Shown here in pieces: positions 1 to 64,000 of a DNA stretch of 64,000 nt. Under the pieces are notes generated by a model. That model saw only the letters and a list, made by a program, of their open reading frames with translations. It was not told where the DNA came from and made no database searches. The position numbers and the translations under genes were made by a program. The stretch covers positions 124,001-188,000 of IMG/VR virus record IMGVR_UViG_3300028829_003504. One strand, given 5' to 3'. How positions within the stretch are numbered: the first letter of the stretch is position 1; every line of letters starts with the position of its first letter.

Positions 1-686
1 ATAATGTTGGCGATAAACTGCTCCAACATTAAGTGCTTCATCCGCTTAGATAAGTTTTTTTGTTTCTCTAAAAGATAACTAACTAAGTCTGCCTGAGTAA
101 CAGCGTGTATATAAGACTCTAAGGAAGTATCAGGCTCGATGTCCGCACCGAAACAATCCCGCATAACGGCTTCCAAATGGGCATTAGCACTATCGCCAGC
201 AAAAGCAAGAGGAGCATGAGAGGCTAACATTAACTCAGTCATTTCCTCAGTAATGGTTTTAGTGTTTTCTACAATATTTTCTATATAGTCTTCATCTACG
301 TCGATGACATTACCGAAAGGTATAGAACTTTCGTCTATAGTAGGTACAGAAGATAGTATAGTAGGTACTAAGTGATTCCGATGCTCGACTTCAACGACTT
401 CATCAGGTCCTATTAGTATACCTTCGTCGTCAAATTCGCCGTCGTCGTAAGACGGGACTACGCTCTCACCATCAAGGTCGCTGTCCCAAATAGGTTCATC
501 ATAATCATCGACGTAGGCAGGTTCGATAACAACTCTATCAGTAACTGGGATAGCTTGGCTACCGTCTAATGTAGGTAATATGTAAACACCGCTAAGTCCA
601 TCAGTAATGAACCCGTGTATTTCAGAGGAGGGGTTCGCCTCCCCTGAGCAAGCCCCGTAAACGGGATGCTCTAGGTTCTTTGTCAT
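1..686 (-). CDS. Hypothetical acidic protein, runs off the left edge
   Basis: ATG at 686 overlaps the helicase stop (ATGA). Frame MTKNLEHPVYGACS... stays open to position 1. Not in the supplied ORF track. Confidence 0.8.
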   Translation of the reverse strand, partial: MTKNLEHPVYGACSGEANPSSEIHGFITDGLSGVYILPTLDGSQAIPVTDRVVIEPAYVDDYDEPIWDSDLDGESVVPSYDDGEFDDEGILIGPDEVVEVEHRNHLVPTILSSVPTIDESSIPFGNVIDVDEDYIENIVENTKTITEEMTELMLASHAPLAFAGDSANAHLEAVMRDCFGADIEPDTSLESYIHAVTQADLVSYLLEKQKNLSKRMKHLMLEQFIANI

Positions 687-2134
687 TCTAGTGCGAAATC
701 CTTCTTACGTTTCTTGCTTGATTTATCTTTAAGGGCTTTCTTACTACTTCCAATACGCTTACTACGTTTGAAGCCTTTACCTTTAACTTTTTTGGCATCA
801 TCATTAAGGAGGGATCCATCTGAGTCGTTGTCGTCGTCATCGGAAGGATCAAGTCGCTTAGTTGAAGAGCCATCCATGTTGCTGACTCGCATTCTGTCAA
901 ACTCCTCTTTCAAGTCAAACGGCATTAACTCACCGTCACGGTTCTTATCTACTTTAATGTGTAGGATTTTCTCAGCACGGACTTCCTCCTCAGAGTAGTT
1001 CCACTTCCACATAACGTCACAATGTTCTTTAATACCTTTAGAGTAACGTAGCTTACTTGAGGTATCATCCAATTGACAAAGTAGTATAACTAGAGTACCT
1101 GTCGCTACCGAAAAACGCTTACAGATTGCGGCAATCTCAGATAATTTACGCCATTGATTTTCGTCATCAACCCCGTCCAGTAGACTGATGTAATCCAAAC
1201 AGATTACCTTATAGTTAAACGGACGGACCATTGATAGTACCTCATCTATGGTCATAGACTTTGTAGGTGCAACTAAGCCAAACTGAGTACCAGCTTTCAA
1301 TTTAAGTGCATCCCACTCCAACATTTTACGCTCAAGCTCTTTCTTCTCGCGCTTAGATAATTTACCTTGCTTGATCTTCCAGAACGGAGCTCCTGTTACC
1401 ATAGCGATTAAGCGATTAGTCTCTTGCTCAATACTCATTTCCAATGTAATACGGACAGTACTTATCGAGTTTAAGTCATTTAGATTTGCCAGTAGATTGG
1501 TTGAAGTTACTGATTTACCTCCTGACGTTGTAGCTGCGATAATCATAACGCCTGACGTAGGGAGTCCGCCGCTGTGTTCATCAAAGTCCTTGTAGCCCGT
1601 CTTGTACATACGTTCGGCAGGAGAATAGAGAACCTTATTGAGGACTTTCTGCATGTTACCACGCAAACCAAAGTTATAGATAGTCTGATCTTCTGAGTAG
1701 TTGCGATTGGCGTGATTCATATCGTTCCCGATTTCCTCAAACACACTCTCAACGTCAACGGACTCTCCTTCTAAGGCCTCACTAATCTTTTTACCTATAT
1801 CGTATAGCGACCTAATCTTACGATACCCATCTAACTGCTCCACTAAGGCTTTCGTCGATCTCTTAGTCTTACAGGGTTTAACATCTGTTTCTTCAAACAG
1901 TTCTCGATACTCTTCACTCAGTCCAGGGTCTTGGAGAAGGTCTTCCCAATCCATAATCTGGGCTTTCTTCTGAGCTATCTTTTGAAAACGGCTAAGTGCT
2001 TTACGTGCCGGGTCCAAATGGAACATCGACTTGTCTAGCTTACCTAGTATTGCAAGGCGCATGTTTTCAGGTATAGTATCAGAACCGAGAGTGCGGAGCA
2101 TTTGTATTTCACCACGTTGGTTAAATAGCTTCAT
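683..2134 (-). CDS. dnaB: DnaB-like (SF4) replicative helicase
   Basis: Walker A AATTSGGKS, ITLEMS, Walker B LDYISLL, LCQL, KNRDG arginine finger; acidic then Lys-rich tail. Confidence 0.93.
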   Translation of the reverse strand: MKLFNQRGEIQMLRTLGSDTIPENMRLAILGKLDKSMFHLDPARKALSRFQKIAQKKAQIMDWEDLLQDPGLSEEYRELFEETDVKPCKTKRSTKALVEQLDGYRKIRSLYDIGKKISEALEGESVDVESVFEEIGNDMNHANRNYSEDQTIYNFGLRGNMQKVLNKVLYSPAERMYKTGYKDFDEHSGGLPTSGVMIIAATTSGGKSVTSTNLLANLNDLNSISTVRITLEMSIEQETNRLIAMVTGAPFWKIKQGKLSKREKKELERKMLEWDALKLKAGTQFGLVAPTKSMTIDEVLSMVRPFNYKVICLDYISLLDGVDDENQWRKLSEIAAICKRFSVATGTLVILLCQLDDTSSKLRYSKGIKEHCDVMWKWNYSEEEVRAEKILHIKVDKNRDGELMPFDLKEEFDRMRVSNMDGSSTKRLDPSDDDDNDSDGSLLNDDAKKVKGKGFKRSKRIGSSKKALKDKSSKKRKKDFALE

Positions 2135-2142
2135 CTATATGA

Positions 2143-2547
2143 TCACTTTCTAGGTTTAGCGACGCAAAACTGATTTAACTCTGGTCTACTTGTACTTATT
2201 TTATCTAACCAGTGCTGCATCGTTTCGTTGTTAGGATTAATCTTATAGTGTTTTACACCTTTCGTTTTTGTAGATGGCCAGAAATGTATGGCATTAAATA
2301 CTTCCCTGGACATCAATACGGCAACTACCTTATCTATCAGATCTTTATCGATTGCGTACTTCTTTAGAATCCATTTAATGGATTTCACGGTTATGTTTGG
2401 ATTCTCCGTAATAGTCCTATACGTCAAGTATATGACCATTCGCTTGTAGTCAATATCGGGTGTGCCTGATATCAAGGCCAGTGCTTTCTTCTCGGTATCG
2501 GCGATGCTTACTGCCGCCGATCCTATTTCATTTTTTAATTCTGGCAT
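2143..2547 (-). CDS. Hypothetical protein, possibly winged-helix
   Basis: 134 aa ORF tightly packed in the operon. Confidence 0.6.
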   Translation of the reverse strand: MPELKNEIGSAAVSIADTEKKALALISGTPDIDYKRMVIYLTYRTITENPNITVKSIKWILKKYAIDKDLIDKVVAVLMSREVFNAIHFWPSTKTKGVKHYKINPNNETMQHWLDKISTSRPELNQFCVAKPRK

Positions 2548-2550
2548 AAA

Positions 2551-3741
2551 TTATCCCAATTCAATTGCGAGTTCTTTAGCAGACTTTACCAAGAATCTTA
2601 CCATAGTATCTACAGGTACGTTTAAATACTCAGATAGTATAGGCATAAACTCGTCGCGTGTTTTTTCCTCAATAAAGTCCACTCCAGTTTTTATATCCGC
2701 TTTGATTAATTGTTTTTTCCTCAACCAACGATCGAACCCATCAACCTGTCGGCCAACAACGATCAATAGTAGTCTAGATTTGCGGAGCCTTGACTTACGT
2801 GAACTTACAGGGCAGGCTAGTATACTGTGAAGTAATTGGTCTATCGACATACTGAATTCACGGTGTGCTATGATATCGCGGCTGGGTTCGATACATCCCA
2901 TTTCATCATAAGTTCTAGTATCGTCCCCGTTCTCACCGCCAGTACTTAATCGCATCTGACTTTCGGAAGAAGTACGTTGAACAAACACCGCACCTTCTTG
3001 ATTATCAGTACCTACATTAACTAAGCGTTGCCTACTTTCCGAAGTATAATGCTTAATCATGTTTATCCTATGATTCGACATCGATGCACGTAAGCGATTA
3101 AGGTGGTGCTCGTAGCTAACTTCATTAGGACTATAGTAGTAATGCGTTTTCAGGGCATGAGCCACCAAGTCTGTAGTGAATTCGTCGCGGTCAAAGTTCT
3201 CTGACTTAACGACAAAAGATAGTTTACGTACAGCACGTTTAGCGTGAGTATTTAACTCGTCGATCATGGATGTAAAAGTATCGCACATTTCGAAATAGGC
3301 TTCAGGTGTTACCGACTCAGATTTAATTACCTTCACTTTAGCTGAGTTAGCTATACTAGCCCTAACACCACGCCTTCCTAATATCCAGTAGATGGCCTCC
3401 GCGTCTTCTTCGTATACTTTATATTTTCTAGCCATTGCATGAGTACTGTCCTCACATAATGCTTTGCTAGTCTTACATAGGTGTAATACGAAGAATTTTA
3501 GGCAAGACATAGTATAACCAGATTCACGTAACGCTAGACGGAATTTACTTGCGGTGATTCTTAGTTCTTTAAAGTTAACTACTGCTCCCAACTTCTTATT
3601 GAAGTTCGCATAGTCAACAGAGTTGACGCAGTATCGTAAGCACAACTCAAAAGAATCTTCAAATTCCTCCGACTGGTAATCTACGTTTAGTATCTCACAT
3701 AAAAGGAAGGACAAACTTGATCTGTTTTTTATTAGTTCCAT
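2551..3741 (-). CDS. Putative divergent sigma-factor-like transcription factor
   Basis: Start placed at MELIKNRSS (GGAGG RBS). Segment DRDEFTTDLVAHALKTHYYY...LRASMSNHRINMIKHYT loosely matches sigma region 2; possible C-terminal HTH. Confidence 0.45.
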   Translation of the reverse strand: MELIKNRSSLSFLLCEILNVDYQSEEFEDSFELCLRYCVNSVDYANFNKKLGAVVNFKELRITASKFRLALRESGYTMSCLKFFVLHLCKTSKALCEDSTHAMARKYKVYEEDAEAIYWILGRRGVRASIANSAKVKVIKSESVTPEAYFEMCDTFTSMIDELNTHAKRAVRKLSFVVKSENFDRDEFTTDLVAHALKTHYYYSPNEVSYEHHLNRLRASMSNHRINMIKHYTSESRQRLVNVGTDNQEGAVFVQRTSSESQMRLSTGGENGDDTRTYDEMGCIEPSRDIIAHREFSMSIDQLLHSILACPVSSRKSRLRKSRLLLIVVGRQVDGFDRWLRKKQLIKADIKTGVDFIEEKTRDEFMPILSEYLNVPVDTMVRFLVKSAKELAIELG

Positions 3742-3757
3742 TGACAACACGCCTCCC

Positions 3758-4627
3758 TTAAAGCATATCGTTAAGTTCAATAGTACCTTTATTGGAGGTT
3801 TTTGTTTCTTTCTTTCTATACGATTTGTTCTTGACCCAGTTACCTCCAGCCACATCGCTTGCGAAGTCTGTAAGATCGTATGTGCGTTTTGATTTTTTAG
3901 CAGGCTTGTGTCCGTTAACTTTCATGACATCTGACATACCGACTACCATACCATCAAGTGACTCACTAGGCATTGCGGACAAATCGAATTCGTCAAGAGG
4001 TATAATAGATTTAGAAGTATTACGCTCTATATCAGGGTCGGTATGACGCCCCTTACTAACCATTAAATCTTTAAGTGGTTTGAAGTTTTTGCTACTATAG
4101 AGACTAGGCCCATTAAGTCCTGTATTCTCGTAAGATAAAGTGTAACGGCGCTCACGGGGATCGGCTGCAAATAGTTTGACTTCGTGATCATTTGCATATA
4201 AAACATAAGCACTCATGAAGTTACTAACGTAGTTAGACTTCTGGGTACCTCTATACCGTACGTAAACACGTTGGCCGAATGAGTAGCCATGTTTTCGGGT
4301 TTCGCCTTCTTGTAGAAACAAAGAGGCTACTAGTTTGAATTTCTCAGGAGGTACGCGGCGCATAATCTGACGTATGAAGGTAAACACATCTTCAAATGCG
4401 TCTCCTTCCATATCAAGCAGGGAAAATGCGTCGGGTTTAAATTTGGGGCAGGCTTTCTTAACTTCGTCCATACCTTGTTCAGAACATGAAGTGTTACTTC
4501 CATCAATTAACGCTTCTCTGTTAAGACCGACACAATCACCACAGTTTAGTAGCCCTGTTGTGATTTTTCTTGTTGGGAAGTTTTTTGTTATGTCTTGTGG
4601 TCTTATGTTCTCTGCAACTTTTGTCAT
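3758..4627 (-). CDS. Hypothetical protein with N-terminal Cys cluster
   Basis: CGDC...CS...CPKF motif; 289 aa. Confidence 0.7.
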   Translation of the reverse strand: MTKVAENIRPQDITKNFPTRKITTGLLNCGDCVGLNREALIDGSNTSCSEQGMDEVKKACPKFKPDAFSLLDMEGDAFEDVFTFIRQIMRRVPPEKFKLVASLFLQEGETRKHGYSFGQRVYVRYRGTQKSNYVSNFMSAYVLYANDHEVKLFAADPRERRYTLSYENTGLNGPSLYSSKNFKPLKDLMVSKGRHTDPDIERNTSKSIIPLDEFDLSAMPSESLDGMVVGMSDVMKVNGHKPAKKSKRTYDLTDFASDVAGGNWVKNKSYRKKETKTSNKGTIELNDML

Positions 4628-5075
4628 GGGGTATACCTTTATTATTTAATGTGAATTCAACACAGTACTTAACTAGATTAGATAGGTTAGTAATACCTTC
4701 TGATTTCAGATCTAGTTTAAGTATATCAATTGCGATTCTGAGCTGGCGTGATGCCTTAAACCCAGGAACCAATATAAGCTTATCCTCCTGAGAGACGGGA
4801 GGATTTAGCATAGAAGACAGTAAGACATTAAACCATATATCGGCTCTTTGCTCACAATCTGCTTTAATCCAGTACCTTTGCTTCGGCTGCTTACCACTTC
4901 CTTTAAGTAACGCGTAATAAGCATCCGCCTTGTGGTGAAGTGTATCATGGCAATCTCCACACAAGGGTATCTGAATACTATCCTCTCCGCCAAGTGAACG
5001 GGGAATCGTATGGTGCCAGTTTATGGTAAATGTCTTGTCATTACAGATAAGACATTGTTCTGACTTAGCTCCCAC
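4536..5075 (-). CDS. HNH endonuclease-domain protein
   Basis: CLIC...WHHTIPRSLGG...LCGDCHDTLH is a Zn-finger HNH signature. Confidence 0.85.
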   Translation of the reverse strand: MGAKSEQCLICNDKTFTINWHHTIPRSLGGEDSIQIPLCGDCHDTLHHKADAYYALLKGSGKQPKQRYWIKADCEQRADIWFNVLLSSMLNPPVSQEDKLILVPGFKASRQLRIAIDILKLDLKSEGITNLSNLVKYCVEFTLNNKGIPHDKSCREHKTTRHNKKLPNKKNHNRATKLW

Positions 5076-5084
5076 GAATCAATA

Positions 5085-6404
5085 TCACTTAGTAGGTTTG
5101 GATAGTTTGGCTTTACTCTGCCAAGGGAGTCCCCAACGCAATATCTTCATATTACCGCCAGTTAAAGAGGTCATGCGTCTATATAGCATTGTCGGTATAA
5201 ACCAATACATGACTAAATCAGAGTTCTTCGGGTTAGTCATAGGACTGCCCGTTATCAACGTGTAGTCGTTAGAACTCCGTGAACTTAATTCTTCCACAGT
5301 GTGCTGTGCGGTTGTAAACAATACGCTGCTTGGATCTAGTACACGTTTCTCTCTGGCCTTTAGTCTGCGTGAAGCATCTTTCTTCTGGTTATCAAGTTCA
5401 GCATGTTTGTCCTGTACGATCTTCAATTCTTTCTGAAAAGCTTTTAGGCTATTCATTACCTCACGAAGTAGTTCAGGAGTTTTATATAAATTCTTAGCTA
5501 AAGTATCAAAGTTAATACCTTGCTCCGATTCCATACGCTCAATGAATTTGGCTTGCTGGTCTTTAGTTTTCTTATTGAAGAGTTGGGCGATTTGGCTTTG
5601 CTTGGCTTTAATCTGTCTATTAAGATTACGCCTCATAGTTCCGTTCTTTTTAGAATCCGATGTTTCTTTGTATTCATCAAATTCTTCTTGCGCTAGTTCC
5701 ATTGCAGCCTTCTTACTAAACATAAGTAAGTTTTGGTTTTCAAAAACAACCATAGCCGTAGCACCTGCATAGTCCTTGCCGGAACTAATTCGATTAAACG
5801 GAATGCCTAATTTCTGCAATGTATTTGAACGCATGAACGCAGCCTGTTCGAACTGGGACATGACGGGGAGTTCTATGACTTGAATACCACCAGGGTTTCT
5901 CAACTTAGAAGGTATTTTATTTAGATACTTAGAACGGTATCTTTGGAATAGATCTTTAGTATCGCCTGAGCGTTCTTGATCTCGCTCTTGTCGGTTCTTG
6001 TCGAGCAAGTCGGCAAGTTCCTCGGAGCCTTTACCTGAATTAGATTCAGCAATCAATTTCTGATGGTTTAGGTAATTGGTGTGTAAAGTTTGCGCATCAT
6101 CAATAAATTCAGTTAACTTCCCACTAACCATAATTTTCATTTGAGCAAACTTCAATTCTTTAGATTGAACTCCATCTTGAATACCTTTAACGACATTCAA
6201 GGTATTCTTTAACTTTTTACGTATACCTGAGATAGAAGGAGTTTTTCCAGTTGCAGATAGAAATGACTCGATACTTTCTACGGTTGACGCGGTTGCTTCC
6301 AACATAACTTGGCGACCCTTAAGAGGATTGCTTTTGTCTAATGCTTGAGACTGGAAGGCTGTAACTGCTGAGATTACCTCAGCGATGTTTTCGTTAATAC
6401 TCAT
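5085..6404 (-). CDS. Hypothetical coiled-coil protein
   Basis: 439 aa with long helical K/E/Q stretches; TAATTTA motif upstream. Confidence 0.75.
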   Translation of the reverse strand: MSINENIAEVISAVTAFQSQALDKSNPLKGRQVMLEATASTVESIESFLSATGKTPSISGIRKKLKNTLNVVKGIQDGVQSKELKFAQMKIMVSGKLTEFIDDAQTLHTNYLNHQKLIAESNSGKGSEELADLLDKNRQERDQERSGDTKDLFQRYRSKYLNKIPSKLRNPGGIQVIELPVMSQFEQAAFMRSNTLQKLGIPFNRISSGKDYAGATAMVVFENQNLLMFSKKAAMELAQEEFDEYKETSDSKKNGTMRRNLNRQIKAKQSQIAQLFNKKTKDQQAKFIERMESEQGINFDTLAKNLYKTPELLREVMNSLKAFQKELKIVQDKHAELDNQKKDASRRLKAREKRVLDPSSVLFTTAQHTVEELSSRSSNDYTLITGSPMTNPKNSDLVMYWFIPTMLYRRMTSLTGGNMKILRWGLPWQSKAKLSKPTK

Positions 6405-6540
6405 TTTTGATCCCTAATTATAAGTGCGATTAAACACTGACGCTTTGAGCGTAAGAGCGGCCTCTATGCGAGTCCTGCAATTAGAATTTTAAATTATTAT
6501 TTTTGTTCAAGGTATCTTAGGTGTGTCTTGAGATTAAGTA

Positions 6541-7047
6541 TCAATCTCTGTTTAATTGTCGTAACCAATTGGAAGTATCTTTACTAGATACAATACGCAG
6601 CGCTGTTTCTCGGTCAAAACCATCTGCTGCTAAACGTTCTACTATTTCACTGTTAATGCTGGCACCTCCTTCAAGGGCTTCTAATATACTAATGCCTCGG
6701 GCGACCATAACAGTACCCAAGGCAATTAGTATTTTACCGTCGGTAACATGGCAATCACGTACCTTATCGGAATCTTCGTATTCACTAGAATCAACCGAAA
6801 GACCTTCTTTAGATGTAGAGTCGGCACCTTTAAGGTACCACTTAAGGTATTCTTCACCATAATACTCTTCAGGTACTACAGTATCCATACCCGATTCGTC
6901 TAAGTAAGGATTTTGAATACATGAACCATGTGAAGTGAAACTATCTAAAACATCCGTCATCAGGTCATTGTTTGAAAATATACGGCGGCGTTCGATATTT
7001 TCTAATTCAGGTGTTCTAAAGTTTGAAGTATTGATTAGATTTGTCAT
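6541..7047 (-). CDS. Hypothetical protein
   Basis: 168 aa, AAGGA RBS, downstream of a TATAAT promoter. Confidence 0.7.
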   Translation of the reverse strand: MTNLINTSNFRTPELENIERRRIFSNNDLMTDVLDSFTSHGSCIQNPYLDESGMDTVVPEEYYGEEYLKWYLKGADSTSKEGLSVDSSEYEDSDKVRDCHVTDGKILIALGTVMVARGISILEALEGGASINSEIVERLAADGFDRETALRIVSSKDTSNWLRQLNRD

Positions 7048-7197
7048 ACTGAGTTTCCTTTTAGTTAATAGAAATTGCGTCTTCTTAGAGACACTGCATT
7101 ATATCAAATTGGAACCTTGATGTATACAGAGAAATGAGACGGCGCTAGGCAAGTTAGGTCCTGTACGTATTATGACCACCTACCTAGAGACGTGTTC

Positions 7198-8796
7198 TTA
7201 CTTCTTCATTTTCTGCGTTTTAGTTTTAGCATTGAAATCATACTTAGGTGAAAGTGCCTTGTACTTCTTAACACGTTCTACTAAGTCAGCTTCGATGCGG
7301 GCATTCGGAGATTTACGCTCTTTAGCCAGAGACTTAATTTCCGCTTTAAGTTCTTTAATCGTTTTGACTATAGCAGAACGCTCAAGAGAGGCAAGGCGTC
7401 TAATCTGCAGGTCAAGGATACGTTTAGCGTATTCGACGGGTTTCTTAATTGCTTTACTTAAGGCGGCATCAGGCTCTTTCGCTTTAAGTACTTTAGGTAG
7501 TACTTTAAGTATCAAGTCTCTATTATCCACGGCGAACAATAATAGTTCTTGGTAATCAAGTTTGCGGGTTGCTTCTTTAATCAAGTAATCTATGTAGTCA
7601 ATTTCTAACTTGATGCGGTACTTAATCCAAGTATTAATAAATTGAGGAACATTAGGACGTTCGAACGTTACCTTGTCTATGTGCTTATGCGTACAGCCTA
7701 GATCAAAGTGCTCTTTAGTGGTAAGAATCTTTTCAACTTTCTCAGCCAGTTCGAAGAACTTGTCTTCACTAATTCCGCGCTTAGGTTCAACGATGTATAA
7801 GCAGCCATAAGGACCAGAACGACCATACTTATCTTTCTTACCCGTTCTATCGTAAGCACGCTGTACTGAGTCTAAAGCGTTAATCTTTTCGAGCTGCTTA
7901 ACAACTGAGGCTCCGCGAAAACCAGGGCTGTAGGATTGAATACTAATCTTCTTGGCTGCATCTTTGTTTTTGTGCTCCCACGTAGCAGATATGACAGGTG
8001 TAAAGGCCATGCTACCTCGTCCAGTCTTAATCAGCTCTGCGAAGTCATCGGCAGAAGTGACATCAATTGAGCCGTAAGGGTAGTGTACTTCAAGATTCTT
8101 AATGCAGGCTTTTTCAGTAATAGCCTTACCTCGTAGACCTCCGCGTAACAACTTAACAATACCTTCAATCGCGAATGGAGGATTACCAGCACGTACACCA
8201 TAAGCAGGTGCAGTAGGATTACCCATCATCAACATGACTGGCAGTAGGGCAGGTAAGTGGACAGGCATCATTGCTGTGTTGTCGAAGTTCTGCTGCATAG
8301 GTACAACATTCAAGTAGCCGCTATCTAGTAGGAATAACTTGCTGAATACAGATAGACGAGCTTCGGTATATCGATAAGCAGCAGCACCATCGACTGGGCT
8401 ACCCCAATTACCTTCGCCACGCACTAGCTTAGGGCTAGCGTTAGCTAAAGTAACCATTGCATCGTAACAAGCACCGTCACCATGCGGGTGATAAGAACCA
8501 ATTGTGTCACCTACAACTTTAGCGGACTTACGTGTCTTAGCCGTATAAGTTAAATTCAATTGCTGCATTGCCCATAATAAAGCTCTATGGACAGGTTTCA
8601 ATCCGTCACGATGTTCTGGTATAGCGCGTTCTTCAACAACATATGAACCATATATCTTTAGGGCCATCGATGCAAAGTTATTAATCGAGATATCTTTAAA
8701 CGTATCTGGATTCATAATATGGACGGAGCCTTTAGCCATACTAGTTTTACTAGTCTTGGCTATCCGAGTGGCATTCTTTTTTGTTCTATTAGTCAT
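7198..8796 (-). CDS. gyrA: Type IIA topoisomerase A subunit (GyrA/ParC-like), no C-terminal pinwheel
   Basis: RAIPEHRDGLKPVHR, YHPHGD, GNWGS, catalytic AAYRYTEARL. Start placed at MTNRTKK. Confidence 0.93.
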   Translation of the reverse strand: MTNRTKKNATRIAKTSKTSMAKGSVHIMNPDTFKDISINNFASMALKIYGSYVVEERAIPEHRDGLKPVHRALLWAMQQLNLTYTAKTRKSAKVVGDTIGSYHPHGDGACYDAMVTLANASPKLVRGEGNWGSPVDGAAAYRYTEARLSVFSKLFLLDSGYLNVVPMQQNFDNTAMMPVHLPALLPVMLMMGNPTAPAYGVRAGNPPFAIEGIVKLLRGGLRGKAITEKACIKNLEVHYPYGSIDVTSADDFAELIKTGRGSMAFTPVISATWEHKNKDAAKKISIQSYSPGFRGASVVKQLEKINALDSVQRAYDRTGKKDKYGRSGPYGCLYIVEPKRGISEDKFFELAEKVEKILTTKEHFDLGCTHKHIDKVTFERPNVPQFINTWIKYRIKLEIDYIDYLIKEATRKLDYQELLLFAVDNRDLILKVLPKVLKAKEPDAALSKAIKKPVEYAKRILDLQIRRLASLERSAIVKTIKELKAEIKSLAKERKSPNARIEADLVERVKKYKALSPKYDFNAKTKTQKMKK

Positions 8797-8807
8797 TATA
8801 ATTCCAA

Positions 8808-9347
8808 TTATTCGTTGCAGTCGGTGCAATCACTATTTACACTTTTAAGTGTATTAGACCTATTATGTGTAGAGGTACTTAGTCTACCGGACGTAATACC
8901 TTGAAAACTAGATCCGTTCAAAGTGACAGGCTTACTTATGAAGAAAGGCTGCAAAGCATTATATAGCAGACTAGGCACTCCTTGATTAAGTTCCATGTAC
9001 GAAGTAAGCGACTCATACTGGTCAAGCACCTTGCTGGTAATAGATCTTTGCAGTAAAGCGTAACGCCATTCGTGCAGGTCCTCAGTATTATAATCCAAGG
9101 CACGGCCTTTAACATAGTTCTCTAAGCCCTCAGGGTCAGTACAATTAGTGAGTCCGTTAATTGAATTCTTAGTAATCTCAAATTTATCATTAAGAATTAT
9201 GCTGGACGCAAAAGACATAGAGGCTATAGGATAGGTTGTAATAATCTTATCACCTATGTCATGTACTATTACGGGCATTTTAAGTACAACGATTTCAGGA
9301 TCGTGTGCTCTGACCCTAGGCCATTGTAGTAATAAATAGTGAAACAT
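8808..9347 (-). CDS. Hypothetical protein between the topoisomerase subunit genes
   Basis: 179 aa ORF filling the gyrB-gyrA gap. Confidence 0.7.
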   Translation of the reverse strand: MFHYLLLQWPRVRAHDPEIVVLKMPVIVHDIGDKIITTYPIASMSFASSIILNDKFEITKNSINGLTNCTDPEGLENYVKGRALDYNTEDLHEWRYALLQRSITSKVLDQYESLTSYMELNQGVPSLLYNALQPFFISKPVTLNGSSFQGITSGRLSTSTHNRSNTLKSVNSDCTDCNE

Positions 9348-9369
9348 GCGGGGTTCCTATTATTCGAGA

Positions 9370-11391
9370 TTAATGTTTAAGGCCAATAAGCTTACGTCTA
9401 GCTTCGGGTGAATCACCAACAACAGCAGTAAACCATTTGTCCATTTCAGGACTACACGCTGGGTTGATTTTAAATAAGCGGCGAGTTTCTGGGTTCATAC
9501 CAAAGTATTCTAACTCGTCTTCCGACATTTCGCCGAGTCCTTTGATGCGCTTAACACCAGTCTTACTGGTCCCTTTAGGAAGTTGGTCAGTAACTTCTTC
9601 GAGAGTCATACCGCCGTAGAATTGTCCGTTATGATTAATACTGAACAAGGGGTTATCAACTACGTAGACTAAACCTTCTTTATATACGTCAGGTACGAAC
9701 TTATGTAAGAAGCCAAGCAATGAAGTACCGATATGGAATCCATCAGGGTCGGCATCAGGCATGATGATAATAGCACCACGAACACGAAGTTTATCAATAC
9801 TGAATTGAGGAACACCCGTGTTACGCTTATCTATCTTCAACTCAAGACCAAGAGCAATCAGCAAATCTTGTATTACTTTATTGTTCACAACTTTATCAAG
9901 AGAAGCACTAACAGCATTCAAGGGCTTACCTCTAAGCTTCAACACTTCTTGGTACTCAGGGTCACGCGCGTTCTTAGCAGTACCACCAGCAGAGTCACCT
10001 TCTACAATGTAGAGTTCACGATGTTCTGGTTTTGCATCAGGTGCAATGGTTAATACTTCTGGAATGATTGCACCTTTCGATTTTTTCTTAGTATCGGAAA
10101 GAGATTTCATTACTGACTTCAACCCTTCAACTTGCTTCTGGAATTCAGTAGCACGTTTGATTAGGTTCTTAGCGATGTTGGGATTCTTCTTGAAGTACTC
10201 AGTCAGGGGATCGACTAACATATCCTCAACGTCTTTATCAACTTTCGATTCCAACTTATCTTTTATCTGACCGCTGAATTGCGCGCCGTGCATTTTCCAT
10301 TCGAAGAAACCTACAAGACCCATCATCAAGTCTTCACGCTTAAAGCCAAGGCCTTTCTTCTTACCTTTAGTTTTAGCTGCTGACTCATGAGGTTTGATTG
10401 CTCTGGCGAGTGCTGCTTTAAAGCCATTGACATGAGTACCGTGCTCAATACTCGGAGAACTGTTTACGAAAGATTTAAACAGTTCTGCATCAGTATGATC
10501 AGACCATTGAACGGCAACAGTCATGTAGTCTGTCTGTAGCGTGAATGGTTTACGGCCAACAGAATTCAATTCGTTCTCGTCCATAAATATTTTAGGTATA
10601 GCATCAAGACCTTTCTTGTTGACCATTGTCTTAGACTTTAACTTACCTTTAACTACTTGCGATACTGTCAACGTTAATCCTGGATTAAGCAATGTCATAT
10701 TGCGTAACCAAGGGCCTACGGATTTAGCATTCTGCTTAGCAGGAATTGGTTTGAATGTTTTCTTTTTGCGCTCTGAACGACTAGCGTTTTCGGCAATGAT
10801 TGTAAAGTCAGGAGTAAAACGAACGATTGTACCGTAGCCGCTTTTCTTCTGCAATAGATCCATAACATCTTTTCCGGGCTTCTTGTTCTTTGGATTAGGA
10901 AAGTCCGTCTCACCTTTTGTGAATGATTGATAAGACCACTTACCTCCAAATGACGACCATACTTCAAGCTTAGCAGAGCAGGCGTTAACAGCAGCACTAC
11001 CGACACCATGCGTACCAGCAGATGTTTTATAGGCATCTTGATTGTTCTTACCGCCAGCATGTATGCGAGTGAATACGGCGGTAAGAGAGTTTATCTTATC
11101 ACCGCCTTTGAGTTTCTTCATACCGACTGGAATACCGCCCGCGAAATCGGCAACGATATAACTGTGTTTTGTTGGGTCAAGAACAATCTCACCTGCTTTA
11201 CATCGACCCGCTATGTATTCATCGTAGAAGTTATCCACTTGCTCTTTGATCATTCTGAAAAGCATCGGATTACCTAAGGCACCCATGTACATACTAGGGT
11301 TCATTCTTATGCCATCAAGGCCTTCAAGGATTTCAATACTTTCCGAGCTATAATCCTTACCTTTCGTGGCTTTCTTTTTCTTAGCTACCAT
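9370..11391 (-). CDS. gyrB: Type IIA topoisomerase B subunit (GyrB/ParE-like)
   Basis: LEGLDGIRMNPSMYMG, HAGGK, GTHGVGSAAVNA, TOPRIM VEGDSAGG, LRGKPLN, DADPDG, RIKGLGEM. Confidence 0.95.
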   Translation of the reverse strand: MVAKKKKATKGKDYSSESIEILEGLDGIRMNPSMYMGALGNPMLFRMIKEQVDNFYDEYIAGRCKAGEIVLDPTKHSYIVADFAGGIPVGMKKLKGGDKINSLTAVFTRIHAGGKNNQDAYKTSAGTHGVGSAAVNACSAKLEVWSSFGGKWSYQSFTKGETDFPNPKNKKPGKDVMDLLQKKSGYGTIVRFTPDFTIIAENASRSERKKKTFKPIPAKQNAKSVGPWLRNMTLLNPGLTLTVSQVVKGKLKSKTMVNKKGLDAIPKIFMDENELNSVGRKPFTLQTDYMTVAVQWSDHTDAELFKSFVNSSPSIEHGTHVNGFKAALARAIKPHESAAKTKGKKKGLGFKREDLMMGLVGFFEWKMHGAQFSGQIKDKLESKVDKDVEDMLVDPLTEYFKKNPNIAKNLIKRATEFQKQVEGLKSVMKSLSDTKKKSKGAIIPEVLTIAPDAKPEHRELYIVEGDSAGGTAKNARDPEYQEVLKLRGKPLNAVSASLDKVVNNKVIQDLLIALGLELKIDKRNTGVPQFSIDKLRVRGAIIIMPDADPDGFHIGTSLLGFLHKFVPDVYKEGLVYVVDNPLFSINHNGQFYGGMTLEEVTDQLPKGTSKTGVKRIKGLGEMSEDELEYFGMNPETRRLFKINPACSPEMDKWFTAVVGDSPEARRKLIGLKH

Positions 11392-11395
11392 TATA

Positions 11396-11836
11396 TCATC
11401 CTAATAGGTTTTCTGGAATACCGTAATCATCAGCCGTATTGTTACTTGGCTCCATGACTCTTAATTGGTTTACGTACTGTCTAAAAGCCGAGATGGCTTC
11501 TTCGTTTTTGTCAAAGGGAAACTCTAAGCCACCAGGCTCTTTATCGTCATCTAATTCACCACTCAACCAACGTCTAATTATAACGCTGTGCTGGATGTGA
11601 GTATAGGACGCTTCAAGAAGTTCCATACTACAAATCGATCTATCTAACTGGTCAATGTTGACTGGGTGGAACATACAATTAGTGAAGTCCAGTTTAATAG
11701 TGTTTGTGTTAACGTCAAAGAATACTATTGAGTAGTATTCACCTATAGGTATAACGCGAAATACTGAGTCTTTTGTTTGTTCTATTTTATCCTTGATTGC
11801 TTCTACCAGATGATTAAATTTATTTAGATCGTTCAA
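11396..11836 (-). CDS. Hypothetical protein
   Basis: 146 aa, operon-packed. Confidence 0.7.
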   Translation of the reverse strand: MNDLNKFNHLVEAIKDKIEQTKDSVFRVIPIGEYYSIVFFDVNTNTIKLDFTNCMFHPVNIDQLDRSICSMELLEASYTHIQHSVIIRRWLSGELDDDKEPGGLEFPFDKNEEAISAFRQYVNQLRVMEPSNNTADDYGIPENLLG

Positions 11837-12374
11837 TTATATGTACCTCTGTCTCGGCCGTCATCATCAATAAGCGCTCAATGCTATCTTGTGTGAGGTT
11901 GTTATTACGGGGTAGTACAGTAGTGCCATAAAAGGGAAGTTCCTTTAACGGTTGTGTTTTGATAGCATTAGCATGATTGTACATGATCATTTCATATATC
12001 TGAGTAATGCCTTCATTCTTAAATAAGGGGAGCACCTCGCATTGCGCCAAAACTGTCTCCATAATTAGCTTAGCTTTACTTAAATCCTCCAAGTGCTTAA
12101 CTAGAACTCCGTACTTAGCTTTAGCTTTCGTACTCTCAGCTTCGGCTTGATACAGGTCTTGGTGCTTAATATTATTATTTGCAACGGAGGAGTCGGCCAC
12201 AATATTCTTATGATAAGCAATTGCTGCTTGACCCATGGATATATCTCCAGCGACATCGCCCATAGAGGATTCTATATTTAATAATTCACGTACGGTGAAG
12301 TGATACACACTAGAGTCTAAGATGAAACTCTTAGCGGCTAGTAGATAGGATACGTGAGGTAGTTGATCAGGCAT
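11820..12374 (-). CDS. Hypothetical protein
   Basis: 184 aa, AAGGA RBS. Confidence 0.7.
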   Translation of the reverse strand: MPDQLPHVSYLLAAKSFILDSSVYHFTVRELLNIESSMGDVAGDISMGQAAIAYHKNIVADSSVANNNIKHQDLYQAEAESTKAKAKYGVLVKHLEDLSKAKLIMETVLAQCEVLPLFKNEGITQIYEMIMYNHANAIKTQPLKELPFYGTTVLPRNNNLTQDSIERLLMMTAETEVHIIERSK

Positions 12375-12397
12375 GTGAGTTTCCTTTTGACAAAAGC

Positions 12398-12425
12398 AAA
12401 AAAGGCAGCTACAGGAGCCGCCTTT
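12398..12425 (-). terminator. Intrinsic terminator
   Basis: AAAGGCGGCT-CCTGT-AGCTGCCTTT followed by a T run on the minus strand. Confidence 0.75.
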
Positions 12426-12449
12426 CTATTTTTACTGGACGAGATTCAA

Positions 12450-12872
12450 TTAATCATCGAAATCGAAATCTTCGTCATCAGACTTTTTTGCCGCTTTACC
12501 TTTCTTAGCTTTCACTTTTTTAGCTTTAGCTGGTTTTTCTTTTTTAGCTTTAGCTGGTTTTTCTTTTTTAGCTTTAGCTGGTTTTTCTTTTTTAGCTTTA
12601 GCTGGTTTTTCTTTTTTAGCTTTGCCTGACTTTTCTTTTTTAGCTTTGCCTGACTTTTCTTTTTTAGCTTTAGGAGCTTCACCAGAAGCATCAGAAGATG
12701 TAATAGTCTCTACTTCTGCATCTATAGCATCCGCTTCGGCGTTAAGGGCATCAACAACTTTCTGCTGTGCAGCTAGACCCTTCTCAATAAGTGTTGCTTG
12801 TTTGCGGATTGATTTAGCGTTTCTAGTTATAGCGCCGGTGCTTTTCTTTGTAGCTAGGAAACCTTTAGCCAT
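12450..12872 (-). CDS. Histone H1-like Lys/Ala-rich protein
   Basis: Start MAKGFLAT (GAGG RBS); repeated KAKKEKPA/KSG units; acidic end DEDFDFDD. Confidence 0.75.
   Translation of the reverse strand: MAKGFLATKKSTGAITRNAKSIRKQATLIEKGLAAQQKVVDALNAEADAIDAEVETITSSDASGEAPKAKKEKSGKAKKEKSGKAKKEKPAKAKKEKPAKAKKEKPAKAKKEKPAKAKKVKAKKGKAAKKSDDEDFDFDD
12517..12671. repeat. 24-nt tandem coding repeat, about 6 units (KAKKEKPA/KAKKEKSG)
   Basis: TTTTTTAGCTTTAGCTGGTTTTTC units read directly. Confidence 0.9.
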
Positions 12873-12973
12873 TGTAAATTCCTCTTTTAGAGATTTAAGT
12901 AGGTGCGGACGAAATGCCCGCACGCGTTCAATTAAAATTATAACGATTTGTGAATCAAAGTAAGACGGTCGGA

Positions 12974-13765
12974 TTAATCTTCGTCTTCGTCCCACTCTTC
13001 GTCTTCATCATCGTCTTCATCTTCATCGTCTTCTTCGTCTTCGTCTTCGTCTTCGTCCCACTCTTCGTCTTCTTCTTCACCATCTTCATCGTCATCGCCG
13101 TCTTCATCGCCGAAGGTTTCGTTGTAAAGTTCTTCAACGTCATCGTCGTCCATTTTCTTGGCTTTGCCTTTCTTGATGGTACCTTCTTCGACTAAAGCGG
13201 CACGCATGTCGTCGGCTGACATTTCTTCTTCTTCGTCATCGTCATCGCCGTCTTCATCGCCGAAGTTTTCGTTGTAAAGTTCTTCAACGTCATCGTCGTC
13301 CATTTTCTTGGCTTTGCCTTTCTTAACAATGCCTTCTTCAACTAAAGCGGCACGCATGTCGTCGGCTGACATTTCATCGCCGTCTTCATCTTCGTCTTCA
13401 TCATCGCCGTCTTCAAGATGTTCGGCAGCAAGTTCTTGAAGATCACTATCGTCCATTTTCTTCAACTTAGCTTTAGTTTTACCTTTAAGTTTTAATGCAA
13501 CAAGTTCACGGATAACTTCGTCACGATCGAACTCTTCATCTTCATCTTCATCTTCCCACTCTTCATCATCAGGTTCAGCTTTTTTAGCTTTGCCTTTGCC
13601 TTTAGATTTAGGTGAAGTATTAGGTGAAGTATCGGTATCGCCGGCTGCCACTTGCGCTTGTTCAATTACATCTTCAAGAGTAAGACCAGCTTCTTCTGCG
13701 CCAGTTAAAAGATTAAGTAATGCAGTTGCTACGTTGTATACTGGTGCTTTATTTTTCTTAGCCAT
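12974..13765 (-). CDS. Highly acidic protein with three small helical repeat modules
   Basis: Two near-identical MSADDMRAALVEEG.KKGKAKKMDDDDVEELYNE.FG units (120 nt duplication) plus one diverged unit. Confidence 0.85.
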   Translation of the reverse strand: MAKKNKAPVYNVATALLNLLTGAEEAGLTLEDVIEQAQVAAGDTDTSPNTSPKSKGKGKAKKAEPDDEEWEDEDEDEEFDRDEVIRELVALKLKGKTKAKLKKMDDSDLQELAAEHLEDGDDEDEDEDGDEMSADDMRAALVEEGIVKKGKAKKMDDDDVEELYNENFGDEDGDDDDEEEEMSADDMRAALVEEGTIKKGKAKKMDDDDVEELYNETFGDEDGDDDEDGEEEDEEWDEDEDEDEEDDEDEDDDEDEEWDEDED

Positions 13766-13866
13766 TTTGGTTTTCCTTTAAGGGTATTTCATTTAATAAG
13801 ATTTAATAAAAGACAAGACAGAGTGCCTTGTCTCAATTGTTTACAGTTTGCAGGGTAACTAATGTT

Positions 13867-14361
13867 TTACTTTAAAAAAGAGATTACGTTAACAGTGACG
13901 CCTGGGCGTTTTTGGATATGAATTTCAGCACCGTCTGGTTCTTTCAAAATGTATGCACCATCTTTAATTGAAACAGAAACATCTTTAAACAAAGCAACTT
14001 CGGTTTTTTCAGTTACTACGATTTTAGCTTTTCCACCTACAGTACCTTCAACGGCAATTACGTTATCACGATCAATAAGCATAACGCCTTCTTTAGAAGA
14101 ACCTGACTTAGGCTTGGTAAGGAAGCTAATCGAACTAGAATCCATACTTGAGATAATACCGAAACGAGTAACTACGCTATCCGCCAGTACCGATACGGTA
14201 GATAGTGCGCCTTTATAGGCTTTTACAGTACTCTTAACTTTAACTTTTGCTTCATTACGTTGGACACGTATGTTGCTTTTACTACTTGACTTAGTAGACT
14301 TCTTTGCTAGGCCTGATGATTTAGACTTAGCTACAGTTTTTTTACTTTTCTTGTCTGCCAT
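13867..14361 (-). CDS. Hypothetical protein, Lys/Ser-rich N-terminus
   Basis: 164 aa, AGGAG RBS, AAACTGTAAA motif upstream. Confidence 0.75.
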   Translation of the reverse strand: MADKKSKKTVAKSKSSGLAKKSTKSSSKSNIRVQRNEAKVKVKSTVKAYKGALSTVSVLADSVVTRFGIISSMDSSSISFLTKPKSGSSKEGVMLIDRDNVIAVEGTVGGKAKIVVTEKTEVALFKDVSVSIKDGAYILKEPDGAEIHIQKRPGVTVNVISFLK

Positions 14362-14427
14362 TGTGCATGTTCTCCTAGAACGTTTAATTGTGGTTACAAT
14401 ATTATTTTACAGTTTTAGTTAAAGTGG

Positions 14428-14453
14428 ATAGTGAGAGTACGTACTCTCACTAT
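14428..14453. repeat. Perfect 26-bp palindrome
   Basis: ATAGTGAGAGTAC|GTACTCTCACTAT, intergenic. Confidence 0.9.
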
Positions 14454-14462
14454 GGGAAAATA

Positions 14463-15794
14463 TTATTCTTCTGAAACCAATTCGCTTTCTGCCGCACTGT
14501 CTAAGCTACTTACTAACAGTAGATCACCACCATGTAGGAACAAGGCGTCTAATTCTTCGTCTGTTACCGGATTGATCTCAGCAGGAAGCAAGGATTCGCC
14601 TCCAAGGGAATCTTCTAGAGAGTCACGGCTAACAGCCATGAAGCCTGAGCTAACCAATGAATCAATAAGAATTCGCAAGTCTGGGTCTGTTACTGCAAGG
14701 TCAGAGTTGAATGCGAATGATACTACGGCAGGTAAGTCTCCGCGTAGTCTGCCAATAAGAGCCACTAGTTTACGTGCCATAACATCAGGACGTTGCGTTG
14801 CATACAAGGCAGGCACTTGCATAGAAATATTAACAACGCTATTTGTTATGACTTCCAGACTGCTTTGGTTTTGAGGCGAGCTATAACCTACTGCGTCGAT
14901 AAATTCTTCGAAGCCAATTAATGAACCTGCTTCTTCTTCATCATCATCACCGCCTGCATCGACGACAACGCCTTCAATTTCATTGAGTTCGATATCACAA
15001 TGCGTATTTAAAAGTTTCCATTGTACCAGTTCGCCTACATGAGAGGAAAGCATATCAGTAATCTGTCTGCCGTGTAAATCAGGAGCAACAACACGAATTT
15101 CTTCACTAGGTAGATTACTCAAGTATTCAATTACACTACGTAAAGGTTTTGCGAAGGCCGGGACTGCATCATTTTCAGATTTAACACGTTGGAATGGAGA
15201 CCAATAATTAACTGAAACTTCTTCGGTGACGTCAACATTAACTAACTGAGACTTCAATCCGGCAAATAAGTCAGGACCCGTCAAGTTGAATGTAGCGACA
15301 AGGACAGGACTTAATTTATGTGAAGCGTAGTTTGACATAAATGACGAGAAAGAGCCTTCTTCGAATAATTGATTACGATCAAGTGTAGGTTCTTCTTCGG
15401 CGTCCATATCTTCTTCGGCGTCCATATCTTCTTCGGCGTCCATATCTTCTTCGGCGTCCATATCTTCTTCGGCGTCCATATCTTCGGAATCTAAATGTGT
15501 ATCTGCGTGGAAATCTGACGGCACAAGAGCATCAATCTCACCGTTACTTACGTTCAAAGTTATAGCTTCCTCAGAAGCTTGTACGTTTTGACCACCCGTA
15601 TTCAAGTGGGCTTTGTTTTGATTTTCTTGGTTAGACATAATAGCTTTCCTTTTATTACTTTTATGATTGGCAGGGTTGAGCCCTGCCGCGATAGCACGTT
15701 GATTAGCTAAGTTTGCAGTAGGCGCTTCACCTAGGGCTTTCTGTATAACAGAACCTAAATTAACCGCCGTTGCTACTTTAACTTTATTTTGCAA
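14463..15794 (-). CDS. Hypothetical acidic protein (alternative start 15638)
   Basis: 443 aa; MDAEED x5; both candidate starts have an RBS. Confidence 0.75.
   Translation of the reverse strand: MQNKVKVATAVNLGSVIQKALGEAPTANLANQRAIAAGLNPANHKSNKRKAIMSNQENQNKAHLNTGGQNVQASEEAITLNVSNGEIDALVPSDFHADTHLDSEDMDAEEDMDAEEDMDAEEDMDAEEDMDAEEEPTLDRNQLFEEGSFSSFMSNYASHKLSPVLVATFNLTGPDLFAGLKSQLVNVDVTEEVSVNYWSPFQRVKSENDAVPAFAKPLRSVIEYLSNLPSEEIRVVAPDLHGRQITDMLSSHVGELVQWKLLNTHCDIELNEIEGVVVDAGGDDDEEEAGSLIGFEEFIDAVGYSSPQNQSSLEVITNSVVNISMQVPALYATQRPDVMARKLVALIGRLRGDLPAVVSFAFNSDLAVTDPDLRILIDSLVSSGFMAVSRDSLEDSLGGESLLPAEINPVTDEELDALFLHGGDLLLVSSLDSAAESELVSEE
15392..15487. repeat. 18-nt tandem coding repeat (DMDAEE x5)
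   Basis: TCTTCTTCGGCGTCCATA units. Confidence 0.9.
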
Positions 15795-15808
15795 AACAGA
15801 CCCCTTTA

Positions 15809-17215
15809 TTAAAGTTTATACCAGAGTTGCTCTGTGTTTTGATTTACAGTTTTGTTATCGCATGTTCGAACGATAACCCCAGTGTGAGGTACTCCTTTAA
15901 CTTTCTGTACAACTGCCATGGCACGCTGCTTTAAAGTCTTGGTGGACCCTACTTTTATCTCTACTATAGGTAGAGCTGATATACCCATTCGCTTGAACTG
16001 CTTTTGGATATTAATAAATCCAGCTCTAACAAAGCGTACGCCCTCAACATTGTCATCTATAAACATATCGAATGCGTAGAACTTAGCGCGTTGACCTATG
16101 TTAGCATCTTTTCGCCATGTAGATTCTTGCTTCTTTCTATCCTTTACAATTTCAGTAAAGGCATGTACGCTGGAAAGGAAGGATTTAGCCTTTTCGCATT
16201 TAATACGATTAGACTTTTTAACGCGCCGCCCATTTGTATCCAATAAGGTAACCCTATCAACAAGGTCCTGTGCTTGCCTAATAACAATCTTCTTTTCGGA
16301 TAAATATCTTGAAGCTTCTCGCTGCTCGGTATTTAAACCTACTACGCAATCTTTATGATCTGATAAGTCTTGGTCCAACCAGTCGCTAAACAAAGATTCC
16401 TTAGTAGCGCCGAGGCGACTCCCTGATAACTCCTTTACAGCTTTAGCATTTAATACGGTTTTACCTGTTACTACAACGTATGTTCCTACGTAAGGCATTA
16501 CCTCAGCACTAAGCTTAGAGGGTATAGATCCACAAGAACAGGCTTGCTTGAGAAAAGGTACGAACTTACTATTCTCTTTGAGAAAGGCTCCGTATAGTCT
16601 GTACCCTTCTCGGGCTGAGCTAGTTCTATATACTAGTAACGTATCACGGCCATCAAGGTTAGGTCCAACGAATACGCTCTTTGGATTGTATGTCTTAATT
16701 GCGTTTTCTATATTACTATCTTTTACAGAAAACATACTAGTATACTTAGCATAGTGCTTTTGTACATTAGACATATAGGCGGTTAAACCGTCAGGGCTAT
16801 TAGAAATGGCCTGCTGTATATGCTGTTTAAGTGCGAATAGTATATCCTCATAGGATACAATATTACCTCCGTATTCAGGTCTATCGCCATAAGCAAAGCA
16901 ACGCCAGAATGAGGACAACCTCGCATCTAAAGGTAGACCTAAGCCTGCCGCGTATAGTTCTGATATACGAACACATGACGTTAGAGAGAACTCCCTAGAT
17001 ACAGTTCTATACAGGACTTTAAGGGTTCTTAGATACAACCTTGGAACTAAGTGGCGAGAAGCTGGACCTCGCTGATCTTGAACAGGAGGTTTAATCTCAA
17101 AAGACATTGAAGTTTTAATCAAATCAGTGTCCGTTGTTTCCTCAAACACAGAGTTATGATATAGCTTTATTATGGCCGCTAAAGGTACGTCGGATAGGAC
17201 ATGGGTTAGAGACAT
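15809..17215 (-). CDS. Degenerate NAD-dependent-ligase-like adenylation-domain protein
   Basis: VGPNLDG (cf. EPKLDG), VVTGKTV (cf. VRGEV), FYAFD, TGVIVR (cf. DGVVIK), terminal LWYKL (cf. AYKF). Confidence 0.5.
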   Translation of the reverse strand: MSLTHVLSDVPLAAIIKLYHNSVFEETTDTDLIKTSMSFEIKPPVQDQRGPASRHLVPRLYLRTLKVLYRTVSREFSLTSCVRISELYAAGLGLPLDARLSSFWRCFAYGDRPEYGGNIVSYEDILFALKQHIQQAISNSPDGLTAYMSNVQKHYAKYTSMFSVKDSNIENAIKTYNPKSVFVGPNLDGRDTLLVYRTSSAREGYRLYGAFLKENSKFVPFLKQACSCGSIPSKLSAEVMPYVGTYVVVTGKTVLNAKAVKELSGSRLGATKESLFSDWLDQDLSDHKDCVVGLNTEQREASRYLSEKKIVIRQAQDLVDRVTLLDTNGRRVKKSNRIKCEKAKSFLSSVHAFTEIVKDRKKQESTWRKDANIGQRAKFYAFDMFIDDNVEGVRFVRAGFINIQKQFKRMGISALPIVEIKVGSTKTLKQRAMAVVQKVKGVPHTGVIVRTCDNKTVNQNTEQLWYKL

Positions 17216-17219
17216 TATA

Positions 17220-17576
17220 CTACTCCAAATTTAATAGGTCAGGCCTACAAGCTTCTTCTGCTATGAATAATAACGTACTTGGGTCGTGGTTTTGGCCGTG
17301 CGTCAATATAGCTACTTGTATGCCTGGCAATTGGTTTGATGTGAATTCAATCAGTTCAATTTTAGAATCGGCTGCTTTCAAATCCGCATTCATTGAGTCA
17401 ATGTCCAGGGTTACTACTCCGAAGTTGGCAAGTAGTAACTTTAACTGGGACAAATCTATAATAGATAAAATATCTACAAGATCCTTTAATACTAGGTTAA
17501 GCGACTCGCCTGCAGAGGCTGACCCTAAAGGGATATTAACCATTGCTGATAAAGTTTGATTAGTTCTTGATTCCAT
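17220..17576 (-). CDS. Hypothetical protein
   Basis: 118 aa, operon-packed. Confidence 0.6.
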   Translation of the reverse strand: MESRTNQTLSAMVNIPLGSASAGESLNLVLKDLVDILSIIDLSQLKLLLANFGVVTLDIDSMNADLKAADSKIELIEFTSNQLPGIQVAILTHGQNHDPSTLLFIAEEACRPDLLNLE

Positions 17577-17914
17577 AATTCAATCTTATCTCTATTCTTA
17601 TAAGTTTTTAATATGTCGGCTGCTTCTCTTTCGGAAACATTCCGCTGATGGACAACACACTTCTTTAAAAAAGCTTGCGTTGGCGTATGGTCTTGCTTAG
17701 TTATAACGGCCGTAATCATAGGTCGTCCATTAACTGCTTCGTACTTAGCAATAGCATCTAAGTATTTATATACTACGTCTGCCATACCCTCGGCTTCAAA
17801 CGGTAAACCGCATTTTGAGACTAAAGCCTCAAGGGTAATGGTTGATCGCATTCCAGCAGTCTCGACTAACGCAGAGTAGACTTTATATAAAAAGACTTTT
17901 TCTAGTTGGGACAT
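17525..17914 (-). CDS. Hypothetical winged-helix-like protein, probable paralog of 21099..21731
   Basis: STITLEAL...YLDAI...NGRPMITAVI resembles KTISYKKL...HLDRV...NRLPMLAALVV. Confidence 0.6.
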   Translation of the reverse strand: MSQLEKVFLYKVYSALVETAGMRSTITLEALVSKCGLPFEAEGMADVVYKYLDAIAKYEAVNGRPMITAVITKQDHTPTQAFLKKCVVHQRNVSEREAADILKTYKNRDKIELWNQELIKLYQQWLISL

Positions 17915-17967
17915 AAGACACCTCGAAGATTAGGGAAGTTAGAGACTTAACTTCCCAGATATATTAG

Positions 17968-19725
17968 TTAGTCTTCTTCGTCAAAATCGGTGTCGTCATC
18001 TAAATCATCAAGATCTTCATCACCATCTAGGTCGTCATCTAAATCATCAAGATCTTCATCACCATCTAGGTCGTCATCTAAATCATCGATGGCGTCAAGG
18101 TCTTCGGCAAGTTCTTCGTCAGCATCGATTGAAGAGATATGATCTTTATACATTTTAGTGATTTCGGCATCCGTTAATTTACGGACGTCACGAGGTTTGA
18201 TTAAACCTTCCTCCAGTAACGCGTCAATCATTAAGTCAACATGAGGAAGTTCCTCATCGTCAGTGCCGAAGTGCTGGTCATAAGCGGCTAGTATAGCTGC
18301 ATCGTCCATTTTACGTAACTGCTTAGCATCAACAAAATCACCGTCACTCAAGGCATCGGCCATTGCATCAAAATCTAACTCAGAATCAATTTCTTCGTCA
18401 AGGCCGGTTTCATCACCGTCTTCATCAATTAGGTCATCTTCTAGATCGCCGTCCAAATCATCGATATCGGAAAGGTCTTCGGCAAGTTCCATATCATCTT
18501 CGTCCACACCGTCACCTTCGGTAGCACCAATCAATTCAGCAAGGCGTAAGGCATCCCCTTTACTGATGATTTTGCTAATATCAGAGGTTTCTTCATAGTT
18601 TTCTTCGATGTAAGTAATCATAACGTCAGTGGAGTAGTTCTCAAGTAAGAACTCCGCAATCGCTTCCGAGTCACCGTTGAATTGTGAAAACACTTCTTCA
18701 TCTAATGTAGAGGCCATTTCTGAATTTTCTTCTTCGTCCAAGTCATCGCCGTCAACCATATCATCAAAGTCGAAGTCATCTTCATGGCTATCTTCTTCGT
18801 CAAAACCTTCATCAGGCTTAACCTGTTGTAGTAGTTCGGCTGCGCGGGTAATAGTAAGTTGCTTAACTACTACCTTATCACCAGTTGCGTCAAACACAAG
18901 ACGGGCACCTTCTTCGGTTTTACGGGCACCGACAAACATAAACTCTGTGCCCCTATCCGACTCAAGTAGAGTACCTAGTACAAGAGGCTCACCGAAAGCT
19001 TTAGCGGCACGGTCTTGCGCTTTAGTAGACTTCTCCCATAGACCAGTAGTAACAATCTTCTTAGCCTTAATTGACATAGTTAAAGGTACGTCGAGTTCGA
19101 CGTCTTGCTCAGGTAAATCTTGAACCACAGTACAGTTTATGGCAACAACAGGACTGTTTGGATCATCGACAATCTCAGGCGCGAATACTTCTGTATTAAT
19201 TCTAAGGTCACCGTCATAGTCATATAAACTATCAAAGTGGTCACGTACTACTTTTGAAACTTTAGATATCAAGGGCTCAAGTATAGGTTTGTCGGCAAAC
19301 GAATCGATAAACACTTTCGCTTTAGTCTTGCTAGACTTAGGCTTACTGGTTTTACTCTTGCTAGACTTAGGTTTACTGGTTTTACTCTTGCTAGACTTAG
19401 GTTTACTAGTTTTACTCTTGCTAGACTTAGGCTTACTAGTTTTACTCTTGCTAGACTTCATAGGCTTGCCGTGAACTTCCTCGAACAGTTCAGCATCTAT
19501 GATATTTGCAAAACCTTTACCGCTATCTTCAATCTGCGAAGCTCTAGGTTTTTCTATTTCAGTTAGGCTTGCGCCGACTTTAACCATACTGCCTGCCATT
19601 AGTTGCTTGCTTCGACCAGTTACTTTATAACCACGAGTAGTAACGCTTTCAATTTTGCCTGACGTACCGTCTAATAGTTGAACTTTACGTTTAATCAATG
19701 ATTCGTTGTTTTGTACTTTAGCCAT
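17968..19725 (-). CDS. Large protein with basic repeat region and acidic C-terminal half
   Basis: Start MAKVQNN (AAGGA RBS); KPKSSKSKTS repeats; DDLDGDEDL repeats. Confidence 0.85.
   Translation of the reverse strand: MAKVQNNESLIKRKVQLLDGTSGKIESVTTRGYKVTGRSKQLMAGSMVKVGASLTEIEKPRASQIEDSGKGFANIIDAELFEEVHGKPMKSSKSKTSKPKSSKSKTSKPKSSKSKTSKPKSSKSKTSKPKSSKTKAKVFIDSFADKPILEPLISKVSKVVRDHFDSLYDYDGDLRINTEVFAPEIVDDPNSPVVAINCTVVQDLPEQDVELDVPLTMSIKAKKIVTTGLWEKSTKAQDRAAKAFGEPLVLGTLLESDRGTEFMFVGARKTEEGARLVFDATGDKVVVKQLTITRAAELLQQVKPDEGFDEEDSHEDDFDFDDMVDGDDLDEEENSEMASTLDEEVFSQFNGDSEAIAEFLLENYSTDVMITYIEENYEETSDISKIISKGDALRLAELIGATEGDGVDEDDMELAEDLSDIDDLDGDLEDDLIDEDGDETGLDEEIDSELDFDAMADALSDGDFVDAKQLRKMDDAAILAAYDQHFGTDDEELPHVDLMIDALLEEGLIKPRDVRKLTDAEITKMYKDHISSIDADEELAEDLDAIDDLDDDLDGDEDLDDLDDDLDGDEDLDDLDDDTDFDEED
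17993..18087. repeat. 39-nt tandem coding repeat (DDLDDDLDGDEDL)
   Basis: About 2.5 direct units visible. Confidence 0.85.
19327..19458. repeat. 30-nt tandem coding repeat (KPKSSKSKTS, about 4.5 units)
   Basis: CTTGCTAGACTTAGG(C/T)TTACT(G/A)GTTTTACT units. Confidence 0.9.
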
Positions 19726-19811
19726 GATATGTTTTCCTTTAAATTTGTAATTAAGTTGGGCTTGGGTTTTTACTTTTGCTTTTAGCTTCTTTTTAACGTA
19801 TGTCTCACCAA

Positions 19812-20624
19812 TCAATTAGATAAGGGAAACACGTCGCTGACCTCCATAACAGCGGTCTTACCAGATTTAACATTCAATAGGCGAACTCTCTCCTTACTAG
19901 CACTTGCCGCAATAATTCTATAGACGCGGTCATCAATTTGAATTGGTTTCCAGAACAACTTAGGTGAAAGACCTTTAGTTGAAAGTTTCTTAGCTTGCAC
20001 TTTGAACTTCTTCTCTAGTTCAGCTTTTTTAGAATTGCTATATGGATTAACACCAGTCACTTTAGTTTTGACTAGTTTTGCACCAGATTCTGTTGATTGC
20101 TTCGTTCCATCCGAAGCCTGTTTCTTTTTTAAAGGTTTGCGCTCTTTGATTTTAGGAGAAGATGTATCACCAGACAAAGCAGCTAACACGGCTTTCTTTG
20201 TGCCGTTGACAATTCTACCATTCTCCTTACGGAGACGGAACTTGCCATTTTCAAAACCAACGATCATCACTTCTACCTCTCTAACAGAGATTACTTTGCC
20301 GAACATATTGTTCTTAATACCGTCTTCGTCGGTAATGCTTTCTTTGTACTGCACACGTAACGCTTTCTTCTCACCACGTACAAACTCTAGACCAGAAACT
20401 TCACTGGAAGGGGCTATCGCTTTTACTGTTGGTGTTTTCTTTTGTTCAGGTTGACCGTTGGGTTTGAATTTTATTGTGATAGTTCCGTTATCTTGGTCGA
20501 TAACCATACCACGAGTATTAAGTTTAAGGACATCTACTAATGATGCGCTGCCTTGGTTTGAACCAACAGAAACGATTTCATTTATAGCTTTACGGATTGC
20601 GCTTAATTTTAATTGAACAGTCAT
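19812..20624 (-). CDS. Hypothetical basic protein
   Basis: Start MTVQLK (AGGAG RBS); three promoter motifs upstream. Confidence 0.75.
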   Translation of the reverse strand: MTVQLKLSAIRKAINEIVSVGSNQGSASLVDVLKLNTRGMVIDQDNGTITIKFKPNGQPEQKKTPTVKAIAPSSEVSGLEFVRGEKKALRVQYKESITDEDGIKNNMFGKVISVREVEVMIVGFENGKFRLRKENGRIVNGTKKAVLAALSGDTSSPKIKERKPLKKKQASDGTKQSTESGAKLVKTKVTGVNPYSNSKKAELEKKFKVQAKKLSTKGLSPKLFWKPIQIDDRVYRIIAASASKERVRLLNVKSGKTAVMEVSDVFPLSN

Positions 20625-20941
20625 GACGACTTCTCCTATGTTTATACAACATTCGCTCAACGTGAGCTTTCGGTTTATATGAGGGGGTTTGAAGTTGAAA
20701 AGTGTTGCTTCAACTTGATTACATTATAGCAAAATATAAGGTGGTTGACTAAGGTATTATTGGCCACTATTAGGCAATGTATCTATGCGATACTCGAATA
20801 CTAATATTATCAATTGCAACTCACTATCTTTACAGTTTTATAAATACCAGTTAGTGCTTATATTGAGGCTGAAACGTTTTGCTTCAACTGGACGCATTAT
20901 AACAAATATCAGCCCCTGTGTCTTGTTTGTTTCAGACGGCA

Positions 20942-21106
20942 CTAGGCAAGCAAGCAGAATAGACATATCGCTACCATGCACGATATAAGCAAAGCTAGTA
21001 ACATACGGTCAGCACGTTTTGATTTACGTATGACTTCTTCTATAGCTTCTGTCCTACGGAGTTCGTGGACTTCATCACGCCACTTGTGTATAGATTGATT
21101 ACTCAT
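20942..21106 (-). CDS. Small membrane-anchored protein
   Basis: MSNQSIH... ending in hydrophobic LLALLISCMVAICLFCLLA. Confidence 0.6.
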   Translation of the reverse strand: MSNQSIHKWRDEVHELRRTEAIEEVIRKSKRADRMLLALLISCMVAICLFCLLA

Positions 21107-21731
21107 AGTCACCCTCAACCCAACGCTTGTTGCCACTAATGTACATTACAATATCACCAGTCTCTACTTCACGGGCTACGCCGCTAATTATACCCTTAGT
21201 GGATATTTCACCGATTGCTTCTAAACTATTAAGTCTACCTGTCATCAGAGAACCTTTGTGTGGAGTTAATGTGATACAATACTTCGCATCTTTATTTCCA
21301 TTAGGGAACACAGGTTTAGTCTCGTCTCCATAGTCTTCACCGAAAGTACCTTCGTGGTGTTCTTCTTTCCAGAAACGATAAACGCGATTTGTCATTTCGT
21401 AGTGAAGTCTTGTTTTGAGTTCACGTGGTATATCCATCATACACATACCGTGAAGTGCCTGCCAAGTCCAGAAGCCGTTGCCAGGTAATCCCTGCTCAGA
21501 TCCACTTGAACGAACAACTAACGCAGCTAGCATAGGCAGGCGATTGTTGTGGCAGAATAGATTCACACGATCTAAATGACTGCCCAATACTTTACCCAAC
21601 TGACTGCCTGTTTCAGGTACTTGCATCGGTCTGGTATTGTTTATCGCCTCTGCCAGTTTCTTGTATGAAATGGTCTTTTCCTCAATGGCACAATCAATCA
21701 GGACTTGAAGAATTTTAGAATATATGTTCAT
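21099..21731 (-). CDS. Hypothetical winged-helix-like protein
   Basis: TISYKKLA...LG..LD.VN......LPMLAALVV...GLPGNGFW pattern. Confidence 0.7.
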   Translation of the reverse strand: MNIYSKILQVLIDCAIEEKTISYKKLAEAINNTRPMQVPETGSQLGKVLGSHLDRVNLFCHNNRLPMLAALVVRSSGSEQGLPGNGFWTWQALHGMCMMDIPRELKTRLHYEMTNRVYRFWKEEHHEGTFGEDYGDETKPVFPNGNKDAKYCITLTPHKGSLMTGRLNSLEAIGEISTKGIISGVAREVETGDIVMYISGNKRWVEGDYE

Positions 21732-21833
21732 AGATAAGATCTCTCTATATAGAAACAGTTCGTGGAACTGTGAGCTACAACACGCGGCTCATTGCAGGGC
21801 ACTAGCTAGAATGCCCTGAATATGAAGCGCAGG

Positions 21834-22064
21834 TTAATTGCTTGCTTGCATACCATACCCGTCATCATCATGTGTAATAAGGATAGTACTGCCATCCTCA
21901 AATGTGTAAGTACAGTGCTCGTCATCCTCGCCGTGAACTTCTATAGGTGACACCATCAAGTCACAACACATGTCGGCGGTAGCTGCAACCGCCTCGCTGT
22001 AATTCTCACTGTGGCAGTCTTCAAGTATCTGTTGCGCTATGTTTTTCTTTTCAGGTTCTGTCAT
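21834..22064 (-). CDS. Small acidic hypothetical protein
   Basis: 76 aa, GGAG RBS. Confidence 0.7.
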   Translation of the reverse strand: MTEPEKKNIAQQILEDCHSENYSEAVAATADMCCDLMVSPIEVHGEDDEHCTYTFEDGSTILITHDDDGYGMQASN

Positions 22065-22066
22065 GG

Positions 22067-22441
22067 TTATTCTCCAGTTGGTTTTAGGCTTTCAATTGTT
22101 TGCTCAATATCATAATTCTTACCGAATGTAACGAAGCGGCGGTAAGCAGGGACTCTACTATATGCCGTTTGAATACCCACTCGCTTCTCGCTTAGGTTCT
22201 CCATCATAGTAGATAGTGCTTCCTCAACGGTAGCACCTGTCGCAGTAGCAGTAAGGGGCAATTCATGTTTAATGTTTTCAGGTATACCGACATAAATACA
22301 TTCAGGATGGTGAGGTTCGTCCGAAGCATTCAAAGTAACAGTTACTTGGGAGACTGTATCTGTACTAAATAACTCGGTACGGGTTTTGGTAAGCAAGTGA
22401 ATTGTCAGGTCATTCTCTGACAAGAATTTAAGTAAGTTCAT
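22067..22441 (-). CDS. Hypothetical protein
   Basis: Start MNLLKF (AAGGGA RBS). Confidence 0.7.
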   Translation of the reverse strand: MNLLKFLSENDLTIHLLTKTRTELFSTDTVSQVTVTLNASDEPHHPECIYVGIPENIKHELPLTATATGATVEEALSTMMENLSEKRVGIQTAYSRVPAYRRFVTFGKNYDIEQTIESLKPTGE

Positions 22442-22452
22442 AATATATTCCC

Positions 22453-22794
22453 TTAGGGATGCCCGTAGTTGGCTTCGTCTTGTTCTTTTAGGATCTGCAA
22501 CATTTCGGCGAAACATTCAGGGCGATGCGATTCGATTTCGTCATCAAGTTCTGATTCAGGTATCCCATTAAGTATATCTTCGGCCACAGCACGTAAGTAG
22601 CAAGATAAGGCTTCATCTAACTGCTTACCTAGTGGTACCTCACCTTGTATACCAGAACCGCGGTACCTAGATGTATCTAATGAGTAAGACTGACGAAACC
22701 GCTGATACTTAAATGAGCGGAGAGTGCAAAGTACCTCAGCACGTTCGTGTAAGTACTTGTGTATATGTTGTGTAAACTGAGTAGGCTCTAGCAT
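22453..22794 (-). CDS. Hypothetical protein
   Basis: Start MLEPTQ (AGGA RBS). Confidence 0.65.
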   Translation of the reverse strand: MLEPTQFTQHIHKYLHERAEVLCTLRSFKYQRFRQSYSLDTSRYRGSGIQGEVPLGKQLDEALSCYLRAVAEDILNGIPESELDDEIESHRPECFAEMLQILKEQDEANYGHP

Positions 22795-22875
22795 AGTAGA
22801 AGTTCCTGTAATTAAATACTGCGACGGGCGATACCTCAATCTCCGTATTAACGTATCCGTATTCGGAATAATTCC

Positions 22876-23190
22876 TTATTCTTCTGATTCGGTTTGTGCA
22901 AAGTCAGGTCGTATTGACGTGGATATGTCATAGACCGTATCATTCATTTGTGCGAATACCGCGACAATGCCGTAAACGACTACCGAGATGCCTGCTCCAA
23001 GGAACCCCATCCAACCTGGAATGTATTCATCTATAGTCAAACTTACAACTCCGTTAAGAGTCGCTACTGCCGCTAAGGTCGTAAGTACTAAAATATAAAT
23101 CTTACGTTTAGTAGCTTTGTCATACAGTCTTTCAAGTACTTCGAATTCTTTATCAGTCATAGCTTTTTTAATGTCATTGGTATTACGCAT
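22876..23190 (-). CDS. Two-TM membrane protein
   Basis: Hydrophobic IYILVLTTLAAVATLNGVV and WMGFLGAGISVVVYGIVAVFA. Confidence 0.75.
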   Translation of the reverse strand: MRNTNDIKKAMTDKEFEVLERLYDKATKRKIYILVLTTLAAVATLNGVVSLTIDEYIPGWMGFLGAGISVVVYGIVAVFAQMNDTVYDISTSIRPDFAQTESEE

Positions 23191-23247
23191 AACAACTCCG
23201 TTCTCGTATTAAGTATTTGCCGTTGGGTTAAATTAGATGTAAGGGAT

Positions 23248-23370
23248 TTAATATTGAGCTCCAGACAATAACCCTACAAGAATTAGCACAACTAAAGCTA
23301 CTATAGGTGTGCTCATAAATGCCTCAATAGCAAGTCTTATACGTGTAGATCTATTCAATTTAATTTTCAT
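23248..23370 (-). CDS. 40-aa membrane peptide
   Basis: MKIKLNRSTRIRLAIEAFMSTPIVALVVLILVGLLSGAQY; AAGGA RBS; below the ORF-track cutoff. Confidence 0.55.
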   Translation of the reverse strand: MKIKLNRSTRIRLAIEAFMSTPIVALVVLILVGLLSGAQY

Positions 23371-23432
23371 AGTAGTATTCCTTTAAGTGTAAGTAATAAG
23401 GTAGGGTGCGTAGCCCTTAACTTGTGTTTTAA

Positions 23433-25268
23433 TTAATCCATATTAATCAATTTACGAACTTCAAACAAAGAGAACTCAATGCCTTTAAGGCACATAAAGT
23501 TTTCAGTATCGGAGTTCGAAGTGACCAACATTAGAATCTGCTCTACGGTAAAATCTATATCCTTTATAGTTTTGAAAACCCCGCCCTTAGTAACTTTACG
23601 TTTATGTAAGGCGAATCTAATTTTCTTCACCCAAGCATCAAAGACCTCGTAGAGAAGGATTTCCAGTTTCTTATAAGTAGGATCAGTAATTAATGTGACG
23701 CCCAGTTCCTTTACCATAACCTTCATATTGTGATATTTTAACGCTGAGGGTGTTTCTTCACACACAGTCAAAGTATATAAAGCTACAATATATGAATCTG
23801 GGGCAAAAGCTAAAATTTCTTCTTCAAAGCCATTTATGTTACATTTGATAAGTGCGCTTATGATTTCCATGCGGTCCATAGGCTCAAGGTCACTTTCGAA
23901 TTCAAAATCGGAGCTACTGGCTGGGTTAATTTTACGTTTACCTGTAAGCATATGACCGATTTCATCTTCGTCGTGTCCGCCTTCGTCCCAGGCGTCCTCT
24001 TCATCCTCTTCATCCCACGCTGCGTCTTCCTCTTCTTCGTCCCAGTCGTCTTCTTCGTCGTTTGCGTAGTACTCACGTACATCAGAATAGGACATGGCGT
24101 CAAGCATATCACGAGTAATACCATTGTCTTCAGCTAAAATCATTTGGCGGAGCTGGCCGTTAGTCTTAACCTTATGAGGTTTCTTTTCAAGATCTACTAT
24201 GAGGTATTCCTCATACAACGTGTTAATCTTTTCATCAGACGCCTTACAGTAAAAGTCTTTACCTATATAAGCAACAGAATAAAGATATAGGGCTTTGCGC
24301 GAAGCTTCTTCCGAGCGAGCGGATGTATGACTAATACCAGTTAATTGGTATTCCCTTTCCTTAAGTCTAGTAATCGTTTCAGTAAGGGTAGATACTCTAT
24401 TGTTGTAAAGTTCACGGCAGTTGGCTTGACCCGCCATACCTTCTTTAGGTTTATCGCGTGAACTACAGAAGACTGCGTGGGTCATAGGCTTAAGGAATTT
24501 CGAAGCACACCAACAGCACTTACACGTAGCTCCTTTAGGAAAGTCTTTAACTGCTGAATTAGATGCCTTCAGATCACTAAGTTCTGTCTCTGCCGATAGT
24601 CTACGGGCAATTATGTGATCTAGTTGAGTAGGGTTCTTCTTTCCTAGTTCTGATAATTCGATAGTTTCCATGCCAGTGGCCTCGTCTAATGTTGGTACGT
24701 TTGCGGTTTTATCATCTGCCTTTATATCTTCGTGAATGGCTTCATAATCTAAACCAAGAAACTTTGCCTCATCTTTAGATAGAGATTTAACAGTCTTCTT
24801 AGAAAGGCGGTTGTGTTTACGTATAGCAGTATCCTCAACTTCCTGACGTCGATTCTTCTCAGCAAGAGCGGCCTGCTCAACATACATCGAGCAAGTTATT
24901 TTGCCGTTGGTAGGGTCACGGTATAAATCGATTTGAGAGAAGCGTCCGGAGCCTTGCTTGAAAGCCGTTATGCTATAGTCTTCCGTATCTTCTATATTGA
25001 TACGTTTCATGTTAAGGCGCCCGAATAAAAAGCTTGTTAGAGATACACCCACTCCCTCTTTACCAGATCGTCGGCAAGTGTAACCTCTACTGTCTTTGAT
25101 AATAAACAGGTGGCCGTGAGGAGCTCGTTTACATAAGGTATGCTCATTAAACAAATGCTGTTTGTCGCCATCTATAATGATTGATTCAGTTTCACCTGAA
25201 GGGTCGTAACTGTTAGAAGTTAAACGTACTTCAACTATGGTTTGTTCTTGTTCTTTCATAATATACAT
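23433..25268 (-). CDS. Multidomain hypothetical protein (Zn finger, acidic tract, helical repeat modules)
   Basis: CKCCWC...FCS...CR motif; DDWDEEEE tract; 611 aa. Confidence 0.8.
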   Translation of the reverse strand: MYIMKEQEQTIVEVRLTSNSYDPSGETESIIIDGDKQHLFNEHTLCKRAPHGHLFIIKDSRGYTCRRSGKEGVGVSLTSFLFGRLNMKRINIEDTEDYSITAFKQGSGRFSQIDLYRDPTNGKITCSMYVEQAALAEKNRRQEVEDTAIRKHNRLSKKTVKSLSKDEAKFLGLDYEAIHEDIKADDKTANVPTLDEATGMETIELSELGKKNPTQLDHIIARRLSAETELSDLKASNSAVKDFPKGATCKCCWCASKFLKPMTHAVFCSSRDKPKEGMAGQANCRELYNNRVSTLTETITRLKEREYQLTGISHTSARSEEASRKALYLYSVAYIGKDFYCKASDEKINTLYEEYLIVDLEKKPHKVKTNGQLRQMILAEDNGITRDMLDAMSYSDVREYYANDEEDDWDEEEEDAAWDEEDEEDAWDEGGHDEDEIGHMLTGKRKINPASSSDFEFESDLEPMDRMEIISALIKCNINGFEEEILAFAPDSYIVALYTLTVCEETPSALKYHNMKVMVKELGVTLITDPTYKKLEILLYEVFDAWVKKIRFALHKRKVTKGGVFKTIKDIDFTVEQILMLVTSNSDTENFMCLKGIEFSLFEVRKLINMD

Positions 25269-25284
25269 TCCATTTGATCCTAAT

Positions 25285-25320
25285 TAATAGTAAAAGTTTC
25301 TTTTGAAACTTTTACTATTA
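25285..25320. promoter_or_regulatory. 16-bp perfect inverted repeat over a -10 box and start site
   Basis: TAATAGTAAAAGTTTC-TTTT-GAAACTTTTACTATTA. Confidence 0.7.
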
Positions 25321-25398
25321 TAGTATATAAGAGGCCACTAAGTATATGCTATTTTGGGAAGGTCTTAGGCGCTGAAACGACAAGAGAGCCGAAGCTCC

Positions 25399-25854
25399 CT
25401 AATGTAGTGTTCTATCTAACTGATCTAGCTGGGCGACAATCATGCCGGATAGTGATGGAAGTACTTTGAACGTGGCATTTTGCAATAATATTTTTACGTC
25501 ATATTCATCAAAGTATTCAATCAAGAAGCAGAAGGGATTATTGTTTCCATTGACTGAGGCGTCATTAATAATATATCTGAACATTTCGTCTCGACCCCAA
25601 TCGCCAGTTCTGTCCAGTTCCATGTAACCGTTGCATAGTAGAATTAGGATTTCTCCGCGCAGGCCTTCTAATACATGCTCTCTACTTTCTTCTGGATTAC
25701 GTTCAATGTTGTTGCTGGCTAACAAGTCGGCATCACATGAAATAAGGTAGTTTTCCAGAGAAGCGTATGTCACTTCCTTTCGGGTAGATAAGTATGTACT
25801 TATTGCGTCACCTAATAAGTCACCTAGTACGCAGAATTTAAGAGTCTTACTCAC
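25399..25854 (-). CDS. Hypothetical protein
   Basis: 151 aa, GTGA overlap with the upstream gene. Confidence 0.7.
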   Translation of the reverse strand: MSKTLKFCVLGDLLGDAISTYLSTRKEVTYASLENYLISCDADLLASNNIERNPEESREHVLEGLRGEILILLCNGYMELDRTGDWGRDEMFRYIINDASVNGNNNPFCFLIEYFDEYDVKILLQNATFKVLPSLSGMIVAQLDQLDRTLH

Positions 25855-26327
25855 GGCTCCACGCCTCTATCTCGAAGTTGGGTAACAATCTTAACAAGCC
25901 TAGCATTGTTTGACTCTAGGTCACCGCATGACATACCCATATCACTATTGACATTATCAACAGCCGCGTATGTTACTTTAAGCAGTTCGTCTATTAAAGA
26001 GCCTTGACATTGCTTGGCTTTTTTACGGTCTACCTCTTTCTGGCAGATAGTTTTAAGGGCTACGCTCTCACGTTCTAACTTTTGCACCTTATCTTTGTAA
26101 CCTGTAAGAATGCCAATTAATGGATGCTTAACGAAACGAGCAAATGTTTCAATAGGGTAGATATTAAGATTTCGGTTGAGGGTAAAACCCGTACGCTTAT
26201 CGTCTACTATATACTGTACGATAACCCAATCAGCGGCGCTATCTGTTAAGATATCAGGTTTCTCTGTACGAGGTAAAGCTAAGTACCACTCACCAGACAC
26301 TAACTCAGGTAATTCTTGCGTTTCCAT
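25851..26327 (-). CDS. Hypothetical protein
   Basis: Start METQEL (AAGGA RBS). Confidence 0.7.
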   Translation of the reverse strand: METQELPELVSGEWYLALPRTEKPDILTDSAADWVIVQYIVDDKRTGFTLNRNLNIYPIETFARFVKHPLIGILTGYKDKVQKLERESVALKTICQKEVDRKKAKQCQGSLIDELLKVTYAAVDNVNSDMGMSCGDLESNNARLVKIVTQLRDRGVEP

Positions 26328-26337
26328 AATGACTTCC

Positions 26338-27192
26338 TTATTTGTTATCTCTATGGCAAGCTCGTCTCCACTTGCACCAGCGTTTAAATCTAGGTAACCA
26401 GTTTCGCCAACCACGGCCGGGTTCATACCAAGGGTTGAATACTTTACCTATTAGTTGTTCGTGGATAAGATACCACATTATGTCTCTACTTAACTCAGGA
26501 AGATTGGCGTCTTTGAGGTAGTCGCTTGACGCCCAGGTAAACCAGTTTCCGTCGTCATAATGTAGCTTCCTAATACTTCGTATGTAATCATCCATGTTAA
26601 AGCCAATGCGGCCTAATGTATGTACTAAATTACCCGACTGATGGAAGATAGGGAAATGCCTATAGCCACTGTCATCGATTGCAATTAGCTCTTTAGCATT
26701 ATCAAGGTCGTCACATGTGAAGTCTCGTAACCATTCAAAGAACTGCTGCTCTCGATTAATACCTCCGCCTCCACGTGTTTGCCCAACAACGAAAGGTAAA
26801 GGGTTTTCAATATTAAGCAATTCCATTAAGGCTTCAACTCCTCTACAGGTATCGGCGTTGCTTACCCAACTACTTACTATGATAAATCCAAACTTACCGT
26901 CTGAGGCCAAGGCACATAGATAAGACAAGGATTCAAACTGAACACCTCGAACATCATGCTTACCTATAGCGCCACTGTCAATATACTCCTTGTACTCGAC
27001 CAAGAACTTCTCTATTCTAGGATCTTGCATATTAGGATGATCATATCTTATATGGCTAAGCCAGGTATCGGCAAACACGCCATCAATATCAAGAGCAATA
27101 AATCCTTTATATTGCTTTAAGAATTCTTTGTCATACAGGCTCAGGTATTTAGTGTTACTCATAAAACTCCCATAGTTTAGTATGTCAGTCAT
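26338..27192 (-). CDS. HAD-superfamily phosphatase (RNA-repair 'Swiss army knife' type)
   Basis: FIALDIDGV (motif I), IIVSSW (motif II), IAIDD (motif IV). Confidence 0.75.
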   Translation of the reverse strand: MTDILNYGSFMSNTKYLSLYDKEFLKQYKGFIALDIDGVFADTWLSHIRYDHPNMQDPRIEKFLVEYKEYIDSGAIGKHDVRGVQFESLSYLCALASDGKFGFIIVSSWVSNADTCRGVEALMELLNIENPLPFVVGQTRGGGGINREQQFFEWLRDFTCDDLDNAKELIAIDDSGYRHFPIFHQSGNLVHTLGRIGFNMDDYIRSIRKLHYDDGNWFTWASSDYLKDANLPELSRDIMWYLIHEQLIGKVFNPWYEPGRGWRNWLPRFKRWCKWRRACHRDNK

Positions 27193-27214
27193 TTACAGTT
27201 CAATTAAAGATTGC

Positions 27215-28060
27215 CTATATACGAGATAAAGCACGTATGGCCTCGCGTTCTTGTTTAATGTAATCGTGTTGATTAGTAATAGACTCGGCGGTAAGTTCAC
27301 CTGTATTACGTGCATCGGCAAGCAAGTGCTTATTAAACAAAGGTCCGTACTTAGAATAGTCACTACGATTAGCTCTGTGTATACCCAAAGCGCAATGGTA
27401 ACAGTAATAGGCGTTAGTACCTGCGTTGAAGAACAATGCAGTGCCCGGTAATTGACAAGCGTTAACATTACAGCGACCGCCTAGCTCCCCTTTACCTTCG
27501 AAGTCATCTTGACTAAGACGATACCCAGAAGGAAAACGATTATCTTTTCGTGTCCCAACGGCAACGACATTACCCCGTAGCGATTTAATCGCGTGCATTA
27601 GGGTAGACACGTTGTACAGGCTGTGAACAGTCATACTATTAGACTCATGTATATGTTTCTCCAAGTCTCGTACTGCCAGCCAATCGTTTAACATGGTAGC
27701 ACCCATGTACGAAGATACTTTTGTTTTCCAGTACAGATCCAAAGATCCTACATTGTCCATCGTACGGGCTTGAGCTTTAATCGATGCGTAATTAACAATA
27801 GGTAAATTACCTTCCGAGAGCACTGAGACATTTAACGATAAGGCGCCTAAGTCCAAATCATCTTTCATGAATTCGACTTTACCTGAGTCATATACTTTAA
27901 ATACAACAGGTGATACTCCCATAAGAGTCTTAGGAAACAGTTGGCCAGGATCTTTAATATCAGTAGACTCAAGTAACAGTAAACCTGTAGAGTCGTGCGA
28001 TATAATTCCATCGAACAGTGGTGATAACAAAATGGTGTGAACTAAACAATAAGCTTTCAT
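27215..28060 (-). CDS. Hypothetical protein with C-terminal Zn finger
   Basis: KGELGGRCNVNACQ...YYCYHCA. Confidence 0.75.
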   Translation of the reverse strand: MKAYCLVHTILLSPLFDGIISHDSTGLLLLESTDIKDPGQLFPKTLMGVSPVVFKVYDSGKVEFMKDDLDLGALSLNVSVLSEGNLPIVNYASIKAQARTMDNVGSLDLYWKTKVSSYMGATMLNDWLAVRDLEKHIHESNSMTVHSLYNVSTLMHAIKSLRGNVVAVGTRKDNRFPSGYRLSQDDFEGKGELGGRCNVNACQLPGTALFFNAGTNAYYCYHCALGIHRANRSDYSKYGPLFNKHLLADARNTGELTAESITNQHDYIKQEREAIRALSRI

Positions 28061-28165
28061 TAGGTATTTCCTATAGATAAAAATTAGCGGTGCGATTAGG
28101 TGTAAGCCAGAACAAAGCGTCAGCTAAGATAAGTAAGAATATGTCAGCCTCTCTGGAGACTAAGG

Positions 28166-28966
28166 TTAAGCACTGTCGTTTAACTCGGCAGTGTAATATT
28201 GAATAGTAGGTAGTGTGCCTTTCTTCTTACGTAACCATTTACGTACACGCTCATGCAACTTACCTGTTGTGTTCTTACCTTGTCGATCGGTATCAACTCC
28301 CCAGAATTTCTCTTTGTCCCAGGGGGCTATCTCAACAATAGGCACATCCTCGGTTCCCATAAGCATCTCGCCCATAACTACATTCTGAGAGTACTTGGCT
28401 TTAAGAATCTCAAACATAATAGACTCTTTAACTTCATCCCAATCATCGCGTAATGGACAGCCTGCTTTAGCGCTGCCTTGATAACGGGCATCTTTAGGCT
28501 TTATGCAATTGCGAATCTTAGTGCGATGTTCGGCGCTTTCCGTTTTCATGTACTGGAAGGCCTGTTCAGCACTATAGAACATTATGTATGCGTCGTTCAC
28601 TAAACAATAGACTGGTGCAACGTGCATATTGCTAAAGATTTCATACCCAGGAGTAGTAACCTTACCGAATGTTATTTCATTGTGCTTGAAAGGTTTAGGT
28701 TTAGGTTTAGGTTTACGTAGACCGGGAGCCTTTTTAATCTTAACGTCAGTGTCGTCACGCGTAGAAGATTTCTTTTTCTTAGTAGAGGCTTTTTTGGTCT
28801 CAGGAGATTCGGATTTAGCATCAAGCTTCTCCACAGACGCACGTATGCGTTCTACTGTAAGCTTGCCTGGGATATCAAACTCTCGTAATTCTTTTAAAAG
28901 CTTTAAAGTTGATTTGCCTCGGTAGCCAATCTTACGTAAGGCTGGCATAAGTTTAATTTGAGCCAC
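28166..28966 (-). CDS. NADAR (YbiA-like) protein with Lys-rich N-terminal extension
   Basis: FSNMH, SAEQAFQYMK, WDEVKESIM..ILKAKYSQN, IVEIAPWD..FWG, GKNTTGK. Confidence 0.9.
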   Translation of the reverse strand: MAQIKLMPALRKIGYRGKSTLKLLKELREFDIPGKLTVERIRASVEKLDAKSESPETKKASTKKKKSSTRDDTDVKIKKAPGLRKPKPKPKPFKHNEITFGKVTTPGYEIFSNMHVAPVYCLVNDAYIMFYSAEQAFQYMKTESAEHRTKIRNCIKPKDARYQGSAKAGCPLRDDWDEVKESIMFEILKAKYSQNVVMGEMLMGTEDVPIVEIAPWDKEKFWGVDTDRQGKNTTGKLHERVRKWLRKKKGTLPTIQYYTAELNDSA

Positions 28967-29153
28967 AATTGCTCTCCTGTTCTAAGTTCTGTTGCATAAA
29001 TTGAAGTACTGAGCACCGTTTACACTTATGTGCAAGTGTCCAGCCTTCTCCAAAGTCCATTCCGTTAATTGGGTTGTCATCGCTGCAATTAATACGCTCG
29101 TGTTCAGGGAACATGGCATCTAACAGCATTTTATTATTTGTCATAGACATCAT
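28953..29153 (-). CDS. Small Cys/His protein
   Basis: PEHERINCSD...CKRC; overlaps both neighbours. Confidence 0.6.
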   Translation of the reverse strand: MMSMTNNKMLLDAMFPEHERINCSDDNPINGMDFGEGWTLAHKCKRCSVLQFMQQNLEQESNCGSN

Positions 29154-29907
29154 TCCACTTTTTACCTAATGATCGGACTTCAAGGCCCCGGCTAAACAAG
29201 TCCGTTAAGTAGATGTGTTGATCTTTTGCTTCTTCGATACGGGCCAGGGAGTTTTTCTTTATTTCCTTAATTATGTCAGGAAGTTGCTCCTTAGTTTCAC
29301 CTTTTAGGACTTTACGTCCGTCGGCTTTGTTGTGTAAATTTTTATACAGCGATATAGTTTTATCGGTACTACCTAATATGTAAGAAGCGAGTTCTTCAAG
29401 CTCCTCACCATTCAGTTCCCAACTCTGTATGTGATTAACAAACCAGCGCTCGCCTATTACACGGGAGTCGATAGGAGATAGCTTATTAGGAGTAAGGTGT
29501 CCAGATCTATGTTTAATTATGCACATTCTATTTTCACAGAGAGGGCTACCGCAGACAAGACCCATAGTAGAATCGCAGTTATGATTAGACTGTCCTCCAC
29601 ATAGAGAGCATTTCTCCTCTAGGTGACTGAGGCAAAAGTCCGTACCGTCAATACAAACTTTACCGCAAGTGCCTTGCCAAGCTTCGTCGTAGATGCACGT
29701 TGTATTACGCGTGTATTCAGCAGCACCTAAGTAATGATCTTGATTTACTTTCGGTACGGTAGTCGCAGCTTCGAAGTTGTATGTATGACCTGAGTAAGTT
29801 AAAGATTCAGGCCATTCAGTAAGAGCTTTCTTACTAAAGATAGTAACTACTTTGCCTTCAATACCTGCTGCGTAAAATACGGCAGGGTCTAAGTTAATTT
29901 GAGCCAT
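29134..29907 (-). CDS. Cys-rich Zn-binding hypothetical protein
   Basis: Start MAQINL; CIY..AW.GTCGK...FCLSH...CSLCG...CGSPLC. Confidence 0.75.
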   Translation of the reverse strand: MAQINLDPAVFYAAGIEGKVVTIFSKKALTEWPESLTYSGHTYNFEAATTVPKVNQDHYLGAAEYTRNTTCIYDEAWQGTCGKVCIDGTDFCLSHLEEKCSLCGGQSNHNCDSTMGLVCGSPLCENRMCIIKHRSGHLTPNKLSPIDSRVIGERWFVNHIQSWELNGEELEELASYILGSTDKTISLYKNLHNKADGRKVLKGETKEQLPDIIKEIKKNSLARIEEAKDQHIYLTDLFSRGLEVRSLGKKWNDVYDK

Positions 29908-30295
29908 TAGCCTTCTCCTCGAACTCAGGGAACATAACAATGATGCGACCTTTAACTAAGGAGATAAGATCCTTAATTTCTTCTCCATCCATTTTAAATG
30001 TTTCAGTAAGGTAGCGCTTAGCTCTATCCAGGTTTAGTTCAAAATTACCATATTCTACTATTTGCATTTGCACAGTAGCACTGACCATTGCTCTGTTTCC
30101 GTACTTGCCGTCAATATATGCGTATAGTGCTGCAACCCCTCCGTTATGTAGTATAGAATCATTAAGTCCTGGGTTCGAATCAGGAATATCATTAAGCAGA
30201 GTAGCCACCAGCTTATCTATCGTCATTTCAACGTCAGGTATTATAACCAACATAGACATTTGGTTAAGTGTATTGGTTTGGAATAAGGTACCCAT
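29894..30295 (-). CDS. Hypothetical protein
   Basis: 133 aa, AGGAG RBS. Confidence 0.7.
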   Translation of the reverse strand: MGTLFQTNTLNQMSMLVIIPDVEMTIDKLVATLLNDIPDSNPGLNDSILHNGGVAALYAYIDGKYGNRAMVSATVQMQIVEYGNFELNLDRAKRYLTETFKMDGEEIKDLISLVKGRIIVMFPEFEEKANGSN

Positions 30296-30304
30296 ATCAA
30301 TCTC

Positions 30305-31609
30305 CTATATATTTGATTTAGAGTAGAGGACAGCTTGATTGTCGTCTTCGGATTCTACTTTCTTGATGAATCCATACGCTTCGAACTTATCAAGTATGTA
30401 GGAACTATGCCAGTTGCTCATTATGTTTGATGCCTTTTCAAATTCATCACTAGTAAATGGGGATTCTAAATTATCTAAGGCTTTAGTCGCCGTTATAATA
30501 ATCTGAAACTCTCTCTTCTGATAGCCTTGAGGATCAATAAATTCTTCCCATACCTTTAAAGAAGTATAACCTCCACGTGGATCTTTTTCAGTAATGTAAT
30601 TAGCTATGTGAGACAGAACGGTGTACCCGTTAGCCATAAGCGTTTCGAGTTCATCGACAAGTAGTTCATCTTCGGTAAACTTACTTTCGTCAGTCTGCTT
30701 AGTACCGCGCCAACGATTATGCTGTTTGTAATCACCGTTATCTATTTCTTGGAAACGAAGACTCATGTAATGGAGAACCTCACTAAGTCCCGGCTTCGTG
30801 GGTTCAGGTATTGTCATAAACGTAATATGGTCAGCCCACTCTGTGCTTACTTTCCGGGCAGAAGGAGTGTAGGCTCTCAGAGTTGAGAGCAGATCAACTC
30901 CAGCACGTTCCCAGAGTTCGATGTCATCCTCGACGTCAATAACGTCTTCCATTAGGTAAACGGCTCTGGCTATATCCTGCTTGTTGTATGCCGCTGCGAC
31001 AAGTTCATCAAACAAATGCTGGAATGAATCATACGCTTTACTAAAGTCCGTAGTCTCGAACTCAACGCCAGCGACTTCTAATATACGGGTCCACTCTTTT
31101 ATCATAGCTATAATGGAATGAGGTACACTATCAGGATTAAGATTAAAGTCAGGTATAGGTGATTCATACACTACAGGCTGAGGTGTTTTAGTTAAGCGAG
31201 TAACAATGTTAACCGAATCTTTAACTACAAGTGGTTGGCATATAACAGATTCCTGAGGTGTGCTAAATAAAGAATCCTGTAACCTTGCTTGCATATCGTT
31301 ACAGAACTTAAGTCCTTTTGGAGATACATGGAATTCGTACTGATAAGGCCTATCTTTGAGAATACCATTGACCGTATAGTCGTTTAATTTAAGGTCAACC
31401 CGTTTAGCCTCCAGATTGTCAATGTGTATTTTACAGGAAGTAATGAGGCCTTCGCTATCAAGTCGTAGTAAAGATTCTAAAGCCTCTCGGTAAGGCGAGT
31501 CAAAGTCGGCTGCGTCTTTCTTATATACAAAGACTAGGTCTTCCAGTACAACGCCTCGAGGTGTTATTGCTAAAAATATTTGCGTATCTTTTAAAGTTAT
31601 ATTGTGCAT
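30305..31609 (-). CDS. Hypothetical protein
   Basis: 434 aa, AAGGA RBS. Confidence 0.75.
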   Translation of the reverse strand: MHNITLKDTQIFLAITPRGVVLEDLVFVYKKDAADFDSPYREALESLLRLDSEGLITSCKIHIDNLEAKRVDLKLNDYTVNGILKDRPYQYEFHVSPKGLKFCNDMQARLQDSLFSTPQESVICQPLVVKDSVNIVTRLTKTPQPVVYESPIPDFNLNPDSVPHSIIAMIKEWTRILEVAGVEFETTDFSKAYDSFQHLFDELVAAAYNKQDIARAVYLMEDVIDVEDDIELWERAGVDLLSTLRAYTPSARKVSTEWADHITFMTIPEPTKPGLSEVLHYMSLRFQEIDNGDYKQHNRWRGTKQTDESKFTEDELLVDELETLMANGYTVLSHIANYITEKDPRGGYTSLKVWEEFIDPQGYQKREFQIIITATKALDNLESPFTSDEFEKASNIMSNWHSSYILDKFEAYGFIKKVESEDDNQAVLYSKSNI

Positions 31610-31621
31610 ATCTGTTCCTTA

Positions 31622-32665
31622 TTAAGAATGGGTAATGATTTTTTGTTTTACGGCCTGTAGATAAAGTTGACCGCTAGCTAAGTTTTTGGCCTTGGCCTCA
31701 CACATGATATCGAATTCAGGTAAAAATGAAAGGGCCCAGCTATTCATTCTTTTATTACCGAACAACATACTGTGGGCACGTAGTTTAGTTTTTGGGAAAC
31801 CCATAGAGATAAGTTCGTCAAAGTTGAACATTCTATTTCTAGGTAATCCTAAAGTGTACTGCTCTTTACTATTTGAATAATGGATTGTAGGTCTTTTTCC
31901 ACGCCAACTGTCTTTTATGTACTTTAACCTCCCATCAGTAGATCTTATATATTCACCTTCACTGTTAATCCAATGGTGATGAATATCTAATACCAAGCCA
32001 ATTTTCTTATACAAAGGTAGCAGGTCATCTATACTGGCTCCAAACTCGTCGTTTTCTAAAGTAATAACTCTACGGGCTTCAGGTGACAGTCTGCTATAGG
32101 TCCGTTTAAACTCAGGTATTCCACCCCGACCAGATAGATGCACATTGACCTTCATGTCCAACTTCTTCTTTGCAAAACCTAAATATTTACAAATGTCTAC
32201 ATGATGCTCAAATTCCAATAGGGACGATGATACTACTTCAGGTTTATCGGAAGCTAGAACCGTAAACTGACCTGGATGGAAAGATAACTTAACGTTCAGT
32301 CTACGTGCAAGGTCCCCTACAGGTTTAAGATTATCGGATAGATACTTCTGTACATCGGGTTTATCATAGAACCAAGACCACGTCCTGTGTGTTGCGCCTG
32401 GACATATACTTGAACCTAGGCGCAACATACGTAGTTGTTCTGGGTACTCAGATAACTTGCGTACTAAGTTACGTATGGCTTTACAGTTGTTTTGCATAAT
32501 CTCATATAGACGGTCCTCTGCAATACTCTTGTTTTCATTTAACCATTTTATAGTAGTGCTCTGGAACCTGTAAGGTTTTACCCAACGCTCGGATTCTGCT
32601 TTAGATGAAGCTTGTGCTTCTACATCGGGAGGTAACTCGTACACGCACGCAAATCCAATCTTCAT
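31622..32665 (-). CDS. uvsE: UV damage endonuclease UvsE/UVDE
   Basis: KIGFAC, RMLRLGS, LSFHPGQFTVLAS, ITLENDE, LVLDIHHHW, HYS, LRAHS, DIMCEAKAKNLA. Confidence 0.95.
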   Translation of the reverse strand: MKIGFACVYELPPDVEAQASSKAESERWVKPYRFQSTTIKWLNENKSIAEDRLYEIMQNNCKAIRNLVRKLSEYPEQLRMLRLGSSICPGATHRTWSWFYDKPDVQKYLSDNLKPVGDLARRLNVKLSFHPGQFTVLASDKPEVVSSSLLEFEHHVDICKYLGFAKKKLDMKVNVHLSGRGGIPEFKRTYSRLSPEARRVITLENDEFGASIDDLLPLYKKIGLVLDIHHHWINSEGEYIRSTDGRLKYIKDSWRGKRPTIHYSNSKEQYTLGLPRNRMFNFDELISMGFPKTKLRAHSMLFGNKRMNSWALSFLPEFDIMCEAKAKNLASGQLYLQAVKQKIITHS

Positions 32666-32705
32666 AATAGATATCCTTGTATATAGATTTAATCGCTAGC
32701 TAGGT

Positions 32706-33281
32706 TTAGCTGTAGCGTGGCTTTTTCTTTTTTAGCTTCTTTCTCTTAGGACCCTTCCTTAAATCCTTAACCAACATCTTAGATACCATCTTAAATACGG
32801 CTAGGCTTTCTTCCTCGCCTAGACTCGCAATAGATTCTTGTAACAAGGAACTAACATCTAGTCTATGTTTATGGAGGTCGACCCATTCTCCGTTTTCATC
32901 GCTCCCATAAGAATGTATGCGATGCTTGTACGCAATGTAATGACCGCCGACAGTAGGGTCTATGTCTATAATTACGCGGTCTTCTTCTAGGCTTAAATGG
33001 AAAGCCATAGTTAGTCCTTCAACATCCGTTGTGAATTCCATAGAATCGTCGCCGCACACTGAATCGCTACTGGGGAACAATTCAATTACAGATCGAATAC
33101 TAACTATCAGGTTAGTCCATATAGGCTTAAAATCTCCGGCCACAATAAAAGTATTACGGGTTTTGTGTATCTTACCTAAACTCAACGTATTAATTTTTAC
33201 GGTATCCTTTAAGGAAGTTTCAGGGTTGCTTAATACGGCAAGGATGCTCGTTATTGAAGTTTCTAAGTTTGACGATTTCAT
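32706..33281 (-). CDS. Hypothetical protein with basic tail
   Basis: 191 aa. Confidence 0.7.
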   Translation of the reverse strand: MKSSNLETSITSILAVLSNPETSLKDTVKINTLSLGKIHKTRNTFIVAGDFKPIWTNLIVSIRSVIELFPSSDSVCGDDSMEFTTDVEGLTMAFHLSLEEDRVIIDIDPTVGGHYIAYKHRIHSYGSDENGEWVDLHKHRLDVSSLLQESIASLGEEESLAVFKMVSKMLVKDLRKGPKRKKLKKKKPRYS

Positions 33282-33293
33282 TTTGTTTTCCTT

Positions 33294-33761
33294 TTAAGAA
33301 TTGATTGACTCTTTAGTAATTATGTCAACAGGTGCAAGTTCGTACTTAACAACACAATCGGTACAGGCATGAATGTGGTTATTAACTTTGCCGTTTAACT
33401 TACCTGCGAAGTGATATAGATTTTCATAATCTTTCAGATTTTCAAAGTTGTAGCCACAGCAGTCACAAGCTAGAGGCTCAGTCGAATTACCATTAGGTAT
33501 AATTACTTCATCTATACAAACGGCAATCGTATTACCTTGAACGTATGCCGCACTAGTTCCTAAGTCCGCTCCAAACGCCTGAACGAAGATGTGCATAGGC
33601 ACGCGATAGAAACCATCGTCGTCAAATGCGAATTCGTCAGTACGGACAGGCGAATCATCTATAAGCTCGACGCCTCTTTTATTAGGTTTGAATCTAACGA
33701 AAGTATTCATGTTTAGCGCAACGTAGGTTCTACTACCTGATACATAAGAGTTGATTTGCAT
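33294..33761 (-). CDS. Hypothetical protein with C-terminal Zn ribbon
   Basis: CDCC...CTDC. Confidence 0.7.
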   Translation of the reverse strand: MQINSYVSGSRTYVALNMNTFVRFKPNKRGVELIDDSPVRTDEFAFDDDGFYRVPMHIFVQAFGADLGTSAAYVQGNTIAVCIDEVIIPNGNSTEPLACDCCGYNFENLKDYENLYHFAGKLNGKVNNHIHACTDCVVKYELAPVDIITKESINS

Positions 33762-33827
33762 TGTTATCTCCGATAATTAAAGGGCCGCACTTTGATACAT
33801 AGGGCTGCGGAATACCCAAGGTAAATA

Positions 33828-34070
33828 TTAGATAAAAGGCTGTGCTGGAATACCTGCGTACTTTGATATAGCGTCGATAATTTCCATGTCGTCGCAGTCA
33901 ACCACAAGAAGTTTAGGTGGTGCTCCTTGAGGACGAATCTCAATTACAATGACTTCAATAGAAAGTTGCCCTTTCTTGAAACCATATCTTGAAACCGATG
34001 CGTTAGCGCCACATGTCCGCAGTAGCATAGTTAAACTTGAAGCTGGGTTATCGCCTAAACATATTAACAT
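33828..34070 (-). CDS. Small hypothetical protein
   Basis: Start MLICLG (AGGAG RBS). Confidence 0.65.
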   Translation of the reverse strand: MLICLGDNPASSLTMLLRTCGANASVSRYGFKKGQLSIEVIVIEIRPQGAPPKLLVVDCDDMEIIDAISKYAGIPAQPFI

Positions 34071-34154
34071 TGTTTTCTCCTGGGTGAATAAAAAATGATG
34101 GGTGAATATAAGATGTTCCATTTCACCCATCGAACATCGCAGCAGTCTCAAGTG

Positions 34155-34892
34155 CTACGAAAGTTTAACTGACTCAATTACTTCTTTACCGATAGTGCCA
34201 CTGTTTGCATCAGCCGCTATATCTTTGTGTAGGCGTAGATCCTTTTCGCCGAATGCGAAGATAACTTGAAACTCTTTACGCATGTCCTTTTGTTTCCATT
34301 CGATGTCCAACTCGGAAGGAAAGACAATCTCGGTCTTAGATAAAGAAGGGTAAACCCTAAGCTGTTCGTTTTCGCTTCTAATGTTAGTCGGTTGATTGAA
34401 GTCTACCTTTCTAACAGCGATCAAGTAGACGTTTTGCTGTGCGGCTAACGGTGCGAGTTTCTTGTGGATGAACTCGCACGTAACAGCTCCAGCCATGTTG
34501 TATCTTCCGCAGATACCTACATCAAAGATTGACTTGTCATCATCTTTGATGAAAGTGTTTACGAAAGTCGCACGGCTTGCACCGTAGCCATAAACTTCCA
34601 TTTGTGTAACGTCACCTTTTCTATACACGCTCATAGTGTCTGTGCCTTTGGACCAGAACGGGCGATACTCGCGGTTCGATTCTAGGTCGGCCGAGTAGAT
34701 TCCGTAATGCGCGTAACCATTAGCAGACCCTACAAGCAATACTAAAGCGTTCGTCAGAGGAATAATGTGGCGCGCCACGTTGCGGCCACTATACTCGTCT
34801 TCATCTTTAACGTGAATTGTTATATCTGGGTAGTTACCGCAGTTCGCCCACCAATTGATTGACAACCTAGTAGGTTCGATTAATTTGCTCAT
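34155..34892 (-). CDS. Hypothetical protein
   Basis: Start MSKLIEP, ATGA coupling to the upstream gene. Confidence 0.75.
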   Translation of the reverse strand: MSKLIEPTRLSINWWANCGNYPDITIHVKDEDEYSGRNVARHIIPLTNALVLLVGSANGYAHYGIYSADLESNREYRPFWSKGTDTMSVYRKGDVTQMEVYGYGASRATFVNTFIKDDDKSIFDVGICGRYNMAGAVTCEFIHKKLAPLAAQQNVYLIAVRKVDFNQPTNIRSENEQLRVYPSLSKTEIVFPSELDIEWKQKDMRKEFQVIFAFGEKDLRLHKDIAADANSGTIGKEVIESVKLS

Positions 34893-35212
34893 TCTTTTTC
34901 TCTCCAAATAGTTAAGTTTGTGGAATCATCAGGTTGACTTTTAAAATTGTGATCTTGGATAGTCGTAGATAACATCTGCAACCCTAGAATACTTTTACCA
35001 GCATAAGGTATTATACCTGTCACGCGTCTGCCTAGTGGAAGACCCAGTACCTCATCCCAACTAGAATAACCTGCAGACTTCGCAAAGGTGTCTGCGGGGT
35101 GCTCGATTTTTACCTCATTAAATGCGTGTTGTTCAGATAGCTTCAATGCGTGGCGAAGTGCAGGAGTCTTATCTAAATCCAACGAGTAATCCAGATTCTG
35201 TGTAAACTTCAT
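34889..35212 (-). CDS. Hypothetical protein
   Basis: 107 aa; FAKSAGYSSWDEV motif. Confidence 0.65.
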   Translation of the reverse strand: MKFTQNLDYSLDLDKTPALRHALKLSEQHAFNEVKIEHPADTFAKSAGYSSWDEVLGLPLGRRVTGIIPYAGKSILGLQMLSTTIQDHNFKSQPDDSTNLTIWREKE

Positions 35213-35223
35213 TATTTAATTCC

Positions 35224-35577
35224 TTATTTGAATAAGCTTTCGGCCAAGTCAGGTTCGTCTGAGTTTTTAACTGCCCAGATAATTTGAGCTTTCAACGCTT
35301 CAAAGAATTCGTTTTTCTTAGTGTGCCATTCACGGCGATCACTATCGTAGTCTTTAGGTGAAAAGAACTCTCTTACAATTAAAGCTTCAAGCATCGAAAC
35401 TTGTGCGGTCTCCAGGGCTTGAGTAGTTTCCCATATATGTATATAAGCCTTGCTGTTGACATAATCATGTAAGCCTATTGACATACCGCCTACGTCAACA
35501 ATTAAACGTTGCATTTCCATAATGGCCGGAACAAGGTGAGGTTGTTGGTTAAGAAAGTTCTTAGGCAATTCTTTCAT
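35224..35577 (-). CDS. Hypothetical protein
   Basis: 117 aa, GGAG RBS. Confidence 0.7.
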   Translation of the reverse strand: MKELPKNFLNQQPHLVPAIMEMQRLIVDVGGMSIGLHDYVNSKAYIHIWETTQALETAQVSMLEALIVREFFSPKDYDSDRREWHTKKNEFFEALKAQIIWAVKNSDEPDLAESLFK

Positions 35578-35666
35578 TAGTTAATCTCCGTTGCTTTACC
35601 ACGTTGCGTCCGCAGATTGGTAAATTGATTGGGCTCTTTTAGCAGTAGTCATTTGGGTAATACCTT

Positions 35667-35876
35667 TTATAGTTGTTTTACTTTAACTAGGGAGTAACAG
35701 TCTTTAAATTTAGCTAGGCGTTCGGAAGACCACGCTTCTTGGTAGTCATCACGGAGTTCTCCATTCAAACAGACGTACTCACTACCATCGGTGAATCTAA
35801 ACATCTTCTTTGGGTATAGACCGCAATCAACGGCGACTTTATATACGCCGTAGTCCTCAAGTATAAGTTGCGACAT
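35667..35876 (-). CDS. Small hypothetical protein
   Basis: 69 aa, AAGGA RBS, first gene after a promoter. Confidence 0.7.
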   Translation of the reverse strand: MSQLILEDYGVYKVAVDCGLYPKKMFRFTDGSEYVCLNGELRDDYQEAWSSERLAKFKDCYSLVKVKQL

Positions 35877-36140
35877 ATTAACATTCCTTTAGTTTAAATC
35901 AATATAGTTGTCTTGCTCTTTATGTCTTAGTATAACACATCGTAGCTATCAGTAATATAGCATAATAAGACGGCATTAGGCAGTGAAATACAGAGCATAC
36001 AGCTAGCTAGAGAGCGCCTGAGGCTGGTGGTTTTTAGCTTCAATATGAAGTACTAGAAAGGACGAAATGTCTTTAAAAGGGGTAGTATGTAGTCATCCTT
36101 CTCTCGCATACCCCACCCATTGTAAGCTGATCAATACCTT

Positions 36141-37739
36141 CTAGTATAGGTCAGCTAGGTCTATAGTATTTAGGCGTTCGGCATCATGTATAGTTTTATA
36201 CCAAGTCGTAGCAATAAAATTTTCTCCGAGTAACAGGTTCTTGTATTGAGACTTAGAAATAATTTCCTGTACGTTTTCTCTAAAGTCGGTAATCAATCTA
36301 TATCGAGGTCCATCTTTATATAAGAAACCCCAAATAGTCAATCTATTCAAGATAGACGATATGTGATGAGGTTTACGTCCAATCCGTTTTCCTAAGTCTT
36401 CATAAGTAATAAGGTTAGAGTTTAAGTCGTCGATGTGAGGTAAGACCAAAGTAGCTAAACCAAAGTAGTTGTTATTTATAGGAGTAAGGCCTATTAGGTA
36501 TCCTAGGTATTTTAAATTCTGTGTGTTCATAGTATTTTCTTTATCTAAGTTGATTAATTTACATAATGCTTCTTTCATACTTCTTAAGCTCTGGGCGACA
36601 CCAAGACTATCGTTTTTCAAATTCGCTTCAATACCTTTATTAATTAAACTAAGTAAGACTTCAGGTGCTACGGCTTCTTCAACTTCTGTGCGTTGATCTT
36701 GAAGTTTTTGTCTGTCCAACTCAAGTGCCTTTAGTTCCAGGCGGGCTTCTACAGGACTGCGGCCTCCAAGGTCGTACCTTATACCGTCTGAGTAAGACAA
36801 GGTCGTCTTATATTGAGGACATAAGTTATACATTGTTATAAAATCTTTTAGTACTATACGAGGTCTTAGCACATAAAGGTAGTCTAAGGCAGAGTCTACA
36901 TTATCAGATTGTCTATTACCGAGACCGTAGAAAACCCTAGCAGCTATGTATAATTCTACGCAAGGTAATACTAGTGGGAACTTGGCACTTTGCTCTATGG
37001 CAATTAGACCCTGGACTATTTCAATATCTCGGTTTGCCTGTCTATTAAACTCAGCAGATATAGTACTTATTTTTCCGTCACACTTACTTTTAAATATTTC
37101 GTACAGAGTGACTGGGTCACATTCAGTTAGATTAACTAAGTCGATGTGGTCAGGTATAAGATTCTTCTCTTTTAAATAGTCAGTGATTTCACTTAGGCTA
37201 GGGTCACAATTATAAGCACATTCTTCTAGGGAACTTCCATAATCATAGGCAGCCATCAGCCAGTTGTACATGGCGTCATGGCCTTGAGACTCGATTTCTT
37301 TTTTCTGTTCGTCACTTTGGATTAAATTTAAGTTGTTCCCTTGTCGATCCTTAAGGTAAGACAACAACACGGATGTCACTATTTCACTTTCTTGGAAAGG
37401 TCCTACGACATAAGTATGGGTGTGATATTCCTCATACTTAGGAATTTCGCCGTCTATGCCTTGTGCGTTAAAATCAGGACAATGGTTATGGGTATATACA
37501 GTATGTGCAACTGCCGGTGCTGGAAAATCTTTTGAGGAGCTATACTTCTCAAGGGCCTGTAGGAACAGACTGTGTTTGACTTTAGACGTACAGCCACTGT
37601 CGTCGTCAATTGCCAGGTCGTTGAATGTTATTTCTAAAAATGGACCTGCAGGCTTTACTGATATGATATTATGTGCTTCTGACCATTGTGAAGAAAGCAC
37701 CTTTGAGTGAGATAGTATTTCTTTAATTGAGTTTAACAT
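36141..37739 (-). CDS. Hypothetical protein with probable C-terminal winged HTH
   Basis: ITYEDLGKRIGRKPHHISSILNRLTIWGFLYKDGPRYRL. Confidence 0.75.
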   Translation of the reverse strand: MLNSIKEILSHSKVLSSQWSEAHNIISVKPAGPFLEITFNDLAIDDDSGCTSKVKHSLFLQALEKYSSSKDFPAPAVAHTVYTHNHCPDFNAQGIDGEIPKYEEYHTHTYVVGPFQESEIVTSVLLSYLKDRQGNNLNLIQSDEQKKEIESQGHDAMYNWLMAAYDYGSSLEECAYNCDPSLSEITDYLKEKNLIPDHIDLVNLTECDPVTLYEIFKSKCDGKISTISAEFNRQANRDIEIVQGLIAIEQSAKFPLVLPCVELYIAARVFYGLGNRQSDNVDSALDYLYVLRPRIVLKDFITMYNLCPQYKTTLSYSDGIRYDLGGRSPVEARLELKALELDRQKLQDQRTEVEEAVAPEVLLSLINKGIEANLKNDSLGVAQSLRSMKEALCKLINLDKENTMNTQNLKYLGYLIGLTPINNNYFGLATLVLPHIDDLNSNLITYEDLGKRIGRKPHHISSILNRLTIWGFLYKDGPRYRLITDFRENVQEIISKSQYKNLLLGENFIATTWYKTIHDAERLNTIDLADLY

Positions 37740-37813
37740 AGTCGTTCTCTCTACTTAGTTTAAGTTTATGGGTGGTACGCCAACCTGAAGCCAGCATTCA
37801 AAGTATGTTTAGT

Positions 37814-38800
37814 TTATTTGGTTTTCTTTTTGGCTACTACTTTCTTTTTGGCTACTACTTTCTTTTTGGCTTTAGTAGTGGATTTTACTTTCTTAGATTC
37901 GGTAGGGCGTTCTGTTTTATCTCCGTCGCCCGGTACCGTTGTTGCTTTAGCTTTCTTGAAGTTCTCAAGCTTGCTTAGGCTAACGGCTATGATTAGACCT
38001 GATCCAGGAAGTTTAACTTGCATATTTTTACCCATCATACCCTGGCTGATAGCCGAATCTTTTGAGTCAATACCTGCGCTCTCTAGGAGTCCTAAAACTT
38101 CAAGGGCTGCTGTGTCAAAATCTAAGGCACGTTGCTCTGCTACAATCTCTTTAGCAGATTTCAAACGAGCTTTAATTTTATCAAGTGATTTGGTGTGTAC
38201 GCTAATAGCTTTAACTGCGGCTACCATGTGCTTTTCCATTTGTTCAGATAAGGTACCTTTAGGTAAAGCGTATAATATAACGTTAGACTTAGCAGTGGCT
38301 TTCTTCTGCTCTTTAACAGGCGCACATCGGCGCGTCAGGTAAGCATAAGAATCACCAGCTTTGTTTTTCTTAGCGTCGAATTCTTCGTACTTACCTTTAC
38401 CTATAGTGAACACGGCTGTAGGTGAAGTTGGGAATTTACTACCCAACAAAGCTGAGATAGATAATGAAGTATGTTCACCAAATAACATTTCTTTAGGTAA
38501 GACAAGTTTGAAGCTACCGTCTTTCATCTTAGTGGTCATTGAAGATTTTATCTCACGTGGCGCTTCAATTAAACCTGACTCAAGTAACGAATCGACTATC
38601 TGCTTACGGTTACGAGAATGAATTTTAGTAATAGTTACTGATTCTCTAGTGACACGACAAGGTGCCAACTTATTAGATAAGGCTGCAACAATCTTAGTTT
38701 GCAGTAATTCGACTTTACCACGGTTTAATAAGCCGTCTCTGTTCAAGTAAGGGTTAGTAAAGTTAGAAGTAAGGGTAATTAATGTGTTTGAGTTTTTCAT
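37814..38800 (-). CDS. Hypothetical basic protein with Lys-rich tail
   Basis: 328 aa; AKKKVV repeats. Confidence 0.75.
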   Translation of the reverse strand: MKNSNTLITLTSNFTNPYLNRDGLLNRGKVELLQTKIVAALSNKLAPCRVTRESVTITKIHSRNRKQIVDSLLESGLIEAPREIKSSMTTKMKDGSFKLVLPKEMLFGEHTSLSISALLGSKFPTSPTAVFTIGKGKYEEFDAKKNKAGDSYAYLTRRCAPVKEQKKATAKSNVILYALPKGTLSEQMEKHMVAAVKAISVHTKSLDKIKARLKSAKEIVAEQRALDFDTAALEVLGLLESAGIDSKDSAISQGMMGKNMQVKLPGSGLIIAVSLSKLENFKKAKATTVPGDGDKTERPTESKKVKSTTKAKKKVVAKKKVVAKKKTK

Positions 38801-38866
38801 AATAACATTCCTTTAAGTATTTAAGTTGTTTCGTTCGCTTTGGACTTATACATAATATAGTAAATT

Positions 38867-38889
38867 AAGAGGGTAGGTCGTACCCTCTT
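38867..38889 (-). terminator. Hairpin, possible terminator
   Basis: AAGAGGGTA-GGTCG-TACCCTCTT; weak U tract. Confidence 0.45.
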
Positions 38890-38911
38890 CGGGGACAATT
38901 GTAATATTGAA

Positions 38912-39295
38912 CTAATTACCCTTGAACGTTTGTTTGCAATTCAGGCACTCGTAGTATTCAAAATACGAATCGCATGAAGTCATCTTAGCGGGGCCTGAAC
39001 ATGACGAACAAGAGCCTGCCCAGTCATCACCTTCGTCATCGCTAATAATAGGTTCACCCGTCTGTTTGCGCCATATTTGAAACACGTAATCGAACACGGC
39101 ATCAATTTTTCTGAATTCGCGGAACTTAGTTGACTCAGAACCGTAGCTCGTCATCTCCAAACCGCATACACATAACGGATCGACACACGCTCCAGGCGTA
39201 TGGCTGCGAGGGTCATTAGGAACTAATTCCTCAAAAGGACCCAGCTTACTTGAGTCTTTACCGCATGAACATTTCCAATCAAAAATATCAGTCAT
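38912..39295 (-). CDS. Small Zn-ribbon protein
   Basis: CSCG, CVCG, CSSC, CLNC. Confidence 0.75.
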   Translation of the reverse strand: MTDIFDWKCSCGKDSSKLGPFEELVPNDPRSHTPGACVDPLCVCGLEMTSYGSESTKFREFRKIDAVFDYVFQIWRKQTGEPIISDDEGDDWAGSCSSCSGPAKMTSCDSYFEYYECLNCKQTFKGN

Positions 39296-39340
39296 AGTTT
39301 TTCCTTATTCATATAAGTTTGCTTGCTTCGTTATGGACTC

Positions 39341-39393
39341 ATTATAGCAGGTTAATACCTTTGATTATACTCTTAAATGAGCCGACATTAGGC
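39341..39393 (-). promoter_or_regulatory. TATAAT promoter with upstream GCCTA(A/G)TGCCG-like box (representative copy)
   Basis: Six copies with -10 at 7098, 20723, 20896, 25317, 35929, 39341 and plus-strand TAGGC 47-49 nt further on. Confidence 0.7.
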
Positions 39394-39418
39394 GACGAAA
39401 GATATATACCGCAGACAT

Positions 39419-39450
39419 AAAAAAACCACTGTACTCGAAAGCAAGTGGTT
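39419..39450 (-). terminator. Intrinsic terminator closing the ncRNA cassette
   Basis: AACCACT-TGCTTTCGAGTAC-AGTGGTT followed by TTTTT on the minus strand. Confidence 0.75.
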
Positions 39451-39456
39451 AGTGTT

Positions 39457-39569
39457 AGAATACATTGGGATAAAAAAGAACTGAGTATATTTCAACTCAG
39501 TCCAAAATATCAAAAACTGTTTAACTGATTGGGTTGATAGTTGTCTCACTTCCTATCCCAATGTATTCT
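39457..39569 (-). ncRNA. Structured RNA A (16-bp perfect closing stem, two inner hairpins)
   Basis: AGAATACATTGGGATA / TATCCCAATGTATTCT; inner ACTGAGT/ACTCAGT and TATCAA/TTGATA. Confidence 0.6.
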
Positions 39570-39576
39570 TAATAGG

Positions 39577-39647
39577 TTGAATACCGCATGAGGCAAAAAC
39601 GCGGCTAAACGATTGCTGGTAAATAAGGAGCCTCATGCTGTATTCAA
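39577..39647 (-). ncRNA. Structured RNA B (8+9 bp stem, 35-nt loop)
   Basis: TTGAATAC-x-GCATGAGGC / GCCTCATGC-x-GTATTCAA. Confidence 0.6.
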
Positions 39648-39653
39648 ATGGTC

Positions 39654-39706
39654 GCAACTCTAACTCCTTAAGAGGAACCCCATTCAACCGGAGGAGTTAG
39701 AGTTGC
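39654..39706 (-). ncRNA. Structured RNA C (15-bp perfect stem, 23-nt loop)
   Basis: GCAACTCTAACTCCT / AGGAGTTAGAGTTGC. Confidence 0.6.
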
Positions 39707-39741
39707 TTTTCTACTGTTCGAGTTACGAAGTCAAACAGCAA

Positions 39742-39822
39742 GAAAGTTTCAGGGTTATCTTACGGAAGGGAGAGCCTTGCTCACCTAACAGCCTTATCCT
39801 AACAAAGTTAAATGAAACTTTC
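39742..39822 (-). ncRNA. Structured RNA D (10-bp closing stem)
   Basis: GAAAGTTTCA / TGAAACTTTC; interior has TGTTAGG twice and AAGGC twice on the minus strand. Confidence 0.5.
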
Positions 39823-39863
39823 AGAGGCATGTCTAAATAGAACATGTAAGGAGATTCGTTTAA

Positions 39864-40156
39864 TATACTGTGGGTATTTCCCTAGTAGAAGAACTCAAGC
39901 TGTACCTTAGATACCACACGTTGGCCTTAGTGTTTGTGCTGGGTCTTTGAGTTTACATGCAAAGTGACCTGCCACACAGGTAAATAGTACAGCTCGGTAA
40001 TACGTTTGCGTTTAGTACGTATCGACATTCCTTTCCGATATTCTTACGTTGTGACATAGATACCGTGCGATAGGTAAATAGCCTTTCGTGCAATCGGAGT
40101 TCGCTTCTTCTAGACCCTTAGCGTCGAGTCCTGTTTAAGAAAATACACAAAGTATA
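39864..40156 (-). ncRNA. Structured RNA E (~290 nt, multibranched)
   Basis: Nested stems TATACT..GTATTT/AAATAC..AGTATA, CTAG.AGAAG.AACTC/GAGTT..CTTCT.CTAG, AGCTGTAC/GTACAGCT, ATACGT/ACGTAT. Confidence 0.6.
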
Positions 40157-40162
40157 CTAGTA

Positions 40163-40302
40163 TACTTTACTTAGTGCTACCCACTCAATGAGCTAAGATT
40201 AGGGCCTTGCGTGTGAACGGCGCGAACCTCTGTAGCTCTCTAAACAATGCCTCAACGCAACTTGGCATGGACAGATTAGAGTGAGTACCACTAAAGAAAG
40301 TA
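40163..40302 (-). ncRNA. Structured RNA F (~140 nt, long interrupted closing stem)
   Basis: Minus strand TACTTT-CT-TTAGTG-G-TACTCACTC pairs with GAGTGGGTA-G-CACTAA-GT-AAAGTA (a G-U pair favours minus); inner GAGCTA/TAGCTC and TGCC/GGCA. Confidence 0.6.
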
Positions 40303-40323
40303 GGATAGAGTCCTAGCGAGAAA

Positions 40324-40399
40324 TGGTGGGTCGTGCAAGATTCGAACTTGCGGCAAATTGGTTAAAAGCCAACTGCTCTACCAACTGAGCTAACGACCC
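40324..40399 (-). tRNA. tRNA-Lys(UUU)
   Basis: GGGTCGTTAGCTCAGTTGGTAGAGCAGTTGGCTTTTAACCAATTTGCCGCAAGTTCGAATCTTGCACGACCCACCA; 76 nt cloverleaf with encoded CCA. Confidence 0.97.
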
Positions 40400-40515
40400 A
40401 TAGTACAAACTATATATTAGTGTTTACAGTTTGTATTTTACATAAATACTGGAGGTATACGTACACCAGAATTAAACGTATTATATAGGCGTTGAACGTG
40501 TACGCGTTCTAGCCA

Positions 40516-40618
40516 TGTCCCTGACAGGAATTCGGGTTCTACCTGTAACTTACTATTTGAATTGAGGGTATCGCACCTCGCAGAAACAGCAATGCTCTAA
40601 GCTTTGAGCTATAGGAAC
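40516..40618 (-). ncRNA. tRNA-like RNA G (extended anticodon arm, enlarged T-loop, no CCA)
   Basis: Acceptor GTTCCT/AGGGAC, TA, D-arm GCTC-AAAGCTTA-GAGC, arm TTGCTGTTT/AAATAGTAA capped by GAGG/CCTC, T-stem ACAGG/CCTGT with 13-nt loop. Confidence 0.6.
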
Positions 40619-40644
40619 TTTTCGTTTAATCGCGTATAACAAAA

Positions 40645-40735
40645 TGAACAAGGCTGGAATCGATACCAGCAATGCCAGAATAGGGCTTACCGTAACACGA
40701 GCCTAACTGTTGGTTTATCTTAACTCTACTTGCTC
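40645..40735 (-). ncRNA. tRNA-like RNA H (acceptor and T arm intact, rest remodelled)
   Basis: Acceptor GAGCAAG/CTTGTTC then A; T-arm GCTGG-TATCGATT-CCAGC; starts about 11 nt after an AAACTGTAAA motif. Confidence 0.6.
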
Positions 40736-40746
40736 ACGTATTAATG

Positions 40747-40756
40747 TTTACAGTTT
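40747..40756 (-). promoter_or_regulatory. AAACTGTAAA promoter motif (representative copy)
   Basis: (A)AACTGTAAA core also at about 13840, 14406, 15843, 20829, 40423, 43485, 45353, 52079, 59585, 59608 (minus) and CTGTAAA near 56565, 62574, 62962, 63994 (plus), always oriented with the downstream gene. Confidence 0.7.
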
Positions 40757-40775
40757 TGTATTAAGTAGGATTTAC

Positions 40776-42296
40776 TTAATCTTCTTCGTCCGCAACTAGG
40801 TCACCTTTACCTGCACAGATAAGAGCGAAATTCTTGAGAGCTTTACCATTCGCCAATTGCTTCTTACACCAGAAGCGTATATCAACAGGCTTAACACCAA
40901 GTAAGTCGCAAGTTTCTTTTACCTGTCGCTTGTTACCTAACACCAGTGCTTTGAATGATAACCAAGAACACTTCTTAGCTCCGTGTAAGGGACAATCTTC
41001 GTGGAATTTCATATTACCACGAGTACCGCCTACTACGCCTAACATCTTCAAGAAGTTCCAAGTATCAAACACTGGATCTAGGCCTCTAGCCACACCATCA
41101 GCATCACGAATCCAGATACGTGCAAATGTATCTTGATACTGTAGCCCGCCAAGTTTGTTCTTGATAACTTTCAAGTTGATGAAACGATATTCGTCGTTTC
41201 CTTCGTGCTCAACAGACTTCTCATCCATAGTAGGACCTTTACCCCAACCTGAAGGTAGAGCACGGCTGGTAGATTTTATTCTACAGTCAGAGAAGAATTT
41301 CAACGCTTCACCTCCCGGCTCATACTCAGGATTACCAAACATAGTCGCAGGCTTCTGTCGTAATTGATTAACCCCAAATACTGTCATGCGTTTCTTCTTC
41401 ATAGAACCTTTAATGCGTTTAAGTTCTTTGGAGAACATCCGCGCTTGCAGGGCCATTGCATTGCTACCTTCGTCCGTATCTTCTTGCCTAGGTAACATAG
41501 CAGGATAGGAATCTAGTAGCGCGATTGCTTGCATCATACCATCTGCGGCAGGCACTTTAATTTTGTTATGCTTAGATAAGTACTTAGGGTCATATACAGA
41601 TTTGAATCGCTTGAGTAATTTCTTATCATGAGGGAACAAATAGTAATACTCTTTGCCTAATTTAACTTTATCAGGTAGTATTCTTTTTAGTCGATTATAG
41701 AATTCGAAAAATTCCTCGCCTCCATCAGTGGAGATATAATCAACGATCGGAGGTGTAATTTCCTCACCTGTATCGGGGTCTCTCTCTCCGAAGATTTGGC
41801 TCAACGTTTGCTTAACGCCTTGTGATTTTAGAATACTCTCAATGTAGTCAGGGCTACCTGAACCTTCGTAATCCCAGTAGCTGGCTTTACCCTCAAAGCC
41901 TTGTTTAATTATAGCTGACATTATTGTCATAGCTATTGTTGTCTTAGCGGATTGTTCACCACCAAAGATAGTGTACCAGCCACCTGATACGATACCACCG
42001 CCTATTAATAGATCAAGTGATACTAAACCTGTATGTAAACGAGGTTCGTCTGGGTCAAAAGCTGTACCTGCAAGACCCATCTTCTTCTTAACGTCTGTAA
42101 TGGATTCATCTAACATGTTTTCCAATAGAGATTTCGTTAAGGCGACTGCCTCTGAATGAGCGTTATCTGCAACTAAGGTAGCTTTATCGGAATTCTTGGC
42201 TTTCTTAGTTTTAGGAACATCAGCAACCTCAAGAGCCTTTTTGGCTCCTTTAGTTACTTTGGCTGATTTAGATCTAGTCGCTGTTTTAGTTGCCAT
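40776..42296 (-). CDS. recA: RecA/UvsX-like recombinase
   Basis: TGLVSLDLLIGGGI, Walker A GGEQSAKTT, DYE, LLDSY, ALQARMFS, VNQLR, MFGNPEYEPGGEALKFFSD, KNKLG. Confidence 0.93.
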   Translation of the reverse strand: MATKTATRSKSAKVTKGAKKALEVADVPKTKKAKNSDKATLVADNAHSEAVALTKSLLENMLDESITDVKKKMGLAGTAFDPDEPRLHTGLVSLDLLIGGGIVSGGWYTIFGGEQSAKTTIAMTIMSAIIKQGFEGKASYWDYEGSGSPDYIESILKSQGVKQTLSQIFGERDPDTGEEITPPIVDYISTDGGEEFFEFYNRLKRILPDKVKLGKEYYYLFPHDKKLLKRFKSVYDPKYLSKHNKIKVPAADGMMQAIALLDSYPAMLPRQEDTDEGSNAMALQARMFSKELKRIKGSMKKKRMTVFGVNQLRQKPATMFGNPEYEPGGEALKFFSDCRIKSTSRALPSGWGKGPTMDEKSVEHEGNDEYRFINLKVIKNKLGGLQYQDTFARIWIRDADGVARGLDPVFDTWNFLKMLGVVGGTRGNMKFHEDCPLHGAKKCSWLSFKALVLGNKRQVKETCDLLGVKPVDIRFWCKKQLANGKALKNFALICAGKGDLVADEED

Positions 42297-42300
42297 CTAA

Positions 42301-43449
<1,149 letters not shown>

Positions 43450-43491
43450 TTAGATTTTCTCCTGTTTATAATTCGAAAAATACATTTACAG

Positions 43492-44541
43492 TTATGTATT
43501 TTGTAGACCTTGTTCGCGCATAGATACGCGCATCTTCTCTTTTTCAGATTTAGAAAACACCTCACCTATATCAAGGGTTAGTCTAGCACAACCATTAATG
43601 TCGGCGTGTTTTGCCAAGTACATAATATTATTAGACTCTCTCATGTTAGCAACCTCACTACTTAAGTCATAGTCGTTTGTAACTTTGTTATGTAGACCTT
43701 CCGCTGAATCCCCATCATCGTCTTCAACTATTTGGTCTAAGCTTGTGCTGAAATTAATCATAGTATTGGCCGAGCCTGACATAGCTAATTTTTTCTTCTG
43801 ACCTTGAGGCACAGTAAAGGCTATGCCGTACTCATGCTCAGAACTACTACAGGTCTGAGCATTAAACATCCACCACTTTATGTAGGAAGTTAAGGCACCT
43901 TTGTTTGCATCGTACTTGTTTAGAGCAATTATAACATTCTGTAGGAGACCTTGCCTTACGTCTAGGAAGTCGTATTGGTTATGAGGATTGGCCATAACGT
44001 GCTGCTTAGCCTGTGTGCTGCAAAGCCTTACGTATTCTTTCGCTACGTCTTGTTGATAGGCGTAAAACATCTTTAGGTAGTCAGTACTTTGATTGAAGCA
44101 TAAATATAAGTCGGACCGCTTTGTTGCGCCTAGGTCACGTTGGATTAGATCCAAATGCCTTGACCAACGGGCCCTGCGATTATCGAAGTTTGTAAGAAAT
44201 TTATCGTACAAACAATTAAACTCATCCTTATACCTATCCAACAAACGTTTAATGAAACAGTGGATAAAACTCCTCTCTATTCCAATCTTACGTATTAAGT
44301 TAAACTTCTTCTGCCTGTCAGACTCAAGATGTATCTGGCATAATATGTTAATGGCGTCTTCCCGTTCAAGAGCAACGAGTTTACGCTTTTTGTTTCTCGT
44401 TATCACCGATAGTATGTGAACCATTTGGGTATCAAATATATCAGTATGCAGGACAACGGGCTCAAGTGCATTATAGAGTAAGGTATCCATAATCTCACTT
44501 ATCTGGTCGCCCGTTAAGTTCTTGGTTTGGTCATCGGACAT
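43492..44541 (-). CDS. Sigma70-family sigma factor
   Basis: FLDVRQGLLQNVIIALNKYDANKGALTSYIKWWM matches region 2 (DLIQEG...AVDKFD..RG.KFSTYATWWI); TSLDQ matches region 3. Confidence 0.8.
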   Translation of the reverse strand: MSDDQTKNLTGDQISEIMDTLLYNALEPVVLHTDIFDTQMVHILSVITRNKKRKLVALEREDAINILCQIHLESDRQKKFNLIRKIGIERSFIHCFIKRLLDRYKDEFNCLYDKFLTNFDNRRARWSRHLDLIQRDLGATKRSDLYLCFNQSTDYLKMFYAYQQDVAKEYVRLCSTQAKQHVMANPHNQYDFLDVRQGLLQNVIIALNKYDANKGALTSYIKWWMFNAQTCSSSEHEYGIAFTVPQGQKKKLAMSGSANTMINFSTSLDQIVEDDDGDSAEGLHNKVTNDYDLSSEVANMRESNNIMYLAKHADINGCARLTLDIGEVFSKSEKEKMRVSMREQGLQNT

Positions 44542-44559
44542 TAAACAGACTACCTTAGA

Positions 44560-45219
44560 CTATGATTTCTTTTTGTTTCTTGGAGGGTGTTTTGACTTTA
44601 GGGTAGATGGAGTTCCCAACTCCGTACCGATAAATTCCACACTATCTTCATTATCGACCGTGCTAGCGAGTCCGTGAGATAGTTCGACTACTTCTTCGTC
44701 TACCTCTACCTCTTCGTATACATCACCAACTACCTCTACCTCTTCGTTGGATTCTAATGACTTAGTAGTAGGCATGCTTACGGCTGATGTAACACGAATA
44801 ACATCCGCAATATTTGTAGAAACTTTCTCACCCGTAAGCACGGATTGATGTACTTTAACAATGTCGTTAAGTACTTGGATATCTATAGTGTTCATACCAT
44901 TACTGTCTGGAGATTGCTTTAAAAGCTGCTCACAGTACCAAGTCAAAGCACCGACTTTAAGTGAGGCATCTTTAGATACTCCTACCCACTTAAGGGTTTG
45001 CTCTTGTGACGCCGCAAGTTGCTGAGTAATAAGTCCGAGCTTCTCTTGGACTTCGATACGATTCTCAACCTCAAGGGCATGAAGGACTTGAATCTCAGTC
45101 AATTGATCCAGTATGCCATCTCGTTGATTCTTCATAGAGTTAGCGCGATGTGTTGCTGTTTTCAGTTGCGTAATGAAGGCTCCTGATACGGTAGGAGCAT
45201 TTTCTTTGTTATCGGACAT
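44560..45219 (-). CDS. Hypothetical coiled-coil protein
   Basis: 219 aa. Confidence 0.7.
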   Translation of the reverse strand: MSDNKENAPTVSGAFITQLKTATHRANSMKNQRDGILDQLTEIQVLHALEVENRIEVQEKLGLITQQLAASQEQTLKWVGVSKDASLKVGALTWYCEQLLKQSPDSNGMNTIDIQVLNDIVKVHQSVLTGEKVSTNIADVIRVTSAVSMPTTKSLESNEEVEVVGDVYEEVEVDEEVVELSHGLASTVDNEDSVEFIGTELGTPSTLKSKHPPRNKKKS

Positions 45220-45453
45220 TTATTTTCCTTTGGGACAGTTTTCAATGGTTGCAGATTCTGGAAACTTAGAGGGATTGCCGTCAATGCCGCATGTATCACA
45301 GGTCATGACGTAACCTTTAGGTGTCAGTTTAGTTCTCTTAGCACATACTGTATTTACAGTTACATCAGGACTAAGGGTCTGCTTACGTGTAATTAGTCTA
45401 TGGAAAGAACGTTTTATTAAACTGGAACGTCTTGTACATCTACCGCATGCCAT
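45220..45453 (-). CDS. Small Cys-rich protein
   Basis: MACGRC...C...CDTC...CP; abuts neighbours; AGGAG RBS. Confidence 0.65.
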   Translation of the reverse strand: MACGRCTRRSSLIKRSFHRLITRKQTLSPDVTVNTVCAKRTKLTPKGYVMTCDTCGIDGNPSKFPESATIENCPKGK

Positions 45454-45454
45454 A

Positions 45455-46132
45455 TTAGGCTCCTTTACTTATAACAGCGTCAGCAGTGGCGATAAGATGT
45501 TTACAAAGACCAGGCGTCTCACCTGGGTTAGTAAAGTTAGGCTTATCACCGTTGCCATATATAATACGCGCCGCGCCGTACTTGGCGTTTGCATATTCCC
45601 ACATGTATGTATTATTCTCACAGTCACATGATACTAGGACTTTCTGATTCCTATCTGAAATCTTCAAGTCGTGAAGTCTACCTATGATAGTAACTTTATG
45701 ATCTCGCGGCGTAGCGTCAGGTCGCCATGTATCAAAATGCCTACATGTGGCTGTAACCGCAGGTAACCCTGACGCCGTCTTAGTACGCTTGAACTTTCTA
45801 ACTGTAGTCTCAGAGCCATTCTCCTTCATCAATCTAGGAGTATTACGGTACAGTTGCTTCAAAGTCAAACCTTTCTTAGAAAGAGATGTCTCGGGAAGCT
45901 GCTGCACCAGGTTCTGACCTTGCAAAGGCATTATACGAACCTGTCTTACTTTTTGCGCCCTAGTAGTTCTAGTGGCTGCTTTCTTCGGCTTTGCTTTTGC
46001 TGCCGTAGACTCAAGACCTTTATACTTAGTTTTACGTGTCGAGGTACGGGCTTTACTGGCGCGTTCAGCGTTACGCTTAGCTGGAGACTTGGTTTTCTTA
46101 ACAGAGGATTTAATTCCAGTGTATTTGGGCAT
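45455..46132 (-). CDS. SWIM-like Zn-finger protein with basic N-terminus
   Basis: VSCDCE...NP...GLCKHLIA. Confidence 0.7.
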   Translation of the reverse strand: MPKYTGIKSSVKKTKSPAKRNAERASKARTSTRKTKYKGLESTAAKAKPKKAATRTTRAQKVRQVRIMPLQGQNLVQQLPETSLSKKGLTLKQLYRNTPRLMKENGSETTVRKFKRTKTASGLPAVTATCRHFDTWRPDATPRDHKVTIIGRLHDLKISDRNQKVLVSCDCENNTYMWEYANAKYGAARIIYGNGDKPNFTNPGETPGLCKHLIATADAVISKGA

Positions 46133-46167
46133 GACTATTCACCTTTTCAATATAGATTAAAAGTAAA

Positions 46168-46608
46168 TTACTTATCGTGAGTCATCCATTTCAACCCTTC
46201 TAGAGTATCGTGCAATTTAAACAATCGAGTCTTAGTGCCTTCTTTTGTTTCACCTACGATATAAAGATTAGCGCTGTAATTACTAGGTACCTTATCTTTA
46301 ATCTGTTTAAGGGAGGCATAAGATTTCTTACCTTTCTTCTTACCCTTATACAATGAGTAGGAAGAATACTTTTCGCCCAACCAGCTCTTAACAATCTCAA
46401 GCATTTCATCAGGATATTTGTACTGCATCTCCTCGTCATTCAAACGATAGAACATCGTGTTTGCACCGCCCTTACCGACTAGGTAAGTAACGCCAGCAAC
46501 AGTTGCTAAGAACTGCCACTGGAAAATCTTTCTTTCTTCGGGAGTCAATGAAGCTTCTTTAAGTAAAGCTCCTTTCACTTGGTCATGTAGTACTTTAAAT
46601 GGATTCAC
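46168..46608 (-). CDS. Hypothetical protein at the end of the modification operon
   Basis: 146 aa, GTG start. Confidence 0.65.
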   Translation of the reverse strand: MNPFKVLHDQVKGALLKEASLTPEERKIFQWQFLATVAGVTYLVGKGGANTMFYRLNDEEMQYKYPDEMLEIVKSWLGEKYSSYSLYKGKKKGKKSYASLKQIKDKVPSNYSANLYIVGETKEGTKTRLFKLHDTLEGLKWMTHDK

Positions 46609-46622
46609 GTTACCGCCTGTAG

Positions 46623-47510
46623 TTACAATAGTTCTTTTGGTATTTTACCTAACCGAACATCGTTATATATCGCAACTACTGATTTAGAGTTTCGTATATT
46701 CCAGTCAGAGCTAAGTAGTTTATCGCTAAAGTTGTCTGCGATGTTAGTATCACCTAATTGAAAGTTCTGGTGAGGCTTAACTATACATTTTTTCAAGTCA
46801 TCGGCAAAGGCTTCACGTAACTGGCGTTTCTGAGGCTTGTGCATCTCCTCGTAAGTCCCGACCGATAACATTTCTGCCCACACACGGCAAGTAGTGAAAG
46901 GTATGTGGAAGATTTTATCTTTCTTGTAAGCCAAGTTCTGGAAGAAAGTATTTTGAATCTTTACGTCACCGCGAAAGTTAGATTGCCAGTACTTCTTAAC
47001 AATATCTTTGGCGTGCATACTAGGTTTCTTAGCAGTGGCGAAGTAGATATCTGAATCAAAGCCAACTACAATATGCTTTGCTGGGCAGTTACGTACTGCT
47101 TGCATCATAGGCCAGATACATTCAATTGAACTTTTCTTAATAAGACCTAACTTACCGACAGCATGTTTAACCCAACTCTTTAGGTGTTTCTCGGAAGAGT
47201 TTAAAATAACTGGATTAAACTCCAAGCCGTAAACTTCTGAGGCATGTTTAGCTGCTTTGAAGTCGGTACTTTCATGTGTGTCTAAAGTAAACGAAGTGAT
47301 TAATGGGCGGTGTCCTAGAGCTAGCATGGCCCATAGTACCGCGTGGCTATCCATACCGCTAGACATAAATACGGAAGTACTTTGTGTAGTAGGTATAGGC
47401 CGCAGGGCACTCATTAATGCCATCTTCATGTCAGCAGGGCGAGAGCAGTTGTCCTCAAGCTCTTGTCTAAACTTCTCTCGCATCTTTTTTGTGCTTTCTG
47501 ATATAGCCAC
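46623..47510 (-). CDS. Asparagine-synthetase-like ATP-dependent amide ligase (synthetase domain only)
   Basis: PP-loop VFMSSGMDS, STDFKAA, VGFDSDIYF (cf. GEGADELF), IPF, K..LREAF, FQLG; no Ntn glutaminase domain. Confidence 0.8.
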   Translation of the reverse strand: MAISESTKKMREKFRQELEDNCSRPADMKMALMSALRPIPTTQSTSVFMSSGMDSHAVLWAMLALGHRPLITSFTLDTHESTDFKAAKHASEVYGLEFNPVILNSSEKHLKSWVKHAVGKLGLIKKSSIECIWPMMQAVRNCPAKHIVVGFDSDIYFATAKKPSMHAKDIVKKYWQSNFRGDVKIQNTFFQNLAYKKDKIFHIPFTTCRVWAEMLSVGTYEEMHKPQKRQLREAFADDLKKCIVKPHQNFQLGDTNIADNFSDKLLSSDWNIRNSKSVVAIYNDVRLGKIPKELL

Positions 47511-47520
47511 GCACAGTCTC

Positions 47521-48534
47521 CTATTTTACGTTAAAGAACTCGTCTGCTTTGACAAACGCCGTAAGCAACTCAGGTTCGCGTGTAGGATCGAATACAGGTA
47601 CGCTGTATTGCGCTTTCAGCTTATCACGTAAGGCAGCGTATACTTCGAAGCTTACTTCACGGCTAAATAAAGAGATTGCACCTAGACGTACATTAGGATT
47701 AGAAAAACGAGCAACCTGTAAGTTGAATCGAATTGTCTCATCTAAATCAATAGGCGTAGTAGTATCATTAATAATAGTACGGCTAGGATCGTGGCAGGCG
47801 ATCATCATATCAGGCTGTGAGCCTTGAATGATCGCATAAGTAGAACCGCCGAAACTAGGATGCAATATAGAGCCTTGACCTTCAACAACGTCAATGTGAT
47901 TATGGGGTGCAGAAGGTGTCTCTTGCTCAAGTGCCCCTACAATGAAATCAGCAGGTATCGTGTCGTTGGTAATGCCTGCACCGCTGATCAAGTAGCCTGT
48001 CTGGCCAGTTGCAACGAAACGACTGGAGTAACTTTGATTTAGCAATTCTTTCCATACTGATAAGGCTGTGAACTTCTTGCCTGATGCACAATCTGTACCG
48101 AAGGTAAGAATACGATAACCTGAACGTTCCTCGCCCGTACCTTTAATCCAATCGATAGGTTTATGTCGGAAATCGTATACTTCTATTCCGTTTAAGTCAC
48201 CAAACTCAGCAAGCAACACAGGCTCAAGTTTAGCATGAGAGCCTGATGCTATATTTAAGCCCAGGTCAATTGCTTCTTTACATACGCTAAGTACTCTAGA
48301 ATTGAAGTTACTTACTTCTCGAGGACTGAATCCGAGTAATAATGTTTTAGCGCCTGCTTCTTTAGCTTGCGCTAAACTCATATCAGGAAGACCTAGGTCG
48401 TAGGCTTCTTCGCTATCACGGTGTTGAGCCAGACATCGCTCAGGGGCCCAATCGACAATACCACATGCTGTCTTTACTTTACGGAATATAGTTTCGGAGC
48501 CTACATATATAATAAATGGATGTTGAATATTCAT
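47521..48534 (-). CDS. DUF1611 / DgcN-like P-loop protein (N-acetyltransferase family)
   Basis: Start MNIQHPF; KTACGIVDW.PE, DLGLPDMS, GAKTLLLG, GTDCASGKKFTAL, FVATGQTG, DFIVGA, VVEGQGSILHPSF, GSQPD...CH. Confidence 0.88.
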   Translation of the reverse strand: MNIQHPFIIYVGSETIFRKVKTACGIVDWAPERCLAQHRDSEEAYDLGLPDMSLAQAKEAGAKTLLLGFSPREVSNFNSRVLSVCKEAIDLGLNIASGSHAKLEPVLLAEFGDLNGIEVYDFRHKPIDWIKGTGEERSGYRILTFGTDCASGKKFTALSVWKELLNQSYSSRFVATGQTGYLISGAGITNDTIPADFIVGALEQETPSAPHNHIDVVEGQGSILHPSFGGSTYAIIQGSQPDMMIACHDPSRTIINDTTTPIDLDETIRFNLQVARFSNPNVRLGAISLFSREVSFEVYAALRDKLKAQYSVPVFDPTREPELLTAFVKADEFFNVK

Positions 48535-48548
48535 TTGTTTACCTTGTG

Positions 48549-49325
48549 TTATTTGATGCAGACCCAGCCTGCGAAGTTTAAATGACGATAGAAGCAATCG
48601 ATGTTCTTAAAGCCCGCAAGCGTTAACATTTCCTCATTGGCTCTAGCGGTTTGCGGAACAAGAACGCCTTCGAGTGAGGCTTTCTTGCGATCAATATCTT
48701 CGTAAGAATAACCATTACTGTGTTTCATTTTATGATACTCACCGACAAATAATTTGTTCAATCTACTACCACTACCTAGAATCTTCTCCACAAAGATAAA
48801 GGCTCCGCCGACAGGTAAGGCATCATAGATATTCTGAATGATTTCAAGTCGGTACTCTATAGGAGTAAACTGGATAGTTAGTATAGAAAGAATCAAACCA
48901 TGCTTCTCAGGCCAACCTATAGTTTGAGGACACTGAAAAATATGAGGCTGCCTCAAATCATCTCGATACACTTCAACGTTTCGGTTCTCAATGAAACGAT
49001 CGTCAAGCTCGGTCAGCATAGGCTCAGATATCTCAATAGCATAGCAGCCTATAGTAGGGTCTTTAGTGAACGGGGCGAGTGCTTCACCTCGACTAGCTCC
49101 TAGATCAAGGACAGTACGTAGACCGAAGTTTGAGCGGTTTTGCTCTGCTCTAGGTAAAGCATTCAATACGTCCATACCTAACTGGTAAGTCAGACTACGC
49201 ATCATGTCGTAGCTAGGTATACTACGTGATAGCATGTTATCAAAAGATTGTGCAACATCCTGGTTAAACTCCCACTTGTCGCCTGGGACGTGCGTATCTT
49301 CTCGGACTTTGGGTTCGTCTTTCAC
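48549..49325 (-). CDS. cmoA: CmoA-like carboxy-S-adenosylmethionine synthase
   Basis: WEFNQDVAQSFDNMLSRSIPSY (cf. FPDMIQRSVPGY), DLGASRG, TIQF, FVEK, K.SNGYS..DI.RKK.SLEGV, LNFAG. Confidence 0.88.
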   Translation of the reverse strand: MKDEPKVREDTHVPGDKWEFNQDVAQSFDNMLSRSIPSYDMMRSLTYQLGMDVLNALPRAEQNRSNFGLRTVLDLGASRGEALAPFTKDPTIGCYAIEISEPMLTELDDRFIENRNVEVYRDDLRQPHIFQCPQTIGWPEKHGLILSILTIQFTPIEYRLEIIQNIYDALPVGGAFIFVEKILGSGSRLNKLFVGEYHKMKHSNGYSYEDIDRKKASLEGVLVPQTARANEEMLTLAGFKNIDCFYRHLNFAGWVCIK

Positions 49326-49438
49326 CGATAGTCTCCTTATGTTTCTGTTGTAGGGTTTCGACGGTTTGAATAAAGTACATATATCTTACCGTATATAGAC
49401 GGTGATATTTAAGTCTTTACAGTAATCTATTGACCTAA

Positions 49439-49804
49439 TTACCAGCTATCTTTATAGGGGTTTTCCGTTTCAGTCAGGTCATACTTAGATAGAGGGACTT
49501 CATCGGATAGGTAGGTAATAGGGTCTCTTAAAATACATAATACACTTCGAGTAACGTAATCTGACACAGGTGTGGCTGCTTGAAGTATGTACCCTCCTGA
49601 GTCAATCTGTGCGCCTGTATAGGTCGAGTAGTTAATACTGTTTTTAAGTCGCTCAACATCTAGTGCGAACTCAGGATCAGTAACGGTATCCCGTTTGTGG
49701 TCAAAAGCCATGTGCGTACCAAGCTCAATCAAACGTAAACCTAATATCTTAGATCGCTCTCTGCTATAGAAAGGTAGAATTAGATTCTTGAATAGTTTAA
49801 GCAA
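49439..49804 (-). CDS. Hypothetical protein
   Basis: 121 aa, TTG start uncertain. Confidence 0.55.
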   Translation of the reverse strand: MLKLFKNLILPFYSRERSKILGLRLIELGTHMAFDHKRDTVTDPEFALDVERLKNSINYSTYTGAQIDSGGYILQAATPVSDYVTRSVLCILRDPITYLSDEVPLSKYDLTETENPYKDSW

Positions 49805-49937
49805 GGCAGAACAGTCCGATACAAAAGCCTGTAAGAAAAGCCACTGATAATCCAGCTGTCATGTAGATGTTGAATCTATCAATGATTTTCTTACGAGGCC
49901 ATGTGCTTTTGAATAAGTAGATCTTATTAAAGAGCAT
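49797..49937 (-). CDS. 46-aa membrane peptide
   Basis: ATG directly after the transferase stop; MLFNKIYLFKSTWPRKKIIDRFNIYMTAGLSVAFLTGFCIGLFCLA. Confidence 0.5.
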   Translation of the reverse strand: MLFNKIYLFKSTWPRKKIIDRFNIYMTAGLSVAFLTGFCIGLFCLA

Positions 49938-51002
49938 CTATATACCCTTACCGCTTACGGGGCCTTTAGTATAGTCTAAACCACAGCCATCGGCAATAAC
50001 CTTAAGCAGATTGTTGACAATCTCTTTAGTTATACAGTACATCATTTGCGGAGGTACGGAACGACCAAGACGCTCCCATTGCTGCTCATACGTACCTATT
50101 AACTTGAAGTCTTCCGGGAAACCGCACACTACCTTCAATTCTTCGATCGTGTACTTACGCTGTACGCCCTCAAACGTCTCGATAAACCCACCAGAACTAA
50201 ACTGAGCCGTAGGTGAAGTAGCACCGTCACTAGCCGTAATGGTAGGATGAGGAACTTGCGCAGTAGCCCAGTTAAGGGTTCCTCCGGCTTCTTTAGATCT
50301 AAGCATAGCGATGTGCGGCAGTTTCTCCTGCACAGTAACCTGTCTGTGTGCAGGTTTAGGGAACACAGGCTTCAAGTCGTACTTCTTAGCAAGGTCTTTT
50401 CTGATGCCGACGTAGATTATACGTTCACGCCCTTGAGGAACACCTAACCAAGAACCGTTTATCTTTGCAGCACGTACAACGTAACCGCATTCAGCAAGCT
50501 TACCAGTTATTTCTTTGAAGTAACCTTTAGCATCACCTTTAATAAGGCCAGTAACGTTTTCTGCTACGAACACCCAAGGCTTTAAACCTTTTAACTCACG
50601 GCAGAATTCAAAGAACAAATCGTCTACACGTTGCTTAACGCCTTCTGAGTAATCCTTTGCTTCGCCCCATCCATCTTCACGAGTACCTGCTGTAGAGAAC
50701 GCACTGCATGGTGGGCTTCCGTCAAGAAAAGGTAAGTGTCCTTTCTTTATTCCTAAAAGCTTCAATACGTCGGAAGGTTTAACCTTTCGGATGTCTGAAC
50801 CATCGCAGAAGCTTTTAACGTGGTTGGCTTCATACGTTTCACGCGCAACGGGAATAAATTCGTTAGCGTATTTTATATCAATACCCGCCATTTTGTGCCC
50901 TGTACAAGAACCACCACAACCTGAGAAGAAACTTGCTCCTAAGAACAATTTCTTCTTCTTGTTTATCTGCTTCATTGTAGGAATCGTAGGAGGAAGTTTC
51001 AT
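49938..51002 (-). CDS. DNA cytosine-C5 transferase, predicted carboxymethyltransferase
   Basis: Motif I FFSGCGG, IV GSPPCSAFS, VI AENV, VIII VPQGRERI, X QQWERLGRSVPP (Asn replaced by Arg). Start placed at MKLPP. Confidence 0.9.
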   Translation of the reverse strand: MKLPPTIPTMKQINKKKKLFLGASFFSGCGGSCTGHKMAGIDIKYANEFIPVARETYEANHVKSFCDGSDIRKVKPSDVLKLLGIKKGHLPFLDGSPPCSAFSTAGTREDGWGEAKDYSEGVKQRVDDLFFEFCRELKGLKPWVFVAENVTGLIKGDAKGYFKEITGKLAECGYVVRAAKINGSWLGVPQGRERIIYVGIRKDLAKKYDLKPVFPKPAHRQVTVQEKLPHIAMLRSKEAGGTLNWATAQVPHPTITASDGATSPTAQFSSGGFIETFEGVQRKYTIEELKVVCGFPEDFKLIGTYEQQWERLGRSVPPQMMYCITKEIVNNLLKVIADGCGLDYTKGPVSGKGI

Positions 51003-51115
51003 ATAACCCAACCTAGTTTCGTTTGAATTTGAATAAGAGTATAGTTAAATATAATAGATGCCTGTTCCATAAGAGTAAGCATCAATATAATCTCTTGTAT
51101 ACATATATGCGGCAT
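50999..51115 (-). CDS. 38-aa peptide coupled to the transferase start
   Basis: AGGA RBS; TGA overlaps the next ATG (ATGA). Confidence 0.35.
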   Translation of the reverse strand: MPHICIQEIILMLTLMEQASIIFNYTLIQIQTKLGWVI

Positions 51116-51132
51116 AATATGTCCTATTAGAA

Positions 51133-52023
51133 TTATTTACCTGCGAAGCGGTACTTACATCGAGGACAACACTGATCAAGTTCATCATCAAATGTATCCT
51201 CACCGTATTCCTCAAATGAGGCAGGACCTTTACCTTTTGACTTAGAATCAGTAGACTCGTCACTGGAACCTAGTGAAGGTAACTCGGGAAGTGTTTTAAT
51301 TTTAAGGGCGTCAAGCCCCATAGTATCGATATCAAACCCTCCGTCGCGTATTTCAAGTTCTTCCACCATGAAAGCAAGTTTACTATTGTCGAACTCACCA
51401 CCATGTGCGTTAGCTGCAATGTTTGCGGCGAATTCTACTTTCTTATCGGACCAGTCTACTACGCGGAATGGAATACGGTAGTTTCGATTATCTCCTAGAA
51501 TAACAGTCATGAATCCTTCTTCGATAGTACCGTGCTGGCAATCTTTAATAGGATTAGTTATGATTTTAGTCTCATAACCTTTCTTCCTGATACTAGAAGT
51601 ACGTTGATGTCCAGATACTAAGTGGCCTGAACGTCGGTTAAAAACGATACCTGACAGGTCACCGAATTCTTCGTATGACTTACCTAAGTTATCTAATCTA
51701 CGTGCAGTAATGAAACGTGGGTTATAGCTCGCACCTCTTAAGTCAGTTAGGCCCCAATCTCCTTTACGTTTAGAAGTCTTCTTATTCTCCCGAACCTTCT
51801 TAACTTTAAATTTCTTTGTGGCTACTTTTGATATACCTGATATCTCAAGTGAACCAGAAGCAGAAGTGGACCCAGACTTAGGTTTAACTATTTTATCCAG
51901 TTTCCCTGATTTCTTGGCCTTTTTAGTCTTTTTAGCTACTTTAGACTCAGAGGTAGCCTTAGATTTCTTTGTTAATTTCGCAGCTTTCCCTCTAACAGCT
52001 ACTTTCGTTTCTTTCTTTGCCAT
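51133..52023 (-). CDS. ParB/Srx N-terminal-domain protein with Lys-rich N-terminus and C-terminal Zn ribbon
   Basis: YNPRFI...LGKS.EEFG...IVFN....LVSGHQR...NIAAN..GGEFD; CPRCKYRF. Confidence 0.85.
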   Translation of the reverse strand: MAKKETKVAVRGKAAKLTKKSKATSESKVAKKTKKAKKSGKLDKIVKPKSGSTSASGSLEISGISKVATKKFKVKKVRENKKTSKRKGDWGLTDLRGASYNPRFITARRLDNLGKSYEEFGDLSGIVFNRRSGHLVSGHQRTSSIRKKGYETKIITNPIKDCQHGTIEEGFMTVILGDNRNYRIPFRVVDWSDKKVEFAANIAANAHGGEFDNSKLAFMVEELEIRDGGFDIDTMGLDALKIKTLPELPSLGSSDESTDSKSKGKGPASFEEYGEDTFDDELDQCCPRCKYRFAGK

Positions 52024-52119
52024 TTTTTCGCACCTTAAACAAGAATACCCAATAATCTTAATTGACTATTGGGTATTCTTTACAGTTTTGTGTTTAGTAG
52101 TAGTAGTATATCCACTACA

Positions 52120-52533
52120 CTAAAGTTCGTCGTCCGTATCATCAAAATCTTCGTCGTCATCTTCACCAGAATCTTCGTCGTCATCTTCACCAGAATCTTC
52201 GTCGTCATCACCGAAGTCCGCAGAACCATCACTATCTTCACCGGTCTTAGTATCATCGTCTACTAAGGAGTCAGGATCAGATCCACCTGCTTTCTTATCT
52301 TTCTTTTTCTTATCATCTTCTTCACCTAGCTCTTTTATTAACTCTTCGTTACGTTCAGCCATGCGCTTCTTGGCCATTTTCTTTTCATGCTCAATAAGAT
52401 CCTTATCGTCTAAGGTAGACGGATTGTTAATCCCAGGAACATTAGGTCTATAAGGCTGCTTACTAAAGGCTTTTAGCATAAACTTATCAGTAACTAAGCA
52501 GTCGGATTTTAGAAACAAAAGCACAGGGCGCAT
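52120..52533 (-). CDS. Hypothetical protein with acidic repeat tail
   Basis: 27-nt EDSGEDDD repeats at about 52146-52213. Confidence 0.7.
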   Translation of the reverse strand: MRPVLLFLKSDCLVTDKFMLKAFSKQPYRPNVPGINNPSTLDDKDLIEHEKKMAKKRMAERNEELIKELGEEDDKKKKDKKAGGSDPDSLVDDDTKTGEDSDGSADFGDDDEDSGEDDDEDSGEDDDEDFDDTDDEL

Positions 52534-54194
52534 TAGATATCTCCTAACTCAGGAAGTTCATTGACTAAGTCTTGCATTACTGATTTACTTAACTTAGCGA
52601 GGGCTTTACGAATGTTAGCAGGCGTCATACCCATCGACATACCTTCCTTGATGTTATTAAGGAACTTAGTATCTGAGGCTATTTGTTTTTTAGCGTCGTC
52701 TGGTCGTCCGCCTACCTTCAATGATCTAGTAACGGCATTGAACTTATTAGATGCGGCAGGTGTAGAAAAGAACTTGCTTCCGTCAGTAAATACAGAACTG
52801 ATAATTACTTTCTTAGCTGTATGTATTTGCATCTTAGCCATAAGACCATTAATGGAAATCACAGCCTGTTTGCCGTCTACGTAAGTTGTAATGTTAGCCT
52901 GGTTTGGATTCAGTATAGGTTCTATGTTCAAAATAGACGAGCTGGTATCAGTATTATTTTTAAGTTGCTTCAATAACTTAATAGCAACATCGAATGCAGT
53001 ACCTTTAGATTCGAACTGTACTGCGTCACGGCCATCAACAGCAGACTCAATATTCTTCATACCTGCTTTCTTCATTGCATCAGCCATGAACTCACCGAGC
53101 TCCGAGCCAATACCCTGAGCGATAGTATAGCCTTGAGCTAGCTCTTGGTTGATACGGCGTTGCTTGTCACTCAAGCCGGAGGTTAAAGCTTTGTTTTTCT
53201 TAACCTTCTTAGGTTGCTTCACACTAAGTATGTTGGCGTACGGTACTTTGAAAGGACCAGGCATGATAACTTCATCGTCATAAACCAAAGCATATTTTTT
53301 CAATGTTTTGTGTATTGCATCAGCCGTTCTAGTCTTTCCGTCTTCGTCAGTATATTCGAAAGATAAGACTCCATCAATGTCATCTTGGGTAAACTTAGGT
53401 GTAGGTTTACGGGCTTTAAGAACTTTATTAGCAGCTTTCTGGGCAGCTTTGTTTGAAGTATCAGAAACTTTATTAGCAACGCCCGTACCAGCAGCATTAC
53501 CTAATAAGGTATTGAACTTCATTACTTCTTTAAGATCTTTGTTGTACGCTGTCTGGGCGTCAAGTAACTTAGGAAGTTTAGAGGCTACAGCTTTCAATCT
53601 AGTACCTAACGTGTCAAAGCCTTTACGTTTCTTCAAACGGTCTATAGTACGTTGGTCGAAGGAGGCTTTAAGGAATGCACCTAAGTTATCAACTAATGCA
53701 GATTCGGCTTGACCTAATTTCTTTTTAAGCTTCAACAAGATATCGTACTGAGCAACAACTACTTTACCTTTAGCGCCCCATACTACCTTTGCAGTTTCTT
53801 GTTGATTCTTGGTAGATGACGTTGAAGACATCTTACCTGCTTCTTTACCCAACAAAGTACTAAAGGCGTTAAGACCTTTCATACCCTTGTCGTGTGCTTC
53901 ACGTAGGACAGCTAGCTTGGAGGCTTGTACCGCTACACGCTTTAATCTAACAGGTAAAGTATCGAAGCCTTTACGTTTCTTCAATTTAGCAATAGACTTA
54001 TCATCTAGTTCCGTTTTAAGAAATTCTGTAAGGGTAGATAGTAAACTATTTTCGTCTTCGCCTAACTTCTTTTTAAGTTTGATCAATGTGTCGAAGTTAG
54101 CAAGGAGGGTTTTTCCCTTAGCACCCCAAATAAGTTTAGCTGTTGCCTGCTGCTTCTTGTTGGCTGACTCTGAAATCAGTACATATCTAGCCAT
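52533..54194 (-). CDS. Basic protein with duplicated ~115-aa N-terminal domain, possibly virion-internal
   Basis: TAK..WGAKGK...LKKKLG...LKKRKGFDTL..RLK.VA occurs twice. Confidence 0.8.
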   Translation of the reverse strand: MARYVLISESANKKQQATAKLIWGAKGKTLLANFDTLIKLKKKLGEDENSLLSTLTEFLKTELDDKSIAKLKKRKGFDTLPVRLKRVAVQASKLAVLREAHDKGMKGLNAFSTLLGKEAGKMSSTSSTKNQQETAKVVWGAKGKVVVAQYDILLKLKKKLGQAESALVDNLGAFLKASFDQRTIDRLKKRKGFDTLGTRLKAVASKLPKLLDAQTAYNKDLKEVMKFNTLLGNAAGTGVANKVSDTSNKAAQKAANKVLKARKPTPKFTQDDIDGVLSFEYTDEDGKTRTADAIHKTLKKYALVYDDEVIMPGPFKVPYANILSVKQPKKVKKNKALTSGLSDKQRRINQELAQGYTIAQGIGSELGEFMADAMKKAGMKNIESAVDGRDAVQFESKGTAFDVAIKLLKQLKNNTDTSSSILNIEPILNPNQANITTYVDGKQAVISINGLMAKMQIHTAKKVIISSVFTDGSKFFSTPAASNKFNAVTRSLKVGGRPDDAKKQIASDTKFLNNIKEGMSMGMTPANIRKALAKLSKSVMQDLVNELPELGDI

Positions 54195-54642
54195 TATGTT
54201 CTCCCAATAGGTCTAAGGTTGATTTAATTTTTTTGTAGTTTACTGATATCGCTTGATATCGACAGGTACAGTACCGTTGTTGCTTAATTCTACTGATCTG
54301 TATATCTTCCAGCAACTCAGGTGAGCACATACCTAGTTGCTTATGCAAACGTTTTAATCCATGTACGGCATCTACGTAATCAGTTACAGATCTAACGTAT
54401 ACGAAGAAGTTGGAATAAAATGAGTTTGCATAGTTGTCCTTAAGTACAGCATTAACCAAATCAGGTGTGGCTGAATTCCTTTCAAAGAACTCGACCAAGA
54501 ATAAATATACACCTAATTCTCGGCTTAACTTCTCAGGGGCTCGCCCAAGAGACTCAAGGTTTTGTACGAATCGTCTATGATTGATAGGTCGCGGACGAAT
54601 AAATATACCAAAAGCATTATCTGTAATCAGATCGTGCTTCAT
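54187..54642 (-). CDS. Hypothetical protein
   Basis: 151 aa, AGGA RBS. Confidence 0.7.
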   Translation of the reverse strand: MKHDLITDNAFGIFIRPRPINHRRFVQNLESLGRAPEKLSRELGVYLFLVEFFERNSATPDLVNAVLKDNYANSFYSNFFVYVRSVTDYVDAVHGLKRLHKQLGMCSPELLEDIQISRIKQQRYCTCRYQAISVNYKKIKSTLDLLGEHNG

Positions 54643-54670
54643 AATGTTTCCTGTTTACTTGAATATATGT

Positions 54671-55798
54671 CTAAAGAGTTTCGTGGGTTATTTTATGTTC
54701 GGACTTCCGAACACCAAGTTTCTGGTATTCTTCATTCTTAATTATCTCAATGGTCTGCTCGAAAGTCGTTTCTTGCAGTTGGCCTTTATCGTGTACTTTC
54801 TTCCAAAGTTTAAGCCGCTTACGTAACTTATTAGGACTAAAGCATACGTCAAGCATTGGACAATCATCATACCCGTGCATATTCTTACGGTAATCACGCT
54901 CACAGCTACAAGGCTTCTGGTAGATAGATTCCTCGAAGGTATCTTCTTCCAAATCCTGTAACACAGCTTTATACCGTTTAACATTTTGCTTAATTACTTT
55001 GACGCTATGTTTATCCCATTTATCAGACCATGGGGCATTGTACTCATAAAACATAAAAGGATTATCGCGAGGCATATAGATTAAAGAGAAGCCTCTAATA
55101 TTCATCTTATGTTTCTTTTTCAAAATGTAAGCATATACAGGTAGTTGAGCCAGATGTTTTTTCTCAGGGAAATTCTTATCACCGTCTACTACTTTCTTCA
55201 AGCCCGTTGTCTTATAATCTACAACCCAATAACCACCACCCATACTCTTGGGTAACTTCCAAACCCCGTCTATATGGCCGGTAAGTCCTTTGTAGGATAC
55301 CTCAAGTTCTATATAGAACATAGGTATCTTACACTTAGGGCATATATTATCACAACTAAACTTTCGCGTAAGCTTACCTTCTTTAACCATTTGACCGTCT
55401 GCGGTCTTTATGTCACAAGCTGCTTTACCGTGCTTACATTTAGGATTCAAGCATTTCCAATGTCCAAATTGGACTTTGGTCAGACCCATGAAAAGCTGAC
55501 TAATCTCATGTACCGCGGTACCGACACCAGTAAAGTAATCCATACTAAATTTACGTTCAGCTATGTGGTGCCCTAGTGTAGCACCTCTATATTTCTGCAT
55601 CCATACTTTTACAGAACATTGAGGAAAGCTAGAAGGTCTTAATTCAGGTCCTCGACCCATCGGATGTAAAAACGATGACTCAAGACAATCCATGAATGTT
55701 TTACTAACCCAGGAGTCACTATTAGGGTTATACTTGGTTCTTGCTGTATTGCTTTTGTTTTTAGTGGCTATAGCACCACCACCAATTCGCCTAGACAT
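54671..55798 (-). CDS. Cas4-like PD-(D/E)xK exonuclease
   Basis: LRPSSFPQC, GTAVH, GHIDG, VVDYKTT, QLPVY, C-terminal C...CP...C; internal Zn-finger insert. Confidence 0.85.
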   Translation of the reverse strand: MSRRIGGGAIATKNKSNTARTKYNPNSDSWVSKTFMDCLESSFLHPMGRGPELRPSSFPQCSVKVWMQKYRGATLGHHIAERKFSMDYFTGVGTAVHEISQLFMGLTKVQFGHWKCLNPKCKHGKAACDIKTADGQMVKEGKLTRKFSCDNICPKCKIPMFYIELEVSYKGLTGHIDGVWKLPKSMGGGYWVVDYKTTGLKKVVDGDKNFPEKKHLAQLPVYAYILKKKHKMNIRGFSLIYMPRDNPFMFYEYNAPWSDKWDKHSVKVIKQNVKRYKAVLQDLEEDTFEESIYQKPCSCERDYRKNMHGYDDCPMLDVCFSPNKLRKRLKLWKKVHDKGQLQETTFEQTIEIIKNEEYQKLGVRKSEHKITHETL

Positions 55799-56113
55799 TT
55801 ATTTTACCCGCGCTTTTAGGGCCGTCGAGTCACTGAAAGCCGTTATATCTATAATAGTTTTACTATCGAGATGGAAAGCTTGTATAAAGATACCAGCCAA
55901 TGAGCAGGAGGCTAACAGAGAGGCTTTTGATTCTACTACCGCTGCTAGTTCCCTAGATGATTTTACAGTATTAGGTATGTCATACCCTATTACTCTATTA
56001 TCATTAGCCTTTATCTCATATTCATTAATATTAGGTATATGTGGAACTAGTATAGCGCGTAGTTTCTGTGTAGGTATCCCTACAATGCGAGTTTCAGTTT
56101 TTATTAACTGCAT
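55799..56113 (-). CDS. Hypothetical protein
   Basis: 104 aa, abuts the next gene. Confidence 0.65.
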   Translation of the reverse strand: MQLIKTETRIVGIPTQKLRAILVPHIPNINEYEIKANDNRVIGYDIPNTVKSSRELAAVVESKASLLASCSLAGIFIQAFHLDSKTIIDITAFSDSTALKARVK

Positions 56114-56116
56114 AAG

Positions 56117-56548
56117 CTAAACCTGACGGGTGTATGCACCCGTATATAGTTGACTAGGGCAGTACCTAACAGCATCTTCACTAGTTAGTTGCTCGCCAAA
56201 CCAATTAGCCAGCAATGGGTGTGCGTTAATGAAATGCGTGGCTTGCTTTACTAGAGCGGGCTTTGCTTCTGGCGGAAAGATGAAATGACAATCCCCAGTT
56301 ACGAATATTTTTCGAGCCATAATGTCATCGGCCAGTAGGGCATCCACAGACAACTTACTGCGGATGTTTGTACCTAAGGCATCTACGATATGTTGAGCCT
56401 GTCCTCTGTCTACGCCTTTCCCTTTGAGGAATACGAATAGGCGTAAGCATACATGTTGTGCGTGGTGGCCTCTAGTTTTATATAGATAGCTTTTCGGCAG
56501 CATATCCGCTGTGGCTGGTCCTGGCATATTAATAGCAACTGGTAACAT
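56117..56548 (-). CDS. Hypothetical protein
   Basis: 143 aa, GGAG RBS, GTAATTTA upstream. Confidence 0.7.
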   Translation of the reverse strand: MLPVAINMPGPATADMLPKSYLYKTRGHHAQHVCLRLFVFLKGKGVDRGQAQHIVDALGTNIRSKLSVDALLADDIMARKIFVTGDCHFIFPPEAKPALVKQATHFINAHPLLANWFGEQLTSEDAVRYCPSQLYTGAYTRQV

Positions 56549-56612
56549 AGTAGATCTCCATGATCTGTAAATACATAAGAGTATATATAAATTACGAAAT
56601 TAAGGCTCACCT

Positions 56613-57701
56613 ATGTCCAAAGAAGAAATAGATGCACATAGTACAATTATGTCAGAACTCAGCAGTGTCCGGGGTTGGAAGAAAGTAGCCGGGGATACCT
56701 TAATGTGCCAGTGTCCTTTCCACGAGGACAAAAGTCCAAGCTGCGGAGTATACACAGCAGTAGGTATGGAAATACCTTTAGGGTTCTTTAACTGCTTTGG
56801 GTGCGGAGAAAAAGGTCCTTGGAATAAGTTTGCAGAAAAGCTAGGGCTGAAGACTATAGCTGGATGGCAGATGATTGAAGGTGAAGGGGCTAACCTAACA
56901 TCTAGATATAGGAAAAACTCGGATAAGCTACTTACATTAGATACGAAGACGTTCAAGTCATTGATGCGGAGTATAGGAGATGTACCGAATTTCCCATGGT
57001 CCCATAAGACTGAATGGCGAGGATATCCAGGTAAGCTGATTAAAGATTGTGAAGGGCAGTATCTAGTAGAGTCCTGGAAAGAGGATACAGATAACCTTAT
57101 GTGCTTCTTCCCAGTAGCGATAGGTAAAAAGTACTACGGTGGTATACGTGCCTACATGATCAAGCCTGCGGGAGGTATGTCGTATGTTAATACAAAAGGT
57201 GATTGGGTTAAAAATCACGGACTGTTCCCGTACAACTTAACCGCTAAGATGATTAGACAATACGGATTGAACTACGTAGTGTTGACAGAGGGGCCACGTG
57301 ATGCTCTTAGATTAATTGCGGCCGGAATACCCGCAATGGCTATACTTGGAGGGCATAACTTCACAGCAACCAAACTAAGTCTAGTTTTAAAACTAGGTCT
57401 CGATTCAGTTTTTGTAATGTCCGATAACGACAAAGCAGGAAAGCAAATGAGGAAGTTAATTAAGAAAACATGCTATGATGCAGATGTAGCGTTCAAGGCG
57501 TTAAGACTTCCTGAAGATTATAATGAAAAAGATAAGTTGATTAAGATGGACCCCGATGATGCTCCGAACAGTGTCATCAGGGAAGTACGTAAGTATCTTA
57601 GAAGTGAAGCAGGCGGCCTATTACCTAGGAATGACGCGTATAAGCGTATACCTAAGCGTAAAGGATGCAAAGGCAGGAAAGCGTTGGAGATCAAGAAGTA
57701 A
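56613..57701 (+). CDS. dnaG: DnaG-type DNA primase
   Basis: CHC2 finger CPFHEDKSPS...FNCFGCG; TOPRIM LTEGPRDAL, A.LG, SDNDKAG, KMDP. Confidence 0.92.
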   Translation: MSKEEIDAHSTIMSELSSVRGWKKVAGDTLMCQCPFHEDKSPSCGVYTAVGMEIPLGFFNCFGCGEKGPWNKFAEKLGLKTIAGWQMIEGEGANLTSRYRKNSDKLLTLDTKTFKSLMRSIGDVPNFPWSHKTEWRGYPGKLIKDCEGQYLVESWKEDTDNLMCFFPVAIGKKYYGGIRAYMIKPAGGMSYVNTKGDWVKNHGLFPYNLTAKMIRQYGLNYVVLTEGPRDALRLIAAGIPAMAILGGHNFTATKLSLVLKLGLDSVFVMSDNDKAGKQMRKLIKKTCYDADVAFKALRLPEDYNEKDKLIKMDPDDAPNSVIREVRKYLRSEAGGLLPRNDAYKRIPKRKGCKGRKALEIKK

Positions 57702-57706
57702 ACAAT

Positions 57707-57740
57707 AAGCCCAGCATCTTTTAGGTGTCTGGGCTTTTTT
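57707..57740 (+). terminator. Intrinsic terminator between convergent genes
   Basis: AAGCCCAG-CATCTTTTAGGTGT-CTGGGCTT then TTTT. Confidence 0.75.
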
Positions 57741-58176
57741 GTACTTGTAAAGGGACAAACATAGTCCAATAGTATAGCTCCTCAGATTTAACTACATCGA
57801 CCCCTAAATGAGCTTTGCTAGGGTTCGGGTCGTGTACCACTATGCCCTCACTGTTAATCAATACTGCGTGGAATCCTCGCGCAAAAGACCTACTTTTAAC
57901 ACTTGCGTAGATACATCCTTGAATCAAAAACTCCTCACGTAAATCCGCATAAGTTTCTTCTTTATTAGGCGCTAGCTCTCTAGTTCCTTCAACCTCATAT
58001 CCTTTTGCCTCCATGAAGTCCATAAACTTAAGTAACCACTTAGATGTATCTTCTTCACATACGTAGTCTATGAAGTTAGGTACTTCGTCTAGTCTAAGTT
58101 CTAGCAGGCTGGCTACTGCTGCCTGCATACAATTACCTATATCTTTATCTACTACTGTTTGATATACGGGTTTCAT
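57721..58176 (-). CDS. Papain/C39-like fold protein
   Basis: Q...GNCMQAAVASLL, FHAVL, HDPNP (Cys-His-Asp arrangement). Confidence 0.6.
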   Translation of the reverse strand: MKPVYQTVVDKDIGNCMQAAVASLLELRLDEVPNFIDYVCEEDTSKWLLKFMDFMEAKGYEVEGTRELAPNKEETYADLREEFLIQGCIYASVKSRSFARGFHAVLINSEGIVVHDPNPSKAHLGVDVVKSEELYYWTMFVPLQVQKSPDT

Positions 58177-58194
58177 TTTGGTTCCTCAGATAAT

Positions 58195-58221
58195 AAAAAA
58201 CCCAGATACAATACTGGGTTT
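58195..58221 (-). terminator. Intrinsic terminator
   Basis: AAACCCAG-TATTGTAT-CTGGGTTT then TTT on the minus strand. Confidence 0.7.
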
Positions 58222-58245
58222 GGTGTACTTAACAAGGGAGGTAGA

Positions 58246-58938
58246 TTAACCTAAGTTAATGCCGTCAACGTCTGTATTATCGTCTTCTAAAGCTTCTAAA
58301 GCTAACTTAGTTAGACTAGATCCAGTTACGTTATCAGCTATGTATTTTAAATCAGATTCAGAGAACTCACCCATGCGTGTACGGAAAGCATTCACAAGAG
58401 TTTCTTCAGGCTCACCGCCTTCTTCACGGGCAACGATAGATAGAGCCATATCGGAAGCCTGACGTTCGTGGTCCATAGAAGACTCACTAGATTTACGTGC
58501 GCCGTCTAAGTCAAGACCTTCTTCTTCGGACAAGCTGGCGGTTGCTACTGAGCCTGTGGCTGCAAGTACAGAATCGTACTCAGCACGGCATTCAGGACGC
58601 TTAAGTGCATCTTCGGCTCCAATAAAACCAAGTTTAGCTTTTTCGTCAGAGACGTTAGCCATAACAATAGTTATAACACCTTTACGAAGTAACGCTTTGA
58701 ATTCCGTAGAATTAATTAGCTTCTCACGCTGCGCCTGCTCAGTAAGGTCTACTGGAATCCATGTCGCTGGAACCTTAACTGTTTGAGGACTGCCTAACTC
58801 ACCCATACAAGAGAAAAGTATTTGACCTTTGTTACGCTTCATCGTATTAACGATAAATAAGGCCGAACCTGTTTCATCTTTAGTCTCTTTAATGTAAGTA
58901 GATAACTCTACGTTACGAAGTTTAATTTTTTTACTCAT
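58246..58938 (-). CDS. Hypothetical protein
   Basis: 230 aa, AGGAG RBS; VPATWIPVDLT motif. Confidence 0.75.
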   Translation of the reverse strand: MSKKIKLRNVELSTYIKETKDETGSALFIVNTMKRNKGQILFSCMGELGSPQTVKVPATWIPVDLTEQAQREKLINSTEFKALLRKGVITIVMANVSDEKAKLGFIGAEDALKRPECRAEYDSVLAATGSVATASLSEEEGLDLDGARKSSESSMDHERQASDMALSIVAREEGGEPEETLVNAFRTRMGEFSESDLKYIADNVTGSSLTKLALEALEDDNTDVDGINLG

Positions 58939-58976
58939 TCTAACACTCCTAGCTGTTTAGCTTTTGCTGTTTTTGA

Positions 58977-59573
58977 TTAACACATACGTTGGACATCAAG
59001 TTGGACTTTGGCTAATTTCTTAGGCACTAAGTCTAACATGTTTTTTAAATTAACATCGGAATTCTTATTTTGCACGTTTGACTCCATATACTCTTCTAAG
59101 ATGTTCTCGTCCAGGATGAATCTTAGCATCCAGGGTTTAAACTTCAATCGCTTAATACGTAGAGGGTACGATGATATAAGGTCGTCAACTCTTTGCGATA
59201 CACCGGCTTCGTACTCAAGACCTTCATCTTCAGGAAACTTTTCATCTATATAGAATATAAAGTACTGTAGTATGATTATATTACGCACCCGAGCTACGGC
59301 CAGTTTACGTTTAGTGTTGACATTTCTTTGGGTGACAGGCCCTCCTTTGAACTTATAGTGGTAGAGTTCAATATCAGTAATTGCCTTGCTGCTACTCTCT
59401 TTTCTATCAAGAGACAAACAGCCCCTAGAGGTTTCCGTTGTGTAGTATTGGCAACTCCGAATAGAACACTTACCTATGTACGCGAAAAAGTCCTGCTCAG
59501 GGCAACTATTTACCTCAGTCGTATTAACTACAGGTATCTCTTGATCTTCGAGTCTAAACTTCTTACGAGCCAC
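58977..59573 (-). CDS. Hypothetical Cys-containing protein
   Basis: CP...CSIRSCQY...GC; GTG start with AGGAG RBS. Confidence 0.7.
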   Translation of the reverse strand: MARKKFRLEDQEIPVVNTTEVNSCPEQDFFAYIGKCSIRSCQYYTTETSRGCLSLDRKESSSKAITDIELYHYKFKGGPVTQRNVNTKRKLAVARVRNIIILQYFIFYIDEKFPEDEGLEYEAGVSQRVDDLISSYPLRIKRLKFKPWMLRFILDENILEEYMESNVQNKNSDVNLKNMLDLVPKKLAKVQLDVQRMC

Positions 59574-59609
59574 GGGTCGTCTCCTTTACAGTTGTTCCAA
59601 AGTATATGT

Positions 59610-60269
59610 TTACAGTTTAGGGCAATCCTTGAACATAGACATAAAGGTATCGAAGTAACTTTCAGTATCAAAGATTTCAAAGTCGTCTATACCGAAATGC
59701 TGATGCAATCCATAGACACCTATCAAGGTAGAATCCAGTTGATGTTCAGTAGGTCCTTCATAAGTCTTAGCTTTAGAAGTTAGGCCTTGGTTTTTATACT
59801 CATGCTTCAAGTCAAACTTCTTGTTGGCTCTATTCTTCCAAGTAGCAGCAGTAATAAACCGAGGGTACTTAGGACCAAGGTGATTAAACATGCTAGTTAT
59901 TCTCCCTAAGCCCATATTTATAGCTTCGATTGTACTGCCTCCATTGCCTCTGGATTGAAAACGCTCCATGTAAACAATCCCTATATCAAAAGGATGTAGA
60001 AGTTTAGTTAAATTTTCCTCGAAAGCCATAAGCTCCGCTTGGGCTTCAACTACGTTATATAGTAGTTTATCGTGAGCCAACATGCCTGTACCTAATATCT
60101 CAATCTCAAGTCTCTTACTGACTAGTTTGCGTTTGTGCTTCTTTCCATCGACCACTATATCCTTATAGGTAATTTCGCTTATACATCTGCCTTTTAAAAC
60201 AGTGATGGCAAAATTCTTCGTACCGGGATCAGCACTGAACATTGTTATCTCTTCGACTTTAGTTGTCAT
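59610..60269 (-). CDS. RuvC-like Holliday junction resolvase
   Basis: SADPGTKNFAI, YMERFQ, AATWKN, HQLDS. Confidence 0.8.
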   Translation of the reverse strand: MTTKVEEITMFSADPGTKNFAITVLKGRCISEITYKDIVVDGKKHKRKLVSKRLEIEILGTGMLAHDKLLYNVVEAQAELMAFEENLTKLLHPFDIGIVYMERFQSRGNGGSTIEAINMGLGRITSMFNHLGPKYPRFITAATWKNRANKKFDLKHEYKNQGLTSKAKTYEGPTEHQLDSTLIGVYGLHQHFGIDDFEIFDTESYFDTFMSMFKDCPKL

Positions 60270-60284
60270 GTTAAATCCTATGCT

Positions 60285-60944
60285 CTAAGGTTTTTCAAGT
60301 TTGCGACTAATTAGGTCTAGGGCTTTAAGCACTTCATCCATCTTATTGAAAGACTCAGCAACCTGTTGAGCATTACGTATGTTAATCTGCTGCTGTTTAC
60401 TGTTGAATTCTTTAACTTGCCTAGCTAAGTCTTCTAGTTGTAGTGCTTGTAGCTTCTGTTCGGTTATTGAGGAGTCAAAACGAGATATTACCTCGTCAGC
60501 CTTATCCTGTAGTTCTTCCTGTTGATCTTTAATCAACGCGGTTTCTTCGGCACTTTTCTGTATAAACCTCTCGGTAGAATCTTGCGCCTGCTTTAATTTC
60601 TCGTCAAACACCTGAGACTGTCCATTAATCTGGGCTGCTACTATTTCCCGATTAGCATCCTTCATTGTAGTGACTAACGTATTAAGCATATCTGGATTGA
60701 TGCCTGTCTGGGCTAAAACTGTATGAATACCTGTAACCTGATTTCCTATATCTCTAAGAATCTCAGTGTCTCTTTTCTGTAGCTGTTCTATGCTACCTTT
60801 AAGACTTACGTGTGTATCTTTGGTGTTAGCCCAGACTGCACTAACTCCCCATACACTTAAAGCACTAGTTATTCCTAAGATAGAAATCAATAGAGGTACG
60901 CCTTTTTTCATCTTACCTTTATTATCCATAATACCAAAAATCAT
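60285..60944 (-). CDS. N-terminally anchored coiled-coil membrane protein
   Basis: TM segment VPLLISILGITSALSVWGVSAVWA then long coiled coil. Confidence 0.7.
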   Translation of the reverse strand: MIFGIMDNKGKMKKGVPLLISILGITSALSVWGVSAVWANTKDTHVSLKGSIEQLQKRDTEILRDIGNQVTGIHTVLAQTGINPDMLNTLVTTMKDANREIVAAQINGQSQVFDEKLKQAQDSTERFIQKSAEETALIKDQQEELQDKADEVISRFDSSITEQKLQALQLEDLARQVKEFNSKQQQINIRNAQQVAESFNKMDEVLKALDLISRKLEKP

Positions 60945-60975
60945 ATTTAGGTTCTCGCATTTATTAGGTATAGTA

Positions 60976-61002
60976 TAAATTACGTCCTTATCTTCTAATT
61001 TA
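60976..61002. promoter_or_regulatory. Divergent TAATTTA motifs (putative late promoters)
   Basis: GTAATTTA on minus (60976-60983) and CTAATTTA on plus (60995-61002); other minus copies at 6490, 46164, 56588. Confidence 0.5.
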
Positions 61003-61034
61003 TATTCATAATCACAAAGAGTAAGGGTTTATTT

Positions 61035-62255
61035 ATGACGTGGATAAAACGAGGAGCTGCCAGAAGGCCTAGGAAGAATGCTAGAAACTTCACACAAGTT
61101 TCCGCACAGAAAAGAATGGACGAGACAGTAGACGCATTCCACCAGAAGATTGAGAATGCTTTATTTGTTAACTCCAGAGCGGCTATAATATTTAAGCAAA
61201 CTAAAATAGGAATGGGCCGACCGTGCACATGTAACAAAGTAGAGTCACTAGGAGAATACGATGAAGTCATGGACGTTGATTCGGATGATCTTCAAGAAAG
61301 AACTAGAGACGCTTCACCTACCGCCCCTATACTTGCGCCGCAGTCAAGTCCCATGGATGGCGTTGAGATTAGGGTAAATAATGACAATTTCTTCGGAGAT
61401 ATAGGCATAGCTGAGAAACATGACCACATAGGAGATGCTGACCAGAACGGTGCCATAGAACTAGGGGACTTAAATAGAGATAGTAAATTGTATAACTTAG
61501 ATCACATGGACAGAAGCTCTATTGAGGACCTAGACCCAGCACTGCAAGCTATATATGAGGAGAATATATTCTCAGGTGCTACACTTAACTGTGGTATTTG
61601 CTTTAGGACAGGGTTTCAGCCCGGCTTCGAAGTACCAGGATATCACTATGAAGTTAAAACAAACTACGATATAGTGGATTCACGAGGCTATCACGTAGAC
61701 GTGTCGGCACACCCTGCTCAGTTCCAGAAGCAAGCAGAGGATGGTTTCATCGACTTCGAAGTGCTGGTGCCTTTGTTTTACACGGAATGTACGTTCAGTG
61801 TTAGAGATAACGAAGATGTCCTGGGGCGTGTTCTTATATATGAGGCAGGGGATGACTCAACTAGCAAGAAGCCTATAAGTAAAGAGTACTTTAATGAGTT
61901 CAGAGGTAAACATGTACGTATTAGGGTATATGAAAGTAACTTCACCCATGTATCTATCTGTTTCGATTTAGGCATGGAACCTATTTATGTTAACCTTAGT
62001 GAAGAGGCTCAGACTCTAGACTTTGAACGTGATATAACCTCAGGCAACCCCACTGTTATCTTACCTGCCCGTATAGGCGTATTAAATGTAGGAGATGTCA
62101 TTATTATACCCGATAGAAACTACTCGTTGAAAATTACGGATGCTCCGCGTAAGCAATTAGCTGACCGAGTAATAATTGAATGGGCTGTTAATACTAGGAC
62201 ATTGCAAACCAATGAGGCGTTACGGAATATCCATAAGGGATATAAGCTAAAGTAA
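61035..62255 (+). CDS. Hypothetical protein with split Zn finger, possibly virion neck/head-completion
   Basis: RPCTC ... CGICFRTGF; beta-rich C-terminus; TAATTTA upstream. Function is a weak inference. Confidence 0.65.
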   Translation: MTWIKRGAARRPRKNARNFTQVSAQKRMDETVDAFHQKIENALFVNSRAAIIFKQTKIGMGRPCTCNKVESLGEYDEVMDVDSDDLQERTRDASPTAPILAPQSSPMDGVEIRVNNDNFFGDIGIAEKHDHIGDADQNGAIELGDLNRDSKLYNLDHMDRSSIEDLDPALQAIYEENIFSGATLNCGICFRTGFQPGFEVPGYHYEVKTNYDIVDSRGYHVDVSAHPAQFQKQAEDGFIDFEVLVPLFYTECTFSVRDNEDVLGRVLIYEAGDDSTSKKPISKEYFNEFRGKHVRIRVYESNFTHVSICFDLGMEPIYVNLSEEAQTLDFERDITSGNPTVILPARIGVLNVGDVIIIPDRNYSLKITDAPRKQLADRVIIEWAVNTRTLQTNEALRNIHKGYKLK

Positions 62256-63008
62256 ATCTAGATAATAAGAAATGATCTACAATAAACTGGTCATTTTTTG
62301 GACGGTCAGGTTAAATAATTTTAGTTTGAAAAACCCCCACGCTTAGATTGAGCATATACGTACGCCTGTGTAGCATATAGGGCAGTATAGGTCGACTAAA
62401 ACTAAATGGTTAATGTAATCAACCACTTACGATTTATTTTACACTAAAATTCAGGAAAAAGCCAACCCGGAATTGGCAGATATAGCATTCTACGTGGTTT
62501 AGGGTATAGCAGAGTACTTCTACCGTACGCCGGGGTCTAGATCGAGGTTTCTAAAAAGTTGGTTTAGGGCATTCTGTAAAGTGAGTGCAACGAGTATGAT
62601 GTTCTAAGCCATCAGAAACAAAAGACCACAAGGGTCCAAAGAGAGAAAAAAGAAAGCACGATCAGAACGTCGAGCGGGGAACCCGCTTGACGACAAACGC
62701 GATTAACAAAGAAACAATGCAAAACCCCGCAGACGATTACAACGATGCAAAGACCCTTGAGAAAACGGCGAGAAGGACCATTGCGCCCTTAAAAGGACCT
62801 TCGGTTTTACCTATTAAAAGGAGATCTAAGTACCTTGGTTCTCAATAGACTAATGGATCGTTTTCGGTAATAGGTTTATTGTTTATTGGGAGGTTTAGTT
62901 AAGAAAGAGATCGACCAAAGGTCTCCTCTTCCAACGGAGGTACCCTCCGACTATTATCTTTCTGTAAAGTATAATCATTAATATGATAATGATAATAGAG
63001 ATCTCCTT
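62256..63008. other. 750-nt non-coding structured region (origin or ncRNA candidate)
   Basis: No ORF; hairpins CGTCGAGCGGG/CCCGCTTGACG and CGGAGG/CCTCCG; long-range CAAGGGTC/GACCCTTG and ACCTATTA/TAATAGGT; A-rich plus strand. Confidence 0.5.
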
Positions 63009-64000
63009 ATGGCTATTTCCCGCGAGCCCCGCGCTGCCTTCCCAAAACTCACACTGCAAGCAACACGCTCCCAGATTAAAGTACTACGCAGTATGATAAA
63101 GCGTGCCTCTGAAATATACGTATGGACTATTGAGAAACACCAGTCTAACTACTTCACTGATGATAGCCAGCTACCTATTTACATCGACAGACTCTACGCT
63201 AATGATCCACTTGAATGGTTTCCCAGAGAACTTTTCTTAAACATCTTACGTCGAGGTAGAATGCACTACTTATCCTCGCCTGATGCAAAAGCCCAAGTCC
63301 CCAGAGGCTGGAGCTTACCTTTCCAATTCAAAGACTTCAAAGTACGGTCATTAGGTATAGACTTTACCTTACTGGAAGAAGTTCCCCACCTTGAGAAAAC
63401 CTTTATACCCTCAACTAATACAAACAAACAATTAAAGTTAAGCGAAGCCATGACCACTGGTTGGTGTCTTTTAAAGTACACTAAATTTAATGACCAGCTC
63501 CGTATTACACACGAACGATTCCGTAATATGGGCATGCGCTCCGACGTAGTTGCAGAAGATACTATGTGTTACGGATCTATCTCAATAAGCACCAAGGAGC
63601 TAAAGCTACTGGAGGACACAGCTAAGATAATAGGACCTGTCCGTAAGATTATTATTAATAGTATGTTCGACCACCACGAAGCAACTGGTAAATACCCAAC
63701 ATGGAATACTATTAAGAAAGAGTTACCCTTGATTAAGCACCAACTAGACTCGTCCCAGTTAGAGTTGTACTCTGCGGCCATCAGTGCCTCTTTCTATCAT
63801 ACGGCTATGCAGGCCTTACATAAATTTCATACTGAGGGCGATGCTAAGTTCTGGTACAGCGCCTTGGATAGAGTTAGCTTGTTAGTCGAGACCCCTGCCA
63901 AATACCTAGAGCGCGGTTCTATACACATACCTAAATTTGCACGTAGACCCTACATGACCTATAAGCGCCAGCTCTACTTAAACATAGAGGAAACTGTAAA
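63009..64000 (+). CDS. Partial ORF (>330 aa) resembling tandem TnpB N-terminal (WED/REC) domains
   Basis: ATG at 63009, open to the window end (MAISREPRAAFPKLTLQATRSQIKVL...); not in the ORF track. The ORF is clear; the TnpB resemblance is by eye. Confidence 0.6.
   Translation, partial: MAISREPRAAFPKLTLQATRSQIKVLRSMIKRASEIYVWTIEKHQSNYFTDDSQLPIYIDRLYANDPLEWFPRELFLNILRRGRMHYLSSPDAKAQVPRGWSLPFQFKDFKVRSLGIDFTLLEEVPHLEKTFIPSTNTNKQLKLSEAMTTGWCLLKYTKFNDQLRITHERFRNMGMRSDVVAEDTMCYGSISISTKELKLLEDTAKIIGPVRKIIINSMFDHHEATGKYPTWNTIKKELPLIKHQLDSSQLELYSAAISASFYHTAMQALHKFHTEGDAKFWYSALDRVSLLVETPAKYLERGSIHIPKFARRPYMTYKRQLYLNIEETV

What the first reader, a model, noticed from the sequence alone, without database searches (positions are those of the whole stretch)
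46623..47510. Glutaminase-less asparagine-synthetase homolog with altered PP-loop
Seen: only the synthetase domain (295 aa), SSGMDS instead of SGGLDS and GFDSD instead of GEGAD. Inference: without a glutaminase domain the nucleophile is free ammonia or an organic amine, and the basic composition fits a DNA substrate rather than aspartate.
Basis: partly seen in the sequence, partly recalled or inferred. Interest (0 to 1): 0.6.

Follow-up and report, generated by a model that had tools for sequence, protein, structure and literature searches.

The report
Phage DNA carboxymethyl-cytosine amide ligase (CmoY-like)
This gene of a marine jumbo phage is a stripped-down asparagine-synthetase relative that most likely uses ATP to attach an amine to carboxymethylated cytosines in the phage's own DNA; this kind of enzyme was first described in 2025, but here it is a divergent branch with an extra, unexplained partner enzyme.

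Summary
The ORF is real, but it lies on the minus strand (46623-47510, 295 aa, GTG start with an AGGAG ribosome-binding site). It carries SSGMDS (res. 50-55) and GFDSD (res. 150-154). It has only the AsnB-type synthetase (PP-loop) domain, and the complete 261.8-kb phage genome encodes no glutaminase.

It is a full-length homolog of SpCmoY, the ATP-dependent 5-carboxymethylcytosine:glycine ligase of Synechococcus phage S-B43 (PMC12783734): 25% identity, hhalign probability 99.3%.

It sits in a one-strand run of genes: ParB-like, CmoX, a 121-aa ORF, CmoA, DUF1611, this ligase. The CmoX candidate is a C5-methyltransferase homolog with the SPPC motif and the Cx-SAM arginine.

- The "altered" PP-loop is ordinary variation. 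The family consensus is SGGIDS, and S, G, D, S are invariant.
- Basic charge is not diagnostic, because the proven SpCmoY is acidic.

Still open:
- the amine. The ligase belongs to a separate, uncharacterised clade;
- the DgcN-like DUF1611 enzyme between CmoA and the ligase. The same arrangement recurs in 34 Erwinia/Dickeya jumbo-phage records and is not mentioned in the 2025 paper.

The parts
46623..47510 (-). CmoY-like AMP-forming amide ligase (P0001, 295 aa). AsnB-type synthetase/PP-loop domain only. PP-loop SSGMDS at 47346-47363 and GFDSD at 47049-47063.
47521..48597 (-). DUF1611 / DgcN-like P-loop protein (N and C domains; conserved GTDCxSGKKFT). The longest ORF starts at TTG 48597 and overlaps cmoA. 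The likely true start is ATG 48534 (M22), just after the cmoA stop.
   Evidence: Pfam PF07755 E 7e-49 plus PF17396. NF041892 DgcN at 295.7 bits, below the 480 cut-off. PDB 7xrj E 1e-54. Alignment A3. Start analysis. Recurs beside CmoA and a ligase in 34 phage records.
48549..49325 (-). CmoA homolog (carboxy-SAM synthase), 258 aa.
   Evidence: TIGR00740 E 5e-29, below cut-off. 26% identity and E 4e-22 to the assayed SpCmoA. 44% identity to PaBG gp178.
49439..49804 (-). 121-aa ORF of unknown function. It occupies the slot where relatives L006 and L009 carry a chorismate mutase (CM_2).
   Evidence: No family hit. Relatives' layout. No CM_2 anywhere in G000.
49938..51011 (-). CmoX candidate: C5-cytosine methyltransferase homolog with SPPC (Cys102) and Arg317 in GRSVPP. 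Arg317 aligns with SpCmoX Arg350, which binds the Cx-SAM carboxylate. It is the only PF00145 gene in the phage.
   Evidence: Published marks from PMC12783734.
51133..52023 (-). ParB-like domain protein next to CmoX. The 2025 paper noted ParBc proteins near CmoX.
   Evidence: PHROG 620 E 6e-25. 48% identity to the PaBG ParB-like gp176. Paper text.
46168..46608 (-). 146-aa basic protein (P0018, PHROG 23597) of unknown function. It is a conserved neighbour of the cluster in PaBG, Y3, L006 and probably L011. It may be only a syntenic backbone gene.

Best explanation
P0001 is a CmoY-type, ATP-dependent (AMP-forming) amide ligase that works on the phage's own DNA.

Proposed pathway:
1. The phage CmoA converts SAM and prephenate to carboxy-SAM.
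2. The CmoX-type C5-methyltransferase homolog transfers the carboxymethyl group to cytosine C5 in DNA, giving 5cxmC.
3. P0001 binds ATP through its PP-loop (S50-x-G52-x-D54-S55; Mg2+ through D154).
4. P0001 adenylates the 5cxmC carboxylate, releasing PPi.
5. An amine then attacks the acyl-adenylate, giving a 5cxmC amide and AMP.

Because neither the protein nor the phage has a glutaminase, the nucleophile is most likely a small organic amine or amino acid from the host pool, not glutamine-derived ammonia.

The DgcN-like DUF1611 protein encoded between cmoA and this gene probably tailors the product or supplies the amine, for example by acyl-CoA-dependent N-acylation. The likely benefit is protection of phage DNA from host nucleases.

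Shown here: homology, fold, motif conservation and gene context. Shown by others for the homolog: the chemistry. Inferred: the activity of this protein, its amine and the role of DUF1611.
For: Homology to the assayed enzyme: BLASTP to SpCmoY gives 25% identity over 252 aa, E 4e-17. hhalign of the family profile against SpCmoY gives probability 99.3%, E 4e-20, covering 250 of its 271 residues.

Shared signature across all ligase clades, including SpCmoY: S50, G52, D54, K126, E130, C131, P134, G150, D154, P226-Q227-K228, H247, Q251, N271, K276.

Fold: the model (pLDDT 86) is closest to the synthetase domains of beta-lactam synthetase, AsnB, ASNS and carbapenam synthetase, with TM 0.60-0.66 normalised to the query. 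The profile hits AsnB 1ct9 and beta-lactam synthetase 1jgt.

Context in the window: the CmoX candidate has SPPC plus the Arg that aligns with SpCmoX R350. A CmoA homolog is present. All genes are on one strand, the ligase start is coupled to the DUF1611 stop, and a ParB-like gene lies beside CmoX as in the paper.

Context of homologs: every examined homolog of P0001 sits beside CmoA and/or CmoX: L006, L009, L010, L011, Y3 and PaBG.

No glutaminase in the genome.

The chemistry of CmoA, CmoX and CmoY was established in PMC12783734.
Against: - No assay exists for this protein or for any member of its clade.
- Identity to SpCmoY is only 25%, and P0001 lies in a different, well-supported clade (100/99) with a long terminal branch.
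- Its Pfam Asn_synthase score is below the gathering cut-off.
- AsnB's catalytic Glu348 is replaced by Phe151. However, SpCmoY has Ile there and beta-lactam synthetase has Tyr (established knowledge).
- The role proposed for DUF1611 rests only on adjacency and on the annotation of a bacterial relative.
Confidence: 0.8

Rival explanations
1. Same enzyme class and DNA substrate, but the nucleophile is free ammonia, so the product is 5-carbamoylmethylcytosine (a primary amide).
For: There is no glutaminase domain and no amine-making enzyme that can be recognised with confidence. NH3-dependent PP-loop amidotransferases exist (established knowledge).
Against: The 2025 survey found a large separate ligase cluster that keeps the glutaminase domain and is predicted to make the primary amide. 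The glutaminase-less SpCmoY uses glycine. This argues that glutaminase-less forms use organic amines. Nothing tested here discriminates between the two.
Confidence: 0.15
2. It is a genuine metabolic asparagine synthetase (an auxiliary metabolic gene) that makes Asn from Asp and ammonia.
For: Database annotations of homologs read 'asparagine synthase'. There is a weak AsnB family hit.
Against: It scores far below the AsnB cut-offs: 21.3 against 267.1 bits for TIGR01536 and 18.8 against 21 bits for PF00733. It lacks the glutaminase domain. AsnB Glu348 is replaced by Phe. It is always linked to CmoA and CmoX. Its nearest characterised relative acts on DNA.
Confidence: 0.02
3. It activates a carboxylate that is not in DNA, for example the cmo5U-type carboxyl of tRNA, carboxy-SAM itself or a small metabolite. 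Alternatively it performs an intramolecular cyclisation like beta-lactam or carbapenam synthetase.
For: The best structural matches include beta-lactam and carbapenam synthetases. CmoA's ancestral role is in tRNA modification.
Against: The phage pairs CmoA with a DNA C5-methyltransferase homolog that carries the Cx-SAM arginine. SpCmoY was shown to act on dsDNA.
Confidence: 0.04
4. It is a decaying or inactive copy, because the PP-loop and the second glycine-rich motif are altered and the branch is long.
For: SSG replaces SGG and GFDSD replaces GLGGD. Terminal branch 0.64 against a median of 0.12. The Pfam score is below cut-off.
Against: The frame is intact with a good RBS. All residues that are invariant across clades are kept. 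The same SSG variant occurs in PaBG and AD1-type ligases, and G[FL][DE]SD occurs in P0002 and P0013. The model is confident.
Confidence: 0.04

Closest known systems
SpCmoY of Synechococcus phage S-B43 (A0A514ABJ0; PMC12783734)
   Same: Glutaminase-less AsnB-type synthetase domain of about 270-295 aa. Alignable over the full length (99.3% hhalign probability). Shares the PP-loop, GxxxD, K..EC..P, PQK and H..Q motifs. Encoded beside CmoA and CmoX.
   Different: Only 25% identity, and a different clade in the tree. pI 9.4 against 5.8. SSG instead of SGG. The operon has an extra DUF1611 gene and a different gene order. The amine is unknown, whereas SpCmoY uses glycine.
Glutaminase-containing ligase cluster of the same paper (A0A7T0Q3R0)
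   Same: AsnB-related ligases linked to CmoX and CmoA in phages.
   Different: Those keep the glutamine-hydrolysing domain and are predicted to make the primary amide. P0001 has no such domain, and the phage has no glutaminase.
E. coli asparagine synthetase B (1ct9) and human ASNS
   Same: Synthetase-domain fold. PP-loop ATP pyrophosphatase chemistry through an acyl-adenylate. G347 and D351 equivalents are kept (G150, D154).
   Different: No N-terminal glutaminase domain. Glu348 is replaced by Phe151. Scores lie far below the family cut-offs. The predicted substrate is a DNA base rather than aspartate.
Beta-lactam synthetase / carbapenam synthetase (1mc1, 1q15)
   Same: Best structural matches. 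These are AsnB-derived enzymes that adenylate a carboxylate and no longer use glutamine.
   Different: Those keep a vestigial N-terminal domain and cyclise a small molecule. Nothing in the context here suggests beta-lactam chemistry.
DgcN (D-glutamate N-acetyltransferase; NF041892; PDB 7xrj), as relative of the neighbouring DUF1611 gene
   Same: Same two-domain DUF1611 architecture with a conserved P-loop.
   Different: Scores 295.7 against a 480-bit equivalog cut-off. It is encoded in a phage DNA-modification operon and not beside a dgcA racemase gene.

Membership tests
CmoY (phage 5cxmC-DNA:amine AMP-forming ligase, PMC12783734) | Full-length sequence homology to the assayed SpCmoY | tested here: met
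   BLASTP E 4e-17, 25% identity over 252 aa. hhalign probability 99.3%, E 4e-20, 250 columns.
CmoY (phage 5cxmC-DNA:amine AMP-forming ligase, PMC12783734) | AsnB-type synthetase (PP-loop) fold without a glutaminase domain | tested here: met
   Foldseek top hits are beta-lactam synthetase, AsnB and ASNS. The profile hits 1ct9 and 1jgt. The family models align only to the synthetase half.
CmoY (phage 5cxmC-DNA:amine AMP-forming ligase, PMC12783734) | ATP-binding PP-loop and Mg-binding Asp retained | tested here: met
   S50, G52, D54, G150 and D154 are invariant across all clades including SpCmoY; S55 is invariant only within the P0001 family (AD1-type ligases have Gly there). Only the first Gly of SGG is Ser, as in PaBG and AD1.
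CmoY (phage 5cxmC-DNA:amine AMP-forming ligase, PMC12783734) | Encoded with CmoA and with a CmoX carrying SPPC and the Cx-SAM arginine | tested here: met
   The window's CmoX has Cys102 in SPPC, and Arg317 aligns with SpCmoX Arg350. CmoA homolog present.
CmoY (phage 5cxmC-DNA:amine AMP-forming ligase, PMC12783734) | ATP- and amine-dependent amidation of 5cxmC in DNA | not testable with these tools
   Needs LC-MS of nucleosides or an enzyme assay.
CmoY (phage 5cxmC-DNA:amine AMP-forming ligase, PMC12783734) | Glycine as the amine (glycine-carboxylate-binding pocket residues) | tested here: inconclusive
   The pocket residues are given only in a figure (Suppl. Fig. 8) and not in the text held. 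P0001 lies in a different clade from SpCmoY.
Asparagine synthetase B, glutamine-hydrolysing (TIGR01536 / PF00733) | N-terminal Ntn glutaminase domain | tested here: not met
   Only 39 residues precede the synthetase domain. There is no GATase_7 or GATase hit in the whole phage genome.
Asparagine synthetase B, glutamine-hydrolysing (TIGR01536 / PF00733) | Score above the curated family cut-offs | tested here: not met
   21.3 against 267.1 bits and 18.8 against 21 bits.
Asparagine synthetase B, glutamine-hydrolysing (TIGR01536 / PF00733) | Catalytic Glu348 in GEGSD | tested here: not met
   The profile alignment to 1ct9 puts Phe151 opposite Glu348.
CmoX (DNA cytosine C5-carboxymethyltransferase), neighbour gene 49938-51011 | C5-MTase fold with the SPPC motif and the Arg equivalent to SpCmoX R350 | tested here: met
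   PF00145 E 7e-45. 36% identity to SpCmoX. C102 and R317.
CmoA (carboxy-SAM synthase), neighbour gene 48549-49325 | Equivalog-level match to CmoA | tested here: inconclusive
   TIGR00740 E 5e-29, but 101.7 bits is below the 193.3 cut-off. 26% identity and E 4e-22 to the assayed phage SpCmoA.
DgcN (D-glutamate N-acetyltransferase), neighbour gene 47521-48597 | Equivalog-level match to NF041892 | tested here: not met
   295.7 bits against a 480 cut-off. It is a DUF1611-family member, not a DgcN ortholog.

The most novel reading that the evidence does not exclude
The operon CmoX - CmoA - DUF1611 - CmoY-like makes a 5cxmC-derived hypermodified base that differs from the published 5-glycyl-carboxymethylcytosine. 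In this reading the divergent ligase attaches a non-glycine amine, for example a D-amino acid or an amino acid or diamine that leaves a free amino group. The DgcN-like DUF1611 enzyme then performs a further step not seen before in DNA modification, such as acyl-CoA-dependent N-acylation or supply of the amine.

Support: the same CmoA - DUF1611 - ligase order recurs in Dickeya and Erwinia jumbo phages, with an alanine-racemase-like gene added in some. DUF1611 is joined to two distant ligase clades. Closely related phages swap accessory enzymes at this locus (2OG-Fe(II) oxygenase, DUF1611, racemase, or none), as expected for an arms-race hot spot.
Probability: 0.35. Interest if true: 0.7.

Novelty: new variant of a known kind. 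Interest (0 to 1): 0.45.

Why it matters
Carboxymethylcytosine as a 'handle' for DNA hypermodification was reported only in late 2025, with one ligase (glycine) characterised. That paper states that other ligase clusters with unknown amines remain to be identified.

This window offers a compact, complete and apparently co-transcribed example from an uncharacterised ligase clade. It also has an additional DUF1611/DgcN-like enzyme that the paper does not mention.

Working out its product would widen the known chemistry of phage DNA: which amides, and whether they are tailored further. It could give DUF1611 proteins a second biochemical context. It could also supply new enzymes for site-directed DNA functionalisation.

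Tried and rejected
- Megablast of 6 kb around the gene against the phage collection gave no match. The phage has no close sequenced relative there, so only protein-level searches worked.
- The search for related loci with the single DUF1611 protein found nothing. With a three-sequence alignment it returned only IMG/VR copies of the Alexandravirus-type isolates already seen.
- I looked for the glycine-pocket residues of SpCmoY in the paper's supplement. Only the figure legend is held, with no residue numbers, so no pocket comparison could be made.
- The 146-aa neighbour P0018 gave no Pfam or NCBIfam hit and no usable ESM Atlas hit. I considered it as a possible fourth pathway component. I rate it as probably a syntenic backbone gene, because it travels with a 206/87/151-aa trio in Erwinia jumbo phages whatever the ligase type.
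- The 225-aa ORF 45455-46132 is not the '2OG oxygenase' of relatives. It matches a different Sen-NF protein. G000 has no PF13640, PF01168 or PF01817 gene.
- A literature search for 'DgcN' by word start returned mostly unrelated hits. The original DgcN paper is not in the library. Its function is taken from the NCBIfam name and from PMC12363236.
- A second weak Asn_synthase hit lies outside the window (G000:C1:28954-29127, E 0.02). I treated it as noise.

Not run:
- The large representative-protein search, because the word search and family scans had already placed the protein.
- Read laying, because the only holders are two DNA runs of one marine-metagenome sample that may be the source of the contig, and there is no RNA run.
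- Complex prediction, because no binding claim is made.

Full report
**Observation**

The + strand of 46623-47510 is closed by many stops. The reverse strand is one open frame of 295 aa, P0001. Its GTG start at 47510 lies 7 nt after AGGAG, and the stop codon of the upstream gene overlaps that ribosome-binding site. Homologs start at the equivalent residue.

Only the synthetase half of an AsnB-type enzyme is there:
- Residues 40-149 align to positions 250-357 of the 517-position model TIGR01536.
- A profile of the family aligns to E. coli AsnB residues 200-414 and to beta-lactam synthetase.
- An AlphaFold2 model (mean pLDDT 86.3, pTM 0.85) has as best PDB matches beta-lactam synthetase, human ASNS, E. 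coli AsnB and carbapenam synthetase. TM is 0.57-0.66 normalised to the query and always falls on their C-terminal domains.

The direct Pfam match is weak (18.8 bits, cut-off 21). The phage family PHROG 26038 matches at E 5e-85.

**Where it lies**

The window is bases 124001-188000 of a complete 261,788-bp virus record with direct terminal repeats. The stretch is held by two DNA runs of one marine-metagenome sample.

All genes around the ORF are on the minus strand and tightly packed. In transcription order they are:
- a ParB-like protein, 51133-52023;
- a C5-cytosine methyltransferase homolog, 49938-51011 (PF00145 E 7e-45);
- a 121-aa ORF with no family;
- a CmoA homolog, 48549-49325 (TIGR00740 E 5e-29);
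- a DUF1611 protein, 47521-48597 (PF07755 E 7e-49);
- P0001;
- a 146-aa and a 225-aa protein of unknown function;
- then a sigma factor, an SSB and a UvsX-like recombinase.

**What is known**

Yang et al. (Nat Commun 2025, PMC12783734) showed the following in Synechococcus phage S-B43:
- CmoA makes carboxy-SAM.
- CmoX, a C5-methyltransferase homolog marked by an SPPC motif and by Arg350 contacting the cofactor's carboxylate, makes 5-carboxymethylcytosine in DNA.
- CmoY, a glutaminase-less asparagine-synthetase homolog, ligates glycine to that carboxyl with ATP, both in vivo and on dsDNA in vitro.

They also found 2,251 such ligases next to CmoX genes. One large cluster keeps a glutaminase domain. 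'Several other clusters' have different pocket residues and unknown amines.

**Comparison with that system**

I took the S-B43 genes from the phage collection.
- P0001 aligns with SpCmoY at 25% identity over 252 residues, E 4e-17.
- The profile of P0001's family aligns with SpCmoY over 250 of its 271 residues, with hhalign probability 99.3%.
- The window's methyltransferase homolog is 36% identical to SpCmoX. It has SPPC with Cys102, and Arg317 in GRSVPP sits exactly opposite SpCmoX Arg350. It is the only PF00145 gene of the phage.
- The CmoA homolog is 26% identical to the assayed SpCmoA, E 4e-22.

So all three published components are present, and the published sequence marks that could be tested are met.

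**The 'altered' motifs**

In an alignment of 17 family members the consensus PP-loop is the canonical SGGIDS, and S50, G52, D54 and S55 are invariant. P0001, P0013 and P0016 have SSG, and P0017 has SAG. PaBG (SSGVDS) and AD1-type ligases (SSGLDG) show the same variation.

The second motif has the consensus GLGGDS. P0001, P0002 and P0013 share G[FL][DE]SD. G150 and D154 are invariant and align with AsnB G347 and D351. Phe151 stands where AsnB has the catalytic Glu348, and SpCmoY has Ile there.

Across all clades, including SpCmoY, a further signature is invariant: K126, E130-C131, P134, P226-Q227-K228, H247, Q251, N271, K276.

The motifs therefore argue for an active enzyme of the CmoY type. 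They do not point to a special departure.

**Charge**

P0001 has pI 9.4, as do its jumbo-phage homologs (9.1-9.5). The proven DNA enzyme SpCmoY has pI 5.8.

**No glutaminase**

The phage genome gives no hit to GATase_7 or to class-I GATase. The controls rang in 14 of 14 genomes. The paper's primary-amide candidates keep their glutaminase. I therefore consider an organic amine more likely than ammonia. This is inference.

**Relatives and their neighbourhoods**

Protein-level searches find P0001-type ligases at 44-53% identity in metagenomic jumbo-phage contigs, Erwinia phages Y3 and Yoloswag, and Salmonella phage Sen-NF. More distant types occur in PaBG, other Erwinia jumbo phages, Yersinia phage fHe-Yen9-02 and a Staphylococcus phage. 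In the public records they are called 'asparagine synthase' or 'hypothetical'.

Every neighbourhood I read contains CmoA and/or a C5-methyltransferase. The accessory genes differ:
- A 2OG-Fe(II) oxygenase (PF13640) follows the P0001-type ligase in L006, L009, L010, Y3 and Sen-NF.
- A chorismate mutase lies between CmoX and CmoA in L006 and L009. It would supply prephenate, the co-substrate of CmoA.
- PaBG, L011, SNUABM_5 and SNUABM_35 have neither.
- The window's phage has no oxygenase, chorismate mutase or alanine racemase anywhere. It has DUF1611 instead.

**DUF1611**

The window protein matches the DgcN model (N-acetyltransferase DgcN) at 295.7 bits, below the 480-bit equivalog cut-off. [quoted passage not shown]

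Homologs at 33-39% identity occur in 34 phage records, all Erwinia or Dickeya jumbo phages. They sit in the same position:
- CmoA - DUF1611 - ligase in Dickeya phage AD1;
- CmoA - 420-aa unknown - DUF1611 - ligase in SNUABM_7;
- CmoA - 420-aa unknown - DUF1611 - alanine-racemase-like protein - ligase in SNUABM_32.

A P-loop motif GTDCxSGKKFT is conserved. The 2025 paper does not mention DUF1611, oxygenases or chorismate mutase. The only phage paper that names DUF1611 merely lists it as a gene unique to AD1.

In a maximum-likelihood tree of 26 ligases, P0001 is nested in the clade whose other members with known context mostly carry the oxygenase. That clade has 18 rows and support 100/99, and P0001 is sister to P0002 and P0013. 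The AD1-type, DUF1611-linked ligases group with SpCmoY (100/99). Branches are long and the root is arbitrary.

DUF1611 is thus combined with two distant ligase types. This argues that it is a portable module of this pathway and not a chance neighbour. What it does cannot be told from sequence. N-acylation of a tethered or free amine, or supply of the amine, is my best guess, and I mark it as speculation.

**Verdict**

The protein is best filed as a member of the CmoY ligase superfamily, in an uncharacterised clade. It is not an asparagine synthetase: three defining features of AsnB were tested and not met.

What is new is modest but real:
- a divergent ligase clade with an unknown amine;
- a recurrent DUF1611 partner not yet described;
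- a picture of this locus as a hot spot where related jumbo phages exchange tailoring enzymes.

Noticed in passing
window 47521-48597 (-): A DUF1611/DgcN-like P-loop protein lies between cmoA and the ligase. The same CmoA - DUF1611 - ligase order occurs in 34 Erwinia/Dickeya jumbo-phage records. The CmoX/CmoY paper does not mention it. The longest ORF overlaps cmoA by 49 nt, and the likely start is ATG 48534.
   Followed up: partly
L006:6718-7161 and L009:5949-6215 (relatives); window 49439-49804: Two related jumbo-phage contigs encode a chorismate mutase (CM_2) between CmoX and CmoA. This would feed prephenate to CmoA. The window has an unrelated 121-aa ORF in that slot and no CM_2 anywhere in the genome.
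   Followed up: partly
L006:9234-9863, L009:8135-8734, L010:8193-8846, L002:9152-9790, L001:10877-11524: A 2OG-Fe(II) oxygenase (PF13640) follows the P0001-type ligase in five relatives. This suggests a further oxidative tailoring step there. It is absent from the window's phage.
   Followed up: partly
L008:7020-7955 (Erwinia phage pEa_SNUABM_32): An alanine-racemase-like gene sits between DUF1611 and the ligase. Together with the DgcN kinship of DUF1611, this hints at D-amino-acid chemistry in that variant.
   Followed up: no
L009:3643-5940: The CmoX-type methyltransferase of this relative (765 aa) is interrupted by an intein (Hint_2 / Intein_splicing).
   Followed up: no
window 46168-46608 (-): A 146-aa basic protein (PHROG 23597) is conserved next to the cluster in PaBG (between CmoA and the ligase), Y3, L006 and probably L011. 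No fold or family lead was found.
   Followed up: partly
window 51133-52023 (-): A ParB-like domain protein lies beside the CmoX candidate, matching the ParBc association reported for CmoX contigs. Its role is unknown.
   Followed up: no
window 40776-44541 (-): Downstream of the modification genes lie a phage sigma factor (PHROG 17569), an SSB (PHROG 15004) and a UvsX-like recombinase. Salmonella phage Sen-NF also encodes these three (in a different order) next to its ligase.
   Followed up: no
G000:C1:28954-29127 (outside the window): A weak second match to Pfam Asn_synthase (E 0.02, model positions 280-331) lies inside a 556-aa open frame. It is probably noise.
   Followed up: no

What the first reader, a model, noticed from the sequence alone, without database searches (positions are those of the whole stretch)
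47521..48534. DUF1611/DgcN-like enzyme wedged between CmoA and the amide ligase
Seen: full-length DUF1611 motifs, with only 10-14 nt gaps to both neighbours. Established: the characterised member DgcN is a D-glutamate N-acetyltransferase that partners with the racemase DgcA in marine bacteria. No DgcA-like enolase-superfamily gene is in this window. Inference: it is repurposed, for example to N-acetylate an amine appended to carboxymethyl-C or to make the amine donor.
Basis: partly seen in the sequence, partly recalled or inferred. Interest (0 to 1): 0.78.

Follow-up and report, generated by a model that had tools for sequence, protein, structure and literature searches.

The report
Phage DgcN-like enzyme beside DNA-modification ligase
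A jumbo phage carries a relative of a bacterial D-glutamate acetyltransferase inside its operon for carboxymethylating cytosine in DNA, always next to the amide ligase, which suggests an undescribed extra step in this recently discovered DNA hypermodification.

Summary
Window 47521-48534 (-) encodes an intact 337-aa DUF1611 protein. It lies 14 nt after a CmoA homologue and 10 nt before an asparagine-synthetase-like ligase. No DgcA-like gene is in the window.

The setting is the known CmoA/CmoX/CmoY system (PMC12783734), which makes 5-carboxymethylcytosine and amidates it. That paper does not mention DUF1611.

The gene is not a DgcN orthologue. It scores 296 bits against the DgcN model (cut-off 480; bacterial DgcN score 475-499). 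It belongs to a separate clade whose members with a readable flank all carry the ligase downstream and never DgcA. In contrast, about 64 of 80 bacterial loci have DgcA downstream.

The fold matches the DgcN crystal structure 7XRJ (TM 0.86). All conserved motifs are kept, but residues next to them change from hydrophobic to polar.

Some related phage modules add a racemase-like PLP enzyme, a D-cysteine-desulfhydrase-family enzyme, a glycosyltransferase-like protein or a GNAT.

Best reading: an acyl-CoA-dependent N-acyltransferase acting on an amino-acid-type amine in the 5cxmC pathway. Whether it acts before or after ligation is unresolved. This is a new variant of a known system, and cultured Erwinia and Dickeya phages could test it.

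The parts
47521..48534 (-). The finding: a phage-type DUF1611 protein, sister subfamily of DgcN (337 aa). It has an N-terminal Rossmann-like domain and a DTBS-like P-loop domain (G146-T-D-C-A-S-G152-K153-K154).
   Evidence: Pfam PF07755 6.8e-49 and PF17396 7.5e-8. NCBIfam DgcN 296 bits, below the 480 cut-off. PDB 7XRJ by phmmer 1.2e-54. AF2 model pLDDT 95; Foldseek match to 7XRJ, TM 0.86. Phage-type clade in the trees.
46623..47510 (-). Asparagine-synthetase-like AMP-forming amide ligase without a glutaminase domain (CmoY-type, 295 aa). It is the invariant downstream partner of DUF1611.
   Evidence: Pfam Asn_synthase 1.4e-3 and phrog_26038 4.6e-85. BLASTP to SpCmoY (L109:4660-5475): 25% identity, E 4e-17. 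Sister to the Y3 and Sen-NF ligases in the tree.
48549..49325 (-). CmoA homologue, the putative carboxy-SAM synthase (258 aa).
   Evidence: TIGR00740 CmoA 4.8e-29, below the cut-off. phrog_4752 2.5e-58. PDB CmoA 1IM8 5.9e-19 and 4GEK 1.2e-16. 26% identity, E 4e-22, to the validated SpCmoA.
49938..51011 (-). CmoX-type DNA cytosine-C5 (carboxy)methyltransferase. The true start is probably the ATG at 51002.
   Evidence: Pfam DNA_methylase 6.5e-45. 36% identity, E 2e-69, to SpCmoX. The SPPC motif is present, and R317 aligns with SpCmoX R350, the residue that binds the Cx-SAM carboxylate (criteria from PMC12783734).
49439..49804 (-). orf121: a small acidic protein (pI 5.3) between CmoX and CmoA, with no family assignment.
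   Evidence: No Pfam, PHROG or NCBIfam hit. No similarity to the chorismate mutase that occupies this position in L107.
46168..46608 (-). orf146: a small basic protein (pI 9.45) present in the jumbo-phage CmoA/ligase modules examined, with or without DUF1611.
   Evidence: phrog_23597 2e-37. Homologous to PaBG_179, Y3_023 and AD1_021 and found in most of the loci examined.
51133..52023 (-). ParB-like protein upstream of CmoX (296 aa, pI 9.7).
   Evidence: 48% identity, E 2e-48, to PaBG_176, which is annotated 'ParB-like nuclease'. No Pfam hit of its own. ParBc neighbours of CmoX are reported in PMC12783734.

Best explanation
The gene encodes a phage-specific paralogue of the D-glutamate N-acetyltransferase DgcN. 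It serves as an auxiliary enzyme of the 5-carboxymethylcytosine (5cxmC) DNA hypermodification pathway. Proposed pathway: CmoA makes carboxy-SAM, CmoX puts a carboxymethyl group on cytosine C5 in DNA, and the Asn-synthetase-like ligase adenylates that carboxylate and joins it to an amine. The DUF1611 enzyme then uses an acyl-CoA (most simply acetyl-CoA) to N-acylate an alpha-amino-acid-type amine of the appended moiety. The final base would be an N-acylated amino-acid amide of 5cxmC, not a simple glycine amide. I lean slightly toward action after ligation, on a tethered amino-acid head group, over action on the free donor before ligation. Shown here: homology, fold, motif conservation, clade separation from DgcN, and obligate linkage to the ligase. 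Inferred: the acyl-transfer chemistry, the acyl donor, the acceptor, and the order of steps.
For: (1) Context. The module is ParB-like, CmoX, orf121, CmoA, DUF1611, ligase, orf146. CmoX keeps SPPC and the Arg equivalent to SpCmoX R350. (2) Linkage. In every phage or viral locus with a readable flank (L001-L022, L106-L108, L114), the ligase lies directly downstream of DUF1611, often with overlapping stop and start. The exceptions are four Erwinia-phage loci (L008-L011) with an Alr-like gene in between. None has DgcA. About 64 of 80 bacterial loci have DgcA downstream and none has CmoA, CmoX or the ligase. In the phage collection DUF1611 occurs in 34 records; the loci fetched from that group all carry the CmoA-ligase pair. 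(3) Phylogeny. The phage-type proteins form one clade apart from DgcN (100/100; SH-aLRT 99). DgcN-model scores are 282-355 bits for phage-type proteins and 475-499 bits for bacterial ones. (4) Chemistry is plausibly kept. 53 positions are at least 90% identical in both clades, including the P-loop, TGQTG, D191, D196-F197, EGQG, H225-P226, QPD, C247 and R252. The AF2 model (pLDDT 95) matches the 7XRJ DgcN structure at TM 0.86. (5) The substrate pocket looks changed. Clade-specific substitutions sit next to invariant motifs and go from hydrophobic to polar or smaller: A-[ILV]-D-A becomes N-N-D-T, W81 becomes Y/I/M, F224 becomes S/R/T, V231 becomes G, L277 becomes R, and position 125 becomes R/K. 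(6) An amino-acid theme recurs in sister modules: an Alr-like PLP enzyme between DUF1611 and the ligase and a D-cysteine-desulfhydrase-family PLP enzyme in L106. A chorismate mutase beside CmoA in L107 supports the Cx-SAM branch.
Against: There is no biochemical evidence. The DgcN paper (PMC10030869) could not be read, so I do not know the catalytic residues of DgcN and cannot check them. The protein is acidic (pI 5.2; phage-type median 5.6), like CmoA and unlike the basic CmoX, ligase and orf146. That hints at a small-molecule substrate, though SpCmoY, which acts on DNA, is also acidic at 5.78. The ligases closest to the window's work without DUF1611. One related module (L021) carries a GNAT acetyltransferase as well, so acetylation may not be the DUF1611 job there. 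If the ligase couples an alpha-amine, as SpCmoY does with glycine, no amine remains to acylate unless the donor is a diamino compound. The window protein is a long-branch member and departs from the phage-type consensus at several of the diagnostic positions (V81, T189, L224, S231, A234, F277).
Confidence: 0.5

Rival explanations
1. Donor-supply enzyme. DUF1611 works on a free metabolite, as DgcN does. It N-acylates the alpha-amine of a (D-)diamino or otherwise bifunctional amino acid, and the ligase then couples the remaining amine of that product to 5cxmC.
For: The pI is acidic, like that of the metabolite enzyme CmoA and the accessory PLP enzymes. DgcN's known substrate is a free amino acid. 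Small-molecule PLP enzymes (Alr-like, D-Cys-desulfhydrase family) are interleaved with it in related operons.
Against: Phage-type-specific gains are Asn, Thr, Ser and Arg/Lys, not the acidic residues expected to hold a distal ammonium group. The window ligase's nearest relatives lack DUF1611. The pI argument fails on the calibrator SpCmoY.
Confidence: 0.25
2. Amide-forming transferase. The ligase only activates the 5cxmC carboxylate, as an adenylate or a thioester, and DUF1611 delivers a (D-)amino-acid amine to it. The product, N-(cytosin-5-ylacetyl)-amino acid, is a direct analogue of DgcN's product N-acetyl-D-glutamate.
For: The 5-carboxymethyl group is chemically a substituted acetyl group (inference). 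DUF1611 and ligase genes are tightly coupled, with overlapping stop and start codons. The pocket is enlarged and more polar.
Against: SpCmoY alone completes amide formation (PMC12783734). Ligases 47-52% identical to the window's occur without DUF1611. The protein has no basic surface signature. I know of no Asn-synthetase-like enzyme that hands an activated acyl group to a second protein (own knowledge).
Confidence: 0.08
3. A host-metabolism gene unrelated to DNA modification. For example, it acetylates D-glutamate to starve peptidoglycan synthesis or to detoxify D-amino acids, and merely sits in this operon.
For: It is a clear DgcN homologue with all shared motifs intact.
Against: It was never seen outside CmoA/ligase modules in the phage loci examined, across at least seven divergent lineages, and was always adjacent to the ligase. 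It scores about 180 bits below the DgcN cut-off and has altered pocket residues.
Confidence: 0.07
4. A non-catalytic partner: DUF1611 acts as a structural or specificity subunit of the ligase and does not transfer an acyl group.
For: Obligate adjacency and translational coupling.
Against: 53 family-wide positions, including the P-loop and all conserved polar motifs, are retained under long divergence (30-45% identity). That pattern is typical of an active enzyme.
Confidence: 0.05

Closest known systems
DgcN, D-glutamate N-acetyltransferase (EC 2.3.1.312; NCBIfam NF041892; crystal structure PDB 7XRJ; Yu et al. 2023, ISME J, cited through PMC11747546, PMC12363236 and bioRxiv 10.1101/2024.10.14.618325)
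   Same: Same two-domain DUF1611 fold (Foldseek TM 0.86, E 7.8e-37). Full-length sequence match (phmmer 1.2e-54, residues 3-320). 53 positions are at least 90% identical with the DgcA-linked bacterial proteins, including every conserved motif.
   Different: Scores 296 bits against a 480-bit equivalog cut-off. Sits in a separate clade that holds all the phage loci. No DgcA partner. Pocket-adjacent residues change from hydrophobic to polar. Embedded in a DNA-modification operon and not next to an amino-acid ABC transporter and racemase.
CmoA/CmoX/CmoY system of Synechococcus phage S-B43: 5-carboxymethylcytosine and its glycine amide (PMC12783734)
   Same: Homologues of all three enzymes are present and adjacent. 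CmoX keeps SPPC and the Arg that binds the Cx-SAM carboxylate. A ParB-like neighbour is present, as reported for many such contigs.
   Different: S-B43 has no DUF1611, no orf146 homologue detected and no ParB-like gene in its module. The window ligase is only 25% identical to SpCmoY and lies in the other deep ligase clade. The paper and its held supplements do not mention DUF1611.
Related jumbo-phage modules without DUF1611: Pseudomonas phage PaBG, Erwinia phages Y3, Yoloswag and phB78, Salmonella phage Sen-NF
   Same: Same backbone genes: CmoX 55% identical (PaBG), ligase 47-52% (Y3, Sen-NF), CmoA 41-44%, plus orf146 homologues.
   Different: The accessory slot differs. Y3 and Sen-NF have a 2OG-Fe(II) oxygenase after the ligase, and PaBG and phB78 have nothing extra. 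Within the single genus Alexandravirus, AD1 has DUF1611 with one ligase type and phB78 has another ligase type without DUF1611.
5-acetylaminomethyl-deoxyuridine pathway of Pseudomonas phage PaMx11 (Lee et al., PNAS 2018 and NAR 2022; recalled from my own knowledge, not checked here)
   Same: A precedent for N-acetylation as a late step in a phage DNA-base hypermodification.
   Different: A thymidine, not cytosine, pathway. The handle is a hydroxymethyl pyrophosphate, not a carboxymethyl group. As I recall, the acetyltransferase is not a DUF1611 protein.

Membership tests
DUF1611 (Pfam PF07755 + PF17396) | Both domain models matched above the gathering score | tested here: met
   166.5 bits vs 25, and 33.1 bits vs 22.6
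DUF1611 (Pfam PF07755 + PF17396) | Two-domain fold of the solved members (7XRJ, 2OBN, 2G0T) | tested here: met
   AF2 model pLDDT 95, pTM 0.91. Foldseek TM 0.86, 0.85 and 0.76 to the three structures
DgcN equivalog (NCBIfam NF041892, EC 2.3.1.312) | Score at or above the curated cut-off of 480 bits | tested here: not met
   296.1 bits. Six other phage-type proteins score 282-355; four bacterial ones score 475-499
DgcN equivalog (NCBIfam NF041892, EC 2.3.1.312) | Genomic partnership with the enolase-superfamily racemase DgcA | tested here: not met
   No DgcA in the window (tblastn; profile HMM best E 0.67) or in any phage locus. About 64 of 80 bacterial loci have it adjacent. The rest of the 262-kb genome was not seen.
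DgcN equivalog (NCBIfam NF041892, EC 2.3.1.312) | Placement inside the DgcA-linked clade | tested here: not met
   Separate clade: 100*, 100/100, SH-aLRT 99 with a broader outgroup
DgcN equivalog (NCBIfam NF041892, EC 2.3.1.312) | Catalytic and substrate-binding residues of DgcN | tested here: inconclusive
   All 53 positions shared at 90% or more are kept, but 15 clade-specific positions near them differ. The residues identified in the DgcN structure paper could not be read.
DgcN equivalog (NCBIfam NF041892, EC 2.3.1.312) | Acetyl-CoA-dependent N-acetylation of D-glutamate | not testable with these tools
   Needs an enzyme assay
CmoA/CmoX/CmoY 5cxmC hypermodification module (PMC12783734) | CmoX: C5-methyltransferase fold with the SPPC motif and the Arg equivalent to SpCmoX R350 | tested here: met
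   GSPPCSAFS is present and R317 aligns with R350; 36% identity, E 2e-69
CmoA/CmoX/CmoY 5cxmC hypermodification module (PMC12783734) | CmoA homologue encoded alongside | tested here: met
   TIGR00740 4.8e-29, below the equivalog cut-off. PDB CmoA 1IM8 5.9e-19. SpCmoA E 4e-22. Prephenate-binding residues were not examined.
CmoA/CmoX/CmoY 5cxmC hypermodification module (PMC12783734) | AMP-forming Asn-synthetase-like ligase alongside | tested here: met
   E 4e-17 to SpCmoY, 25% identity. Pfam Asn_synthase hit is weak, 1.4e-3. The amine-pocket residues could not be compared because they appear only in figures.
CmoA/CmoX/CmoY 5cxmC hypermodification module (PMC12783734) | 5cxmC or a derivative actually present in the phage DNA | not testable with these tools
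   Needs LC-MS of nucleosides or nanopore signal analysis

The most novel reading that the evidence does not exclude
These jumbo phages decorate cytosine with a side chain that has not been described: 5cxmC amide-linked to a D-configured (or otherwise non-standard) amino acid whose amine is N-acylated by a dedicated DgcN paralogue. In some Erwinia phages the side chain would be further elaborated by a racemase-like PLP enzyme and a glycosyltransferase. As far as I know (no search was made), this would be the first D-amino-acid-containing DNA base and a third enzymatic layer on the CmoA/X/Y pathway. An even bolder form is that DUF1611 itself forms the amide bond on DNA from an activated 5cxmC.
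Probability: 0.2. Interest if true: 0.85.

Novelty: new variant of a known kind. Interest (0 to 1): 0.66.

Why it matters
The CmoA/CmoX/CmoY pathway was described only in late 2025, with one product, the glycine amide of 5cxmC. Its authors noted that other amide modifications remain to be found. This finding identifies a well-defined, diverse, phage-restricted enzyme subfamily of roughly 20-30 clusters at 50% identity. It is welded to the ligase in one branch of these systems, and it co-occurs with amino-acid-transforming PLP enzymes, a glycosyltransferase-like protein and a GNAT. That predicts a richer family of cytosine hypermodifications.

It also gives a ready experimental handle. Cultured phages of one genus, Alexandravirus, differ naturally in having or lacking the gene. 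It would further assign a second physiological role to the DUF1611 fold, an unusual P-loop acyltransferase. The result may interest people working on phage counter-defence and on enzymatic DNA labelling.

Tried and rejected
1. The DgcN structure paper could not be read, so DgcN's catalytic residues could not be checked one by one. I used conservation between the clades instead.
2. Isoelectric point as a test of DNA-acting versus metabolite-acting. The window's CmoX, ligase, orf146 and ParB-like proteins are basic (9.2-9.7), while CmoA and DUF1611 are acidic (5.2-5.5). But the validated DNA-acting SpCmoY is 5.78, so I give this little weight.
3. Congruence of the DUF1611 and ligase trees. One apparent exchange (L004) is not significant (AU p = 0.073), so I claim neither strict co-evolution nor free reassortment.
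4. The sigma-70 promoter and terminator scan of 44000-52600 gave counts equal to shuffles. It says nothing about operon limits in a jumbo phage.
5. orf121 as a diverged chorismate mutase: no similarity to the L107 enzyme.
6. The metagenome scan yielded only 4 loci. A megablast of the locus against the phage collection found nothing.
7. A search for DgcA in viral contigs with a single protein found nothing, but that method reaches only close relatives.
8. The nearest non-phage sisters of the phage clade (P0128, P0129, P0139) lie on short contigs with uninformative neighbours.
9. No literature held here links DUF1611 to phage DNA modification.
Full report
**1. What is in the sequence**

On the minus strand, an ATG at 48534 opens a 337-codon ORF that ends at the TAG at 47521-47523. 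It matches both Pfam models of the DUF1611 family over their full lengths: PF07755 at E 6.8e-49 and PF17396 at E 7.5e-8. The gene upstream (48549-49325) ends 14 nt before the ATG. The gene downstream (46623-47510, GTG start) begins 10 nt after the stop.

The window is part of a viral contig of about 262 kb, IMGVR_UViG_3300028829_003504. This 64-kb stretch is a replication and repair region: DnaB, type II topoisomerase, UvdE, RecA, primase, SSB and a sigma-like factor. There is no near-identical DNA in the phage collection.

**2. The neighbourhood is the CmoA/CmoX/CmoY module**

- The upstream gene is a CmoA homologue: TIGR00740 at 4.8e-29, PDB CmoA 1IM8 at 5.9e-19, and the validated SpCmoA at 4e-22.
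- Beyond a 121-codon ORF lies a cytosine-C5 methyltransferase, 36% identical (E 2e-69) to SpCmoX. It carries the SPPC motif, and its R317 aligns with SpCmoX R350. Those are the two criteria used in PMC12783734 to call carboxymethyltransferases.
- The downstream gene is an Asn-synthetase-like ligase without a glutaminase domain, 25% identical (E 4e-17) to SpCmoY.
- Flanking these are a ParB-like gene (51133-52023; 48% to PaBG_176) and a small basic protein, orf146 (46168-46608). orf146 recurs in the related modules examined.

In S-B43 this pathway makes 5-carboxymethylcytosine, and SpCmoY amidates it with glycine. Neither the paper nor its held supplements mention DUF1611. No other paper in the held library links DUF1611 to phage DNA modification.

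**3. A relative of DgcN, not a DgcN**

The best solved relative is 7XRJ, titled 'N-acetyltransferase DgcN' (phmmer 1.2e-54, residues 3-320). An AlphaFold model (pLDDT 95, pTM 0.91) superposes on it at TM 0.86 and on the two structural-genomics DUF1611 structures at 0.76-0.85. More distant matches are DTBS-, CobB- and ParA-type P-loops. The family's P-loop reads GTDxxxGKK, without the Ser/Thr that normally holds Mg in such NTPases. From general knowledge of P-loop NTPases, I infer this fits a CoA-binding role better than an ATP-hydrolysing one.

Against the curated DgcN equivalog model, the window protein scores 296 bits where 480 are required. Six other phage-type proteins score 282-355. Four bacterial proteins score 475-499.

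**4. Context survey**

I fetched 80 bacterial genome loci. About 64 have a DgcA homologue immediately downstream, and none has CmoA, CmoX or the ligase. A genuine example, Photobacterium (L016), has an amino-acid ABC transporter, DgcN and an MR_MLE racemase in a row.

Every viral or phage-like locus with a readable downstream flank has the ligase there, and none has DgcA. These comprise:
- 11 IMG/VR loci;
- 4 metagenome loci;
- 34 cultured Erwinia and Dickeya jumbo-phage records;
- 8 assembly contigs chosen across the tree (a ninth, L115, ends just after the gene).

Stop and start codons commonly overlap by 4 to 32 nt. Gene order around the pair varies: CmoX-CmoA-DUF1611-ligase, CmoX-DUF1611-ligase-x-CmoA, or CmoA-DUF1611-ligase with CmoX about 16 kb away. 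The DUF1611-then-ligase order does not vary. The one exception is four Erwinia-phage loci (L008-L011), where an extra gene sits between them.

The window holds no DgcA by tblastn or by a 61-sequence profile (best E 0.67).

**5. Phylogeny**

- In a 158-sequence tree, the bacterial DgcA-linked proteins form one starred clade on a 0.49 branch, and all phage-context proteins lie on the other side.
- A careful tree with DgcN outgroups gives 100/100 for the phage-type clade.
- Adding representatives from an exhaustive search of 1.84 billion proteins (1372 family representatives at E<=1e-3) yields three groups. These are a distant DUF1611 group, the DgcN group holding all ten DgcA anchors, and a 31-row phage-type clade (SH-aLRT 99) holding all twelve phage anchors.
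- A member of a sub-clade that lacked an anchor (P0123) again showed CmoX, CmoA, DUF1611, ligase and an orf146 homologue.
- The nearest non-phage sisters lie on short contigs with uninformative neighbours.

**6. Kept and changed residues**

Fifty-three positions are at least 90% identical in both clades. They include the P-loop (146-154), TGQTG (176-180), D191, D196-F197, E203, EGQG (218-221), H225-P226, QPD (240-242), C247 and R252.

Fifteen positions separate the clades. They lie next to those motifs, at the C-terminal ends of the strands of the P-loop domain and at the domain junction in the model:
- DgcN A-[ILV]-D-A becomes N-N-D-T;
- the invariant W81 becomes Y/I/M;
- F224 becomes S/R/T;
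- V231 becomes G;
- G234 becomes S;
- L277 becomes R;
- position 125 becomes R/K.

I read this as the same chemistry with a larger, more polar acceptor pocket. That is inference, because I had no model coordinates and could not read the DgcN structure paper. The window protein and its 84% relative P0002 sit on a long branch and deviate from the phage-type consensus at several of these positions.

**7. An optional, swappable accessory**

The window ligase's closest relatives (47-52% identity) are in Erwinia phages Y3 and Yoloswag and in Salmonella phage Sen-NF. These have no DUF1611. Y3 and Sen-NF, whose loci were read, carry a 2OG-Fe(II) oxygenase after the ligase instead. PaBG (CmoX 55% identical) has neither accessory.

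Within the genus Alexandravirus, AD1 has CmoA-DUF1611-ligase, while phB78 has CmoA plus a different ligase type and no DUF1611.

On the ligase tree, the presence of DUF1611 needs three changes and spans both deep ligase clades; SpCmoY belongs to one of them. The DUF1611 and ligase trees are broadly congruent. One possible exchange is not significant (AU p = 0.073).

**8. Accessory genes in sister modules**

- Four Erwinia-phage loci (L008-L011, which include pEa_SNUABM_3, _17 and _1) carry a 311-aa alanine-racemase-fold protein between DUF1611 and the ligase. Hits are PF01168 at 4e-14 and TIGR00492 at 3e-14. The PLP-lysine motif VVKGNFYGHG is kept. By eye, the Tyr of the 'LYG' motif appears replaced.
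- They and others also carry a 420-aa GT-B-like protein between CmoA and DUF1611. This rests on an Atlas lead and a weak Glycos_transf_1 hit in the L021 homologue.
- L106 carries a PLP enzyme of the D-cysteine-desulfhydrase family (TIGR01275, 1e-25).
- L107 carries a chorismate mutase beside CmoA, which fits CmoA's need for prephenate (PMC12783734).
- L021 carries a GNAT acetyltransferase two genes after the ligase.
- None of these accessory genes has a homologue in the window.

**9. Interpretation**

I consider it well supported (about 0.8) that DUF1611 belongs to the 5cxmC pathway. That it remains an acyl-CoA-dependent N-acyltransferase acting on an amino-acid-type amine is reasonable (about 0.5-0.6) but untested.

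The order of steps is open.
- For action on the tethered adduct: the pocket-opening substitutions with gains of Arg/Lys rather than acidic residues, the dispensability of DUF1611 for closely related ligases, and, from memory, the precedent of late acetylation in the PaMx11 thymidine pathway.
- For action on a free donor: DgcN's own substrate class, the acidic pI, and the interleaved small-molecule PLP enzymes. The pI argument is weakened by SpCmoY, which acts on DNA at pI 5.78.
- Less likely rivals: a role as the amide-forming transferase itself, a host-directed D-Glu acetylase, or a non-catalytic ligase subunit.

**10. Verdict**

This is a new variant of a known system, involving a phage-restricted sister subfamily of DgcN not described in the literature held here. 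Cultured Erwinia and Dickeya phages that naturally differ in the gene offer a direct test.

Noticed in passing
window 46168-46608 (-): orf146 (phrog_23597, pI 9.45) is a small basic protein with homologues in the jumbo-phage CmoA/ligase modules examined, with or without DUF1611 (PaBG_179, Y3_023, AD1_021, L004, L006, L018, L106-L108). None was detected in the S-B43 module. It may be an unrecognised component of the system, possibly DNA-binding.
   Followed up: partly
L008:8008-8943 (+), also L009-L011 (Erwinia phages pEa_SNUABM_3, _17, _1): An alanine-racemase-fold PLP protein (311 aa) is inserted between DUF1611 and the ligase. The PLP-lysine motif is kept, but the second catalytic Tyr appears replaced (ALTGY where Alr has LYG). 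It may not be a classical two-base racemase.
   Followed up: partly
L008:5718-6980 (+), L002:5718-6980, L021:4709-5980: A 420-aa GT-B / GT4-like protein (pI 9.1) sits between CmoA and DUF1611 in several Erwinia phages and one metagenome contig. This hints that the cytosine adduct is also glycosylated there.
   Followed up: partly
L106:9058-10035; L107:4622-5089; L021:8557-9465: Other accessory genes occur inside DUF1611-type modules: a D-cysteine-desulfhydrase-family PLP enzyme (L106), a chorismate mutase beside CmoA (L107; it would supply prephenate for Cx-SAM) and a GNAT acetyltransferase (L021).
   Followed up: partly
L103:6152-6790 (Erwinia phage Y3), L104:5877-6524 (Salmonella phage Sen-NF): In the phages whose ligase is closest to the window's, a 2OG-Fe(II) oxygenase (PF13640) follows the ligase where no DUF1611 is present. 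It is an alternative tailoring enzyme candidate, for example for hydroxylation or oxidative trimming of the appended amine.
   Followed up: no
L114:2532-4880; L113:1486-3615 (Erwinia phage phB78); Alexandravirus records: CmoX genes are interrupted or enlarged. L114 has a 782-aa CmoX with Hint, intein-splicing and LAGLIDADG hits. Alexandravirus CmoX is a 709-aa ORF that matches the window's CmoX in two pieces, and it lies about 16 kb from the CmoA-DUF1611-ligase genes, after a ParB-like gene.
   Followed up: partly
L001 (Dickeya phage AD1) vs L110 (Erwinia phage phB78), same genus: Cassette swapping at one conserved genomic position (about 12-15 kb) among related jumbo phages. AD1 has CmoA-DUF1611-ligase of type I, phB78 has CmoA-ligase of type II, and Y3 has CmoA-ligase-oxygenase. 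This looks like diversifying exchange of DNA-modification chemistry.
   Followed up: partly
window 49439-49804 (-): orf121 is a small acidic ORF between CmoX and CmoA. It has no detectable family and no similarity to the chorismate mutase found at that position in L107.
   Followed up: partly

What the first reader, a model, noticed from the sequence alone, without database searches (positions are those of the whole stretch)
50055..50066. Motif X Asn-to-Arg (GRSV) in the C5 transferase predicts carboxy-SAM use
Seen: QQWERLGRSVPP where C5 methyltransferases normally read GNAV/GNSV, with motifs I, IV, VI and VIII intact. Established: replacing this Asn with Lys in M.MpeI (N374K) yields a DNA carboxymethyltransferase through a salt bridge to the Cx-SAM carboxylate. 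A cmoA gene 0.6 kb downstream is independent support. An automated pipeline would call this a plain Dcm.
Basis: partly seen in the sequence, partly recalled or inferred. Interest (0 to 1): 0.85.

Follow-up and report, generated by a model that had tools for sequence, protein, structure and literature searches.

The report
Phage DNA cytosine carboxymethyltransferase (CmoX) gene cluster

Summary
Window 50055-50066 (- strand) encodes GRSV within QQWERLGRSVPP, which is motif X of an intact 354-aa C5-methyltransferase-fold gene (49938-51002, -).

The Arg aligns with R350 of SpCmoX, the Synechococcus phage S-B43 enzyme (PDB 8YF3). That enzyme was shown to be a Cx-SAM-dependent DNA cytosine C5-carboxymethyltransferase, and its R350 contacts the Cx-SAM carboxylate (PMC12783734). 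8YF3 is the best PDB match by sequence (E 2e-60) and by fold (TM 0.73/0.78). The catalytic Cys and all named cofactor contacts are conserved.

In 87 related loci, 74 of 82 Arg-type enzymes have a cmoA nearby and 0 of 5 non-Arg relatives do. One syntenic relative has Asn and lacks the whole cmoA-ligase block.

The gene sits in a co-directional cluster: ParB-like, CmoX, two small ORFs, CmoA, a DgcN/DUF1611-like enzyme, a CmoY-like amide ligase. The final base is therefore probably an amide derivative of 5cxmC, not 5cxmC itself.

Verdict: interpretation supported, a new member of a known kind. The unreported part is the DUF1611 gene directly upstream of the ligase, seen in seven contexts. Close relatives carry a chorismate mutase instead.

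The parts
49938..51002 (-). CmoX-type DNA cytosine C5-carboxymethyltransferase, 354 aa. Catalytic Cys99 lies in SPPC. Motif X Arg314 is encoded within 50055-50066.
   Evidence: PF00145 E 6.5e-45. PDB 8YF3 E 2e-60. Foldseek top hit 8YF3, TM 0.73/0.78. R314 = SpCmoX R350, C99 = C98, and F26/E48/F49/D70 = F25/E47/F48/D69.
50055..50066 (-). The flagged codons G-R-S-V of motif X.
48549..49325 (-). CmoA-like carboxy-SAM synthase, 258 aa.
   Evidence: TIGR00740 CmoA E 4.8e-29, 101.7 bits, below the equivalog cut-off of 193. PDB 1IM8 (YecO) E 6e-19 and E. coli CmoA 4GEK E 1e-16, aligned end to end. 44% identity to PaBG 'tRNA (cmo5U34)-methyltransferase' and 26-28% to the biochemically active SpCmoA.
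47521..48534 (-). DgcN/DUF1611-like P-loop enzyme, 337 aa, wedged between CmoA and CmoY. Its role is unknown and it is a candidate extra hypermodification step.
   Evidence: PF07755 E 6.7e-49 plus PF17396. NF041892 DgcN E 3.4e-88, 295.7 bits, below the 480 cut-off. PDB 7XRJ E 1e-54. Directly upstream of a CmoY-like gene in seven contexts.
46623..47510 (-). CmoY-like ATP-dependent (PP-loop, asparagine-synthetase C-domain) amide ligase, 295 aa, with no glutaminase domain.
   Evidence: PF00733 E 0.0014 and TIGR01536 E 1e-4, both weak. phrog_26038 E 4.6e-85. SSGMDS PP-loop and 19 invariant columns shared with SpCmoY, PaBG 'asparagine synthase' and others. 25% identity to SpCmoY and 41% to the closest relative's CmoY.
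51133..52023 (-). ParB-like nuclease/DNA-binding domain protein, 296 aa, immediately upstream of CmoX.
   Evidence: phrog_620 ParB-like E 6.4e-25. 48% identity to PaBG 'putative ParB-like containing domain nuclease', which is likewise adjacent to its CmoX. ParBc proteins are reported as frequent CmoX neighbours.
49439..49937 (-). Two small ORFs between CmoX and CmoA: 46 aa, hydrophobic (49797-49937), and 121 aa (49439-49804). Function unknown.
   Evidence: Conserved only in the closest relative L004, at 77% and 48% identity. No Pfam or PHROG hit.
45455..46608 (-). Two conserved downstream ORFs: 146 aa (46168-46608) and 225 aa (45455-46132). They are syntenic backbone genes, not specific to the Cx-SAM system.
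   Evidence: phrog_23597 and phrog_18980, both of unknown function. Homologues also follow the Asn-type methylase in L011, which has no cmoA or cmoY.

Best explanation
The gene at 49938-51002 (-) is a CmoX-family DNA cytosine C5-carboxymethyltransferase of an uncultured PaBG-like jumbo phage. It uses the ordinary C5-methyltransferase chemistry. Cys99 attacks C6 of a flipped-out cytosine, and the C5 carbanion takes a group from the sulfonium cofactor. Arg314 in motif X replaces the usual Asn and pairs with the carboxylate of carboxy-SAM, so a carboxymethyl group is transferred and 5-carboxymethylcytosine (5cxmC) is formed. The adjacent CmoA makes carboxy-SAM from SAM and prephenate. The CmoY-like PP-loop ligase then most likely adenylates the new carboxyl group and joins it to an amine. 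That amine is unknown here (it is glycine in phage S-B43). The DgcN/DUF1611-like enzyme encoded directly upstream of the ligase probably adds or prepares a further acyl/amine step. The resulting bulky modified cytosine would protect phage DNA from host restriction. What is shown here: homology, conserved residues, fold, gene order, and family-wide Arg/cmoA coupling. What is inferred: the activity of this particular enzyme, its target sequence, the amine used, and the role of the DUF1611 protein.
For: Arg314 aligns to SpCmoX R350. Cys99 aligns to C98. F26/E48/F49/D70 align to the Cx-SAM contacts F25/E47/F48/D69 named in the 8YF3 paper. 8YF3 is the best PDB hit by sequence (E 2.1e-60). It is also the best by fold for an AF2 model with pLDDT 90.9 (E 9e-28, TM 0.73/0.78, ahead of HaeIII and HhaI). 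SpCmoX accepts only Cx-SAM, makes 5cxmC in vitro and in E. coli in a cmoA-dependent way, and its product is converted by SpCmoY to a glycine amide. Arg is present in 117/120 closest homologues and SPPC in 120/120. In 87 non-redundant loci, Arg with cmoA nearby = 74, Arg without = 8 (several truncated contigs), non-Arg with cmoA = 0 of 5 (Fisher p 3.5e-5; the loci are not phylogenetically independent). L011 is a natural control: a syntenic relative (ParB-like, methylase at 56% identity, then the 146-aa homologue) with Asn in motif X and no cmoA/cmoY block. The same ParB-CmoX-CmoA-...-AsnS cluster occurs in Pseudomonas phage PaBG and in metagenomic jumbo-phage contigs. The genes are co-directional, with 10-35 nt gaps from CmoA to the 225-aa ORF.
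Against: No biochemistry exists for this clade. Identity to SpCmoX is only 36-40% and the target-recognition region does not align, so the GC specificity of SpCmoX cannot be transferred. CmoA scores below NCBIfam's equivalog cut-off. The residue aligned to E. coli CmoA R199 is Lys here (R199 as a carboxylate-binding residue is from my memory of the CmoA structure papers). However, it is Glu in the active SpCmoA in the same alignment, so this column is not diagnostic. The CmoY-like ligase is very divergent: 41% identity to the closest relative's, where flanking genes are 80-86%, and it sits on a long branch in the tree. SpCmoX R350N was dead rather than SAM-using, so Arg is necessary but is not the only determinant.
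Confidence: 0.85

Rival explanations
1. 5cxmC is the end product. CmoX and CmoA work as described, but the asparagine-synthetase-like and DUF1611 genes are unrelated neighbours or inactive, and no further hypermodification occurs.
For: The CmoY-like protein is weakly similar to the proven SpCmoY (25% identity) and sits on a long branch. Its Pfam and NCBIfam hits are below the cut-offs. Many CmoX+CmoA loci in the sample have no detectable CmoY.
Against: The PP-loop SSGMDS and 19 invariant columns are kept across seven CmoY homologues, including SpCmoY. The gene is co-directional and 10 nt from its upstream neighbour. The CmoA/CmoY association is conserved in PaBG, Alexandravirus, S-B43 and metagenomic relatives. 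S-B43 DNA contains the amide and no free 5cxmC.
Confidence: 0.12
2. It is an ordinary SAM-dependent Dcm-type methylase that makes 5mC. The Arg is a neutral or structural substitution, and cmoA is nearby for another reason.
For: Automated libraries call it a DNA cytosine methylase (TIGR00675 dcm superfamily, phrog_116). All classical motifs are intact.
Against: The Arg is invariant in 104/104 aligned close homologues and equals the Cx-SAM-contacting R350. SpCmoX did not use SAM. Asn-type relatives lack cmoA.
Confidence: 0.03
3. CmoA serves tRNA modification (cmo5U34) of phage or host tRNAs, as in bacteria, and is functionally unconnected to the methylase.
For: PHROG and GenBank annotations call the homologues 'tRNA methyltransferase'. 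The window carries one tRNA-Lys(UUU) gene.
Against: No CmoB-like (Methyltransf_9) protein was found among the 40-odd larger ORFs of the window scanned against Pfam. Only 64 kb of a 262-kb genome was available. cmoA is adjacent to CmoX in 74 of 82 Arg-type loci. tRNA-Lys(UUU) is not a cmo5U substrate (established knowledge: cmo5U occurs at U34 of tRNAs for Ala, Leu, Pro, Ser, Thr and Val).
Confidence: 0.02

Closest known systems
SpCmoX, DNA cytosine C5-carboxymethyltransferase of Synechococcus phage S-B43 (UniProt A0A514ABG7, PDB 8YF3; Yang et al., Nat Commun 2025, PMC12783734)
   Same: C5-MTase fold. SPPC catalytic Cys. Motif X Arg (R350 = R314 here). Conserved Cx-SAM contacts. Phage-encoded CmoA and an Asn-synthetase-like ligase in the same cluster. 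Best sequence and fold match in the PDB.
   Different: Only 36-40% identity. The target-recognition region is shorter and does not align, so specificity (GC in SpCmoX) is unknown here. Gene order differs: S-B43 has CmoA-CmoY-CmoX, while here it is ParB-CmoX-x-x-CmoA-DUF1611-CmoY. The host lineage differs: T4-like cyanophage versus PaBG-like jumbo phage.
Pseudomonas phage PaBG gp177-180 (Baikalvirus): 'DNA cytosine methylase', 'tRNA (cmo5U34)-methyltransferase', hypothetical, 'asparagine synthase'
   Same: Closest cultured relative: CmoX 55%, CmoA 44%, ParB-like 48% identity. Same ParB-CmoX-CmoA order and ERLGRSV motif X.
   Different: PaBG has no DUF1611 gene, and the 150-aa ORF sits between CmoA and the ligase. 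The PaBG genes are annotated generically, and the PaBG genome paper discusses no DNA modification.
M.MpeI N374K, engineered DNA carboxymethyltransferase (cited as ref. 21 in PMC12783734)
   Same: A basic residue replaces the motif X Asn to pair with the Cx-SAM carboxylate. The product is 5cxmC.
   Different: It is engineered, uses Lys rather than Arg, is CpG-specific, retains SAM activity (from memory of the original report), and has no dedicated CmoA or ligase.
DgcN (DUF1611) D-glutamate N-acetyltransferase of marine bacteria (NF041892; PDB 7XRJ; Yu et al., ISME J 2023, cited in PMC12363236)
   Same: The window's 337-aa protein matches full length (E 3.4e-88; 7XRJ E 1e-54). It keeps 49 of 83 columns invariant in bacterial homologues, including the GxDxxxGK and EGQ..HP motifs.
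   Different: It scores below the equivalog cut-off. In phages it is paired with a CmoY-like ligase, whereas the bacterial control pairs it with the DgcA racemase and an amino-acid transporter. Clade-specific substitutions are present.

Membership tests
CmoX (DNA cytosine C5-carboxymethyltransferase) | C5-MTase fold with catalytic Cys in an SPPC motif (SpCmoX S95-C98) | tested here: met
   GSPPC with Cys99 aligned to SpCmoX C98. PF00145 E 6.5e-45. AF2 model pLDDT 90.9 with 8YF3 as top fold hit.
CmoX (DNA cytosine C5-carboxymethyltransferase) | Arg at the motif X position that is Asn in methylases (SpCmoX R350), which contacts the Cx-SAM carboxylate | tested here: met
   R314 aligns to R350 in HMMER and MAFFT alignments. 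The same column is Asn in M.HaeIII.
CmoX (DNA cytosine C5-carboxymethyltransferase) | Conserved cofactor contacts F25, E47, F48, D69 and the cytosine-contacting Glu/Arg of motifs VI and VIII | tested here: met
   F26, E48, F49, D70, E148 (ENV) and R192/R194 (QGRER) are invariant columns of alignment A1.
CmoX (DNA cytosine C5-carboxymethyltransferase) | Genomic association with a phage cmoA | tested here: met
   cmoA lies 612 nt downstream on the same strand. Family-wide coupling: 74/82 Arg-type versus 0/5 non-Arg.
CmoX (DNA cytosine C5-carboxymethyltransferase) | Cx-SAM-dependent formation of 5-carboxymethylcytosine in DNA, with no activity on SAM | not testable with these tools
   Requires an enzyme assay or LC-MS of nucleosides.
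CmoA (carboxy-SAM synthase) | Full-length similarity to CmoA at the level of curated models | tested here: inconclusive
   TIGR00740 E 4.8e-29, but 101.7 bits against a cut-off of 193.3. End-to-end alignments to 1IM8 and 4GEK. 26-28% identity to the active SpCmoA, which is itself equally divergent from E. coli CmoA.
CmoA (carboxy-SAM synthase) | Arg199 of E. coli CmoA (carboxylate/prephenate contact; residue role recalled from memory) | tested here: inconclusive
   The aligned residue is Lys in the window and in L004, Arg in PaBG/L005/L007/AD1, and Glu in the active SpCmoA.
CmoY (5cxmC amide ligase, Asn-synthetase C-domain type) | PP-loop SGGxDS ATP-pyrophosphatase motif, no glutaminase domain, and adjacency to CmoA/CmoX | tested here: met
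   SSGMDS at residues 49-54. S50, G52 and D54 are invariant with SpCmoY. The protein is 295 aa. Gene order.
CmoY (5cxmC amide ligase, Asn-synthetase C-domain type) | Glycine-carboxylate-binding pocket residues of the SpCmoY cluster, which determine the amine substrate | not tested
   The residues are given only in figure images of the paper's supplement. 25% identity to SpCmoY.
DgcN (D-glutamate N-acetyltransferase, DUF1611) | Score above the NCBIfam equivalog cut-off, and pairing with the DgcA racemase | tested here: not met
   295.7 bits against a cut-off of 480. The phage genes pair with a CmoY-like ligase, whereas bacterial P0179 pairs with an MR_MLE racemase. It is a homologue, not an equivalog.

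The most novel reading that the evidence does not exclude
A subset of CmoX systems makes a hypermodified cytosine different from the published 5-glycyl-carboxymethylcytosine. This subset includes the window, the Erwinia/Dickeya Alexandravirus phages and several marine jumbo-phage contigs. The reason would be a DgcN/DUF1611-family P-loop acyltransferase-like enzyme, always encoded immediately upstream of the CmoY-like ligase. It would add an unreported third step, for example N-acylation of an amine appended by the ligase, or transfer of the activated carboxymethyl group to a D-amino acid. In this window its arrival coincides with loss of the chorismate mutase gene and rapid divergence of the ligase.
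Probability: 0.35. Interest if true: 0.6.

Novelty: new member of a known kind. Interest (0 to 1): 0.33.

Why it matters
The finding confirms that a single motif X residue lets one separate DNA carboxymethyltransferases from ordinary Dcm methylases directly in raw sequence. Current annotation libraries do not make this distinction. It also extends the experimentally defined CmoX system from a cyanophage to the PaBG-like and Alexandravirus jumbo phages, which include cultured Pseudomonas, Erwinia and Dickeya phages that could be tested directly.

The accessory genes seen here were not discussed in the founding paper. The DUF1611 enzyme sits next to the ligase. Sister genomes carry a chorismate mutase that would supply prephenate. 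Both point to further chemistry and to phage control of the prephenate supply.

Tried and rejected
- **Nucleotide search of the cluster against GenBank phages:** no match. The window is an uncultured phage, identical to IMG/VR contig IMGVR_UViG_3300028829_003504.
- **Direct alignment to M.MpeI and M.HhaI motif X:** M.MpeI never appeared in the PDB sequence searches, and HhaI matched only over the N-terminal domain. I relied instead on HaeIII alignments and on the HhaI N304 = R350 statement in PMC12783734.
- **Chorismate mutase in the window:** tblastn with the two CM_2 proteins of the relatives found nothing.
- **CmoB in the window:** none among the ORFs scanned.
- **Promoter and terminator scans:** at chance level.
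- **Di- and tetranucleotide statistics:** GpC is not depleted (1.09). CCGG and GATC are under-represented, which says nothing about CmoX specificity.
- **DUF1611-linked ligases as a single clade:** rejected. At least three placements occur on the CmoY tree.
- **The 146-aa and 225-aa downstream ORFs as parts of the pathway:** rejected, because homologues persist next to an Asn-type methylase with no cmoA.
- **The DgcN paper (PMC10030869):** not held. Two literature searches for 'DgcN' returned mostly unrelated acronyms.

Full report
**Observation**

The flagged bases 50055-50066 translate on the minus strand to GRSV, inside QQWERLGRSVPP. They belong to an uninterrupted ORF, 49938-51011. Its likely start is the ATG at 51002, giving 354 aa, which is the form present in public protein collections. 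The protein is a C5 cytosine methyltransferase by Pfam (PF00145, E 6.5e-45) and NCBIfam (dcm superfamily). Motifs I (FSGCGGS), IV (GSPPC), VI (ENV) and VIII (QGRER) are intact and invariant among relatives. In HMMER alignments the Arg falls on the motif X Asn of M.HaeIII (GNAVP) and of a fungal DNMT.

**What it is**

The best match among all solved structures is 8YF3 (E 2.1e-60). This is SpCmoX of Synechococcus phage S-B43, described in Nat Commun, December 2025 (PMC12783734). That paper reports the following:
- SpCmoX transfers carboxymethyl from carboxy-SAM to cytosine C5. It does not use SAM.
- It needs CmoA (phage or E. coli) for activity in vivo.
- Its R350 replaces HhaI N304 and contacts the Cx-SAM carboxylate.
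- The authors note the parallel with the engineered M.MpeI N374K.

I fetched the S-B43 locus (MN018232.1) and aligned it to the window.
- The window's R314 is in the column of R350, and Cys99 is in the column of C98.
- The named cofactor contacts F25/E47/F48/D69 correspond to invariant F26/E48/F49/D70.
- An AlphaFold2 model built from 34 homologues is confident (pLDDT 90.9).
- Its best Foldseek hit in the PDB is again 8YF3 (E 9e-28, TM 0.73/0.78), ahead of HaeIII and HhaI.

**Is the Arg meaningful?**

Among the 120 closest proteins in a 5.8-billion-sequence collection, 117 have Arg at this position, 2 have Asn and 1 could not be placed. All 120 have SPPC. In an alignment of the 104 that are under 400 aa, Arg is 104/104.

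I collected 80 IMG/VR loci with CmoX relatives, plus loci from assemblies and isolates, and searched each for CmoA. The 87 non-redundant loci split as follows:

| Motif X residue | cmoA within the locus | No cmoA in the locus |
|---|---|---|
| Arg | 74 | 8 (several on truncated contigs) |
| Asn | 0 | 4 |
| Leu | 0 | 1 |

Fisher's exact test gives p 3.5e-5, with the caveat that the loci are related to one another.

The most telling case is L011. It is a syntenic relative: ParB-like gene, then a methylase 56% identical to the window's, then the homologue of the window's 146-aa ORF. Its motif X reads KRCGNSVPP, and the whole cmoA-ligase block is absent. Arg and cmoA therefore come and go together in the same genomic slot.

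**Surroundings**

All genes from 52023 down to 45455 are on the minus strand with short gaps.

| Order | Coordinates | Gene | Evidence |
|---|---|---|---|
| 1 | 51133-52023 | ParB-like protein | phrog_620 E 6e-25 |
| 2 | 49938-51002 | CmoX | see above |
| 3 | 49797-49937 | 46-aa hydrophobic ORF | no family hit |
| 4 | 49439-49804 | 121-aa ORF | no family hit |
| 5 | 48549-49325 | CmoA | TIGR00740 E 5e-29, below cut-off; end-to-end alignments to 1IM8 and E. coli CmoA 4GEK |
| 6 | 47521-48534 | DgcN/DUF1611-like protein | NF041892 E 3e-88, below cut-off; PDB 7XRJ E 1e-54 |
| 7 | 46623-47510 | Asn-synthetase-like PP-loop protein | aligns with SpCmoY, conserved SSGMDS, no glutaminase domain |
| 8 | 46168-46608 and 45455-46132 | two conserved ORFs of unknown function | phrog_23597, phrog_18980 |

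Further out lie RecA, a PD-(D/E)XK nuclease, DnaG primase, DnaB helicase, type II topoisomerase subunits, UvdE and a NADAR protein. This is the replication and repair region of a large phage.

The window is identical to IMG/VR contig IMGVR_UViG_3300028829_003504, 261,788 bp. It has no nucleotide-level match among GenBank phages. The closest isolate is Pseudomonas phage PaBG, with CmoX at 55% identity. PaBG has the same ParB-CmoX-CmoA-hypothetical-'asparagine synthase' cluster under generic annotations. Its genome paper does not discuss DNA modification.

**Mechanism**

By homology to the S-B43 system, CmoA converts SAM and prephenate to Cx-SAM. CmoX then makes 5cxmC through the standard Cys-C6 covalent mechanism, with Arg314 selecting the carboxylated cofactor. 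The CmoY-like ligase adenylates the new carboxyl group and forms an amide.

In S-B43 the amine is glycine, and native DNA contains only the amide. Here the amine is unknown. The ligase is 25% identical to SpCmoY. It is only 41% identical to that of the closest relative L004, whose CmoX, CmoA and flanking ORFs are 80-86% identical to the window's. It also sits on a long branch of the CmoY tree. The target sequence is unknown as well, because the target-recognition region does not align with SpCmoX.

**What goes beyond the published description**

1. **The DUF1611 gene.**
   - The paper does not mention it.
   - It lies immediately upstream of a CmoY-like gene in seven contexts: the window, Dickeya phage AD1 (CmoA-DUF1611-AsnS, with CmoX 17 kb away), L015, L103, L104, L105 and L106.
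   - Among 50,697 GenBank phage records it occurs only in 34 Erwinia/Dickeya Alexandravirus genomes, all of which also have CmoX and CmoA.
   - Eight of the top 120 CmoX homologues share contigs with top DUF1611 homologues.
   - A bacterial DgcN control sits next to an MR_MLE racemase and an amino-acid ABC transporter instead.
   - The phage proteins keep 49 of 83 columns invariant in bacterial homologues and show clade-specific changes.
   - The DUF1611-linked ligases are not one clade, so the gene behaves as a portable add-on.
   - Its chemical role is unresolved. Possibilities are N-acylation of an appended amine, or transfer of an activated acyl group to a D-amino acid. Both are speculation.
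2. **Chorismate mutase in sister contigs.** The closest relatives L004 (CmoX 86%) and L005/L006 (72%) carry a chorismate mutase (PF01817) between CmoX and CmoA. It would supply prephenate, the CmoA co-substrate, whose availability the paper flags as an open question. The window lacks this gene.

**Comparison and novelty**

This gene meets every sequence-testable defining feature of the CmoX family. Only the enzymatic activity is untested.

The paper's survey counted 5,615 candidate CmoX sequences, including IMG/VR data, so this gene is at most a new, uncharacterised member.

Automated annotation does call this gene a plain methylase and calls CmoA a 'tRNA methyltransferase'.

**Verdict**

- Observation confirmed.
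- Interpretation supported.
- Confidence about 0.85 that this is a Cx-SAM-dependent DNA carboxymethyltransferase.
- Moderate-to-low interest for the core finding because it is published.
- The DUF1611-ligase pairing and the chorismate mutase in relatives are the leads worth following.

Noticed in passing
window 47521-48534 (-); also L009:7016-8071, L015:7980-9032, L103:6001-7014, L104:6001-7038, L105:6001-7074, L106:700-1704: A DgcN/DUF1611-family gene sits directly upstream of the CmoY-like ligase in seven CmoX/CmoA contexts. It is absent from PHROGs and is not mentioned in the CmoX paper. A bacterial DgcN control pairs with a racemase instead.
   Followed up: partly
L004:9847-10134; L005:9022-9375; L006:4556-4909: The closest relatives of the window's phage encode a chorismate mutase (PF01817) between CmoX and CmoA. 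It would supply prephenate for carboxy-SAM synthesis. The window has no such gene at this position.
   Followed up: partly
L011:1308-2327 (also L012, L013); L068, L086, L014: These are natural Asn-type relatives of CmoX (motif X GNSVPP/GNAVPP). L011 is syntenic with the window but lacks the cmoA-ligase block. Besides R314, positions R72, S119 and D127 of the window's CmoX also differ between the Arg and Asn types.
   Followed up: partly
L002:7986-10115 (Dickeya phage AD1 gp048) and Erwinia Alexandravirus homologues: The CmoX homologue of these phages is 709 aa, with the two halves of the methyltransferase domain separated by a large insertion (tblastn gives two pieces). Motif X reads ERLGRIC rather than GRxVPP. 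One other homologue (P0032) carries an intein Pfam domain.
   Followed up: no
L105:9058-10035: A PLP-dependent (PF00291 PALP) enzyme lies two genes after CmoA in a CmoX-DUF1611-CmoY-CmoA cluster. It may make an unusual amine or amino-acid substrate.
   Followed up: no
window 46623-47510 (-): The CmoY-like ligase is only 41% identical to that of contig L004, although the genes on both sides are 80-86% identical. It sits on a long branch of the CmoY tree. This suggests replacement or rapid change of substrate specificity coincident with gain of DUF1611.
   Followed up: partly
window 52120-52533 (-), repeat at 52126-52212: A 137-aa ORF has an extremely acidic C-terminus (DDDEDSGE repeated) encoded by a 24-nt tandem repeat of about 3 copies. 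No family hit.
   Followed up: no
window 52533-54194 (-): A 553-aa ORF with no Pfam or PHROG hit contains an internal duplication of about 120 aa (…QQATAKLIWGAKGK…KKRKGFDTL… occurs twice).
   Followed up: no
window 40324-40399 (-): A single tRNA-Lys(UUU) gene lies just downstream of the RecA-like gene (40776-42296). PaBG also carries tRNA-Lys(UUU) genes near its CmoX cluster.
   Followed up: no
window 1-64000: CCGG (observed/expected 0.45) and GATC (0.61) are the most under-represented palindromic tetramers. GpC and CpG dinucleotides are near expectation.
   Followed up: no
window 28166-28966 (-), 31622-32665 (-), 7198-11391 (-): A NADAR domain protein, a UvdE UV-endonuclease and type II topoisomerase A and B subunits are encoded in the same co-directional replication/repair block.
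   Followed up: no
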